From Octopus sinensis (Eukaryota), in NCBI RefSeq assembly GCF_006345805.1, contig NC_043007.1, forward strand, positions 67,394,001 to 67,458,000: a stretch of 64,000 nt of DNA. Direction: 5' to 3'. How positions within the stretch are numbered: the first letter of the stretch is position 1; every line of letters starts with the position of its first letter. The notes under the pieces were generated by a model that was not told where the DNA came from, did no database searches, and was given only the letters and a program-made list of their open reading frames with translations. This document shows positions 1 through 64,000 of the stretch, piece by piece. The position numbers and the translations under genes are program-made.

Positions 1-802
1 AACCTGCCCTGTGTGTGTGTGTGTGTGCATGCGCATTTGTCTTGATATGATCTGATTTTTTTTTTTAAGAGCATCATTGTCATACAAGCTATGTTATTCA
101 TGCCCAATCTTCTAGAGGGAAATGTTTTCTAGCTTGGAAGGAGGTAATGGTTGTTGACAGGAAAGGTATCAGGCCATAGAAAATCTGCTTCAATGAATTC
201 TGTGTGACCTATACAAATTTGAAAAGTGGACATTAAACACACATACAAAGGAGTGCTGTAGAGTTTCTGGCTTTAAGGGCATTGCAAAAGGCCTGGTTGG
301 AGGCTCAACCTTCCATGTCCTTTTACAGGGCTTAGAAAAACTGAAGGACCACTGCAATAAGTGGGTGAATCTGAATGAAATTTGAATGAAATCGTAATTA
401 ATTGATCTCCTGTATTTTCTTTTATCCAAAGCCAGGAACTTTTTAGCACCCTCTTCTATATTATATGTGTGTGTAGTCTTGGGTTCAATCTCACTGCACG
501 GCACCTTGGGCAATTATCTTCTATAGCCCCAAGCCAATCAGAGTTTATTGGGATGAAACTGTAAGCCATTTAATTTGGTGCCCTCAAAGTAGTGTATAGC
601 TTAACTTTTGTAGATTCCTGCTTTGAAGAGGTAGAATGTTTTATATCAGAATACAAAGCTACCTTGTGTCTGGAGTGGAGAGAAAGGAAGAAGGTACAAT
701 TTATGGGTTGTTACAATAAAAAAAAATAGTACATCAAGATATTGAATTATTCTCAGGCTGAAGCTCCTGTACAAATGATGACAGAAAAGTGAATTCCACT
801 TC

Positions 803-901
803 AAAGTATCCTTGGATTAGGTGGCAGTGTTAAAGGTATCCTTGAAACAGGTGGCAGTGTTAAATGTACCCTTGGATTATGAATCGAGGTGGCAATGTTA
901 A
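803..901. repeat. Short diverged tandem repeat (~30 bp x3)
   Basis: Three copies of a unit resembling gtatccttggattaggtggcagtgttaaa. Confidence 0.7.
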
Positions 902-3900
902 AATAGGTAACAGATTGTGTCCATAACTCAACAACATGTACATTCCAATGAGCTTCCACACAGTTTCTAGTCACCCAAAGTTCACTTGCAAGGTTTGGTT
1001 GACTCTAGGCTATACAAGACATTTGCCTAAGATAGTGCACAATAGGCCTGAACCTGGGACAACAGGATAGCAAAACAAGACTTCTTAACCATGCAACAAT
1101 GCTTGCACTAGTGGTTTCATAAAAGTGGGTTAGAAATTCGTTGTTAATGTCTGTGATAATCTTATAGACATCTATTTAACATAATTTGGATCTTTCATGA
1201 GCTGATTAATGTATTGTTAGTATCAGAGATAATACCTTGCAGTATTTGGTTACGGACCTTTACAGTCTTAAGTTCAAATCCTGTTTGTCTTTTAATCTTT
1301 CCAGAATCAGAAAAATAAAGTACTAACCAAGTTGTGAGGTTGATTTAACCAATGATAGCCTCTCCCAAAATATGTGTCCCTCTGCCACTGTTAGTATGTT
1401 ATTTACAAGACATTGATTAGTTTAGTGTAGTACAAGACGCTTATTCCACTGGTAAAAGCATCTTCTATAGCTTTGAGTTGATCAATACCTTAGAAGGCAA
1501 ATTGGATAGATGGATAACCGTATGGAAGCTTGTCATATATATATATGTTTGTTTTTATGTTCAGTTATAATAAAAACAATTTTACATTAATCTGTAGGTT
1601 ACCCTATATTTTTGTAGAGTACAAATTTATTATTCTTAAACAAGAATGTTGTTGACAGTGACTTCAAAGTTTCAGCCAGCTAAGCCATTATCTGACTGAA
1701 ATACATTAGTCTTGCCTTTATATAGTCTCTGTTGAGTTAAAACCATCTGTATGTGTGTGAGCTTGAGTGGGGTGGTAATTAGGTTTTTTATGATTGGTTG
1801 TTAAGGAAAGGTGTTTTGAAAAAAATTTTAATTGATTAAATTTTGGGATTATGTTTTGGGAGTGAAATTGGGTAGTTGGATAACTGAATGGAAGAGGTTT
1901 ATTTCTCTCTCTCTCTCTCACAACAAACCTCCATAAAGGTTATCCATTTACCCAATTTCACTCCTGAAACATGTTTTCTCCACACTGACACCTCTTACAC
2001 ATCAGTGGCATTAATTGACCCACATAAACAAATATAAAAAACCAAAAGTTTGGCAGTGTGATATGTGTGTCTTCTTCACATTGAACTTGTATTCATTACT
2101 TTCATTTTCTTTCTTCTACCTAACTTTCTGAAGAACATAACTTAAACTTAAAATGTCTTTGACATTTCAAGCTTTTCTTAACCCCTTTCTTGCCATATTT
2201 CTTAAGGCATATACCATGTCTTCCAGTTAATCAAGAATTGGGAGAGATTTAGTTGAATAACTTTTTCATTGTGAAGTTGATGTTTGGAACATAAACAGTT
2301 TTTAAATGAACAATTATATAATGGATGGTTTATTTTTATATGGGGGTTAGTTTCAAAAGAATTTATCTCGTTGAGCTCCAACACTCTTGTTACCATGTTT
2401 CTGTTGAAATATACTGCCATTGTTTCAATAAATTTTGAAAATAATAAGAATTTTTTAATAAAATAACTTTGTCCTTAAGATGGTGCTGGGACTTGTTATA
2501 GAAGGTTATAATTTAGGTCACTCTAAAACAAGAAGTTCGTATTGTAGGATGGGTATCAAAAAAGTTGAACTAATGTCTCTTGGTTTTGCTTTGTATTCTG
2601 TGCTGTTATTCTTGTCATTATTTTGACCACACTATGATTTTTTGTTTCTTATGCAGGATTTCATTGTTCTTAAACACTACAGTAGTCCTGTGAAACAGTT
2701 TGCATGAACTTTTAAGAATCTTTAACTGTTTTTTTACTATATTTCTGTAGAATTATACTACCTCTATTCCAATAATTCTGAAAACTATACTGTATTTTAG
2801 TAAATTAACTTTGTCATAATTGATCTGATGTTTGGAACATAAACATAAAAATTTTGATGGTTTGAATTTAGATCACTTTGAAAACAAGAGGCTTGTATCA
2901 TAGAACTTGTGATGGTCTCAGACAGGTTAATATGAAAAGAACTAAACTCATCAGCAATTGTAGGCTTTGAGTTAAAGTCTGTCTCTGAGTTTTCTGTTAG
3001 CTTTATATTTGCTGCTGCTTTAGTCTTCCTTAGTTCCTCTTATGTGGGTTTTTTTTATTATCTATGACAACTTAATTCTATTGTGGGATAGCTTTGCTAT
3101 TGTGTTGATTTTTTTCCCCCCTCTCTTGTCAAAACTTGTGTATATTTTTACCATTTTCTCGTGTTAATATCTTCTGCCCACTGCCAGACTTCAAACAACT
3201 TCCCCAGTTTTTTTTAAATTTTATTTTTATTTTGTCAATGCTACAAAGGCTGTAAAATAAACTTTAAAAATACACCAAACTCGTGAATAAGATGTTATCA
3301 AGGTTTTAAAAACATTCGTTTGCTTGTTTTACTTGCTGAACTTCCTTGTATTGTCTAAAATTGTATTTGTGAAATAATTAAATGGTTAAGAATATGCATA
3401 AAGGCATTTAAACCAATGGGAGGTGTTTTCATTTAGTTGTCTTAATTGTAATGTAATAAGTAACCTATAATTAAGAGATACCCATGCTTAAATGGTGATA
3501 GAATAATTGGTGAATTTATTGAAAAATAGTTGAAAGTCTGAATTTTCTCTATCCTATAATGTAACTTATGATATATATTCATATGTTATTAAACAAATTA
3601 CTGCAGTAGTAGTCTAAAATCTCATTGAACAATATCTATGAAATACTAATTAGCTGTCGCATAATGCTTATTATATACTAATTCTTTATAATATTGATTC
3701 GTTTTCAGTGGGTGTTTCTTTTTTTAAGGATTATCACAGGTGTTGACATTGAGCTTGTGTCTCATCCATATATATGTGTGTATGTATTTCATTGGATACA
3801 CAAAATCTGTTCATGTTTTATCCTTTTTATTTTAGATTTTTTTGTATTTTCTAATTAGTGTTTTTTACAGCTGATTTGGAGTGATAAAGTTACAAAATTC

Positions 3901-3902
3901 AT

Positions 3903-4066
3903 AGGCGCAGGAGTGGCTGTGTGGTAAGTAGCTTGCTAACCAACCACATGGTTCCAGGTTCAGTCCCACTGCGTGGCACCTTGGGCAAGTGTCTTCTACT
4001 ATAGCCTCAAGCTGACCAAAGCCTTGTGAGTGGATTTGGTAGATGGAAACTGAAAGAAGCCCATCG

Positions 4067-4098
<32 letters not shown>

Positions 4099-4292
4099 AC
4101 CCAACATCGCTTGACAACCGATGCTGGTGTATTTATGTCCTCATAACTTAGTGGTTCGGCATAAGAGACCGATAGAATAAGTACTAGGCTTACAAACAAT
4201 AAGTCCTAGGGTCAATTTGCTCGACTAAAGGTGGTGCTCCAGCATGGCCACGGGCAAAATGACTGAAACAAAAAAAAAAAATAAAAGAATAA
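3903..4292 (+). mobile_element. tRNA-derived SINE (A/B-box head, internal TA/TG microsatellite, A-rich tail)
   Basis: Head gcaggagtggctgtgtggtaag (A-box like) and ggttcagtccc (B-box like), core ccttgggcaagtgtctt, A tail; many related copies across the window. Confidence 0.8.
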
Positions 4293-5607
4293 AAACATTT
4301 CCTGACCATGAAAGTCTCATTTTCAAGAATTGAATATGTTTGGGCTGTGTGTTGTTTCTTGTATCCTGTTTGAATTTATGTAGACTTTACAACCCAAGGT
4401 TTTTTTTCCTACCATTAACTCCATACATCAGCAGTTATATGCATGTTGATTTGTTTGTAGTGGTTAAGTTTTTATGTTAATAGCTACATATTAATTTTTC
4501 ATATTGTTTTAGCTTTTTACAGTTGGTTTTGGAACAATAAATTCCTAAATTCATATCTCCAGAATTTCGGTTTCATTTTCAAGAATTGGTGACTGTGTTG
4601 TTTCTATATACTTGTTGAGCTCATGTAGACTTTCCTACTAAAGGTTTTTTAACCATTGACTTTATTATATATGTTGACATATGAAATTAAATGAGTCTGT
4701 GAAATTGTTATTTCTAGTTTTCTGAGACAGAAGGGACAATGTTCAATATATTGTTAGGTTCTTTGAGCCATCTGGGTAAAGTTAGTGAGTGACATTGTTT
4801 TGAAATTGCTACAGATTTGTTTCTAGAAGGATAATGCTATTTTGTAGAAAAAGCATGTATGGTTAATTTTTTGTGTGTGACTTTTGGAAAGAAAGACTAG
4901 TATAGGGGGTAAGAGAAATAAAAGCAAGTTTGTTATTTTTAAGTTCTACTTGGCCATCTAAACAAAATGTAGTTTGCAATATGATAGTAATCTATACTCA
5001 CTGTTATATGGTATCTTAGTCATTGTCCTACCCAATCAATCACATGTTAATACAATATGGAAATTAATCCCAGGTCAGACAAAATCACAATATATTACTC
5101 GTATAGTTGCTCTTCATTCCTAATCTTTTGATTGATCGCCATACGTTCAGTCAATGTTGACCAGGGTTATCCAACAGTAATTAGCTCAGTGTAGCTTTTC
5201 ACATTGATTTCTATTTGCGAGTGACTGAGGACATCATTTGTGTTTGTGATCTGTGTGTTGCCATACATGCATGCATTGTTAGCATTTGTTTTGTCCAATC
5301 CAATAAGAGAAACACTGCACTGAGGATGGGATTATATTTTTCATCTTCACTATTTACTTTAGATAGATTTTCGAGGGCAAATTGATATCTTAGCTACACA
5401 TATTTTTATTGGCAGATTGATGGATGAATTTCATGAAAAGATATATTGATATGACTGTAGGCATGATGTCTTAAGTTGTTTGCCTTGTGTGGTTTCAGGT
5501 TCATTCCTGTGTATAGTATTCCAGGCAGTTGTTTTTTATTGCCTCAAGTTGGCTATCTGTGAATGGAATTGGAAGATAGAAACTATAGCAAGTTCTGTAT
5601 TTTATAT

Positions 5608-5832
5608 ATTCTTTTACTTGTTTGTCATTTGATTGCAGCCATGCTGGAGCATTACCTTGAATTGCTTTTGTCAAACAATTTGACCCCCAAGACTTATTTT
5701 TTAAGCCTAGTACTTGTTCTGTTGGTCTCTTTGCTGAACCACTAAGTTATGGGAACGTAAACACACCAACAATGATTGTCAAGCGATGATGGTGGGGACA
5801 AATACAGACACAAAGACACACATAGATACAAA

Positions 5833-5865
<33 letters not shown>

Positions 5866-6019
5866 GAGCTTCTTTCAGTTTCCATCTTTCAAATTCACTC
5901 ACAAGGCTTTCCTCAGCTCAAGGCTATAGTAGAAGACACTTACCCTAGGTGCCATGCAGTGAGACTGAATCCAGAACCATGTGGTTGGGAAGCAAGCTTC
6001 TTGCCACACAGCCACGCCT
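5608..6019 (-). mobile_element. SINE, same family as 3903-4292, opposite orientation
   Basis: Reverse complement matches head (cacagccacgcc), core and tail (gcagccatgctggagca) of the 3903 copy. Confidence 0.75.
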
Positions 6020-6020
6020 T

Positions 6021-6091
<71 letters not shown>

Positions 6092-6576
6092 AATAAAAAT
6101 GCAATAGAGCACAATAAAACATTTGGGCAGATAGACTATAAAAGGCAGACAAGAGAAACAGCAATTAGGACAGGCAAAAAAAGACGGGTCATTCGTGGCC
6201 TTCTTTCCTTGGTCAAGTCCCAGAAGTCACGACCGTTTCAAGCAGTTACACTTGATGGTTCGATCTGGTTGCTCCCCAAAAAATCTAAGCTAAGAGCATT
6301 AGACCCCTTTGTAAGGAAGATAGTGAATGTGTATGGCAATATATATATTAAATGTAGCTTGGTACTGTGTGGACTGAGATTCTCATTGATAGACCACTGG
6401 TACATGTAATCATGGCTACTTACATTGTTTTAATTTGGATGGTCACAATTTTGATGTGACATAGGTGTTGTGATTAGCATGGCTGCATGGTTCACAGGAA
6501 ATGCAGCGTTCAGATCCTGCTAGTGATGTCAAATATTTTTTCTACCTTATATGTGTGTGTGTGTATATATAAATCG

Positions 6577-6970
6577 GTGCAAGCGTGCCTGTGCAGTAAG
6601 AAGCTTGCTTCCAAACCATATGGTTCTGGGTTCATTCCTGTTGTATGGCACCTTGGGCAAGTGTCTTCTTCTATAACCTTGGGCCAACCAAAGCCTTGTG
6701 AGTGGATTTGGTAGACAGAGACTGAAAGAAGTCCATCGTATGTATTTATCTATGTGTGTGTGTCTTTGTGCCTGTTTTTGTCCCTCACCACTGCTTGACA
6801 ACCAATGTTGGTGTATTTCCAGCCCTGTAACTCAGTGATTTGTCAAAAAGAGGCTGATAGAATAAGTACTAGGTTTTAAAAAGTAAGTCCTGGGGTTGAT
6901 TTGTTTGACTAAAACCCTTCAAGGCAGTCCCTCTGCATGGCTACAGTCAAATGACTGAAACAAATATAAG
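6577..6970 (+). mobile_element. SINE, same family as 3903-4292
   Basis: ggcaccttgggcaagtgtcttct core and gatagaataagtactagg...atgactgaaac tail. Confidence 0.75.
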
Positions 6971-7285
6971 CTATATATAATACTGTGCCATGATACTGTG
7001 TGAACTGAGGTGACTTATTTCTGTGGCGGAATATTTTACATTATTAGGAGTGGTTGATTAAGAAAATCATTAGAGCATCAGACAGAGCCCTGTGGTATTT
7101 GTTTTGTAACTTTGCATTCTGAGTTCAGATTCTGCTGAGGTTAGCTTTGTCTATCATCCTTTTGGAGTTGATAAATTAAATTATGTACCAGTGGAACACT
7201 GGAGTCAGTGTAATCAACTAGCCCTCTCCCAATTTCAGGCCTTGTACCTATAGTAGAATTAATAATTATTATTATTACTATTGTC

Positions 7286-7520
7286 AAGGCAGCAAGCTGG
7301 CAGAATCATTAGTATGCCAAGCAAAATGCTTCGTGGCATTTTGTCTGTCCTTATGTTCTGAGTTCAAATTCTGCCAAGCTTGACTTCGCCTTTCATCCTT
7401 TCGAGGTCGATAAATTATGTACTAGGGAAACACTGGGGCCAATGTAATCGACTAGTTTCCTCCCCCAAAATTTCAGGCCTTGTGCTTTTAGTAGAAAGGA
7501 TTATTATTATTATTATATTG
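7286..7520 (+). mobile_element. Second SINE-like family ending in (TTA)n
   Basis: ggcagcaagctggcagaatc...ttctgagttcaaattctg...caggccttgtgc...(tta)n; many dispersed copies. Confidence 0.7.
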
Positions 7521-8344
7521 GTGGAGTGGTAGACAATGTATTGTCAAACTAAATACCTAAAGTATTTCCGGTTCTCTGTGTTCTGAGTTGAAATCTTGCT
7601 GAAGTTGATTTTGTCTTCATTCTTTCAGGTTGATAAAATACTAGCCAGATACAGAGTTGATTTGCTATGCTGTTCTTCCAAATAAATCTTTGGACTTGTC
7701 ATTCCAAGAAATCTGAATTATTCTTTCATATTTGTTCTTAAATGTTTGATGAAAAAGACAGGATAATGTTTGAAAATGTGGGTATCGTATATTGTAAGCA
7801 CAATTGTTTTGTGGGTGGATGTCCTAGAAAACTGTTGATCATCCAACTACATAACTAGGATCTCAATTTGTTCGTACAATATGCTGAGGTGGATAGAGTT
7901 GTGTTTCAAACAGACATATCCCGATGGCTGTAGAAGTTTGAACTTGTGACCATGTTATTACTTGTCCAATATGTTAACCATAAAAGAATTATTTGACAAA
8001 AAGTTACTGGAAAAACGATATATAAGGATTTGCATTGGGACTCCCTTCATCGAAAACCGGTGATTGCCGTACGCTGAAGACAGGAAAATACCTAGAAACT
8101 GCAGTCCGTGCGTATCACTTAGGTTGACGAGGGAGGGATGACCTCCCTTTGCAAATACCATAAGGGCACAGAAAGTGTGCCTAAAGCCAGCTGGAGACGA
8201 TGTTCTCCTGGGGCTACTAGCTACAGTAACACCCACCCTTAGTGGTTAGCCATATTGAGATGGTTAGTATACGTTAAATTATTTCTAGTACTTTTGATGA
8301 AATGAGAAGTGTATGCTCACTAATTTAACATCTTTCTTTTGCAG

Positions 8345-8446
8345 CCTAAACTTTATAAGACAGTTGTGGATGATGTAATAACCAGTGTACGGGAAGCCTT
8401 TTTGGATGAAGGTGTCGATGAACAGATTTTGCAAGAATTACGACAG
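8345..8446 (+). CDS. GTF2A1: TFIIA large subunit, first coding exon seen (PKLYKTVVDDVITSVREAFLDEGVDEQILQELRQ)
   Basis: ttttgcag acceptor and gtatta donor; 102 nt, phase 0-0; matches the TFIIA alpha N-terminal helices. ATG exon not found in the window. Confidence 0.95.
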
Positions 8447-10218
8447 GTATTAGTCACATTTTTAGAGTTTCTTTTTTATCTTTATTTATCCCATAAATTA
8501 TTTCAGTATCTTTTATGGTGGGTACATGGCAGAATCAGTAGAGCACCCAACAAAATACATTGTTGTATTTGGTTACATTCTGTATCATCTTTCCAAGACA
8601 AATGCCTGTTAATAAAATACTGGGCTGAATGTAATCAACTGTACCTTAGAAGGTAGTCTACTAACTGAAACTGATAAAAAAAAGTTTATAAAATAGAAGA
8701 AAGTCATTTACTTCACTTAATTTTGTTCATAATCTTGAAAAAAAAAAAAAAGAAACACATGCCCTTCTATTGAAAACTTTTGCATCATCTCTCCCATCTG
8801 AACATAGATAATTTGATAATATGCTGTTTCCTGTTACAGCAACCCATGAGTTGTGGTTTCTTTCTTCCTTTGACCCCCCACCCACCCCCCCAACCCAGAA
8901 GAACCTGTAAAAGTCATACTTATTGCCCTTCTTCCTCTCATTAAGACATAATAATAATAATAATAACAAAAATATTGTTCTGATATGTCAAGAAGTCACT
9001 GTTATCCTGCACTCTGAATTCACTACAATCCATGTTAATCATTTGTTTATTTAATGTCCATTTTCCCATGCTAGCATGATTGGGAAAGGAATTGATTTGA
9101 GGCAGGATTTTACAACCAAAATCTTTTCCTGTCGCTAACTCTCACCTATTTTCAAGTTAGGAATTTTTTTTATTCTACAGGCCTTCAAAAGTGTTGAGTA
9201 ATTAGTCATAATATCAACAAGGAATATAAACATCTCTGCTATTTGCTTAAACAGTGACAAGCAAAATATCAACATTCATGCACACTTGCATGCCCACAGT
9301 TCCCATCTTTCAAATACACTAGCAAGGTATTGGTTGCCCAGGGCAAGAGTAAAAGACATTTGTCCAAAGTTCCTCAAAGGGGGACTGAGCCAGAAACCAA
9401 GTGGTTGTGAAGCACATTTATTAGCCACATAATCATGCTTGTGTCTGTATTCTCCAGAAGTCTTCACCCCTATCACTTTTATGCTACCTTCTATTCCTTA
9501 TCATTTTTATTCACATTTTGTTTGAGAGGGTTGACATTGTTTGCAACCAAAAAATCTTATACTGACCTCACTCAGACACACACACATGTGCATACAATTT
9601 TGAACTAATGGACTGTGGACTGGCTTCAAAGTTTTACTTGGAAGGACCAGTTTTTGGTGATTAAGCACAAAGTATTTGATAAATAACGCTGGAGTCCTTT
9701 ATATTAGTTAAGCACCAGAAGTGTTTGTCCAGAAAATATTCGATTATTCCACCTGTATTTGCAATTTATTTTTGAATGTCTGTAACGACCATGTTTTGTC
9801 TTGCTGACTGGCATATCCAGCTTGTTTCCATGGTAATCACAAGAATGTGTCTTTATCATAGTGTTACCTATTCCAATGGTTGAGTACCAAAAGCATTCTA
9901 GTTAGGGAGCTGACATTTAATACACATTAATTCATTTGTCATGGCATCACTTGAGTGATGTCTGGGTAGCTCTCCTTATTGTCACACCTGATATTTTTGA
10001 TTTGATGACCTATTATCATCACTTAATGTCCGTTGTCCAGCTGGTTGGACTATATACATGGTTATGTTAAACAAGTTATAGTATGGTAGTTGGTGGATGA
10101 GGATAATCAATTTGTGTTCCAACTACTTTCCATCATTTTGTACAGATTTTTGTTTTGAATGTTTGTTTCACTATAAGCCTGTAGAGATATGTTAGAATTC
10201 TAATTTATTTATTTCTAG

Positions 10219-10336
10219 TCCTGGGAAAATAAAATGATCCAATCAAAAGCTGTGGGTTCAGTAACAGAAGAACATGTTTTATCCAGTCCTTATGCTGTGG
10301 CAACACAATCACAGACAATTGCTGGAAAACAGAAAG
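10219..10336 (+). CDS. GTF2A1: TFIIA large subunit exon (SWENKMIQSKAVGSV...GKQK)
   Basis: ttctag acceptor and gtattt donor; WENK..QSKA matches the conserved LWENKLMQSRA; phase 0-1. Confidence 0.92.
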
Positions 10337-13300
10337 GTATTTTGATTTTCCTTGTTTTCTTTTCTAAAACATACTAAATTTTCATTTTTCTCTTTTTTAT
10401 TCTTTTATCATAATCACTGATTATTTCAAGATAAGGCAGTGTATAAAATAACTTTTATTGTATCAGTCATGTTGTGCCCATTGTGTTTAGCTTTGATAAG
10501 GTCATTTTGACAATGTTTGTGTGTATGTATGAATGAATGGTTTGTACACACAGATGCTCTTGCTAATGTGGTCAGCTAGGAATCTGAGGTACATTGAGTT
10601 ATATGCTTTGCCTAGCAACACAACACAGTGAATGCATTAAGATTTAAATTAAATTAATGACCTTAACCCTTTTACTATTAACCCCAACCTAAGATTGCCC
10701 CTGAGGCACAAACTTTGTTTTAAATTGATCTTAATTAAAACCTTTCATTAAAATTTCATGTTAATTTATGTTCCAAACAGTAGCTTAATCATGACAAAAC
10801 TAATTTACTGAATTCTTCATTATTTTCAAAATGAATTGAAACAAAGGCAGTGCATTTAAATAGAAATATAGTAACAAAATGACATCACAGCTATTGGACC
10901 TCTTAAAAATATTGAGAATTGATATTGTATTAGTAATGTATTTTACTATGCAACTCTGAAGCTTGATGGTGACTTCATCATCCTATAACATCTGTTTTCC
11001 ATGCTGGCATTAACTTGTTGAAAAGAAAAAAAAAAATGGTCGAAAAATTAAATTATTCATTCCTAAGCAATTCTTTCCAGCAGAATGGAGTTACGGTCAA
11101 ACAGTCAACCACCAGGGAAAATCTCTAATGTTAAGTCAATATATTTCAAAAGCAATTCTTTTATTATTGGTTTCACTTTTTGGATTGCAGCCATGCTGCG
11201 ACTCTTGTCTTCAAGAGTTTAATCAATTATGTTATTTAACTAAATACATCATCGTCATCATCATTTAACATCTGCTTTCCATGCTGGCATGGGTTGGACT
11301 GTTTTGACATGGAGCTGACTAGCTGGGAGCTGTCCAGACTCCAATTGTCTGTTGTGGCATGGTTTCTACTGCTGGATGCCCTTCCTAATGCCAACCACTT
11401 AATGGAGTGTGCTGGGTACTTTTGATGAGCTTCTGCCTTCAAAACTTCATCCACAAGACTTTCGTCAATTTGCAGTTGTTGTAGAAAAAATTTGTCTAAA
11501 GCGTTATGCTGTGTGATATTGAACCTAAAAGCAGATGGTTCTGAAGTGAACAGTATAACTACATAGTCATGCTTGTGTGTCCATTATTATTAAAGAAATG
11601 TTTCACGTAGGTTTAAATAATTACAAAACTGAGTTATCAGGTGAAGTTCTTTTTGAAGTATGCCTTGAGCTCAAAATGAAATTAAAGCTGAAGGAGTGCA
11701 GTTTGTGGAAGCAAATGAAATTCATATAGAATCACGGGCTATTAAATGAGCTTCAGAAAGATTTGATCTGTTATTATCTGGTAGTGACATTTAATTATAA
11801 ATCTTGTATTTAATTACTGAATGGAACTAGAATGTTTCCATAACTACAAGCTGCAGATCAGGCATTAAGAAATATCACTTACTGTCGATGGAAGATATAA
11901 TTAAAAGCTATGATTTTATTATATACATCCTGCTGAAGACTGTTGAAGGAACAATGAATTTAACAATAGAACACATTTGTTGCTTGACTTACCAGATTGA
12001 GTCATATTAACCACACAAGTGCAGGAGTGGTTGTGCGTTTAAGATGTTTGCTTTCCAACCACATGGTTTTGGGTTCAACTCCACTGTCACACTTGGACAT
12101 GTATCACTTATAGCTCCCAGACTGTCCAAAGCCTTGTGAGTAGATTTGGTAGACAGAAACTGAAAGGCCTCATCTGTGTGTGTTGGTATCTCCTTGTCTT
12201 GACATTAGATCATCATCATTATCATCATTTAGTGTCTACTTTCCATGCTGGCATGGGTTAGATGGTTTGACTGGATGCTCTTTCTAATGCCAACCATTTA
12301 CATGACACTGACAACGACCACGACTATGGTTTCACTTGTCTTCTTCAGTATTCTGTGAAACCTATCTGGCTATGAGGAAATAGTACTTAACTTGGAAATA
12401 AGTGAGAGTTGGCAACAGGAAAGGCATCCAGTCATTGAAAGTCTGCCTAATTATGTCCAACCCATGGAAATTTGGACATTAAAATGATAACGATGATGAT
12501 TTCTGTTATTAAAAAAGCAAACTGTCTCCATTAACATTTGCTTTAATCAAAATAATTTTTTTTAGTCTAAAAAGAAGTATACAGCTATGAATTATAAAAC
12601 TGTGGCATTCCATGGTTGGTAGAGTGGCAAGTTGTAATATTGATATATACTTGTTTCACCTTACTTAATCAGTGTGGAGCTATGGTTGGTCACAATAATA
12701 ATGCCAGCAACAACAGTTTTAGGGTTGTACAATACAAACAAGATGGTGATATTTTTTTCAACTTAACATTGCCATTAGAACAGCAGAAATAACTGGTAAA
12801 TTACCCTTACAAGGTGGAAAAGTTATCCATAAATTGTTGACAATTTTTTTCTGCTTTGTAAGGATAATTTACTCGTTATGTTGTAATTCTTTTTATACCG
12901 ATCCACCTGAGACTGCTGCTTGGTTTATAATACAAACTTCCCCTTTTTAATGTGTTTTGAATTAAAACCTTCCATCAAAATTTCGAGTTAAATCATGTTC
13001 CAAACAGATGCTTAACAATGTCATTTATTTTATTGAATTTTTCATTATTTTCAAAATTCATTGAAATGAAGGTAGTGTATATTTAATAGAAATTTGGTAA
13101 TAAGGTTAATACATTACGCATTACTTCAGCCATGTTTGTTCTCTACCTGTCTATATCTATATGTACATGTATTAGTTGTGTAACCCAAGGTTAGTTAACC
13201 TTAATTGAGCTGACCTATGACCCAAAGTGTTTTATCCCTGACCACTTTTTCAAATATTTTGTATCTTGAACTACATTACTCAATCTGTCCTATTTTTAAG

Positions 13301-14861
13301 ATGGTAGTGTGACATGTGGGAGATTTGATTGCTGTTTCTAGCAGGTCTTCCTTGTCTTAATCAAGACACGATAGCAGGGCTCTCCTCTCTCTCTTCCCTC
13401 TCTTATATATAATCATGTAATTGAAAGGTTTCTGGATTGCATATGCTATGATTGCACTATTCAACAACAATGCATGTGCAGCCAGTGATCATAGATAACC
13501 AACCTACAGAGTCACCCATAAATACACTTCATGCTATCTAATTGTTCAGTTATTACACAAGGTTTTGTAGCATCGTGTTGCAGCAGCTCTGATTTTCCAG
13601 TTGCTGACAAATTTGATTAACATGACAACATCAAATTTTGTATGAAGCTCAAAACCCTGACAGTAATTGGTCAGGCTTTTAAGTTGCACATGTATTTTAA
13701 GCTGATCAGGTGTCAGTTCAGGGTTACCAGTTTCTAACAAAACCTCCCAAAATATGGAAAAAAATTGTGAATTCATCTGTGAGGACCATGACTGAACAAT
13801 CTATCAGTTCACTAAGTTGTGAAGTCTGTTAGGGGATTCTTGTTGTGAATTCTGTCTTTGGCTCTCGACATTTAGTTATAATGAGTGACATTTTGAAGTA
13901 TGCCTTGAGCACAAAATGAAATTGAAGCTGAGGGAGTGCAGTTTGTGGAAGCAAATGAAATTCATATAGAATCACAGGGGCTATTAAATGAGCTTCAGAA
14001 AGATTTCCGCAGTGCCTTTAAGTTCCAGAAAATGCTCTAGGGGACTATTTCAAAGGGAATGGTGCCAGAATATAATGACATTGTTTATTGAAGTACTGAT
14101 ATATCTTTAATATATACCATTATGTGTGTGTGTAACCTTACTAGTGCACACTGAAGAGTGGTTGGTGTTAGGAAGAGCATCTAGCCATAGAAACCCTGCC
14201 AAAGCAGACAATGGAACATAATGCAAGTCCTTGGACTCATCGGATCCTGTCAAACCATCCAGTATGGGACATGGCTGTTAGAGGCTGCTGCTGATATATA
14301 AGGTGCAAGCATGGTGAATGGGAAATTTACTCCCCAACCTCATGGTTTTGGGTTTAGTTGCCCATTACATGAACCTTGAACAAGTGTCTTCTGTTATAGT
14401 CCAAGGCTGAGGAAAGCCTTTTGAGTAGATTTGGTAGATGGAAATTGAAAGAAATCCATCATGTGTGTGCTGGTGTCTTCCTGTCTTGACATAGTGTTAT
14501 AGTTGTAAATGAACGTCCTTGTCATAAAGGTGTTGTTCATTTCCAGTATTCTGCAAAAATGTCTGGCCATGGGAAATATTAACTTGTTTGAAAATGGGTG
14601 AGAATTGGTGACAGGAAAAGTATCTGGCCTTAAAAAAAATCTGCCTCAATAAACTCATCCAACCCATGCAAGCATGGAGAAGTGGATATTGAAAAAAATG
14701 AAGATATGTATGTGTGTGTGATGGAATATGAATGGTCATGATTTAAAGTACCAATTGTCATTTTTTACCCTCTCAAATCATTAATTTACTTTGGTTATGC
14801 AATAAATAGTTATGTAATCAAACCTACCCCAAAATGATTTTAAATATTTTTGTCATTGCAG

Positions 14862-14923
14862 TAATGTCAAATCAGTTAACTCAAGCAATATCAGTCCCAA
14901 TTCAAATATCTCGTCCAGAATTG
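14862..14923 (+). CDS. GTF2A1: TFIIA large subunit exon, variable region (VMSNQLTQAISVPIQISRPEL)
   Basis: ttgcag acceptor and gtaggt donor; 62 nt, phase 1-0, bridges the neighbouring exons in frame. Confidence 0.7.
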
Positions 14924-15184
14924 GTAGGTCTTTTTCTTTTTTTCTTTGCTTTATTTTGTGTTTGCTTTACAGTTATAGTATACACTCAGCAGCATTGTGT
15001 AACCCACCTTATAATGTATACTACTCAAAATGTATCCCAACTCATAACATGTGCTCCTCCATGAGTAATGTTGTGATTTCAGTGAGGGTTACACCAAAAT
15101 GTCTCTCTGTCTCCTCCAGGCTCACAGAATTTGAACTTGGTACAGCTAGATAACAAACAACTTGTCAGTATTACAGAGTTATTA

Positions 15185-17745
15185 AGGCAGCAAGTTGGCA
15201 GAAGTGTTAGCAAGCTGGGTCGAATGTTTAGCGGCATTTTATCTGCATCTTTATGTTCTGTGTTCAAATTCTGCCACAGTCAACTTTGCCTTTCATCCCC
15301 TTGTAGTTGATAAAGTAAGTACCAGTTAAGCATTGGGGTTGATGTAATTGACTTGTGCCCTCCCCTGAATTACTGGCCTTGTGCCAAAATTTGAAACCAA
15401 TATTACAGTGATGTAAAGCAACAAGCTGACAGAACCATTAACATGCCAGGCAAGTGATACTGCTACTGGAGGATGGCATGTCAGTTGTATCTATTTACAG
15501 CTATGTGGACTGTGTTCAGTGCTCTGAGTTTAGACAGTATTGTTTAGAAATAAGATTTGTACCAGTATTTGGTTGTCAGTTGCCCTGTCCACTGTCAACA
15601 ACCCCCTTGCATTATTGATAAGCTAACTTTATTTTAGATAATATTCAAACTGTGTGTAAATGTGTACAGAATAATACAGAGATGGATGTTATTCAGAATG
15701 TAAAGAATTGCAACAAATGCTTTACAATATTTACTTAGTTCTGTATGCTCTAAGTTCAAATCCCACTGAGGTTGACTTTGGTTTCCAGGCTTTTGAGGCA
15801 AGTAGAATAATGCATCAGCCAGGCATCGGAGTCGAGGGTATCAACTTACCCTCCTTCCCTCAGAGTATCTAACCTTGCACCTAAACCAGAAATCATATAA
15901 GGCAGTGAGCTGGCAGAATCATTGACATGCTGAAAGAAATGTTCAGAAGGTGGTGAGCTGGCAGATTTGTTAGCACACCGGGCAAAATGCTTGACAATAT
16001 TTCATCCATCTTCATGTTCTGCATTCGAATTATACTAAAATTGACTTGACTTTTCATCCTTTCAGAGTTGATAAAATAAGTGCCAGTTGAGCACTGAGGT
16101 CAATATAATCAATTTACCCACTGCCCCAAAATTTCTGGCCTTGTGCCAAAATTTGAAATCATCATCATTATTATTAAGACCAGTCCACTCTGCTGAGTAG
16201 TTGGTGCTAGGAAGGGCACCCAGCTGTAAAAATCCTGCCAAAACAGTCACAGAAGTCTGGTGCAGGCTTTTGCCTGGCCAGCTTCTGTCAAACCATCCCA
16301 TCTATGCCAGCATGGATGGTGGACATTAAACGGTGATGATGATGATGATACAGTGAGCTGGTAGAATTGTTAGCACATTTTGGGCAAAATGCTTAGTGGT
16401 ATTTCATCCATATTTACATTCTGAGTTCAAATTCTGCTGAGGTCAACTTTGCCTTTAATCCTTTTGGGGTCAATAAAATAAACACCATCTAAGTACTGGG
16501 TTGATGTAATCGACTATCCCGCTTCCCCAAAATTCCAGGCCTTGTGCCTCTAGTAGAAAGGATTGTTATTATTATTAAGGGGATGTGCTGACAGATCATT
16601 AGCAAGCTTGGCAAAATGATTAGCAGCATTTCATCCATCTTTGTTCTGAGTTCAAATTCTGACGAGGTTGACTTTGCCTTTGATTCTTTTGGGGTCAATA
16701 AATTAAGTACCAGTCAAGTACTGGGGTTGATGTGATCAACTTTCTCCACCCAACAAAATTTCAGGCCTTGTTCCTAGTTCAAATTCTACCAAGGTCAACT
16801 TTGCTTTTCATCCTTTCAGGGGCAATAAAATAAGTACCAGTTGAGTAGGGTCGATGTAATCAACTTAGCCTCTTCCCTGAAATTGCTGGCCTTGTGCCAA
16901 AATTTGCAACCCTTATTATTATTATTTAAAATGTCACATAGTATCCAATATTGTGATGTTGTTAATTAAAGATATTGTGTCTACTGGGGGTTTGCACTGT
17001 CTGTCAAGTCACAACAAGGACCTCAGACAGTACTTTACGCAATGTGTGTGCAGTTACAAGTAATGTTGAGTTTTGCAGTACACCTAAATTGTAGGGTATT
17101 TTTAAGTTTCCAGATGTTTCTTCAGGTTGGGTGGTATTGAACCCAATGCTCTGATGTCAATAGGGACAACCTTTATATTTGACTCATGTAGCTGCCACAT
17201 CTTGGTGATTTCCAAATTTATCAATCTTTTCTCTTTCATGATAACATGTTGATCTCCTGGCACTGCCACATTTATTATTATTATTATTAGTGTTGGAAAG
17301 CTGGTAGAGTAATTAGCATGTCTGACAAAATGTTTAGTGGTTTTCATTCATTTTTATGTTCTGAATTCAAATTCTGCTCAAGTCAACTTTACCTTTCATC
17401 CTTTTTAACGCCAATGAAATAAGCATCAGATGAGCGCAAGTGTCGATGTAATTGACTTCTCCATCCCTCAAAAATTGCTGGGCATGTGCTAAAATAAGAA
17501 AGGATTATTATTTTATTATTAAGATTTCAAGCTGGCAAAACTGTTAGCATGCCAGGTAAAATGCTTAGCAGCATTTCATCTGTCCTTATGTTCTGAGTTC
17601 AAGTCCATCGAGGTCACCTTTACCTTTCATCCTTTTGAGGTTGATAAAATAAGCACCAGTTGAGCACTAGGGGTCAATGTAAATGACTTAGCCTTTCCCT
17701 TGAACTTGCTGGTCTTGTGCCAAAATTTGAAACCACTGTTGTTAT
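15185..17745 (+). mobile_element. Head-to-tail chain of roughly 8-10 SINE copies or fragments
   Basis: Repeated starts near 15185, 15901, 15947, 16351, 16577, 17291 and 17521, all + strand; several begin directly after the (TTA)n or (TGA)n tail of the previous element. Confidence 0.75.
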
Positions 17746-18111
17746 TGTTTGGAGTACATGGCACAAGGTGGTGAAGCATGATCTTCAGATGTTGGGTCTT
17801 ATGGAGGTGATGACAAATGATTGAAACCTTTGGCGGTTTGCCATGCTTAAGAAGACTCGTCAGGCCAAGTGAAACCATAGTTGTGGACAGTGCCAGTGGC
17901 ATTTAAAAGGCACTCACTACACTCTAAAGAGTGGTTGAGCATTAGGAAGGGCATCCAGCTGTAGAAATTAACCCAAAATCAGACTTGGAGCTTGGTACAA
18001 CTCTCTAGCTTACCATCTCCAATCAAACCATCTAACCCATGCCAGCATAGAAAACAGACACTAAATGATGATGATTGTTGTTATTATTATTATTATTATT
18101 ATGTATTGTAG

Positions 18112-18199
18112 AGTACTCCTGCTCAGACAGCTGCTATGGCTCTCACAACTGGATTGTTCCAGCAACAATTAGCTGCAGGTATTTCTCTGCAACCATCTG
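18112..18199 (+). CDS. GTF2A1: TFIIA large subunit exon (STPAQTAAMALTTGLFQQQLAAGISLQPS)
   Basis: ttgtag acceptor and gtaaga donor; 88 nt, phase 0-1; resembles the vertebrate TPAATAATLAL segment. Confidence 0.85.
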
Positions 18200-18811
18200 G
18201 TAAGAACTTTGATATTTTTGTCAGCATACATACACACACACAATCATTCCTAAACACTGTTGCATGGATGCATACTCATTTGTATACACACACATATGCA
18301 TGTATGCATACACTCACAAATATAAATGTGCATATGAACAAAGGCTGGAACATGCATTTCTCATCAATAATTTATAGGATTTGTGCTTAGATATGTATAT
18401 AGAAGTGTTTGTATAACTGTCAAATACCGTATTTTTATATTGGAAAGCTCATTTTAAATAAGGTTTTTTTATGTTTTCTGCTATGGCTTCAATAAAGACT
18501 GGTTTGACCTATATTAGCATGGAAAAGTTGATGTTAAAAGAAATGATTGATTGATTATGTATTTATTTCGGTCATTTAGGTGATACAGTTCTGGTGAGGA
18601 AGAGGACCCCATAACCATTTAATATTTAAAAATTAGTTTTATAGATACTTCTTTCAAAATTTCTATTTTGTTTTTTACACATTAACCTGTCTATGTTGAA
18701 CTATGTAAAATGTTAGAGATAAAAATCTAGTTGTTTCTTGTAATAAATACATCTAAAGCAAAATTTTTCATAGACCCTTAAAATACTACTGTGGATCCCT
18801 AATTTACTATT

Positions 18812-21468
18812 TGTTATATCTTTATTATGTTGGATTGTTATAACGCCTACTTTGGTCTAGAGTATACTTAGTAAAACCAGTAAAGACCCAACTATTTCTG
18901 ACTGCCTGCTATATACTCCAGTACTTCATGTACTTCTCTTTACTTATAATGACTAGGTTATTCCAGTCTTCATGTGGAAGGGGGTGTACCATTATTACTA
19001 ATTCCCTACAACATCTCTCCTTTTAAGTTTTTCTTAGGAAGCATCATTTTATTTAGCAATATTTTTTATTCACTTCTACCTGTGAGTTTTCATACAATAT
19101 GTATTGTTTTTTTCATACAATTTAATATTTTTTGTGCTTGGTATCTATTTTCAGGAACTCTGTAGGTTTTCTTTTCCTCTCCCTTTTATGCCTGGGTTGA
19201 ATCATCTGTAGTGGCATTGGTACTTGGAATGTATCATACAACCATTCCATCAGTTCCTCCAACTTCTTTTGTTCGTTTTCCACAAATCTCTTTTCCAATT
19301 GGTCCCTGTGTCTCTTTTGTATGCCTTTTCTACATTTTACCCAATACATCATTTTATCTCCATTTGATAATTAGACCATCTTCCCAACTCTGCTTTCCAT
19401 TCTTGTATGCCTTCATATACAACTTTTCATCAACTTTAATGAATCTTGCTATGTCTTCCCTGGCACTTATTCTTTTCTTGCTAGGTAGCAATTTATCAGT
19501 GACTGATTTTACTTTCTTTGCAAACATCAGCTCTGCTGCTTTATTTGGATTTGGTGTCACAGTACACTCCTAAAAATTGTTGTAGAGCTACCTTATCCAT
19601 GACTTCCTTGTTCGATTTTCTATGGGCTCTTTTAAAGGTATCGACAAAGCATTCTGCCTGTCTATTAGATCTGGGATGGTATGGCACAGTAGTTACATAT
19701 TCTACTGCAAACGTTTTAAAAAAGTTTTTTAATTCACTAGACACAAATTGTTTCATTGTCAGACTCTCTCTTGTCTGGGATGCCAAATCTTGCAAACATT
19801 TCATGTAAAAAAATTCATCACAGTTGAGGAGGTTGGTTTTTTACACTTAGAAATTTCTGGCCATTTCAAGAAAGAACCATTTTAAGGACCAGCGACCTCA
19901 ATGTGTAGTCTTCACCGCAGAACATCTACTCTTGAACAATTTTCACTTTTTATTGTGGGCAATTTTTCATTTCGTTTTGGCTTACCTTCAGCTGAACCAG
20001 CCATATTTCCACTCAAAACACTTTTTGGTGTATTCCACAATTTGAATAGTTCCATCCACAGAGTGGATGGAACTATTCAAGTTCAAGTGAATCTTTTAAT
20101 ACATATATCTTTGCCTTTTTTGTTTGACCTCAAAATGTCACATTACATACAAATTCGCTGAAAAATATAATTTTTTTTTCCTGTAACACCATGTGCTACT
20201 TTTTTTAGATTTAATTTTGGCTTACCAACGTATTTCCAAATTTTTTCGTTTATAATGGTGATAACACTTCCAGTGTCTAATTTCCTTTTAACACTTGTAT
20301 TTCTGATTTTCACATTCACAAATTTCCTCATTGTTATATTACTGATTTCTTCCAAAGGCATACTATTTATTCTTTCTTTGTTCTGATTTTCGTTCTACAG
20401 TGTGTCTTTATATGTCCGATATTACCTCAACGAAAGCATTCTGCTTTTTTAAATGGACAATTTTTCCTCAGGTGTATACCTCCACATGCAAAACATGGGT
20501 TTATTTCTTGACTTTTGTTTTTTTTTTTTTTAAAAAGCACTTTATCTCTGTTCTGACTATATCACACTTGTTTTACTTGGAAACAATCTTTACGTTCAAT
20601 TTCCTCTGTGTCATGTCTTAATTTGACTATCCTTTCACATTCTTCTGAGACTTGCTTTAGGCTTACATCCTGGTTTTGTTCCAGCTTTGCAAGAATTCTA
20701 GTTCTAACTTCTGCATCCTTTTCGGCAGTAAGTCCCTGTGTAAAAATCAGGCATTTGAACTTACTGTATTGATCATGTTCTGTTGCTGCCAGTTTTCTCA
20801 AGATTAAGCACATTTTCATCTTGTCCCACTCTTTACATTCTTTCTTGAAGATTTGCTTATATCTTATGTAGAATGCTTCAAAGATAACTCTTTCATCTGG
20901 TTTGTATTTGAACTCTGTTATGGAGTTTGTGACAGTCTGGTGAGAACACTTTTTCTGAATTTCTTGACAACTTCATTAATTGCAGCATTTGTTGCTTTAA
21001 TAGTAATTGTTGTTGTTTCAGTTGTTGTTGTTGCAGTTGTAGCTGCTGCTGTTATTGTTCTTCTTTCAGTTGCTCGTGTTGCTGTTTTTGCAATTTCAGC
21101 AAACTGGCCAACAAATTTTCCATAATTTTACCATTTTTTAAAATAAAATTTACACAACCAAAACTTTTGTGAGTTTAACTCCTTGTTGCCACTGTTATAT
21201 TCTTATAATGTTGGATTGTTATAACACGCACTATAGTATACAGTATACTTCGTAAAACTAGTAAAGATATGATTATCTCTGACTGCCTACTATGTACTCA
21301 TGTACTTAGTAATGGTACACCACTCCCACATGACTAATGGAATAACCTAGTCACTATAAGTAAAGAGAAGTACGTGATGTACTCATGTACTTCACGTACT
21401 TATAGTGACTAGGTTATTCCATTAGTCATGTGGGAGTGGTGTACCATTATTACTAATTCCCTACAACA
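18812..21468 (-). mobile_element. Ty3/Gypsy LTR retrotransposon, internally deleted and non-autonomous
   Basis: TG...CA LTRs at 18812-19013 and 21193-21468; PBS-like TGGCAACAAGGAG at 21191-21179; PPT AAAAGGAGAGA next to the 3' LTR; 5-bp TSD ctatt/ctgtt; gag-like, protease (LDTGS) and integrase (PYHPRSNRQAECFV) remnants; no RT seen. Confidence 0.9.
21311..21448. repeat. Perfect 52-bp inverted repeat with 34-nt spacer inside the 5' LTR
   Basis: 21311-21362 is the exact reverse complement of 21397-21448. Confidence 0.95.
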
Positions 21469-22211
21469 CTGTTTTGCTTGCATTGACTCCCAGGGATCAT
21501 ATAGACCCCATTTGAGAACCACTGATGGAAAAGTGTTTAGGATTTTGGATCTGGGGGTTGGGGGTGACATAGTAAGGGGTTGAGGATACAGTTATGTCTG
21601 AGAGGAAGGATCAGTTATATAATTAATTGTTTGAGGAGAGCAGGGGCTGCCGTAGTAGTGGGAGAAGGTGCACAGAGGGGACACAACATCACTGTGAGCT
21701 TGGGGGTTGAAGTCTTTTTCAAACGTGAATCTTTGTCAATTAGTCGAATGACTTCATGGTTGAGAAGCTTGCTTGCCAACCGTGTAGTCTGTGGTTCCAT
21801 TCCACTGCATGGCACTGTAGGTAACTGTCTTGAGAGTAGATTTGGTAGCTGGAAACTGGAAGACCTGTGTGTGTATGAGAGAGTGTGTATATGTGTGTAC
21901 TCTTGTCTTTTCATCACATTATGGTTGTAAATGAGCATCACTGTCATATAAATGATATTGTTAATTTACAGTTTAATATGAAAAATATCAAGGGAAAATA
22001 TTGGCTTGCTTGGAATCAGGTGTAAGCTGCCAACAAGAAGGGCATCTGCACATAGAAAACTGCCTCAATGAGTTCAGTCTCACTCATACAAGCATGGGAA
22101 AGTTGATGTTAAATGATGATAAAATGCATTAGAATGTCTTGAGAAAAAAAGTTTTTTTTTTTCTTTTTGTTGCTAATTTCGTTCTAATTTTCTCTTTTTT
22201 TTCTGTGGCAG

Positions 22212-22396
22212 CTAATAATCATTATATCACAGTAACTAACATTCCACAACAAGCTGTTCAGTCATCACCACAAGTTGCCACGGCAACCATCACAGTTCCC
22301 AATGCAAACACACTCGTTCATAATCAAGTACACACCACTTCTACTGTTGCTGCTCCATCCACCCAAGTCCTGCACCCCACAGTAAATGCTCCAACG
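22212..22396 (+). CDS. GTF2A1: TFIIA large subunit exon, T/V/Q/P-rich linker (ANNHYITVTNIPQQ...VNAPT)
   Basis: Long pyrimidine tract with ggcag acceptor and gtaagt donor; 185 nt, phase 1-0. Confidence 0.9.
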
Positions 22397-22474
22397 GTAA
22401 GTACCACAAGTTTTCTCTTTTAGGTTGATGCTGATCTTTGATGGCTCAACTTTTCCAAATATCTTTCATTTGTT

Positions 22475-22885
22475 GGATCTTTTCGGTTTGAACGGCAGTT
22501 TTTAACATAATTTCTAGGTAACTAAAAAATTTTAAACTTTGTATACTGGTAGAATGTGTTTATAAAATATCTTTTTCTCTTGGCTTTATTGAGAAAATTC
22601 TATAGTTTGTTAGAAATTTGTTGTTTTTTTTCTTCAATTTCTGCAATTTCAACCAATCAGTGACATCTTTTGAGGTAAAAAACATTCTGTGCCATATGAA
22701 TATGTCCCTCGTTTAAGAAACAGATTGGGTTTATTTACATTTGTGAAGAAAAAAAGATACCCTTCTCCCCACCCCTAACCCTAAAACAGATTGAAATGCA
22801 ATAGATCGATACTAGGGTCATAATTATGGGTGACAATTTCATATGACACCGCTAGAAAAAACTGCCATTCAAACCGAAAAGATCC
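22475..22885. mobile_element. MITE with ~29-bp TIRs and 8-bp TSD
   Basis: TIR ggatcttttcggtttgaacggcagttttt / aaaaactgccattcaaaccgaaaagatcc; perfect catttgtt duplication on both sides (22467-74 and 22886-93). Confidence 0.9.
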
Positions 22886-22989
22886 CATTTGTTTGTTCTA
22901 TTTCATATACATCATTCTATGGGATAAAGTTTTGTGTGTGTGGTTATTTATTTGTGTATACATGATATAAGAGGGACAATAAACAAAAA

Positions 22990-23790
22990 ATCCTTGAAGA
23001 TCCATATGCAGTGATGTCTGGTGTCCTGCAGGAATCTGTTCTCAGTCCTCTGTTGTTTGTTGCATACATTAATGAAATAGATGCTAACTTGAAACATGTT
23101 ACTGTGTTTAAATATGCAGGTGACATTAAACTGTACCTTGAGATAAAAAGGAAGGATCCTATACATTATAGATCTATCTTGTAATCTGACCTGAATACAA
23201 TGCAGCACAGGATTCCTGACTGGCAACTCAAGTTGGCAGCAGACAAGTGTACCCTCATACATTTTGGGAGGAAAAGTCTGCAATTTACCTATTTACCAAT
23301 CTTTAAAAGTCTGCTGGTAAATGCAACCTAAGCATTATTGTCAACACTGATCTGTCAAAAAGGCTTAATGTGTCTTGCATCACTCTGTAGGACTCTTGTT
23401 AGCTACTCAACAGCTATCTATTTAAAGCTGTATATGGCTATGGTATGTCCACACTTAAAGCTTGCAACTCCAGTCTGAAACTTCATCTTGTTTAGAATAT
23501 TGATCTGCTGGTGGTTGTCCAAAGATATGCAACTAGATGATACTCTCTGTCAGTCACTTACCATATCTTGAATGTATTGCTTCTCTGGGATTTGATGTCT
23601 TGCAATTAACTTGGTAAGAAGCCCATGTAATTATCCACCATCTTTCTAACAACAACTTTGTCCACATTTTTTAATTCAGTGCCTCTTTTACTCACAGACA
23701 TGCTTATAAAATCAGAAAGCAGTGCATTACCCTTGAGTTTCAGAAGTAATTTTTCATGCTTAGAATTGTTGAAGCATGGAATGAACTAAC
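22990..23790 (+). pseudogene. Degraded LINE reverse transcriptase fragment (CR1/L2-like)
   Basis: SGVLQESVLSPLLFVAYINEID...KYAGDIKLY resembles the RT motifs GVPQGS.L.PLLF and (F/Y)ADD; frameshifts and stops present. Confidence 0.75.
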
Positions 23791-24194
23791 CCATCTATTC
23801 TTTTATTTGTTCTGGTTATTGGCTGCATCTGTGATGAACCAAATCATGAATGCTGTTACCTTTGTGTGCAGGTACCTCTTGCTGTGATGTAGGTTCATAG
23901 TCAATTAGTAAGCAAGTAAGACTCAGTGTGGATAGAAATATTATTTAGGAAAATAATTATACAAGTATTACCGTATGTGTGTGTGTGTTAATAATCTTAT
24001 TGGTGGTTTTACAATTATTGTTTGATAGTAAACTTCTGTTGTTGAAGTGAAGTAATTCTTTCAGGCATGTTGAAAGTCACTCGGTTACTAAACTCTGAAA
24101 TTATTACACTTGTTCATGTCTCCATGTTGTGTAGGCAGTAGATATTAAACAGTAGGGAAAAACGTGAAAATGTACAGCAAAAATTTATCATAAA

Positions 24195-25597
24195 CTAGCA
24201 GAATTGCCCGGCGTTGCTCGGGGCTGAATTGCTTGAAAGTACTGTTAATGATTGCACTGAATTATGATGATTATTCAGGCAAATATTGATATAAGCTTAC
24301 GGTGGGAGATAAGGACTTAACGATCAAACGTGTGCCATTGCATTGTTTTGGGGGAACCAAATTTCTGATGAGCATTATAGGGGCACCAACTTTAAGTTTG
24401 AGAAAGTGTGGTGGTAGTCCGGGGTGCTCAAAGGAATTGAGTACCTCTATTGGATAGTTGATGACGTCCTCTGGGTCAGGAGTTGTATCGATAGACTGAT
24501 ATACATAGACTTCCCCAGGAATGAGTTTTAGCATTTCATCATTAATATGGTGAACAGTTTTATTCCTCGGGGCCAGTATAGCCTTTTTGCCAATCCAATC
24601 CATATTCTGATAATTAGCTTGTAGATCTGGGAACACTGCATCTCTGAGATCAGAAGGCGTCTTAACAATGGTACAAATGGAATCGATGGCAATATTACCA
24701 TTTTCATCCCCTGGTATTTTGCCTTCGCCAAGTGCAAGGAGGGTGTGAGGAAATGCTGCTGATGTGATATTACATCGCATATGAGCACGCATATTGGTGT
24801 GAAGTTTGAGAGTTACTTCCGTTTATTTTAAAAAATATGCATTAAAATGGAAAAAATGATGGTAAATTATTTGTAAAATCATAGACTCATCGTAGACGCG
24901 TGCTAATACCCAGAAGGGCTCGATATGAATCACGACTATAAGATACCCGGTTTTGGTTAAACTGCATCGCAAAATGTGGGAGTAGTTAGGAATCTAAATC
25001 GGAGTAGACAGACACACAACCTTTCTTTTATATATAAATATTTTCGTCCTAAAAAACTTTGTATGGATTGAATGGTTACCTCTATGGAAATATATACACG
25101 CACATTATACATACATGTATGTATAGATGAATATATAAATACATTTAAATATCTATATACACTTTTGGGCGATCTTTCTGTTTCTTAGAGATAACTTTAG
25201 ATCTTATTTTCGTGCTAAAAAACTTTGTATGGAGTGAATGGTTACCTCTATGGAAATATATACACACACGTTATACATACATGTGTGCATAGATGAATAT
25301 ATAAATACATTTATATATCTATATACACTTTTGGGCGATCTCTGTGCTACTTAGAGATAACTTTAGATCTTATTTTCGTCCTAAAAAACTTTGTGCGGAG
25401 TGAATGGTTACGTGTATGGAAATATATACACACACATTATACATACATCTGTGTATAGATGAATATATAAATACATTTAAATGTCTATATACACTTTTGG
25501 GCGATCTTTCTGCTACTTGGATATAGGGGCGATGTTCGCTTGTCGTAGCACACGTTTCCGTCGATTTCCGTAAAAATGTAAACACTGAATCGGCCAT

Positions 25598-25657
<60 letters not shown>

Positions 25658-26445
25658 ACATGCATACATACATATACACATAAACCGAGTAAAAAATTTC
25701 AGTTATCTCTCTCTTTCACACATTACTCTCTCTGTCTCTTCACACACACTAACAGAAGCACTTCACTTACACAACATACTGTCTGTCTCTCACACTCCAT
25801 CAAACACACACACACACACACACATGTACATCAATGCGTCCCATGCACGGTAACTTCAAAAGAACTTCCCTCGTCATACAATCGCTTACTCTTAGTCTCT
25901 TTCACTCTCATTACTTATGTAAAAAAATAAAAGTTTTTTATGGAAATCGACGGAAACCTGTACTACGACAAGCGAAGCATCGCCGATATAGGTCTTATAT
26001 TCGTCCTAAAATACTTTCCTGTCACACACTCATGCACACGCACGCACACACACGCACCCTCACACACACACACACTCACACACACGCACGTTAGCTTACA
26101 ATTTTATTTATATATTTGCGTGTCTATGTGTGTAAAGAGGAAGTGGCAGACTGAAAGAGTCACTCACTACAAAAGGTGAATTAGTTTCATTTTATTCCTT
26201 GCACACTGTGTGTGTGCGTGTGGTGTAAAACACATTAAGAAAAGCATTTGACATACACACCAGAATGTGAGTTTTCTGTAAATTTTGCTTAATTGGAGTT
26301 TAAATTTTAAAAAGTGGACCTGGCAAAACCCGATGCATTCTACTCTTAAAAATGCTAAGTAAATTGTAATTGAAGAAATCCTATATTGTAGATTTCTATA
26401 ACTGACAAAGGGAGGCAGATAAAATCTGCCTTTTATAATAAGAGA
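24195..26445 (-). mobile_element. Helitron with both termini and a PIF1-helicase fragment
   Basis: 5' TC at 26445 after A; 3' hairpin CCCGAGCAACGCCGGG followed by CTAG at 24198-24195 before T; ORF 24271-24792 carries ILAPRN...LKLKVGAPIMLIRNL...CNGTRL. Confidence 0.9.
25041..25520. repeat. ~166-bp tandem repeat x3 inside the Helitron
   Basis: ttttcgt(c/g)ctaaaaaactttgt recurs near 25041, 25207 and 25374. Confidence 0.85.
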
Positions 26446-26551
26446 TGAATGTCATTGAAGTTAGTGTCAGTTTTGATGCAATTAAAATAAATGATATAAG
26501 AAAAATGTATATTTGTGTCTGAAAAATATATTGTTAAATTTCTATTAACAG

Positions 26552-26689
26552 CCAACTAGCATAATTCAGTTTGATGGAGCAGCTGACACAAGTTCTGAAG
26601 ATGAAGATGATTACGAAAACGATGAGAATGAAGATGAGGAGGATGAGGCTGCAAATGAAGAAGAAGTCGAAACTGGAGGTGTTGAAGAG
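26552..26689 (+). CDS. GTF2A1: TFIIA large subunit exon with Taspase1 site and acidic tract (PTSIIQFDGAADTSSEDEDD...GGVEE)
   Basis: taacag acceptor and gtaatt donor; 138 nt, phase 0-0; QFDG aligns to the conserved QVDG. Confidence 0.95.
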
Positions 26690-27339
26690 GTAATTGATAC
26701 ATAGTTACCTTAAAAGTTGTTGATTAATGTTAGCAACATGGACTTATATGAATGCTCCGGTATGAAGAGTGGGTAAGAATGCTGTCAATTGATGAGTCAT
26801 TATTATCATTATTGTTCTACAAGCAAGGTTGTGTGGTTTAAGAAGTTTGCTTCCCAACTACATGACTTCAAGTTCAGACCCAATGGGTGGCACATTGGGC
26901 AAATGTAGTGACATAATTTTGGGTTTGATCTTAATGCATCACTGACTCCTCAGGTTGACTAATGCCTTCTTGAAATTTCCTTGACAGAATCTATTATATG
27001 GAAGTCTACTACGTGTGTATGTTTGACTTTTTTTTTTTTTTTTTTTGCATTGGCATTACTTAGACAAGGTTGATGTTGTCCTGTTTCCTGTAAAATCAGT
27101 AGTCCACTGATTTGACATGCAGAGAAGAATAATAAAATACTTTAACTAAAAGCAAATAAGGTTTGACATCAGGAAGGGTATCTGGCCATAAAAGTGTTGT
27201 TCAGCCCATGCCAGCATGGAAAAAACATGTAAAAACAATGATGGTGAAATGTGTATCAGAGAGACAGAGGGGCAGAGAGGAAGAGTTCAATAATGATGAG
27301 GATGATTTGAGTTTTTTTTTTTTTTTCATTCCAATTTAG

Positions 27340-27429
27340 GAACCTTTGAATTCTGAAGATGATGTTAGTGATGGAGATGTTACTGATTTGTTTGACACAG
27401 ATAATGTTGTAGTATGCCAGTATGAAAAG
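27340..27429 (+). CDS. GTF2A1: TFIIA large subunit exon (EPLNSEDDVSDGDVTDLFDTDNVVVCQYEK)
   Basis: tttag acceptor and gtaaga donor; hallmark TFIIA beta sequence. Confidence 0.97.
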
Positions 27430-29989
27430 GTAAGACGGACTCCAATTTGATTCTCTATATTCTTCATTGTATTCTGTCTTGTTTTTATTTAAATACTAGT
27501 ATCACCTGTATTTATCAAACTATTGAATGTTATACACTGCTGGTCACAATGCACTTGTCCTTTTTTGATTGTGCCCTTCTTTTCCATCCTGTTCCAAATT
27601 AAGTAAATTGTCTTTTCTCTGTGCTGGTGCCATGTAAACGGCACTCATGTCAGCACCATGTAGAATCACTGATGCTGGTGCCACGGTAAAAGCAGCCAGC
27701 ACACACTGTATGATTGGTACTAGGAAGGACATCCAGCCATAGAAACCATGCCAAATTAGACTGGAACTTGGTGCAGCTCTCCTGCTTGTCAGCTCTGGTC
27801 AAATCGTTCAACTCCTGTCAGCATAGAAAGCAGACATTGAAAGAGGAGGATGATGATTGTTGTGGAGACCTGATACACAGTCTTTTCTGATCTCTTAGAT
27901 ACCACTTGGCAACTATAAGGGTTCACCTTTTGTTTGTGAGCCTTGCAACATGTCCAACCCAGTGGAACTTGTGTTTTCAGTACTCTGCAATCACATTGTT
28001 CACTCAAATTACTTCATTTTAGGTTTGCTCTCGCAATGATTTTCCTAAACTGGATCTTTCCATGCCCTTTTGCATTATAGCCAATCAATATTCGTTCCTC
28101 TTTGTAGAAGCCCATGTCTCACTTGTGTATAATGTAATTGAGATGATTCTAAACATAGGACATCTGTTCATCGTTTTAGAGCAAGTTTTTTTTCTTTATT
28201 CAGTTATATTTCTGAGATTTTACTGGTGGCCTATCTTCAATATTGTTGCTGTACACAAGTTTGGCCACCCAATTGACACTTCATAATTGCAATTATTTAA
28301 CACACTTTCTTTAATTACTGTCAGATTTTTACAATTTGAGAACATGTACATACTTATGTGTAATAAGTAGAACTTTAAAATCACACCTTAGTTTTCTTGC
28401 AGTTGTCTTATATAGAAAGAAATTGTAACCTCAAGTGATTATTCCATAAATGAATGTATTCACATTTGTTTTTACCTTCACTTCTTCTACTGTCAACACC
28501 AAACTTGCTCCTCAGAACATTCCATATTTAATTAAAATTTCAAGATTGTTTCCCCCTCCCCCTTTTTTCTTCTTACAAAAATATAAACATTGGGTTTTTT
28601 TTTTATTAGTGAATGTAATACTAACAAATACAAATGTCTTAGTTTACCACATCCTGTATGTTAGTATTATTTTACCTGTGCTTTGCATCCTACTCTCCAG
28701 AGCTAAAATATTTATCTTTAGTGGTGATGCAGATTTTCGAATTCAGGAATAAATATGTAACAAGTTCTTTAAGGCTAGATGCTATTCCTTTGATTGTGCA
28801 GCGAGATTTACAGAATGATATGTATATTAATGTGCATTGTCTAATTCTTTTGTTACCATATATCTGTTGAATTACACTCTTTTTTTTCCTTCAGTTAATT
28901 TTGAAAGTAATGAAGTATATAGTAAAATAACTTTGTCCTCATCAAGCTGATATTTGGCACATAAACTAACATGAAATTTTAATGACAAATTTTAATTTAG
29001 ATCATTTTAAAACAGAGAGTTTGTATTATAGAACCAAAGGCAATTTGGTTTAGTAGCCAGAGGGTTAAGCTTAGACCTTGATTAGGCTGTATTTATGAGT
29101 ATTAAAATGGTGCTGTGTTTTAATAACAAGGTTCAGTGTACATAACAAATTTTCCAGTCATAAGATATATCTGAAAGAATGAGAAAAATAAACTAGAAAA
29201 CGATGTATAGAACATCGCTTTTTTGACTGAGTTGGGGTGCAGTCTTGAAGGAGGTGACTTAGTGCCAAGTGCTGTGAAGCTAAAGTGTGGTAGAGGGATA
29301 GGAACAGGTGTTTTGCTGTAGAGGAGCTACATGGCTACTCCAGCAGAAAAGGGAGATGAGGTGTTGGCATACCTTCAAGGTACAAGAAGGATAAAGAGAG
29401 AATAAAGACAGAGAATTGGTGATGACTGGGAGGAAAGGTTTGTGGCAGATGAGAATAAAAGCAAATGTAGTGAATGGTGAATATGGATGGAGGCTTGGAA
29501 AATGGTGAATGTACAAGGAGGAGAGGTGATAGGTTGTAATACATTCAAAAACAGTAGGGTTGAGAGCAACAGTATAATAAAACTAAATAAATGAAAAACA
29601 GGGAGATGTGAAGTGTAGGTGATAGAAAAGATGCAGTGACATAGATGGAGGTTAGAGGCATGTAGGGATGGATATTCTTTTTTTCTTTTACTTGTTTCAG
29701 TCATTTGACTGCGGCCATGCTGGAGCACCAATGAATGTCTTTGTTTCAATTAATTTTGAAAAGAATTAATTTATTATAATAACCGTTATTAAGCTGGTGT
29801 TTGGAATGTAAATTAACATAAAATTATTTTGATGGAAGGTTTTAATTTAGATTATTATAAAAAAAAAAAAAAATGAAATTTGTATCATAGAACTAGGACA
29901 GTTACAACAGGTTGATATAAAACGTTAAATAAACAAAAAAAAAATCAAATATTGTTAATTGAAAAACACAAATAATACTCTTCTTTCAG

Positions 29990-30097
29990 ATTCATCGAAA
30001 CAAAAATAAATGGAAGTTCCAGTTAAAAGACGGAATTATGAATCTCAATGGAAAAGACTCTGTATTTCAAAAAGGTGTTGGAGATGCTGAATGGTAG
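29990..30097 (+). CDS. GTF2A1: TFIIA large subunit last coding exon (IHRNKNKWKFQLKDGIMNLNGKDSVFQKGVGDAEW*)
   Basis: tttcag acceptor; conserved C-terminus GDAEW and TAG stop. Confidence 0.97.
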   Translation: MHRNKNKWKFQLKDGIMNLNGKDSVFQKGVGDAEW

Positions 30098-30204
30098 TTG
30101 TCTGTCGAAGTTGCAAGAAGAGATGTTCATGAAATAGAATTTACTTCCACGGAAACCTGTGCTTGACATTGTTTGCAATCAACTGCTAAGTCAATCATCC
30201 TCTA

Positions 30205-30207
30205 ATT

Positions 30208-30240
<33 letters not shown>

Positions 30241-30510
30241 GTATATATATAAAAACATAGATTCATTATATATGTGTGTATGCATATATATACGTTAAAC
30301 TTTATAAATTCATTTGTGTGTGTGTCTGTGTATATATAAATTTATAAAGTCTAACATTTTTGTATATACATACATACACACACATACTCATACATACACA
30401 CATGTATGTATGTTACATTTTATAAATTCATATACATATATATGCATGTATATATATGTCTGAGTATGTGTGTGTATATGTATATATTCATATGTCTACA
30501 CACATACCCA

Positions 30511-30541
<31 letters not shown>

Positions 30542-31400
30542 CCACAGATATATAGATACAGTATATATATTATTATAAATATGTATGCACATACATGCAA
30601 GCATACTATTCGCACTCACTCACTCATGAATATGTGTGTGTGGTGAATACAGGAACATGCCCTTGATTTAGCCCTGTCATTAATCCCTCACACTTAATTA
30701 AAATAAATTTATCATATAGAAGTGAAATTACAATTCACACAGTGGCTAACACACATCTAACAATACATTTCCGATTCTTTGCTCCATGGCATTTCTTATG
30801 TTTTAAAACAATGTCTACTGCTTCTCCCCTATCCACTCATTGGAAGATTATCATTGTACGATTTTTGGTTAAATCTATAATCTAGGTTTGGATGATCTTA
30901 ACATACATACAATCATATTCAGGAAACATTTAACATCTAAAATTTTAGCTGGAAAGGTCTGGATTGGTTGATGTTTATTTAATATTTAAGTACATTATGT
31001 TCAAATATTAGGTGTACATTCAAATGCACATATACACAAATATGTTGATATATATATATATATGTATATATACATACACACATATGTGTGTGTGTGTATC
31101 TGTATATATACACATACAGAGATATACAAATATGTAAATACACACACAAATACATGCTGCAACATAAATCGCAAGGGAAGTGGTGCGAATATGCAGTATC
31201 TTGCAAACTTTACGAAATCTATTTCATTCATTTATGGAGTCATTTAAATTCTCCTTGCAAAAAAAAAAGTTTTATTTTTAACATTAAAAATAAAATATTT
31301 TAATATAGTTATGTGTGAGTGTGTGTATATATTACCTTTGAGTGTTTGTGTGTGTATATGTTATATTGTAGACATGCCTGTCTTTGAGTTTAATCTTTTT
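30205..31400. repeat. TA/TG/CA microsatellite-rich region in the probable TFIIA 3' UTR
   Basis: Long alternating purine-pyrimidine tracts. Confidence 0.85.
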
Positions 31401-33197
31401 TTTTTTTTACAGATGTTTTGTTGTTATTTCTCTATTAGTTGCTATAAGGGCATTAAGTTCCTTAATGCTTCAGCACCTTCAGGTCTCCATCTAAATGAAG
31501 TGTTGATAGTGGCATGTTGTTGCCATTTTTCTTTCTAGTTTGTAGAAAAGGATCATAGGAATGATGTAGTAACTGATAAAGTCAGCAACACCATGTCAGT
31601 ACTCCTATCTCTTCATTCTGAAGCTGAGAGTCTTGCAGTGTTAATGGATTTAGGAAACCTAATCTTCCAAACTAAACATGAACTAATAAGGAAATATTGG
31701 AAAGCCATCTGTAATTTAGGAGATTAATTTTAAACGGTCATGTTTTCAATTTGACATGCTTGAAAGTTGTCTTTTTATGATATGTGTGTGTGTACATGTA
31801 TTTGTATATACATTACATGCATATATAAGTGTGTTCATGTGAGTGACTGAGTATATAATGTGAAATTCATTTATTTTTCAAATCTTAGAATCACTCACGG
31901 CTAGCTTTGTCATTCAAAGCTAGATGTTTGTACAGGGATTAGCATTGTTTGATATATATATATGTGTGTATAATATATATATATATATAATATATATGCA
32001 TTATTAAAAATGAAAGCAAATTACAGTCTTATGCACGTGATTTAGCCGAACTTTTCCTTTTTTAAATTCTTTCCTCCTTATCAAAAATTTTCTTAATTAT
32101 GGATCATGATTAATTTTATCTAATGAATTTCCTTTAGATCAGTTTTTAAATTATCAACATTCACATACATACATGCTTTGTCTCTCTCTCTCTCTCTCTT
32201 CTTTAGCATTTTTTCCTGTTTTCATTTAAATTTTACTGAGTCCAATGAAATTTTGAAAACCACTAACAAAAAAGAAAAAGGTAAAAAAAAAAACCCCAGA
32301 AAATGAAGTTAAATCCCCTCAGAAAACCAAATTTCAAACAAAATGCATAAACACTCAGAAAAACCCAAGAAAGAAATGAAATATCACTGCTGAATCTGTA
32401 CATAGTCATTGCTCTTTGTTTATTCTCCAGCAATTGGGTAAAATTGTTGATTTAAACAAACAAAAAATATCTTATCCAAAATCTGATTTGCTAAAAACTT
32501 AAAATAATTTCTTTATTATTATTGTGGTGGTGAGTTGGCAGATACGGTAGTTTGCTGGACTAAATATCTTCGTGGTTTTAGCCTTGTCTCTCTACCAAGA
32601 GTTAGAATCTCTTCTGTCGACTTAACCTTTCATCTCTCTGGGGAGCGGGGTCGATAAAGCAAGTACCAGTTTTATACTGGGATTGAGTGAATTGATTATA
32701 ACTTTAAATAAAATTAAAAAATAAACAACAGAAATTGGCCCTGTCTCTGGTGAAAATAAATTATCATTGTTATTTTCCTAAAACCTTATTTTCAGTTTTT
32801 CTCTTAGTATTATGATGCACATTTTTACCTCTTTGCTTGGTTGGTTTATATAAACCAAGATTCTATGTTTCTCTTTGTAAATCTGTTTTCAAGTAAAAGA
32901 TTTTTTTTCTTCTTTTTGATTTTTTTTTTTTTTTTTGATTTCAGCAGTTTTGTCACTACTATCTGCTGTAATTTTACTGCCAAGTAAAATCATTTTGGTT
33001 TTATCAGACCCTTTGAACTAGTCCCTACCAGCCTTGTGTGTAACTTTGTCTTCTTGCTGGCTATTTATATGTTAGTTTCATTTTAACCATTAAAAGAAAA
33101 ATAAGGGAAGTTTTTCATTAAAGTTCTTATGAAAATGTTTTAAGTGTTTCTGCTGCAGTAATTCAGAAAAATTTCTTACTCTTTTTGCAGTATTGCT

Positions 33198-33396
33198 GTT
33201 TAACCCTTTGGCATTCAGATTATTGTATCAAATGTTATGCTCACTTATTCATTTTATTTTGAATTAATCATCCTTGTGGCTTCAAGATTTTGATGTGATT
33301 ATCTTTATGACATTGTACTTCTACATTTAAGAGGCTAGATGGTTTGAGCATAAAACAAGTAGATTAATATGGCCAGTTTAAATGCTAAAGGGTTAT
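33198..33396. mobile_element. TTAA-type MITE (piggyBac/Kolobok-like)
   Basis: ttaaccctttggcattc...gctaaagggtta ends; related elements at about 42208-42453, 39380-39580, 59340-59570 and 10663-10890. Confidence 0.55.
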
Positions 33397-36243
33397 TACA
33401 ATTTACTTATTGTCAAACTTTCAGTTCCTTCTTCAAATAATGAATACCAAATATCTTATAAATGGCAAATTTGCAGTGTCATAGGTGTTGGACAAAGTTC
33501 TACAGAATTTACTTTCAGTCCAGGGCAGCAGGTTGGGATTTGATCTCAGAGCTGGAACATCTCTATTTTAAGATCAAATCTCACTGCCATTGAAAAACGA
33601 TTATACATCTGTCAGGAAAGTGACCAATAGAATCAGCAGATTGAAACAAAACCAATGAAAACCTGATATCCTTAGTTTCAGTGGAAGATTGACTACTACT
33701 ACCATCTGATCTGTGAAGTAGATTAGATCCATATTGATAGCTAAGATCCAATCTTAAAATTGTACTATTTTATTATTTCAGAATCACAAAAAGCTTGTGT
33801 CAGATATCTTAGGCTAAAGATGTCTGTATCCAATCCAACTTTTGATGCTTACACAAATTATCAGCAGAAACACTTGTTCAATCACACAGTAGATATGTCT
33901 CCATCACTATTATGGTCTTAATTCAACTTCCCTAGAAAGTTTAAATGTTTGCATTATTCCTGTTTAATTTCTTTAGTGTATTAAAGAGAAACAAGCAAAC
34001 ATTACATTATATATATCCCTTACTTGAAAACTGGGCAGATAAGGTGTCTGGCCATAAAGTACTACCTCAAATAAGCCTGGCAAGCTGAGGGATAGCTTAC
34101 TGGTTAAGTCCCGTTCGTTGTCAGCATGCCTGTGATCCCAGTACATCTCTTGTGAATGTATGTAGTTGTCACCTATCCTTGTCTTCATCAAGTTTACTCT
34201 GGGACCTCTTTATTCTAACTTGTTTCTACATTCGAAATTTCTTCTCCATCTCTTAAGACTCAGCTATAAGAACCAGGTTTTAACTCAGTTACAGCTTGAA
34301 GAACAATAGGTGAGAACTGAGCTTTGTTTAACACTAAACTGCACATTCAGTGAACTCCTTTGCTGAAAGTATCCTTGTACAAAGCTTGCACCACTCTCAC
34401 AAGCTATTCATCTAAGAGATCCTTTAAAGACTATTATATTATGTACAATGCCCTTTCAAAGGCCCCCAGATCAAAAAGGATTACTATTGACTAAAAATTT
34501 CTCTAGCATTAGTCTGGCATAGATTTAAATTGTATTTCATCTCAGCTGATTCTCTTCCTGATCACCTGTGCTTCAAACCTAGTCTGTCAATTTGATGTCT
34601 GATTGCTTGTTTCTAAAGCACCTGTCCAGTTGACAGTTGCACTTCTATGCCAGTGATTAAATGAGACTTCTTTGCTACCTGACTAGTTTGAGCCTTACTT
34701 TGCCAATTTTCAACATCTCAGTGACTACAGCCAATGGATCTCTTTTCTGAACATATTAATTTCATTACCATATTTCTGTAAAAAATATATTTTGTTTCAA
34801 TTAATTTTTAAAATAATGAAAAATTTACTCAACTATTTAGAACATAGATTAACCTGCAATTTGGGGAAGATTTTAACTTGAATTGCCCTAAAGCCAAAGA
34901 TTTGTATCATAGAATGAAGTGCAGCTTGGTACCAAATAAATTGGTCTTTCTGAGCATCGAATTGATCATTTTGTACAATCAATGTTTTGTAATAAGATTT
35001 GTAAGTGATGAGAGTAAGTATGCTGTTATTTCAAACACCTTGATCTTTCCCAACATATTACACTCTAGAACACGAGTAAATTTACCTTGCCCTCCTCAAA
35101 TCATGTCCACTATCTGTCTCTTTGTGGGGTTCTCTCCCATGCTACTCTACGATACTTCACTCTATTTGCAGTAGACTGGCTTTCAGCAGATTACACTTTT
35201 GAAACCAGATTATGTCCATATAGATCTCAAAAGTATCCCTTTTCATCGTTTAATGTCTGCTTTCCATGCTAACGTGGATTGGATGATTTGACTGAGGACT
35301 GCACCAGGCTACAATCTGATCTGGCAGAGTTTCTACAGCCGGAAGCCCTTCCTAACGCCAACCACTCCGAGTGTAGTGGGTGCCTTTGTGCCAGTCAGGT
35401 GGTACTGGCAATGGCCATGCTCAAATGGTATTTTTTTTACATGCCACCTGCACAGGAGCCAGTCCAGCAGTACTGACAACGACCTTGCTCAAATGGTTTT
35501 TCAACGTACATTTAGCAAAACTCATGTGACTATCAAAGTTACTAAACCCGTTGGTTATTATCCTCTTCCCCAAAGAAAGGACACACATCTCCTCCAGGTG
35601 AGAATGAAACCTCATAACTATTTTTTACTCCCAGAGCAACCATGCCTAGAAAAGTTACCTAATCTAAATTATCCTGACTGCTTTTACATTATCTGTGCAT
35701 CTTTCTGCCAGAGATCTTACAAAGGACAAAAATACGGTCAGTAGTAGATGGAACTCCCTATGGAAACACCTTTGCTTAATGTTCCTCACAAAGCTCTGCA
35801 TTAGTCCCTTCCATTCTCTAGGGAGCATAAACATGGCCTCTCTCAAAGAGAATAGCAGAGCCCTGAGAACATCAGATAGTACCATCACATTTCCAATGAA
35901 AAACTACATATGCATATACATTGGCCTACAATTTCCCACTTTTAGTATCCTTTAGTATGTGTTAGTATCCACAACGTAGGAAGGCACAGACGGAGAGCAC
36001 TGGTAGTCTTGGTCAGCTTTACACACAATGGATCCCAGTCCTATCAAGCTAGTTCCTTGCAATACTTGCTGTAACAAACACACCAGTTATGATAGAAAAT
36101 AAAATGTAGCTTCCTTCCATCTTCAACTGAACTGAACTGATGACTGAAGCTTTGTTAAATTAATCTTGCACACACTGCAGGAGATTTATGGCAAAACAAA
36201 GAAGCAGAACTCAATAAGACAAGTATTTTTAAAGTAATTTTTG

Positions 36244-36249
36244 TTTATT
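36244..36249 (-). terminator. RPS23 polyadenylation signal AATAAA
   Basis: tttatt on the + strand, about 20 nt past the RPS23 stop. Confidence 0.75.
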
Positions 36250-36269
36250 CATTTATGAAATAAAATTGT

Positions 36270-36770
<501 letters not shown>

Positions 36771-36801
36771 TTACAACATGACAAATTATTAAAATGCTAG
36801 A

Positions 36802-36869
36802 AGCTATCAGAATAAGTGATCATCAAATTATGATTTTCAGTCCGCCACTTATACTTCATCATATAAGCT
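36802..36869 (-). ncRNA. Box C/D snoRNA, family 1 variant (SNORD43-related, altered guide), copy A
   Basis: AGCT stem; C ATGATGA; AGTATAAGTGGCGGA before D' CTGA; C' TGATGA; TCACTTATT before D CTGA. Confidence 0.8.
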
Positions 36870-37352
36870 TCATTTAGTAACCTCTAACACCTAATAACAA
36901 TGAGTAAGACAAATGTTCATTAATATCTAATCATGAGAGGACTTCAAAATGCTCACCTTGTGAAACCATTTATAGTTATGAAAATTTTACAATTAATATT
37001 TACTTACAGAATGTAATTTTAATAGCTAACTCTGCACACACATTTGGAAAATAACCTGTGCCTCATATTTCCTGCACACACGATTTTCCAGAACACTTGC
37101 ATTCTACATTTGGTTGCCATGCAATTTAATACATCCTACCTAAACCATATCTTAAAAACTTTACTAAAATGAAGTGAATAAAACAAGTAACATTACACAT
37201 TAACTCTTTAGTTGATAACCCATTATGAGATCCATAATTTACTCTGAATAGAATTTGAAGAGGAAAAAAATGCCAAATATCCAGAAGGTAAATTAAATTC
37301 AAGAGAATGTTTACTAAGCAAACCATATGAAAACCAATTATTGAAATGGTAG

Positions 37353-37422
37353 AAGCCATCAGAATAAGTGATCATCAAATTAAGATTTTCAGTCCGCCAC
37401 TTATAGATCATCATATAAGCTT
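37353..37422 (-). ncRNA. Box C/D snoRNA, family 1 variant, copy B
   Basis: Same boxes and guide (TATAAGTGGCGGA-CTGA) as copy A; aagc/gctt stem. Confidence 0.8.
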
Positions 37423-37484
37423 CATTTAGCAATCACAAAAACTGTAAAATATTATGCAAACCAAGCAGTTTGGATTGAGAAACA

Positions 37485-37544
37485 TCAGATTTCACAAACC
37501 ATGACTCTTTATAAGAATATAATTTTCAGTCTGTCACTCATCAT
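37485..37544 (-). ncRNA. Possible degenerate C/D snoRNA related to family 1
   Basis: ATGATGA-GTGACAGA-CTGA...CTGA; shortened guide and no terminal stem. Confidence 0.35.
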
Positions 37545-37940
37545 CTAGCAACCCCACAAGTTGTAAAACACAGCTCTAAAATATACCATGCCTTACAACT
37601 TTCCTGTACCCTGTCAAAGATTTTACAACCAAAATGCCAACACCACCACTTTAAGATGTCTACTTCACTTTTTGCATTGAACAAAACGATGTGTAATAAT
37701 TGAACCTAACTTCATTGGACATTTCCAGTATCTCAGCCACTATCCCTGTATTCATTATGCTGATAACACACACAATTTTTGAAAGGCTAAAGGGAATTGG
37801 AGAAAACCATGTGTAACATTCCCGATGCCAAGTGCTTATCCACGAAATGTTAGTCTTTCAGGTTTTCAACAGTCAATATTTAGTTTAAGTGATAAACTAC
37901 AGAAGCCAAATTATAAGAAAAATAATTACTGAAAAACTAG

Positions 37941-38004
37941 AAACCATCAGAATAAGTGATCAAACTTATTTTTCAGTCTGCTACAATCTTTATCATATAA
38001 GCTT
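37941..38004 (-). pseudogene. Decayed family 1 variant snoRNA, copy C
   Basis: catcagaataagtgatca and atataagcttca are retained, but box C is mutated (ATGATAA) and the guide is eroded. Confidence 0.65.
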
Positions 38005-38524
38005 CACAAGCTGTAAAATATAACTATCATAATAAGCCTGGCCTCATAATTTCCAGCAATCACAATTTGTAAACCTCATGCTAAGTAAAAGCCTGGTTGC
38101 CCTTGCAACCCTCTCCAGCTGAGCATCCCTAATTTTGTGGGCTTGTAAGTGCTGGTGCTGTGTAAAAGTACCTAGCACACTGGTTGGCATTACGAAGAGC
38201 ATCCAGTCGTAGAAACCATGCCAAAACAGACACGGAGCCGTCAGCTCTTGCCAAACTGCCCAACCCCTGACAGCATGGAAAATGGACATTAAATGATAAT
38301 GATGATGCAAATAATGGTAAAAATTCGAATTAAATTTGCCATACCTCAAAACTTTATTAAAACCAAGTGAATAAAACATTTAACACTTTAATTGATATCC
38401 CATTAAAAGAGCCCAACTTACTCCAAGAGTGAAAAACAAACAAAAAGCCTAGTATCCAGATGGTAAATTAGATTCTTTAGATTAAGTTTAAGCAACCATA
38501 TGAAAACCAATTATTGAAATGGTA

Positions 38525-38594
38525 GAAGCCATCAGAATAAGTGATCATCAAATTATGATTTTCAGTCCGCCACTTATAGATCATCATATAAGCT
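38525..38594 (-). ncRNA. Box C/D snoRNA, family 1 variant, copy D
   Basis: Near-identical to copy B, including about 90 nt of flank. Confidence 0.8.
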
Positions 38595-39034
38595 TCATTT
38601 AGCAATCACAAAAGTTATAAAATATCTCGCAGCCCAAAGTATATTTTTGTTTTGATCTAAAAAACAGAAGCTGTTAGATACCACAAAATGATAGCATCAA
38701 TATCAAGGATGCTTCAAAACCACTCTAATTTCATTTTTAGTGTAACTATCTTTTAATCACTACTAACAGAGATACCCAGCCTTGCTTGGGATTAAAATGG
38801 CATAGTTTCTTTTTTTAATGTTTTACTGGTTTCAGTCGTGTGACTGTGGCCATGTCAGAGCACTGCTGCTGGTCGAACAAACCGACCACTGGATATGTTA
38901 GTACTTATTCTATCAGTGTCTTTTGCCAAACCACTAATTTATGGGAATGCAAACACAGCAACATCGACTGTCAAGCAATGGTGAGGACACAAACACACAC
39001 ATGCATATACACATTTGTGTATGTGCGTATATAC

Positions 39035-39100
39035 ATCACCAGAATCCAAAGTGATCATTAATTGTGATTTTCTGCCTGCCACCTGTATTTCATAATATAA
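39035..39100 (-). pseudogene. Decayed family 1 variant snoRNA
   Basis: cagaatccaaagtgatcattaattgtgattttctgcctgccacctgtatttcataatataa aligns to copy A, with boxes C, D' and D all mutated. Confidence 0.6.
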
Positions 39101-40193
39101 ATACATAATCTGCTTTGAGCACATTTTGTAATTCAAGTTCTTTTGAATTGTAATAAGACATGAAGTTAACTATTAATTAGTTTATTATGAAAATTATTCT
39201 TAACCACTATACAAGTAGTCCTTATACAGAAGCCTTCAACTTTTTACATGACACTTGCCCTACTGAAAAAAGATCAGTCATCAGAAGTTAACCATCCGAG
39301 CAAACATTATTTAAAATACCAGCAAGTCACAAATTATTGTAAAAAATACGTCAAAAACTGCCATAAACCAGTGTTAATGCTCAACCCTTCAGCATTCAGA
39401 TTACTGTCAAATGCAATGCTTAAATATTCATGCGACTTTGATTTAATCATGCATTATTTAATAGCTTTGAGATTTCAATGATGTGATTGTTTATAAAATG
39501 ACTGTAGGGTAGATCTGACCAGTTTGAATGTAAAGCAGGCAGAATATTTTGACTGGATATGACCAGATTAAATGCTTAAAATTTCAGCAATCATTTATAA
39601 CTTACAATTCAGTTAATCGTTGCAATTGAGATACAAACCTTACACTAACTATAACCTGTGCAGAAGCACATATTTTGACCTTCATCATTGCCACACTTTT
39701 TTTATGTTTCCAAGGGACAGAATAATTTTTTGAGGCAGATTTTTTAAAGCTGGACACTCCCCTTATAATCAACCCTCGTCTGTTTCCAAACAAGGTGATA
39801 TTTTCTCCCAGTTTCGTTTTTTTCCAAGAAAACTGCAGGCAAATGACACTGGTTGTCACTAACATGGCAAGACAAGGAGACAAACATATACATACATAAA
39901 GGTTACTTTTCTGTTTCCACCGATGAAACTTACAAGATTTTGGTTTACCTGTGGCTACAGATGACACCTGGCCCAAAAATGCTGTGTAATGGGACTAAAC
40001 CCAAAACCATATAGTTGCAAAGCAAACTCTCGACCATACAGCTAAGCCTGTGTCTTGCATTTTATAAGCCAACAACTTGTGCAATTAAACTATCTTAATG
40101 GAATGATAAAATAAAAACTTTACTACATACTAAAATCATTGCTGATTGTAAAAACACAAACAATTATCCCAAATGAAGCCAGGTGAAATAAAC

Positions 40194-40268
40194 AAGCATA
40201 TCAGTGAAGTGACAATCATTCATGTTTAGGATTTCAGTCCGCCCGTCACTTAAATCATCACATAAGCC
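40194..40268 (-). ncRNA. Box C/D snoRNA, SNORD43/snR70-like, copy E
   Basis: C GTGATGA; guide AGTGACGGGCGGA-CTGA complementary to 18S CCGCCCGUCGCU; 3' part TGATTGTCACTTCACTGA resembles recalled human U43. Confidence 0.88.
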
Positions 40269-40309
40269 TGATCTAGAAACTTCAGCTACCAAAAACCATC
40301 AAAGCTATC

Positions 40310-40780
40310 TTAAGACTTTCGTTACTAACCTGGCCGAAAATTTTTTTGGTTCATAATACCAACCCGGCCTAGAGAACCTATTGTTATTTAAATGTAAATT
40401 TGAACCCAAATCTTGTTGGTACATTCGTTAAAACATGTGATTTCATTTTGTAAATAGTTGGCTTATAGTATCCGACATTGTTTGAAGTGATATCTCAACT
40501 CAGTGAATTTTGGGAGATTTTTTTCCACATCGATTTTTCTTCAACTTTGAAAATGGATAGGAGTTTCATGTTATCAAGCATTGATTCCAAATTTAAAGCT
40601 TTTTCAATGGAAAATAGGGAGATATCGAGAAAAAGAATGAATGAGGTCTTAAAGCACGTGGTGTACAATATGATATTTTTTCATTCGAAACCGAAAGCAG
40701 CGATTCCGAAGAAACAAAGCGGCGATGGCAACAGCAAAGACGATTTTACATTGGAATGAAATAAAACTTTCGTTTAGCAA
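40310..40780 (+). mobile_element. Truncated piggyBac-like 5' end
   Basis: Homologous to 43191-43570 and starts at TTAA. Confidence 0.65.
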
Positions 40781-41034
40781 TCCTTCAAGCCATAAAATAA
40801 CATACAAACTACGGTACAATTTCTGCTAACCACAGCATTAGGACCATCATATGTCAAACCTCATTTTTCCCTCACTGAAGATGAAAGACAAAATTGACCT
40901 TAGAGTGCAGAGAGAATAAATGCTGCAAGATATATCCAATGCACTATCAAATAATAAAATGTGAAACTAAACCAAACAGTGGTCACAAATTTAATACTAA
41001 CAGTGGCTGAACTTTCAAGTTCTGATTTTCATCT

Positions 41035-41100
41035 GGGGATCAGAAAATACTTTAACAACACTGCAATTCAGTGAAGGGATCAAGATATCATCATATCACC
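41035..41100 (-). ncRNA. Box C/D snoRNA, family 2, copy a
   Basis: GGTGA-T-ATGATGA; TTGATCCCTTCA before D' CTGA; D CTGA followed by TCCCC. Confidence 0.75.
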
Positions 41101-42088
41101 TAGCAGAGGAAAACACCACATTTAGTCAATATAATCTAATTACACCCACTCATATTTAGCCCAAATGTTGACAAAAATCTTTGTATCAAATTAAAACATT
41201 TACTCAATATTACACAACATTTATACAAATTCTTAGTTCTCTGAATATTACCATTTTTTCCAATAGCATTTTCCTTTACCCATACAAAAATAAACTTTAG
41301 CTTCAAATTTTGTAGAAGCAACTCATGAAGAGTTTATTGCTCCAATAATTCATTTTATAAGCTAAGTTTTGAAAAAATGTGAAGACACCACCTTAAATGT
41401 CATTCAATTGTTTTGAGCCTTAGAAACTAAAGAACGAATCTTGACATGTCTGTGTGTGACAACACGTGTTGTTAACTGTAAATATACGAAACATTATCAC
41501 TAATATGGCTTTTTCGATGTCGATCTAGTTTTCTTCTTAGAAATTTACATACACAAATGAAGTAAGAATACAGATACATAATTTGCACATTATAAATATG
41601 CAAGGCTTTTCAAGTTTAAAATGCAACATCGTTTTTGTTATCTACTTTCCACACACAAACATACAGAAAAGAAGTATGTATGTGTATTGAAAAAGCCATA
41701 TTAGTGATATTTCAGACCATAGCTGTCTTACAAAACTTATGATTCCATGTTTTAGAATTTCAATGAAACACACTAATGAAAGAATGCAGTTTTGAAAAAG
41801 AAAATGTTTAAGTGTATAAATGCTCGTAGCTGCAGTAGAATGGGTTAGGGACATTATCTAGTTGGCCAACAGATAACATAATAGTAAAACTACAAAAACC
41901 CAGAGTAACTATTTAACATTCTAACACCACAACTGACTATTCCTGTTTAAATATTGCATCTTAGGTACTATAAAAAAATAGAATAATAAAAAAAAAAAAC
42001 TGTAAAAATTCAATAGCTAAGCAGTAAGTCAGACTCCAGCTAGAACTAACAGCTCAAGTTGGTGAAATTATTTCAATGATTTCCATCT

Positions 42089-42154
42089 GGGGATCAGAAA
42101 AGATTTTAACAACAGAACAATTCAGTGAACGGATCAAATTTTCATCATATCACT
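42089..42154 (-). ncRNA. Box C/D snoRNA, family 2, copy b
   Basis: ATGATGA; TTGATCCGTTCA-CTGA; TCTTTT-CTGA; flanks homologous to copy a. Confidence 0.78.
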
Positions 42155-42830
42155 CTGCAGTGGAAAACACCTAACCAAGCACAAGCCTGCCAACAAATTT
42201 CATTTAATTAACCCTTTTGATACCATCTCTGGTTTTATGATACAAACTTATTGTTTTTAAACTATCTTATTCAACCTTCAACATTGCCTAGTTTACATTC
42301 AAAATGGCATCTTATACCTGCCCTACAATGTCATTCTAAAAATATTACAACACATTGAAATCTCCAAGATACAAAATAATGCATAATCAATTCAACACAA
42401 TGTGAGAAAATAAGCTGTAAATTTGACAAAGAAATCTGAATTAAAGGGTTAAAACTTTTCATCAAAATTTCTTAATTTATGTTCCAAAGATCCGTTTAAT
42501 AATGACAAAGGTTTGGTAACAAAAGAGTCTAACAAGGTACTTATATAATGCAACATGACTGTTACTAAACACCTCAAACCAGCAAGTCTTATATTCAAGT
42601 GATTATCTGACTATATATATAAAATTTCAATAGGAAACAAAATTCTAAATAGCCTAATACTGATAAATAAAAAGCTTATTTTACACAACTTTTGTCTTAA
42701 TTATATTAAAAATTGCAACAAGTCACCTCATTCAAAATAACAAGCAATGAGAAGGCAGACATAATTTCTAAAGCACATCCTACAGAAAATGTGCACCATA
42801 TTCAAGTAAAATTTAAATTATCATTCACAC

Positions 42831-42907
42831 AAGCCTATCAGAAAAGTGACATTCATTCAAATTTTGGACATCAGTCCGCCCGTCACTACATATTCATCAT
42901 ATAAGCT
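42831..42907 (-). ncRNA. Box C/D snoRNA, SNORD43/snR70-like, copy F
   Basis: ATGATGA; TAGTGACGGGCGGA-CTGA (13 bp to 18S, one G:U); ATGTCACTTTT-CTGA. Confidence 0.9.
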
Positions 42908-43190
42908 GTTCTCACTCAAAACTGCAAAAACCATATAAGACATAATTTAATTAAGTCCATATTAATTTAAAATGACTTATGAGTAAAAAAAAAAATTCTG
43001 GCAAGATCCATTGCCATTCTGATTCAATTTATTTTGAAAAGAATTTAGTTAATTAATTTTACCATTATTCAACAGGGGCTTGGAACATAAAATGAAATTT
43101 TAGGCTTGAATTTTCATCATTTTGTAGATCACTGCACCTCATTCAAATACATGACTACCATGTTCAGAAATCCAGTTCCCTTCAATATCC

Positions 43191-44490
43191 TTAACCCTTT
43201 CTATACTAACCTGGCTGAAAACTTTTTTGTTACATAAGTCCAACCCGGCCAAGAGTACCCATTGTTATTTAAATGTAAATTTGAACACAAATCTCGTTAG
43301 TACATTCGTGAAAACACCTGATTTCACTTTGTAAATAGTTGAGTTATTGTATCCAACATTGTTTGGTATGATATTTGAACTCGCTGAATTTTGGGAGAGG
43401 AATTTCATGCTATCAAGCAGTGATTCTGAATTTGAAGGTTTTTCAACTGAAGATATGGAGACACTGAGAAAAAGAATGAATGAGGCACAAAAGCACGTGA
43501 TGAACGAGAATCGGATATCTCTGTATCCGAAAGCAGCAACAGCGAGGATGATTTTACACTAGAATGGAGTAAAAACTTAAAAAATTGTTTTTATCAAATT
43601 TTCTGAGAAGACAGCGTCTACTCACTTTCTCAGGAAGCGAAACCACTAGACTTTTTTTTTTCAGCATGCTTGTTTAAAGTGATCATTGCGAAAACAAACC
43701 GTTACACAGAATGTAAACAAGCTGGAAAAAAAAGATAGTTTGTGGTTTCCCACAGCCTTAGAAGAAATACGGGCATTTTTTTTTGCCATAAATATTATTA
43801 TGGGTATTAGACTGTTACCCAGAATTACAAATTACTGGAGCTATCAGGAACCTTTTGGCAATCAGTATGTTCCAATATTATGACCTGAATACAACCTGTG
43901 AAACTGAACCAGTATTTACATGTGCGAGATATAATAGTACCCCAGTACATGGAGAACTAAACTTTGACCCCTTATAAGACCCCTCATCAACTGCATTCAA
44001 AATGCATATAATACATTTTACAACCCTGAGACTTATCCATCGACGAGGGCATGGTGGGTTATAAAGGAAGGTTTTGACAATATATGCCAGGAAATCCCAT
44101 GAAATGGGGGATCAAAGTTTGGAAAATTTGTGAAGCAAATACTGGGTACTGCTGTGGATTTAGCTTTTATACAGGGAATGGCCTAGGGTATGATGTGGTC
44201 TAGAATTTATCATGACCATACCATAAGCAGGGCCATGTATTTTTTGACCGATATTTTAGTTCAGTCAAACTTGCAGCGGATTTAGAACCTTGGCAACGTA
44301 TATGTGTGCTAGTAATTGCTAGCAGAAAAGGGCTGCTGTTGGATATAAAAGCAAAATTTTAAAAAAAGAGGTGAAATAATCCAACAGCAGAAAAATTTTC
44401 TATCTACCAGTGCACAACCGTGTAGATGAAAATGGCACCCCATTTGTGAACCTTGATTATAACAGGTACATGGGCGGTGTGGATCGGCTG
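43191..44490 (+). mobile_element. Degraded piggyBac transposon (transposase pseudogene)
   Basis: TTAA-CCCTTT start; remnants SIDEGMVGYKGR*QYMPGNPMKWGIKVWKICEANTGYC, FDRYFSSV and DYNRYMGGVDRL match piggyBac DDD motifs. Confidence 0.88.
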
Positions 44491-44554
44491 AGATATTATC
44501 CTGGATTTACCTATAATTAGAGTCACTTTGAGACAAAAACTGCATTACTCACTA

Positions 44555-44621
44555 GGTGATCAGAAAATATATTTTATCCACAATCTAATTCAGTGAACGG
44601 ATCAAGTCTCATCATGTCACC
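44555..44621 (-). ncRNA. Box C/D snoRNA, family 2, copy c
   Basis: Perfect GGTGA/TCACC terminal stem; C ATGATGA; ACTTGATCCGTTCA-CTGA; D CTGA. Confidence 0.82.
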
Positions 44622-44736
44622 TTTGGGGAAACCCTCACCATACACCATCAATATTGATCTATACTTCCTCAAACTTTGATTTCTATACTCAAATTTAAAA
44701 CCCAACTCCACTTACAAATTCAAACAGTCAGTATGC

Positions 44737-44948
44737 TTTCTGCCAGCGCCGCCCTGACTGGCCTCGTGCAGGTGGCACGTAAAAAGCACCCACTACACTC
44801 ACGGAGTGGTTGGCGTTAGGAAGGGCATCCAGCCGTAGAAACATTGCCAGATCAGACTGGGGCTGGTGCAGCTCACTGGCTTCCCAGACCCCAGTTGAAC
44901 CGTCCAGCCCATGCTAGCATGGAAAGCGGACGCTAAACAATGATAATG
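44737..44948 (+). mobile_element. Young SINE-like insertion ((TGA)n-tailed family) with 7-bp TSD
   Basis: agtatgc at 44730-36 and 44949-55; the paralogous copy near 45350 is an empty site. Confidence 0.85.
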
Positions 44949-45174
44949 AGTATGCATAATACAAGCACACTGTTCTGTGCATTAAATTCAATTGATAATC
45001 TAGTGATGTGCACAATTCTTCTATATCAAAATTTTGTTGCATACCCAATTGAATATTAGCTGATGACTCATTTTCTATGGTAATGTTTAAACAAAATTTA
45101 AATATTTTTACATTTTGTTCAACCTGGATTTACCTATAATTAGAGTCACTTTGAGACAACTGCATGATTCACTA

Positions 45175-45241
45175 GGTGATCAGAAAAGATATTTTATCCA
45201 CAATCTAATTCAGTGAACGGATCATGTCTCATCATGTCACC
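45175..45241 (-). ncRNA. Box C/D snoRNA, family 2, copy d
   Basis: Nearly identical to copy c within a ~250-bp duplication. Confidence 0.82.
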
Positions 45242-45738
45242 TTTGGGGAAACTCCCCACCATACACCATCAATATTGATCTACACTTCCTCAAACTTTGA
45301 TTTCTATACTCAAATTTAAAACCCAACTCCACTGACAAATTCAAACAGCCAGTATGCATAATACAAGCACACCAAAGACAGTTACGGTAATACTAGAGTC
45401 ATTTACTTAAATCAATAAATAGTCCTTTCTGCTATGGGCACAAGGCCTGAAATTTTGAGGGAGATGATAAGCCAATTACACTGACCTCTCACCACCCCCA
45501 GTGCTCACCAGACACTATTTTATCAACACCAAAAGGAATTATAACTCAGAATGCAAAGTTGGACGAAATGCCACTAATCATTTTGTCTGGCATGCCAACA
45601 ATTCTGCCACTTTGCTGCCTTAATTCAACAAACAATGGAAACTAAATCACCTCTAGATGTGATAGAAAACAAGTGAACCACTAACAGGCAATAAACAGTA
45701 CAATAACTATGTACTACTGCAAGTGCAACGCAACAAAC

Positions 45739-45816
45739 AAGCCTATCAGAAGAGTGACACTCATCATGATTAAGGACATCAGACCGCCCGTCACTAAGTT
45801 TTCATCATGTAAGCTT
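45739..45816 (-). ncRNA. Box C/D snoRNA, SNORD43/snR70-like, copy G
   Basis: AAGC stem; ATGATGA; TTAGTGACGGGCGGT-CTGA; C' ATGATGA; GTGTCACTCTT-CTGA. Confidence 0.9.
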
Positions 45817-46240
45817 GATCTATGTCTACTGGCATTATCTCTATATTGCATAGCTACATACATCAGAGTGAAGGCAATTTGAGACCCATCATTATATACA
45901 TATAAAACCATGCTCCCTGAACTCCTTTTTACTAAAATAAGCAAAAAGTGTGTGTGTGTGTGGGGGGTGTTCTGATTGAACAGGCTACACATCTTGCATA
46001 GACAATGTCTTTATACAACTGAAAATTTCCCCCATAACCATGTTAATGTCCATATCATGAACAAAAAACTAGATAAAGTAAATCTGGTACAAAGCCCCAA
46101 GAGAATGTTTTCCATTAAGCAGCACATTCAAAAGGGGTTGGGGTGCACAAAATACATGAAAATACAGTAATAGCTCTCCTCTCCCTTTGTTTTTAAATCC
46201 CAGAAGAATATTAAGAGGCCATATTTTCCTATTAAAGTTA

Positions 46241-46327
46241 TGCCATCAGTCTCAAGAACCAGAATGTATACCCTCCATGTATGTGGCAAAATCAGGTTAT
46301 ATACAAGCTAGAGCTCATCCTCTGGCA
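46241..46327 (-). ncRNA. Box C/D snoRNA, family 3, copy a
   Basis: TGCCA/TGGCA stem; C-like AGGATGA; D' CTGA; ATTCTGGTTCTTGAGA before D CTGA. Confidence 0.72.
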
Positions 46328-46796
46328 AACTGAATTGAACCCAACATAGATTTTGTTCACTCCCTACAACTCATTGACCACCACCTACCTTTCTACATTT
46401 TTTTGGATTGATTCAATAACAAGAAACTGGTTGTTTCCATGACAGTGACAGTTACTAAAACAGGAGGAGGAGGAGAAAGCTAATGGATTGTGTGTGTGCG
46501 TGCTTGTTTTGTTTTTATGTGTTGTGGAATATAGATATAACGAAATATGCCAGCAAAAAGCCTTGCATATTTGTTCTTACCTGCTTCATCCACAAACTTC
46601 CAAGCATAAAACAGAAAACAGTAATAGCCAAATCTTATAAAATTTTAAATTACTCTATATCCCAAATCCTGGGGAAACAACACTGCCAATCCAAGAATCC
46701 CACAACCAAGTTTAATCATAAAAGATTTACTCTCCCCTCCCTTTGTTTTTACATCCCAGAAGAATATTAAGAGGCCATATTTTCCCATTAAAGATA

Positions 46797-46881
46797 TGCC
46801 ATCAGTCTCAAGAACCAGAATGTATACCCTCCATGTATGTGGCAAAATCAGGTTATACCAGCTAGAGCTCATCCTTTGGCA
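46797..46881 (-). ncRNA. Box C/D snoRNA, family 3, copy b
   Basis: Same boxes, stem and D guide as copy a. Confidence 0.72.
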
Positions 46882-47481
46882 AACTGAATTGAACCGAACA
46901 TAGATTCTGATATGATTTTGTTTACTTCTAATGAGTTTCCTCATTCCCTCCCTACAACTCATTGACCACCACCTACCTTTCTTCACCAACACCCTAGCAG
47001 CCATTACTCTCTCTACCCTTCCCAAGCTGTCCCCACCATCTTTTATCTTTCTTACCAACTGAAGCCCAGTTATCCCCACCTCCACGACAAACTGCTTCTG
47101 ACATTTCTATAACGCTTTTTTCACCTCTTAATTATTCGGCATTCTTTTGGATTGACTCCACAAGAAATCGGTTGTTTCTGACAAGACAATTCACTTCAGA
47201 TATCTTCATGACCTTGTGACAATGACAGCTACTAAAACGGGAGGAGGAGGAGGAGAAAGCCAATGGGTTGTGGAATATAGATACAACGAAATTATGCCAG
47301 CAAAAAGCCTTGCATATTCTTACCTGCTTCATCTACAAATTTCCAAGCAGAAAACAGAATACAGTAATAGCCAAATCTTACAAATTTATTTTAAATTACT
47401 CTATATCCCAAATCCTGGGGAAACAACACTGTCAGCCCAAGAATCCCACAACCAAGTTTGGTCATAACAAAGATAAAGATA

Positions 47482-47566
47482 TGCCATCAGTCTCAAGAAC
47501 CAGAATGTATACCCTCCATGTATGTGGCAAAATCAGGTTATACAAGCTAGAGCTCATCCTTTGGCA
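47482..47566 (-). ncRNA. Box C/D snoRNA, family 3, copy c
   Basis: Same boxes, stem and D guide; D box lies 72 nt upstream of a candidate ttgtttccccag acceptor. Confidence 0.72.
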
Positions 47567-48958
47567 AACTGAATTGAACCTAACAGATTTTGTTCACTTC
47601 TAATGATATTCGTCATTCCCTCCCTACAACTCATTGACCACCACCTACCTTTTTTCAACAACACCCTAGCAGCCACCTTCCCAAGCTGTCCCCACCATCT
47701 TTTATCTTTCTTACCAACAAACTGAAGCCCAGTTATTCTCACCTCCACAACAAACTGCTTCTGCCCCTTCTATAACACTTTTTTAACCTCTTAATATTCA
47801 GTATAATAACTCAAAATGTAAATATGGACAAACTGTCACTAAGCATTTTGTCCTGTTCCATTACACTTCAGTCTGCAAGTTACTCAGTGATCCCACTAGT
47901 GCTCAGCTCACTGTGTAATGTGGTTGACATCAGGAAGGGCATTTAGCTATAGAAACCATGCTATGGTAGATATTGGGGTTCATTGGTTTCTGTGGAATAG
48001 TTCAGCCAATGAATATTCTATGACATTAAAACCTTGGTGACTGCAAATTCATTAATTTTGCCCTACTGATTGAGATAAAAACGAACAAAATATTGGGGGA
48101 GAATGTAACATCATTAAATAAGACACACACAACCCATCTAATTGCTTATGTCAAAATATGACATACCATCTCCCCCAAGAAATGGTTTGTTCTTCATTGT
48201 GGCAAATTCAGGCCATGAAAAACTTTTATCCTTTTTAAGTGAAAACCTTAAATTACCACAGTGAAAATCAAATCTTACTTATACATTCCAACTAGCAGAG
48301 TTAACCCAAAAATGGTTATCCAATCAAAAGCAAATAGTTATTTGTACTGTTCTTTCAAACCTAAGATTAAGAATAATTTATTTAAGAAATAAAAATGGAT
48401 GATATGGTAATACCAACCTCCTTATAAATAATTCTTATAAACAGACAGCCGGCATCTCACTTTATAAATTGCTACCAAAATTGATGAATTTGCTGTAACC
48501 TAAGTTTTTAATGTTATAGAATATCCAATAAATCAAAATTGCAAATACTGCTATGAACTCCAATATCTACCTTGGCATGGTTTCTATAGTTAAATGCCCT
48601 TCCTAATGTCAACCACTTTACACAGTGAACTGGGTACTTCTAGGGTGTGGGGGAGTATTAGCACTAGCGAGGTAACTTGAAGATTGAGTTGGGGTGCACA
48701 ATTAAGGAACCAAAGTGTGATAGAACAGGTGTCTTGCAGAAGAGGAGATACATGATTTCCTCACCTGGAAAAAACGAAAAATGGTACTTGGTGAACATAA
48801 AAGAAACTAGAGATAGACAGCTGGAAAGAAAAGATAGGGAGTCAAGTGTGCTGAACCATTCCTTAACTTAAAATGCAACTGATCGAGGCATTTCAGGTAC
48901 ATTAAGTTAGGCAGGTCCAAATCACAAGTGGGAAGATTCCATTACTTCCCACCAAAGA

Positions 48959-49043
48959 TATGCCATCAGTCTCAAGAACCGGAATGTGTTCTCCATGTAT
49001 GACAAAATCAGCTGATACAAATTAGAGCTCATCCTCTGGCATA
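48959..49043 (-). ncRNA. Box C/D snoRNA, family 3, copy d (most diverged)
   Basis: 7-bp TATGCCA/TGGCATA stem; boxes and GGTTCTTGAGA guide conserved while the interior has diverged; 60 nt from the exon 3 donor. Confidence 0.75.
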
Positions 49044-49069
49044 GATCTTATTAAATATCACCATATTTA

Positions 49070-49291
<222 letters not shown>

Positions 49292-49339
49292 TCAAAATTT
49301 AGGGAGAGAAAAAAAAAAAAAAAAATCAAATATACATAC

Positions 49340-49499
49340 ACTTTTTCTAAAACGATTCCCTTAGCATGGGAAGAACCGCCAAAAGGATTGGCTTTGTATC
49401 TGGTACCCAAATTTGCCTTTTTGTAGTCATTATCGTGCCATCTCTGTTTACGGCGATGATTCTTTAGCTTTCGTGCAGTTCTCAAACCTCTGGGCTTAC
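49340..49499 (-). CDS. RPS23: RPS23 exon 2 ([23 protein letters not shown]...GIVLEKV)
   Basis: ttctag acceptor and gtatgt donor; 160 nt. Confidence 0.98.
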
Positions 49500-51855
49500 C
49501 TAGAAAAGAAAAAATTTCATTTGAGATGGATCCTACATATTGGAGGACTATTTCTGATGCACCAAATATTTTTGTTTGCTGCATCAGATATTCGAATTAT
49601 AATGGAAGTAACACCTGGTGATGCACACTCATTGTGTGGTAGTATTTGATGTAAAAACCTCTAATTTAGAAAGGTCATTCGTAAAAACGAAAATATCAAT
49701 CCACTCTGTGCAGTCATTTTCAATTAAATATAATACAATTTACGATATTAAGGGATGAGATGGCCACGGTTGAAAAGCCATGGTTCTGCAGAAGTCTGCG
49801 TGTACAAAACCAAAACGAATAGGACTATCGTTTATACAGACCAATGGATACATGGACCAAGGGAAATAATCCATGTTTCATCGTGAAATGATATGCAAAC
49901 AATTACCATCTCCCCTTCGAGAATAGATACCGCATGTCTCTCCTTTTTTAAGACGGTAGAATGTAAATTTTTTTTTTTGCCAGAAACTCACATTTTCGGA
50001 TACGTCCCCCCCCCCATTTTTCACTTTTTTCCCGTAACCGGAAACTTAAAACCCTAACTACAAAACTTATTTTTTCGGCATATTTTGAAGAAAAAAAAAT
50101 TCTGAAAAAAAGTTAAAAACGAAGAAATTAGGGGTGAGAGAGGGGTAATTTCAAAATGCCGATTTTTTGGCAGATTCGCATTCGCCGTAGCCGAAAACGA
50201 GGGTTTGTGTAGAGAAAAAATAATAATGTGGTTGGGGATACAAAAGGAAGTCTTGCTTTTTTTTTTTTTTTGTTACTCTTTCTAACCGGTCAAACCCAAC
50301 ATAGAAACTACCTCGTCGACTCGGGCTCTCGCTGTTGAAGGTAGCGTGTTAGATCTACCATTTAATGCAGTAGAAACGTATGCACACATCACATGCTGAA
50401 ATAGACACTGAACGAAATGCAGATGGAATTCAGTAACGGTTTCGTCCGATACCGATCGATGATGCAGTAAATCCGGGTCCAAGTATCAATAGCTAATGTG
50501 GCTGTTCTGAAGAATTCAGAACAGTGTATTCAGAAATTTAAGACCTGTTACGTATATAATGTATTTTTCTAATGCTTTCCAGTCACCAATGTTATAATAA
50601 AATTTTTATTATTATACCAGTCTCATGAGTTGGATAGGCGAACTTTCGGAATACTTATCACCTCATGGAGAAGGGAAAAAAAGCAACAAGGAACTGGTTG
50701 GTTGTTTCTTTCTGTGAAATATACATTATTTTGCTGAGGGGGAGGGGGGGGACAACCCCCCCCCCCCATTCCAGTAAGTTTTCTTATAAGTGAACAGGGG
50801 TGTACAATAGCAATATTTTGTGGACAGGATTTCGCAATGTATATTACCGTGTAAACTGAATCAACATTACTGAGCAATTCACTAGGTTTATTTCAACATG
50901 CCCAGTCTAAATCAATAACCATTGGAACCCTTCTAGGTTGCCCGGACACGAAGGCAATGTCCAACAGGTTTGCTAAAATAAAAATGTGTATCAAAAAAAA
51001 AAAAAAGATAAACTGGTGAAAATTAGATATGCTAACTATAGCATTGAACACAAGCAGATCGATGATATTCCATCTTAAACCTTTTGCAGGGAACAGATTT
51101 TCCCAGTTTGACCCGTTTTAAGACGCATTAAGAGAGCAATTTGGAGATTAGCTGCTATTTCTAGTAGGTCGAGCTCCCTTTTAACATACAAATTTTTTGT
51201 CTAGAGAAATCCTACATTGTCAGCTGAGATATATAATGGAACTACTCAGCAAAAAAGGCAACTTTCAAGATAGCAATACCAGGTCGGAAAAAGTCTTCCA
51301 GATAAATATTTCTTAAGAAGTGCATTATCATCTATAATTCCAATGAAGATTATTTAACATAAACTTAAAAAATAAAGACGAAGAATGTATTTTTTCCAAT
51401 CGGAACCCTATCTAATGTACAAACTAAAGTTGTACAATTTAATCATTTTGCACGTGGGTCAATTCTAAAAATGACCAATTATGCGGCAAAACTCCAAGTT
51501 AATTTCTTAAGAATAACGAAAGCCTTAACTGTTATATATTAAATTCTAAGACTTAAACAAAGGATGGTATTTACTGTATTAATTCCATCACAATATACGT
51601 ATATATATATTTATTGTAGCATAGGGCTGACTGCCATGTGGAAAGGAAAAATGGCAGCGGCGATGTGCAAAGGTACGCTGTTTGACTTTTATCAGGCATT
51701 TGACTAAATAATTGGGAGAATATTAAAGTTATAACAACACAGAAACGAAGCATATAGCACAAGGAAACGTTGTATATAACAACTGGACAAAAAAACGATG
51801 TTGGTGCGGAATAAATTGGATATAAACGACGGGAGAAATGCCGAGTTCCACTTAC

Positions 51856-51859
51856 CCAT
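51856..51859 (-). CDS. RPS23: RPS23 exon 1 coding part (ATGG)
   Basis: gccgccatcATGG followed by gtaagt; 4+160+121+147 = 432 nt = 143 aa plus stop. Confidence 0.93.
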
Positions 51860-51874
51860 GATGGCGGCTTGATT

Positions 51875-51884
51875 GAAAAGAGAA
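51875..51884 (-). promoter_or_regulatory. TCT initiator / 5'TOP tract of RPS23
   Basis: TTCTCTTTTC about 20 nt upstream of the ATG, typical of ribosomal protein genes. Confidence 0.8.
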
Positions 51885-51960
51885 CGTGTCACGAGAGGGC
51901 GCTGTAGGGTAAGGAAGGTTTTGTTAGAAAGGGAGGGAGGACGTTACGAGAGTCTCGTTT

Positions 51961-51970
51961 GTCACATGAC
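51961..51970 (+). promoter_or_regulatory. CLEAR/M-box-like element GTCACATGAC
   Basis: One mismatch to CLEAR GTCACGTGAC; further M-box cores at 53863-69 and 54001-07; lies upstream of a V-ATPase gene. Confidence 0.5.
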
Positions 51971-51990
51971 TTCTCCTTGTCAAATCTCGT
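51966..51990 (+). CDS. Tentative ATP6AP1 start exon (MTSPCQIS)
   Basis: ATG followed by a strong gtgagt donor in phase 1 that joins 53398 in frame; no homology support. Confidence 0.3.
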
Positions 51991-53397
51991 GTGAGTGACT
52001 CTGGAATATATTAGCAGACAGATACACAAGAGAAATTGATAATTATTTCTGGGTTGATTGAAGCCTTGCTTCGTAATTCAGGGTATTTACTAATTAACAA
52101 CACATAAATATATACACATATCTATTCTAAATGGATTACCGAGGAGTTGGTTTTATATTTTCTATTATTTTAATTTCATTAGCACCAATATTTGCAAATG
52201 ATGTACCTGCTCTGATATGGTCACCTTCACGGTAATATATTAATATTAATACAATATAAAATATAAGTAAAATATAATATATTTGTAATATAATTGCAAT
52301 GTGTACCTAAATATTTCTATTTGCAGTTGTTTCACCTCTCTGGCATATATACATAATTAATATCTGTCCTTATTATGGTTCTGTTTCACCTCCTTTCTCT
52401 CATATTTTGGACAGTTTCTTCTATTACTACAATCTCTTGTTGTTCTTTATCTCGTCCGCCCCCAGCTTTCGTTATTACTAATTAATTATAATAATAACGT
52501 CTGTCTCTAATTTTTCTGTATAGCTATTTATCTTCTTTTGACGCACTTGTTGAAGTACTCCCCTGTTGGTTATAGTAATACACACACACACACACCCATA
52601 TATGCAGCTATCTACACACAGACACACATTTATGTGTGTGTGTGTGTTTTCTGTATGATTAACTATAACCAAAAGCATTTTCACTGTGTAAAGCCATTCC
52701 ACTATCCCATTGCCTTATTATTGGACTCTGACCCCTCTCTTGCTTTATATAAACACTGTCAGTATGACCACTTTATATTATCTAACTTAATATATTTTTT
52801 TTTTTCAAAGACAAATTTCATATTTAATTAAAATATTCGGGCTTTCTCACTCACCCATGTTTTTGTCTTGAGAGAAAGAAAGGGAGTACAAGAATCGAAG
52901 GAACTAAACTCTACAATATTCATTTCAAGAAGCTTTTGACCCTGTAAAAGACAAAACGCAAATACGGCGATCCCTGTCAAGGCTGAATCCGTTTTAAAGA
53001 TTTATCATTTCAGTTCCAGGTCATCCTTAATCCAGCGGTCTTGTGATTAAACAAGTTTCAGTCGAAACTCCCCTCTTTAAAAAAATTTTTTTTATTGTAT
53101 CTGGTAGTTTAATTTGTAATACATTAGTCAAATGTATCTTTTTATTTATTCATTTTCTTAGAGACGTTAAGGAGTGTGATTTAAGGGAAAATTTAACTAT
53201 TGAAATGTTAATGATCGAACTATTAGACACTCTCTCGCCAAGCTTAAATGTTTATCGATGATCTGTTGGTGAAATATTTGTAGTATCGATGCCATTTCAA
53301 GAACATTAGCAGTGTGAGTGAAACTGATCCGACTGCTAATCGAAAGACTTATTTTTTGAAACGGATCATATTTTTTTTTTTAACATAAGACGCTCAG

Positions 53398-53458
53398 ATG
53401 TCTTCGGCTTCCTATTTTCTTTGTCAGTATTATTAGGACAGATTTTTTGTTGCTACAG
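53398..53458 (+). CDS. Tentative ATP6AP1 signal-peptide exon (VFGFLFSLSVLLGQIFCCY)
   Basis: Poly-T tract plus cag acceptor; hydrophobic stretch; phase 2 exit fits the exon at 59873 but requires a GC donor, or an earlier gtcagt donor. Confidence 0.35.
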
Positions 53459-56400
53459 GCAACAAGATTCTGTGGCATTCATGCCTATTCTCAAGGACAT
53501 TAGCTGTTGTTGTTCAACCCCAAGTCATTATTATTAAGACAGTAGGGTGTGACATGAAGGAGATTTGGTTGTTATTTCTAGCAAGTCGAACGATCATGTA
53601 GGCTTCCTCAATTATGGTTCGACACGATTGTAACGGATATTCGGCCAGTATCGTTATAAATGTACTATTACAACTTTAGCCATTCTTTCGATTGCAACAG
53701 TTATCGAAAGAAGGCCTAACTTTATTGACAAGGTTAGGATGGGTGTCCACCTATTTGAATTTTTTTTTCTACTAATGAATTATTCCAACCACTCCTTGTT
53801 TTAACCTCCAAAACGTTGCTAAATGAAACTTTCCGTGTAGGATTCGCATGTAAGTTAGATACTCATGTGACACAAGCAAACTGAATCTTCGGTGACACAT
53901 TTTGATTATTAAATCAACTATCGATGTAAATCAACAACTCTCCGTCTATTTAAAGTAAAGGAACCATTTATGTATATCCTACTTACGAGGCATCTCGTGA
54001 CACATGACATGGTTGTTACGGAAGTTATTTTTTCAGTTGTTTATTTAGGTGACGAGCTAGCAGAATAATTAAATCGTCGGACGAGATGTCTAATGGTATT
54101 TCTTCCGGCTGTTTACGTTCTGAGTTCAAATGCTGTCGAGGTCGATGTTGTCTTTCATTCTTTCAGTCGATAAAGTAAACTACCAGTCAAGTACTGAGGT
54201 CCATGTCATCGATTTGTTCCCTCCTCTCAAAATTTGCTGGTTTTGTGCCAGATTTAGAAAGATTTTCAAGTGGAGAGCTGGCGTCAGGAAAAAAAAAATC
54301 CTTGCTGTATTTCTTCTGGCTGTTTATGTTCTGAGTTCAAATCCTGTCACGATCAACTTTGCCTTTAATCTTTTTGGGGTAGATTACAGTAAAGTGTTGG
54401 TCAGGTATTGGCGTTAAATGCATCAACATTTTGTTTGAAATTTTGCACGTAAATTGCAAGAACGTTATCAGGCGCTTTACTAGTTCCGTAACAGGATTAG
54501 TGAATATTCCACTACTGATTGCTTTGCCATTCTCTTTTAACCAGACCAGGAAAGCAGTTTTCCTCTCTCTGGTGGCTATAGAGAACAGGATCATGTGGTT
54601 AATGAGGTAGGAAGATTCAAAAACATTCAAAAAGCATTCTCACCTATGTATAAATAAAACAGTCCTTCCAGACTGTTTTGTATGTGTCGTGATGCTTTTT
54701 TTTATGTGCTTGCTCCCCTAATGTTAGAACCTAGCTACACCCCTGCTCTCAAGGTCTTCGTTCATGGAACCATTGCAGGTTTAGCATGCAGTGAATAATG
54801 CATATTTGGGGAAAGTTTGAGAGGAATGAAGGGCCATGTCACCTGCACATGAGTTGGCATGGTTAGATGTGGCAGCTAGTCGCTCATTGATGTATAAAAT
54901 GAAGACATTTGGGTGCCTGTCTGAATCTGGAGAAACACCAGAGTTGGTTGAGAATGGGGCAGAAAGAGCTCTGTCAACACATGCTGTAATGGTGTAATCA
55001 GATAAGAATACTCAACTACATACATGTTATTCAATGAGCTTCGTAGTTCAACTGATTGAACAATTGAAAACTCATGGTCTGAAGTTTTTACCAAGTTCCA
55101 TTGTATTGGTGCAAATTAGTAATATATCAAGTTTGCATTTTACAGATATTTAGTAAGGATTATGTATAATGCTGGACTTTTTTTTCTTTCCTGCTTTCAT
55201 AAATTTCCAAGACTCTCTGTCACCATCCAATTCCATTATTATGAATCTGAATTGGGAGCTTGAGTCATAGTGAATCTTTCATTAGCTGATTACACAATCA
55301 TGGATGTGTTGCAGTTACTCTCTTGATAGAGCTTGGTGATCCTGACCATTGATCTTCTAGGATTCCTCTGCTCAGCATCAATGTAAGATGCACTGTTGGC
55401 TCAGTTGAATTCTTTCACAACTTCTTCACAATCCACCATGCAGCAGTTCCATGTCTTTGCCGTATCCCTGGCAGGTTGGCTGAACGGGTGCTATGGCAGT
55501 CTAACTATGCAGGGCATGATCATCACTCTATGAACTGTATTTTCAAAATACCCACATACCCAACTTATTACCAAATAGTAATATAGATTGTAATGGTATT
55601 TATGGAGTAGTCATTGTTCTTCTTATCATAACTGAGGCTGATTCACAAACTGTATTTAAGAGGCTTCATAAATTGGGGCTGATTTTCCACTACAGTAGAT
55701 TCCATCAACTCATATATCATGCAGTATTATATGTAGTATATATTTGCTGCTCTTTTAGTCATCTTGGTAACAACACCTATCAACTACTTCCACAGAGCCT
55801 CCTGGGCATTTGAAAGACCCTTTTCCACTTGTACTCTTGCTGCCATCTGCTACACACAAATTCTGCTTTTTCTGTTAGCCTACCTTTAAGTGAACCTCTT
55901 GGGTGTAGATAGTTTTTTGGGGTTTTTTTTTTACAGAGTACACTATATGGAATTTCTATGTACTTACTCCTTTTCTGCATAAAGAGTACAGTCATTTCCC
56001 TTAAGGTTGTGGAGTCTGGTTGTCTTTCTAATTAGAACGTTAGTCTTTGCTGCTAAGTCTACTTTGAGGCATCTTGATTCTAGATTTTTCTTTCATATTT
56101 GAAATTTTTTCTCTAAATGTTTTACAGATTCAACTGTAAGAAATTAGGTCATCAGCACTTATTGTCATTGACAGCCTATCTTATATATCTTGGGCAAAAT
56201 TCGAGTGCCACGACGGTGGTCGCCACGAAAGCGACGCGCGCCAAGGCGGGGTGAACCTTTCCACCAACTCCAGAAAAATGAGTTTTCTAGAGTCTTCTTT
56301 GTTTTATAGAGAGCCTTCAAAAGTCAGTTCAACTTGTTCTACTTTGAATAACTAATGGAATATTTAACATATGTTTCAGTATCATTTGTTGTACAAATAT

Positions 56401-58858
56401 ACATTTTCTAAAGTTGATTGTTTGAAGATTGCAGCAAATATGTAGAATAGCTGCAGGTTTTATACATTTCATTGATGAGTGCTTTTGTTCTGAAAATGGT
56501 CATTAGTCCATTTAGGTTTCACACAATTGCTCATTCATTTACTTTAATTTATTGATTGATAAGGTTAAGTAAATTGTAGCAACAGTACATATATCTGCTA
56601 GTAGCTATTGGAATCATTTTAGACAAGAATAAGAGAATTTCTAAATTATTTTGCTATACATCGGAGTTAATACCATTCAGCTGCTAATATATCTAATTTC
56701 TTTATAAAATCCTAGGGATAATGATGAGAATTAGAATATAATAACAGTAAAATAATGTTTAAGTTATGGAATTAATTTATATGTATGAGTCATCTGATTG
56801 GTTAATTTAGTTTTGTTTGAACACAAGATTGATATTACTGTTATAAAATGCTTGGGATTGGAAACTGTTTTGTTTGTATCCTATTTCAGTGAAGGTGCAT
56901 GGCTCAGTGTTTAGTGAGTCAGGCTCACAATCATGAGGTAGTGAGTTTGATTCCTGGACCCAGCTGTGTGTTGTGTTCTTGAACAAGACACTTTATTTCA
57001 TGTTGCTCCAGTTCACTCAGCTGTAGAAATGAGTTGCAACATCACTGGTGCCCAGCTGTATTGGCCTTTGCTTTTCCCTTGGATAACTCGGTGGCATGGA
57101 GAGGGGGAGGTATGCATAGGTGATTGCTGGTCTTCCATAAACAACTTTGCCTGGATTTGTGCCTCGGAGGGTAACTTTCTAGGTGCAATCTCACAGTCAT
57201 TCATGACTGGAGGGGGTCTTTACCCATTTCCCTTTTTCAGTGAATATTCTTATCTGTACTTCCAAACTATGGTTCCACCTGGCTATGGTTATAATTAGGG
57301 AATACAGATAGATAGCCCATTTGGATATTAAATGGGAAATCACCCACCTTTACATAATGCAGTAGAGTCCTGTATCTCTCCTTCAGTAAGACACTTGTTT
57401 CTGTCTGTCTATCATATTTTAGCTTCTCAACAGCTGGTATAAAGCTGCCTCCCTCTCTACTACAGCCTCAGAGGGTGCTTTTTTGTTGTGTGAATTTACT
57501 AGTATTGGCTGCAAGAAAAAAAAGCATCCAGTACATTCTGTAAAGTGATTGGCATTAGAAAAGGCATCGACTGTAGAAACCATACCAAAGCAGACTAAAG
57601 CTTTACACAATTCTCTAGCTTATCAGTTCCTTTTGAATAACCCAATGCATGGAAGATGGACATTAAATGAGGATAGTGAAAATTTATTTGGTTAACAATG
57701 CACATGATTCTATTTTAAGTGAAAGTGCCTGTATTTATTTACACAATATGATTTACTATTTGGTGGTGCATTCCTATGCAGTAAGATACATTATCACCAT
57801 GGTGTTTGCTTTTTCTATGCTGGCATGAGTTGAACACGATTTCTTGTAGTAGCTCATGGTCAAGTGCCCTTCCTGGTGCCAACACTTGATTTTCAAGCAA
57901 AATATCCCACTGGTCTTCGTGTGTCAAACTTCGTAACTATGGAGCATAAACATCACTGTTGCCCAAGTGGTGTCAATGCAAAGACACATATGTGTGTGTG
58001 TATAATATATATATATATATATGCATATAGATGTGTGCACACACACACATATATATACATGCACACGCAGTGGGTTTCTGTACAATTTCTGTTTACTAAA
58101 TTTCATTCATGAAGTATTAGTTGATTTGAGGCTATAAAAAAAAACTAACTCTGCAGTGGGATTGAACCTGAAAACCACTTAAGCTGCAAAGCTAACTGCA
58201 AAACTACACATCCACCTTTATTGGCATATTACTGAAATGATTAGCAATAAAAAAAATATAATAAAATAAAACCTTTCATTCATTGTTAACAGCATTGGTC
58301 TTAAAACATCTGTATCAGTGAAACAACTTACAAGAAATTAACTTCCTGAAAAATACCTTCCCAAGAAACAAATAGCTGTAACTTTAACCTTGTGCAAATA
58401 TAAGGTAGACAAAATCAAAATCCACTGTTACTTTGCCTTACTATAAAGATCTGGTTGACACAGTATCTTGTCACTTTAGAATGGTTTCCAATATTATACC
58501 CTGCACATTTCTCCCTCAGCTTATTCGTGGGCCTTGTGACTCCTATTCATGGTTCCTTTTTTTTTTCTTTATTTTTTTATTTTTAGAATGTATTTAAGAA
58601 TTGGAGGTTCTTCCTGTCAACAAACCTTTTAGTTGCCTTTTTACAGCCTTCAACTATACTAAGCAACTATTGTAAAACTGGGCTGCACAAAAGCAACTAT
58701 GCATATTTTTCAACTAAAGACATGGACAAATAATTACTATTATGGCTGCCTATCAACTTATAGAAAAATTAGGATGACCTATAAAAATTTCAAAATAGGA
58801 CACAAGAAAAATCTTTAAAAGTAGCGGAATGTAATGGTGCAGTCATTTTTATTTTATA

Positions 58859-59213
58859 CTAGCAGTATCGCCGGGCGTTGCTCAGGTTTGTTTCGACCCT
58901 TTAGAATTGGAATTTTTGAAAAGTAAAACTTTTGCATTATGTAGCTTGTTATTCTCTTTAAGTGAAATACACCGAAATATGGCGACACAGCAGTCAAAAA
59001 ATAGGAATTTTCATAGAAAAAAAAAGCACCTTTTTGATGTAAATAATTTTTGGTGTTAACATGGTCCAATTTGAATTTTGTCTTCTACGGAAGGAAGAGT
59101 AAGCCTTCTATCATACTCTCAATTTTGGTCAACTTGCGCCGCAGGGTCTCGAAGGAGATAGTGTTAGTTGAAGGCTGCCATACACAGACAACTTCAGCTT
59201 TATATATATAGAG
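58859..59213 (-). mobile_element. Short non-autonomous Helitron
   Basis: Same 3' hairpin plus CTAG end as the 24195 element; TCTATATATATAAAG-type 5' end. Confidence 0.7.
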
Positions 59214-59872
59214 ATAGAGATAAAATTGTGGATAATCAAAAAACTAATTTTTTATCTTGCTCAGTGTTTTTAGCAGCTTTTATGCAGTCTACCTTCTAGC
59301 TGTAGAACCCCTTAGAAGACAAATTATGTTTGTTGTTTTTAACCTTTTAGCATTTAAACCAGCTATACTCGACTCAAATATTCTACCAGTCTTATATTCA
59401 AACCAGTCAGAGCTGGTCTCTTACGCATAACCTACAATGTCATTCTAAAATTAAACAATCTCATCATCAAAATCTTGAAGCTACAAAGTAATGCCTGAAT
59501 GATTAAAAACATCATGAATAAATTAAGCAATACATTTGACAATGTAATCTGAATGCTAGAGAGTTAAAACAGTGTTTCTTAAGGTGGGGCATGGCAGTAT
59601 ACTGGTGAAAGTGCAGCTCACTTAAGAATGAAACAGAAGCAAGTAATAAGTCATTAAAACTTTAATTAAAATTTCTTTTAAACACACGCATATGCATGCA
59701 CAAACACACACACTCACTGAATATTGGCTTGGTGCATAATTTTTTGTATTTCTTTTTTCTTGAAAATCAAAGTGAAACATGGGACCAAAAAAGGGGATTG
59801 AGAAACACTGGCTTAAACCAAAGCATTCTTTGTCTATCTAGTAAACTGAGAGATATTCGTTTTCTCTTCTAG

Positions 59873-59996
59873 TTCGATGAGTGACCTGCCCACAGTATTT
59901 ATGGGTAATAAAGTCAGTGCTGATACCTTCCATAACAATTACCTGTTGCCACTATCAAAAGAGTCCAGATCCATTGTGATTTTTCTTCAAGACAAG
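59873..59996 (+). CDS. ATP6AP1: V-ATPase accessory subunit S1 (Ac45) exon (SMSDLPTVFMGNK...SRSIVIFLQDK)
   Basis: ttctag acceptor and gtaagt donor; ends IFLQDK like vertebrate LLFLQDK; phase 2-0. Confidence 0.78.
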
Positions 59997-60548
59997 GTAA
60001 GTGTTCATAGTTTCATTGTGTGCAAGTTTTTCTGTTTCATTTTTGATACTGAAATATCATTTTCTGCTTCATCGAAACAAAATTTGGAAAAGGAACTAAT
60101 TTAACCATAATTAACATATCTTCTTTCAACAACCTCATATAATCAGAAACTTGACTGTAAACAAAGATCTTTTTGAATCACTCTATTATATATGATCATC
60201 TAAGAATCCCTAAGTCAGAAAAAAATATGCACTCATATATTTGTCATTAGAGTGGATACATTAATCAAAGTATTTTAGATCCATTTCAGCAGATCTTATC
60301 AATGGGTTTTACACTGGGTATTAAATAATCATATATTATATAACAGCATGGTTAAGTAATACCACATGCTCTTCAGAGATGGCAAGTATCCTGTGTAAAA
60401 CCGGTTAGTAAGACTGGCTGAAAGGAATCTATAATACTGTATATGAATGAATAAGTGAGATGTTTCTCTTTGTATGACTATTCTAAGATCCTCAGTAACA
60501 GAATTAGTTGAATAATTACATTAATTATTGTATTTTCTGTCATATCAG

Positions 60549-60626
60549 CTTGGACTTAACCACCTGTCTCATTATGCTGACATATATAACGATAACGGGG
60601 AAGGTGGAGTATTTAAAAATGTCAAG
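60549..60626 (+). CDS. ATP6AP1: ATP6AP1 exon (LGLNHLSHYADIYNDNGEGGVFKNVK)
   Basis: atcag acceptor and gtaagc donor; parallels the vertebrate LSIEDFTAYGGVF...AFSNLE exon. Confidence 0.75.
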
Positions 60627-62793
60627 GTAAGCAATGCAGTTTTTCTATTTATGTTCATATTATAAAGAATTCCTTATGTTGCTTTTGATTTTAAGATTTT
60701 GAATCATTGATGTATTTTGGGTTGGTAGAATTATTAGAAAGCAAAGAATTAAATGCCTTGTAGTTTATAGTCAGGGCACTTCAGATTCTGAGATCAGATT
60801 TTAATCCATGTTTTTCAAGAATCAATAAAATAAAGCACCAGTCAAGTACTGGGATTAATTTAATCAACTGTACCCTCACTGAAAGTGTATGTGGCCTAAT
60901 GTTAATGTTAAAAATTAAAAGAACAGTAAATTGTTGTATCAGTAGAGCACCTGACTAAATGCCTTGGGGTATTTAGCCATATTTATCAGCATTACAAATG
61001 TTACTGGAGTCTGTTGTGCCTTTCATACTTTCAGGGCCAATAATACCCATACCTGTAATATACTAAAACTCAACTATATTTTTGCCTTTCGAAGTATAGC
61101 TTTGTAAAAAAATTATCTATCATAATAAAAGCGAAATCTGTCTGTCCATCTGGGATCCCTGTATTTCATAGACATATTATGCCTTTTTGGAATCAGAATG
61201 ATCCTGGGATTGGAAATCTGCCCTTCATTTAGTTCTTGAACATCCAGTATTGGGATCTGATTTAAAAGCATTAGGGTTGCTACTTCTAGCAAGTAAAGCT
61301 TGGTTGATTCATTCCATCTTGGCTGGCGCTTGTCAGATGACATCAGAGATCAAGAGGGAGATAAATTGTTAATTTTATGTCGAGATAAGAATTTTGGAAC
61401 AAATAGATCAACAGTTGGAATTCAACTTGGGACTGGAACAATAGAATGATTACATTACAGAATTAATTCTCATCCATCCTTAACCTGTGATCAAATACCA
61501 CCGGGGCATGTAATCATTATAGATGTATTATAGTCGTGCTATTTAGCCCTCTGCTGGAGCTAACTTAAAAGTCCACACAGAGTGTGGCTTTTAGGTTAGT
61601 TAAGAAATAAATATTGAAAAAAAATAAAAGGTTCTTATATTTTGATTAGACGGTTAAGCAAAACATTAATTAGTATAGTGTAATTGGAAAATTGGTAATG
61701 GTATTGAAGAATTAGTATTGGTTTAACTTTGTTATTGAATAGTTTATGTAACTGGATTTATCCCACCCTAAAGATTACCTTTTGACTGTATTTAGACAAA
61801 TATCTGAGGTATAATTTTGAATTTTTCTAAATGCACTTTGATGGTTTTAGCAGTAATTTTTTTGTGGCCTACAATGTTGCTTGTTTCAGTAGGATTAGAA
61901 ACTAATGAATAATCATTGGAAGAACTAATTGAAGAACTGAAATGGGTGAAATAAATAGAACTAGTTTGTGAGACATATCAGTAACTGAATCATGTCTGTT
62001 ACTCCCATTGTGTTGTTGGTCATCCCCTAAATGTTAATCCCACAACCTCCTAAAAAACCATAAGAAGGGTATGGTTTGCTAGTGTGTACCATGTTTTTGC
62101 TAATTATATTAAGTGCCTATGCAATGATGAATAGACAGATACCCTCGTGGTTCTCCCTCTGTTGACCCAGTGGAACAACCAGGATGTAACAGTCAGAGGG
62201 AGAGAAGATGGCATCAGTACTTGGCGAGTGCTCATTGCAGTGGAGTAGACTAGTCTAATGTGAAATAAACTGCTCAAGGGCACAGTGTGCTACCCAGTCC
62301 AAGAATTTAACCTGTGATTTTATGATGATGGGTCCTTCCTACAACTCAGTTGTGAAATGGAAGTTCTTCCCTAACTCTTTAGATACCAAAGTACTTGAGA
62401 CTACCCCCGTTTGCATGATATTGACTTCCTGTTTTAAAGTGAACTGAATTAAAACCTTCCATCAAAATTTCCTGTTAATTTATGTTCCAAACACCAACTT
62501 AATAATGATTTCAAATTTTGGCACAAGACCAGTAATTTCAGGGGAGGGTATAAGTTGATTACATCAACCCCAGTGCTCAAAAGGGTGAAAAGCAAAATTG
62601 ACCATGACAGAATTGGAACTCAGAACAAAAGCTAAGCATTTTGCCCAGTGTGCTAACAATTCTGCCAGTTCACCACCTTACACCTACTAAATCATGACAA
62701 AAGTTTTTAAACTAAAATAAAGACTGTATTTCAACAGAAATATAACAAAATAACAAAACTCAGGAAAGTTACATGATACAAATACATAACAGG

Positions 62794-63158
62794 CTTTGTA
62801 TAAATCAGTGTCTCAAACAGCAATTAATTAAAACATACCATATCAGATTTATCTTAATTTAAACTGAATCCTTGATTGATTTTTGATTTATTAAACTCAT
62901 TTACAATACTATTTAAATAAATATCCCATTCACCTTTTTCTTTATTGTTTTTATATTCATTTGCTACTCTACACTATTTGTATAAATCAGTGTCTCAAAC
63001 AGCAATTATTTAAAACATACCTTACAAATTTATCTTAATTTCAACCAAATCCTTGATTGATTTTTGATTTATTAAACTCATTTACAATACTATTTAAATA
63101 AATATCCTATTCACCTTTTTCTTTATTGTTTTTATATTCAATTGCTACTCTATACTAT
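62794..63158. repeat. ~182-bp tandem duplication x2
   Basis: tttgtataaatcagtgtctcaaacagcaatt recurs at about 62795 and 62977. Confidence 0.85.
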
Positions 63159-63460
63159 TTACTACTTCTGTTTGTTGCCCTACACTGCTTAGTTTTCCCA
63201 TACCTGGTCACTTTCGACTATCCTTTGGTTCCGACAAAAATCATTTGCTTTTAGAGTATTCATATTTAGGCTAAGACCTCTCCACATAATTTTATGTTTG
63301 ATCCATTTTGTCATGTTCCAAGTACCAACTTAATGTTGAATTATTTTGTTAAATTGGTTCTAATTTTTATTATTTTTCAAAATTAAATGAAGTACAAAGT
63401 ATATTTTGTTTGAAATGTCATTGCAAAAGGTTTATATTCAATTCATATGATACTTTCTAG

Positions 63461-63683
63461 AAATTCATGGAAAAGAGCTTCTCAACCAACTTGGCATCAG
63501 TCAGTAATCCAATGGCTGCAGTAGAAGGCTTGAAGAAAAAATTCCTTGACAACTTTATAGAAGTTCACAATCCACTAAAGATTGCTTCAATGAAGCTAAA
63601 CACAGACAAATCTCATTTGTTTCTTGTGCACCTTCCTGATTTAATTGGATCTTCTAATGAAGCAGTAACTCTGAGAAACAATG
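63461..63683 (+). CDS. ATP6AP1: ATP6AP1 exon (KFMEKSFSTNLASV...HLFLVHLP...TLRNN); gene continues beyond the window
   Basis: ttctag acceptor and gtatgt donor; 223 nt, phase 0-1; parallels vertebrate LKLNASLPALLLIRLP...LTGND. Confidence 0.75.
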
Positions 63684-64000
63684 GTATGTTACTTTTACAA
63701 AGCGGGGGGAAAAATTTTATCAAGAACTGTGAAATGATATTGGTTTCTATGTTTTGTTTTGATTTGATGTATCATTTACAGAAAACAAAAAAACATTTTT
63801 AGTTGTTAATTCATATTTTTCTATCTAATCATTCCTCTGTAATTAGATGTTTGTAGATAAATGTTAAGTGGGAAATATGTACTCTTATAAAATTCTTTAC
63901 TTTTTGCACACTTAAATTAGATATAAGCTCAATTATTTCTACATGAAATCTAAATCCATTTCAGATTTTTTTTCCTAGTGGATATTTAATTCAGTTGAGC

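What the first reader, a model, noticed from the sequence alone, without database searches (positions are those of the whole stretch)
36802..38594. Rewired SNORD43 paralogs: 18S guide lost, internal stem compensated
Seen: copies A, B and D replace AGTGACGGGCGGA with TAAGTGGCGGA, leaving only about 5 bp to the 18S site, yet keep all four boxes. The canonical copies pair (A)AGUGAC with GUCACU(U) upstream of box D; the variants instead pair AUAAGUGG with UCACUUAU, so both sides changed together. Inference: selection on structure, and possibly a new target containing CCGCCACUUAUA. The D-side guide could also pair about 9 nt with the recalled LSU sequence GAAUAAGUGG (tentative).
Basis: partly seen in the sequence, partly recalled or inferred. 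Interest (0 to 1): 0.7.

Follow-up and report, generated by a model that had tools for sequence, protein, structure and literature searches.

The report
Octopus SNORD43 paralogs lacking 18S guide
Three small nucleolar RNA genes in an intron of the octopus ribosomal protein S23 gene descend from the snoRNA that guides methylation of 18S rRNA, lost that guide through a 4-base deletion, and are still conserved in three octopus species, so they are probably working snoRNAs whose target is unknown, which is an ordinary way for such "orphan" snoRNAs to arise.

Summary
The window is Octopus sinensis. Copies A, B and D lie on the minus strand in the 12.7-kb last intron of RPS23. They are box C/D snoRNAs with consensus C, D', C' and D boxes and a terminal stem. 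Compared with three canonical SNORD43-type copies in the same intron, a 4-nt deletion (AGUG[ACGG]GCGGA) cuts pairing with the 18S Cm1703-type site from 12 bp to 5 bp.

The variants are not an assembly artefact. Identical copies occur in O. vulgaris and two intact orthologues in O. bimaculoides. Between species, all 6 substitutions fall outside the boxes, terminal stem and 12-nt D' element (0/90 versus 6/54 sites). Sibling copies that lost a box decay at the flank rate.

The "compensated stem" reading is only partly supported. A stem between the D' element and the D spacer is predicted, but variant and canonical halves pair equally well in swapped combinations. The outer stem positions also drift in O. 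bimaculoides.

The 9-nt match to LSU AAUAAGUGG is real but at chance level (18% of shuffles). The D' element has no target in conserved rRNA.

Verdict: a conserved orphan offshoot of SNORD43 made by cis-duplication plus a guide indel. Target unknown; modest interest.

The parts
36800..36871 (-). varA: 72-nt box C/D snoRNA. D' antisense element at 36841-36852, D-side spacer at 36811-36819. It lies 384 nt upstream of the RPS23 last-exon acceptor.
   Evidence: Identical in O. vulgaris. The O. bimaculoides orthologue is L003 17832.
37352..37423 (-). varB: 72-nt box C/D snoRNA that differs from varD by 1 nt, in the D'-C' loop.
   Evidence: Its O. bimaculoides orthologue (L003 ~16957) has a 9-nt deletion that removes box C.
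38525..38596 (-). varD: 72-nt box C/D snoRNA. Box C 38581-38587, D' element 38566-38577, box D' 38562-38565, box C' 38545-38550, spacer 38536-38544, box D 38532-38535.
   Evidence: The O. bimaculoides orthologue is L003 15010, with 2 differences in 71 nt.
37940..38005 (-). degC: a decayed variant-type copy (box C AUGAUAA, guide GUAGCAGA). Its O. bimaculoides orthologue keeps the variant guide but has a CUGU D box.
   Evidence: It diverges at the flank rate.
37483..37549 (-). A second decayed copy (AGAUGAUGA-GUGACAGA-CUGA...) whose 3' half is not recognisably related to the family.
   Evidence: It shows 5/73 substitutions against O. bimaculoides, the same as its flanks.
40193..40270 (-). can3: canonical SNORD43-type copy with the 18S C1703-type guide AAGUGACGGGCGGA|CUGA.
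   Evidence: Rfam SNORD43 scores 22.4 bits (gathering score 45), with the guide and UGAUUGUCA matching the consensus. It is 70/70 identical in O. bimaculoides.
42830..42908 (-). can2: canonical SNORD43-type copy.
   Evidence: (19.9 bits).
45738..45817 (-). can1: canonical SNORD43-type copy.
   Evidence: (21.5 bits).
36417..49102 (-). Last intron of RPS23 (uS12), 12,686 nt. It holds all 12 snoRNA-like units: 3 canonical, 3 variant, 2 decayed and 4 of a second family.
   Evidence: Exons were placed by tblastn and splice sites were read. A spliced cDNA (L004) joins exon 3 directly to the last exon. The protein is an exact match to Octopus RPS23.
36270..36416 (-). RPS23 last coding exon, including the stop codon.

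Best explanation
Copies A, B and D are functional box C/D snoRNA genes. They arose by tandem (cis) duplication of the octopus SNORD43-type snoRNA inside the last intron of RPS23. A 4-nt deletion in the D' antisense element then removed the guide for the 18S Cm1703-equivalent site.

They are transcribed with RPS23 and released from its 12.7-kb last intron (inferred). They assemble into snoRNPs on their consensus C/D and C'/D' motifs (inferred). They act through the invariant 12-nt element AUAAGUGGCGGA upstream of box D' on an RNA that is not part of the conserved rRNA core. For now they are orphan snoRNAs.

The stem between the 5' part of that element and the short D-side spacer is inherited from canonical SNORD43-type copies, through the shared core AAGUG/CACUU. 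It is not a freshly compensated structure. The 9-nt D-side spacer is probably not a guide.
For: **Shown**
- The anatomy is complete: all four boxes, a 6-bp terminal stem, the same strand as the host gene, and a ribosomal-protein host.
- Descent from the canonical copies: shared 5' and 3' ends and GCGGACUGA in the same intron.
- Presence in three species: 3 identical copies in O. vulgaris and 2 intact orthologues in O. bimaculoides, with copy-specific diagnostic bases kept.
- Constraint between species: 0/90 substitutions in boxes, terminal stem and D' element against 6/54 elsewhere (Fisher p=0.0023). The probability of 0/90 at the flank rate of 8.5% is 3e-4.
- Constraint between paralogues: D versus B differ at 1/71 sites inside the snoRNA and 31/213 in the flanks (p=0.001).
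- Internal control: decayed sister copies carry box-destroying changes and evolve at 7.5% against 8.5% for the flanks.
- The 18S guide is lost, and the positive control works: the canonical guide finds its site in 46/46 loci.
- With the terminal stem and boxes constrained, the internal stem is the minimum-energy fold in all intact copies.

**From the literature**
- Cis-duplication, followed by indels that turn guide snoRNAs into orphans or give them new targets, is a described route (PMC2653536).
Against: - No expression, snoRNP-association or methylation data could be consulted.
- Whole-body divergence of the intact variants (4.2%, 6/142) is not significantly below the flanks (8.5%, p=0.09).
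- Invariance of the D' element alone (0/24 sites) is not significant between species (p=0.12).
- Gene conversion confined to the snoRNA body could inflate paralogue similarity.
- varB's O. bimaculoides orthologue lost box C, so not every copy is needed.
- No target was found.
- Twelve snoRNA units in one intron departs from the predominant one-snoRNA-per-intron arrangement in animals (PMC11028025), so processing efficiency is uncertain.
Confidence: 0.55

Rival explanations
1. The variants are non-functional relics. On this view they are recently disabled SNORD43 duplicates that look conserved only because the species are close and because gene conversion homogenises the tandem copies.
For: - Overall substitution rate is 4.2% against 8.5% for the flanks, p=0.09.
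- The array shows birth and death, with at least 2 decayed copies in O. sinensis and 4 in O. bimaculoides.
- One O. bimaculoides copy that lacks box C is still 50/50 identical to varD over its 3' part. That fits conversion or a very recent loss.
- Birth-and-death plus conversion is documented for tandem snoRNA arrays (PMC8789076 abstract).
Against: - The D, B and A lineages predate the O. bimaculoides split and keep lineage-specific diagnostic bases, so homogenisation is incomplete.
- All 6 substitutions avoid the 45 functionally defined positions (p=0.002).
- D/B flanks have diverged 14.6% plus indels, while the snoRNA differs at 1/71.
- Truly unconstrained sister copies have lost boxes.
- Conversion among neutral copies would not protect the boxes in the long run.
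Confidence: 0.15
2. The variants were retargeted to the large-subunit rRNA. On this view the D-side spacer UCACUUAUU, upstream of box D, guides 2'-O-methylation of the second A of UAA in LSU ...GAAUAAGUGGG....
For: - The spacer is 9/9 complementary (1 G.U) to AAUAAGUGG.
- The 18-mer containing that site was found in at least 120 eukaryotic rDNA contigs and lies on the sense strand of LSU rRNA (L007).
- Canonical D spacers pair with that site over only about 6 bp (my own hand alignment).
Against: - 545 of 3000 shuffled 9-mers (18%) find an equally good site in one rRNA set.
- The whole C'-to-D spacer is only 9 nt. From recalled work on archaeal and eukaryotic C/D RNPs, guides sit in spacers of about 12 nt or more.
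- Both intact O. bimaculoides copies carry a substitution at spacer positions 2 or 3 from box D, and the spacer evolves at about the neutral rate (2/18).
- From memory, this adenosine is not a known 2'-O-methylation site in yeast or human. This was not checked here.
Confidence: 0.1
3. Selection acts on the fold rather than on a guide. On this view the D'-element:D-spacer stem was rebuilt by compensatory change after the deletion. The RNA would then work as a structured particle, for example as a protein sink, a regulator of the host intron, or a competitor of canonical SNORD43.
For: - A stem of 7 Watson-Crick pairs plus 1 G.U is predicted in the variants, against 6-7 pairs in the canonical copies.
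- Shuffled spacers rarely match it (0.05-3%).
- It is the minimum-energy fold when the terminal stem and boxes are constrained.
- GUCAC(U) in the D spacer is invariant among old canonical paralogues and is present in the Rfam SNORD43 consensus.
Against: - Swapped combinations pair as well or better (-9.4 and -7.2 against -7.1 kcal/mol), so no compensation was required.
- The gained outer pairs are the positions that change in O. bimaculoides: one becomes A.C and one becomes U.G. Stem probability falls to 0.65 and 0.47.
- In unconstrained folds of two of the three O. sinensis copies, the new UAUAAG pairs instead with the 5' leader.
- This is a single evolutionary event, with no independent covariation.
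Confidence: 0.12

Closest known systems
SNORD43 / U43 (Rfam RF00221), the box C/D snoRNA that guides 18S rRNA Cm1703 in human and is hosted in RPL3 (PMC6466398, PMC10932220)
   Same: - The canonical octopus copies carry the same antisense element (UGACGGGCGGA) with the target C at the 5th position upstream of box D'.
- They also share the D-side motif UGAUUGUCA with the Rfam consensus.
- The variants share the family's 5' and 3' ends, box layout, intron and strand.
   Different: - The variants lack 4 nt of the antisense element and pair only 5 bp with the 18S site.
- They get no SNORD43 hit even at E<=10 in a 171-nt search.
- The canonical copies score only 20-22 bits, against a gathering score of 45.
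- The host gene is RPS23, not RPL3.
- Many copies share a single intron.
Orphan box C/D snoRNAs produced by cis-duplication and guide divergence, as described for chicken and other vertebrate snoRNA paralogues (PMC2653536), and tandem orphan arrays such as SNORD116 (PMC8789076)
   Same: - Intragenic tandem duplication.
- An indel in the guide that abolishes the ancestral target.
- Retained boxes under purifying selection.
- Birth-and-death turnover of copies.
   Different: - This is a small array (3 intact copies) inside a ribosomal-protein gene intron of a cephalopod.
- There are no imprinting or tissue-expression data.
- The ancestral guide copies persist next to the orphans in the same intron.
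Intronic snoRNA clusters, meaning several snoRNAs in one intron (PMC11028025)
   Same: Several snoRNAs co-exist in one host intron on the host's strand.
   Different: There are twelve units from two families in one 12.7-kb intron of a protein-coding gene. The review describes one snoRNA per intron as the predominant animal arrangement.

Membership tests
Box C/D snoRNA (class) | Box C (RUGAUGA) near the 5' end and box D (CUGA) near the 3' end, brought together by a short terminal stem | tested here: met
   All three copies have AUGAUGA and CUGA. The terminal stem is GAAGCU/AGCUUC in A and GAAGCU/GGCUUC, with a U.G pair, in B and D.
Box C/D snoRNA (class) | Internal D' and C' boxes | tested here: met
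   D' is CUGA and C' is UGAUGA, both perfect consensus, 11 nt apart.
Box C/D snoRNA (class) | In animals, an intronic location on the sense strand of a host gene, often a ribosomal-protein gene | tested here: met
   The copies lie in the last intron of RPS23 on the same strand.
Box C/D snoRNA (class) | A stable ~70-nt RNA bound by fibrillarin, NOP56, NOP58 and SNU13 | not testable with these tools
   No expression or RNP data were available.
SNORD43 (RF00221) | Score at or above the Rfam gathering threshold (45 bits) | tested here: not met
   Canonical copies score 19.9-22.4 bits. The variants give no SNORD43 match at E<=10.
SNORD43 (RF00221) | An antisense element of at least ~10 bp to 18S around the C1703 equivalent, with that C opposite the 5th nt upstream of box D' | tested here: not met
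   The variants pair 5 bp in register. The canonical copies pair 11-12 bp with ACCGCCCGUCGC in 46/46 rDNA loci. The feature is met for the canonical copies only.
SNORD43 (RF00221) | Common descent with bona fide SNORD43-type copies | tested here: met
   The copies share AGCUUAUAUGAUGA, GCGGACUGA and CACU..CUGAUAGCUU with the canonical copies in the same intron. This similarity is alignment-based, at about 65-70% identity.
Orphan snoRNA | No antisense element matching rRNA or snRNA at a plausible modification site | tested here: inconclusive
   The D' element has no conserved target in 120 eukaryotic rDNA loci and no target in the window. Octopus rRNA expansion segments, snRNAs, tRNAs and mRNAs could not be searched.

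The most novel reading that the evidence does not exclude
The 4-nt deletion created a new working guide. On this reading the invariant element (C)UAUAAGUGGCGGA directs 2'-O-methylation of, or binding to, a cephalopod-specific target containing UCCGCCACUUAU(A). That target could lie in an rRNA expansion segment or spacer, an snRNA, a tRNA or an mRNA. This would be a dated case of a snoRNA gaining a new function within octopods.
Probability: 0.3. Interest if true: 0.5.

Novelty: new member of a known kind. Interest (0 to 1): 0.3.

Why it matters
If the variants are expressed, they are a clean example of how an orphan snoRNA is born. The ancestral guide copies, the derived copies and the decaying copies sit side by side in one intron. 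The causal mutation, a 4-nt deletion, is still readable, and the event can be dated with other cephalopod genomes.

The locus also shows an unusually crowded intron: twelve snoRNA units from two families in one RPS23 intron. That arrangement would need processing that does not depend on one snoRNA per spliced intron.

It does not open a new class of mechanism. The route of duplication, guide indel and retention as an orphan is already described in vertebrates.

Tried and rejected
- **Rfam at gathering thresholds:** no match anywhere in the window. At permissive thresholds most hits are microsatellite artefacts, such as mir-297 and mir-3149.
- **Reaching other cephalopods through the downstream neighbour TFIIA-L:** the search returned only short fragments from other taxa.
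- **Reaching them through the ORF that covers the RPS23 last exon:** the best hits (P0232-P0234) lie on Logan contigs of an unidentified taxon. All of these contigs begin 157 nt upstream of the exon, so they hold no snoRNA region.
- **Metagenome scan for the variant sequence:** 0 hits.
- **A target in cis:** the complement of the D' element occurs in the window only as the antisense of the snoRNAs themselves. Matches with up to 3 mismatches are at chance level, 16 against 10.6 expected.
- **An apparent 10-bp rRNA match, CCCGCCGUUUACCCG:** it lies on the antisense strand of LSU rDNA and was discarded once the loci were oriented.
- **The 13-mer AGTGGCAGACTGA on the + strand at 26142:** there is no box C nearby, so it is a chance match.
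- **tRNA genes and tandem repeats in the window or region:** none found.
- **My first flank-divergence estimate (25-38%):** it was inflated by misaligned and gapped columns. I replaced it with substitution-only counts inside BLAST alignments, which give 8.5%.
- **The count of structure pairs:** not used, because MAFFT places the 4-nt gap after box C. The canonical and variant stems are therefore not in homologous columns, and the variant stem is a single event in any case.
Full report
**Where the window comes from and what hosts the feature**

A tblastn search with a recalled human RPS23 sequence placed three coding exons on the minus strand, at about 49499-49340, 49223-49103 and 36416-36270 (splice sites read). 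The spliced 143-aa protein is an exact match to the RPS23 (uS12) protein shared by Octopus bimaculoides, O. sinensis and O. vulgaris.

Looking up that protein returned the gene with its introns from three chromosome assemblies. Window 33270-54859 is 100% identical to the O. sinensis locus L002, 97-99% identical to O. vulgaris L001, and about 80-91% identical to O. bimaculoides L003.

A fourth record, L004, is a spliced Octopus RPS23 cDNA that joins exon 3 directly to the last exon. The interval 49102-36417 is therefore removed as one 12,686-nt intron. Every snoRNA-like unit discussed here lies in that intron, on the same strand as RPS23.

**Check of the observation**

Read on the minus strand, the finding's interval holds three nearly identical 72-nt units: varA 36800-36871, varB 37352-37423 and varD 38525-38596. 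The order of elements is:
- terminal-stem 5' strand GAAGCU
- UAU
- box C AUGAUGA
- three variable nucleotides
- AUAAGUGGCGGA
- box D' CUGA
- an 11-nt loop
- box C' UGAUGA
- UCACUUAUU
- box D CUGA
- one nucleotide
- terminal-stem 3' strand (A/G)GCUUC

The 17-mer across the guide and D' box occurs three times, against 0.09 expected.

Three further units upstream in the intron, at 40193-40270, 42830-42908 and 45738-45817, carry AGUGACGGGCGG(A/U) before CUGA. Rfam's SNORD43 model matches them only weakly, at 19.9-22.4 bits against a gathering score of 45. The alignment nevertheless shows that the antisense element UGACGGGCGGAC and the D-side UGAUUGUCA coincide with the family consensus. Human SNORD43 guides 18S Cm1703 and lies in RPL3 (PMC6466398; PMC10932220).

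To test the guide with real sequence, I fetched 120 eukaryotic rDNA contigs from metagenomes. One of them, L007, was confirmed as SSU-5.8S-LSU. The canonical element pairs 11-12 contiguous bp (one G.U) with ACCGCCCGUCGC in all 46 contigs that contain that part of 18S, with the C opposite the fifth nucleotide upstream of D'. The variant element is best read as the canonical one minus four nucleotides: AGUG[ACGG]GCGGA. It keeps only five pairs in register. A shifted register gives eight pairs with two G.U, one of them at the fifth position.

**Are the variants real genes or debris?**

*Presence in other species.* The same three variants are present and identical in O. vulgaris. O. bimaculoides has two intact ones, at L003 15010 and 17832. 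Flank alignments give these orthologies:
- varD with Ob 15010
- varA with Ob 17832
- varB with Ob ~16957
- the decayed copy C with Ob 15970

*Substitution rates.* I counted substitutions only inside BLAST alignments.

| Sequence class (O. sinensis vs O. bimaculoides) | Substitutions | Rate | p vs flanks |
|---|---|---|---|
| Flanks | 306/3605 | 8.5% | n/a |
| Canonical copies | 6/213 | 2.8% | 0.002 |
| Intact variants | 6/142 | 4.2% | 0.09 |
| Decayed copies | 10/134 | 7.5% | 0.87 |

An earlier estimate of 25-38% flank divergence was inflated by gapped and misaligned columns and should be disregarded.

*Where the changes fall.* Position is more telling than rate. None of the six variant substitutions hits a box, the terminal stem or the 12-nt D' element (0/90 sites). 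All six fall in linkers, the loop, the D-side spacer or the nucleotide after box D (6/54 sites; Fisher p=0.0023). Zero changes in 90 sites has probability 3e-4 at the flank rate.

*Paralogues.* varD and varB duplicated before the species split. They differ at 1/71 positions inside the snoRNA and at 31/213 positions, plus 27 gap columns, in the alignable flanks (p=0.001). varA keeps a diagnostic A in the 3' stem strand that its O. bimaculoides orthologue shares, so the copies have not simply been homogenised.

*Internal control.* The array contains its own control for what unconstrained copies look like:
- Copy C has AUGAUAA for box C in O. sinensis and CUGU for box D in O. bimaculoides.
- An O. 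bimaculoides copy at 17301 has degenerate boxes throughout.
- The O. bimaculoides orthologue of varB has lost box C through a 9-nt deletion.

Taken together, this is birth-and-death evolution with purifying selection on a subset of copies.

**The internal stem**

Unconstrained minimum-energy folds of the canonical copies contain AGUGAC paired with GUCACU. Those of varA and varD instead pair the new UAUAAG with the 5' leader CUUAUA. That alternative duplex is as stable as the proposed stem, -7.0 against -7.1 kcal/mol. When the terminal stem is enforced and boxes C and D are kept unpaired, as in an assembled k-turn, the stem between the D' element and the D spacer becomes the minimum-energy structure in every intact copy. 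Its pair probabilities are 0.96-0.99 in O. sinensis and fall to 0.65 and 0.47 in the two O. bimaculoides copies. Shuffled spacers rarely reach the observed duplex energy (0.05-3%). So the complementarity is real.

The data do not show compensation. The variant guide pairs with a canonical spacer at -9.4 kcal/mol, and a canonical guide pairs with the variant spacer at -7.2. Both are as good as or better than the variant with itself, because the core AAGUG/CACUU is common to both types. The two outer pairs that distinguish the variant stem are exactly the positions substituted in O. bimaculoides: U to C gives an A.C mismatch, and A to G gives a U.G pair. The spacer as a whole changes at 2/18 sites, which is indistinguishable from the neutral rate.

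All three O. sinensis variants descend from one event, so there is no independent covariation to count. GUCAC(U) is invariant among the old canonical paralogues and appears in the vertebrate-based Rfam consensus. The short D-side spacer of SNORD43-type RNAs therefore probably has some conserved role. Pairing with the 5' part of the guide is a reasonable candidate for that role, but this remains inference.

**Targets**

With the rDNA loci oriented to the rRNA sense strand, the variant D' element has no conserved partner. The best sites have 7-8 pairs with 2-3 G.U, and allowing one mismatch over 10-12 positions gives only sporadic, non-conserved hits. The canonical control is recovered everywhere. 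A tempting 10-bp match seen before orientation lies on the antisense strand of the LSU gene.

The D-side spacer UCACUUAUU is fully complementary (one G.U) to LSU AAUAAGUGG. However, 18% of composition-matched shuffles find an equally good site in a single rRNA set. The spacer is only 9 nt long, and it drifts in O. bimaculoides. I therefore rate this as coincidence.

No complementary site occurs in the RPS23 transcript or elsewhere in the window. Octopus rRNA expansion segments and spacers, snRNAs, tRNAs and mRNAs could not be searched with these tools, so "orphan" is provisional.

**Comparison with what is known**

- **Class.** The variants meet every sequence-level criterion of box C/D snoRNAs.
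- **Family.** They fail both operational criteria for SNORD43 membership, the Rfam score and the 18S antisense element, although they clearly descend from SNORD43-type copies.
- **Evolutionary route.** Intragenic duplication followed by an indel that converts a guide snoRNA into an orphan, or gives it a new target, is described for vertebrate snoRNAs (PMC2653536). Birth-and-death with conversion is described for tandem snoRNA arrays (PMC8789076).
- **What is less usual.** The genomic setting stands out. Twelve snoRNA-like units of two families share one intron of a protein-coding gene, whereas animals predominantly follow one snoRNA per intron (PMC11028025).

**Verdict**

The specific claim of a compensated stem is not demonstrated, and the LSU match is at chance level. 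No target is known. I could not sample cephalopods beyond the genus Octopus and had no expression data. These are the main gaps. Interest is modest: this is a new orphan member of a well-understood class, with a nicely legible origin.

Noticed in passing
window 45174-45242, 44554-44622, 42089-42153, 41034-41101 (minus strand): Four copies of a second box C/D snoRNA family are interleaved with the SNORD43-type copies in the same RPS23 intron. The best Rfam match is SNORD2, at 30.2 bits against a gathering score of 37. The D' element GAUCCGUUCA|CUGA pairs 10-11 bp with LSU UGAAUGGAU(U/C)AACGAG, but with a G.U at the fifth position. The 41.1-kb copy has C at that guide position.
   Followed up: partly
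window 36417-49102 (minus strand): Twelve snoRNA-like units sit in one 12.7-kb intron of a protein-coding gene. A spliced cDNA joins the flanking exons directly. This implies processing that does not rely on one snoRNA per intron.
   Followed up: partly
L004 (GCA_016612955.1, JAENPV010000087.1, 436 nt): An intron-less Octopus RPS23 cDNA, 99-100% identical to the O. sinensis and O. vulgaris exons, sits in a Campylobacter fetus assembly. There it is named '30S ribosomal protein S12'. This is contamination of a bacterial assembly.
   Followed up: partly
L001 17776-20769 compared with window 36872-37352: O. vulgaris has about 3 kb between varB and varA, where O. sinensis has about 0.5 kb. This is an insertion or deletion of roughly 2.5 kb inside the array.
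   Followed up: no
L125-L128 (Logan contigs from SRR6063089, SRR6063270, SRR6063402, SRR6062978): Contigs from an unidentified taxon have an RPS23 last exon that is 81% identical to Octopus and encodes the same peptide. All of them begin at the same base, 157 nt upstream of the exon, as if a repeat breaks the assembly there.
   Followed up: no
L003 ~13356-13400: A run of N in the O. bimaculoides assembly truncates a further variant-type copy. Only ...GGUGAUCACUUAUUCUGAUGGAUUC remains, so the copy number in that species is a lower bound.
   Followed up: no
window 8339-30097 (+ strand); beyond about 52.1 kb (+ strand): Two neighbouring genes were noted. TFIIA large subunit (GTF2A1) lies convergent with RPS23; its N-terminal and C-terminal exons were recognised and hits carry Pfam PF03153. 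An Ac45/ATP6AP1-like gene (PF05827, PF20520) lies head-to-head with RPS23.
   Followed up: partly
window 30200-31200, 57970-58070, 5800-6100, 25000-25750: (CA)n and (TA)n microsatellites produce the top sub-threshold Rfam hits (mir-297, mir-3149, mir-466). A weak SCARNA7 hit at 25497-25748 (35 bits, gathering score 65) lies in such sequence. These are probably artefacts.
   Followed up: no
window 38044-38379 and ~44760-44950 (minus strand); 40309-40703 versus 43190-43545: Interspersed repeat copies lie between the snoRNAs. They include a SINE-like element with an open frame of 111 aa and a ~400-nt repeat pair at 73% identity.
   Followed up: no
window 24271-24792 (minus strand): A 173-aa ORF looks by eye like the C-terminal part of a PIF1/Helitron-type helicase. 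It was not checked with any tool.
   Followed up: no
window 39601-39696 (minus strand): My regex scan flagged another possible box C/D unit (AAUGAUGA ... CUGA with a 5-bp terminal stem) between can3 and varD. It has no family resemblance to the others and was not examined.
   Followed up: no
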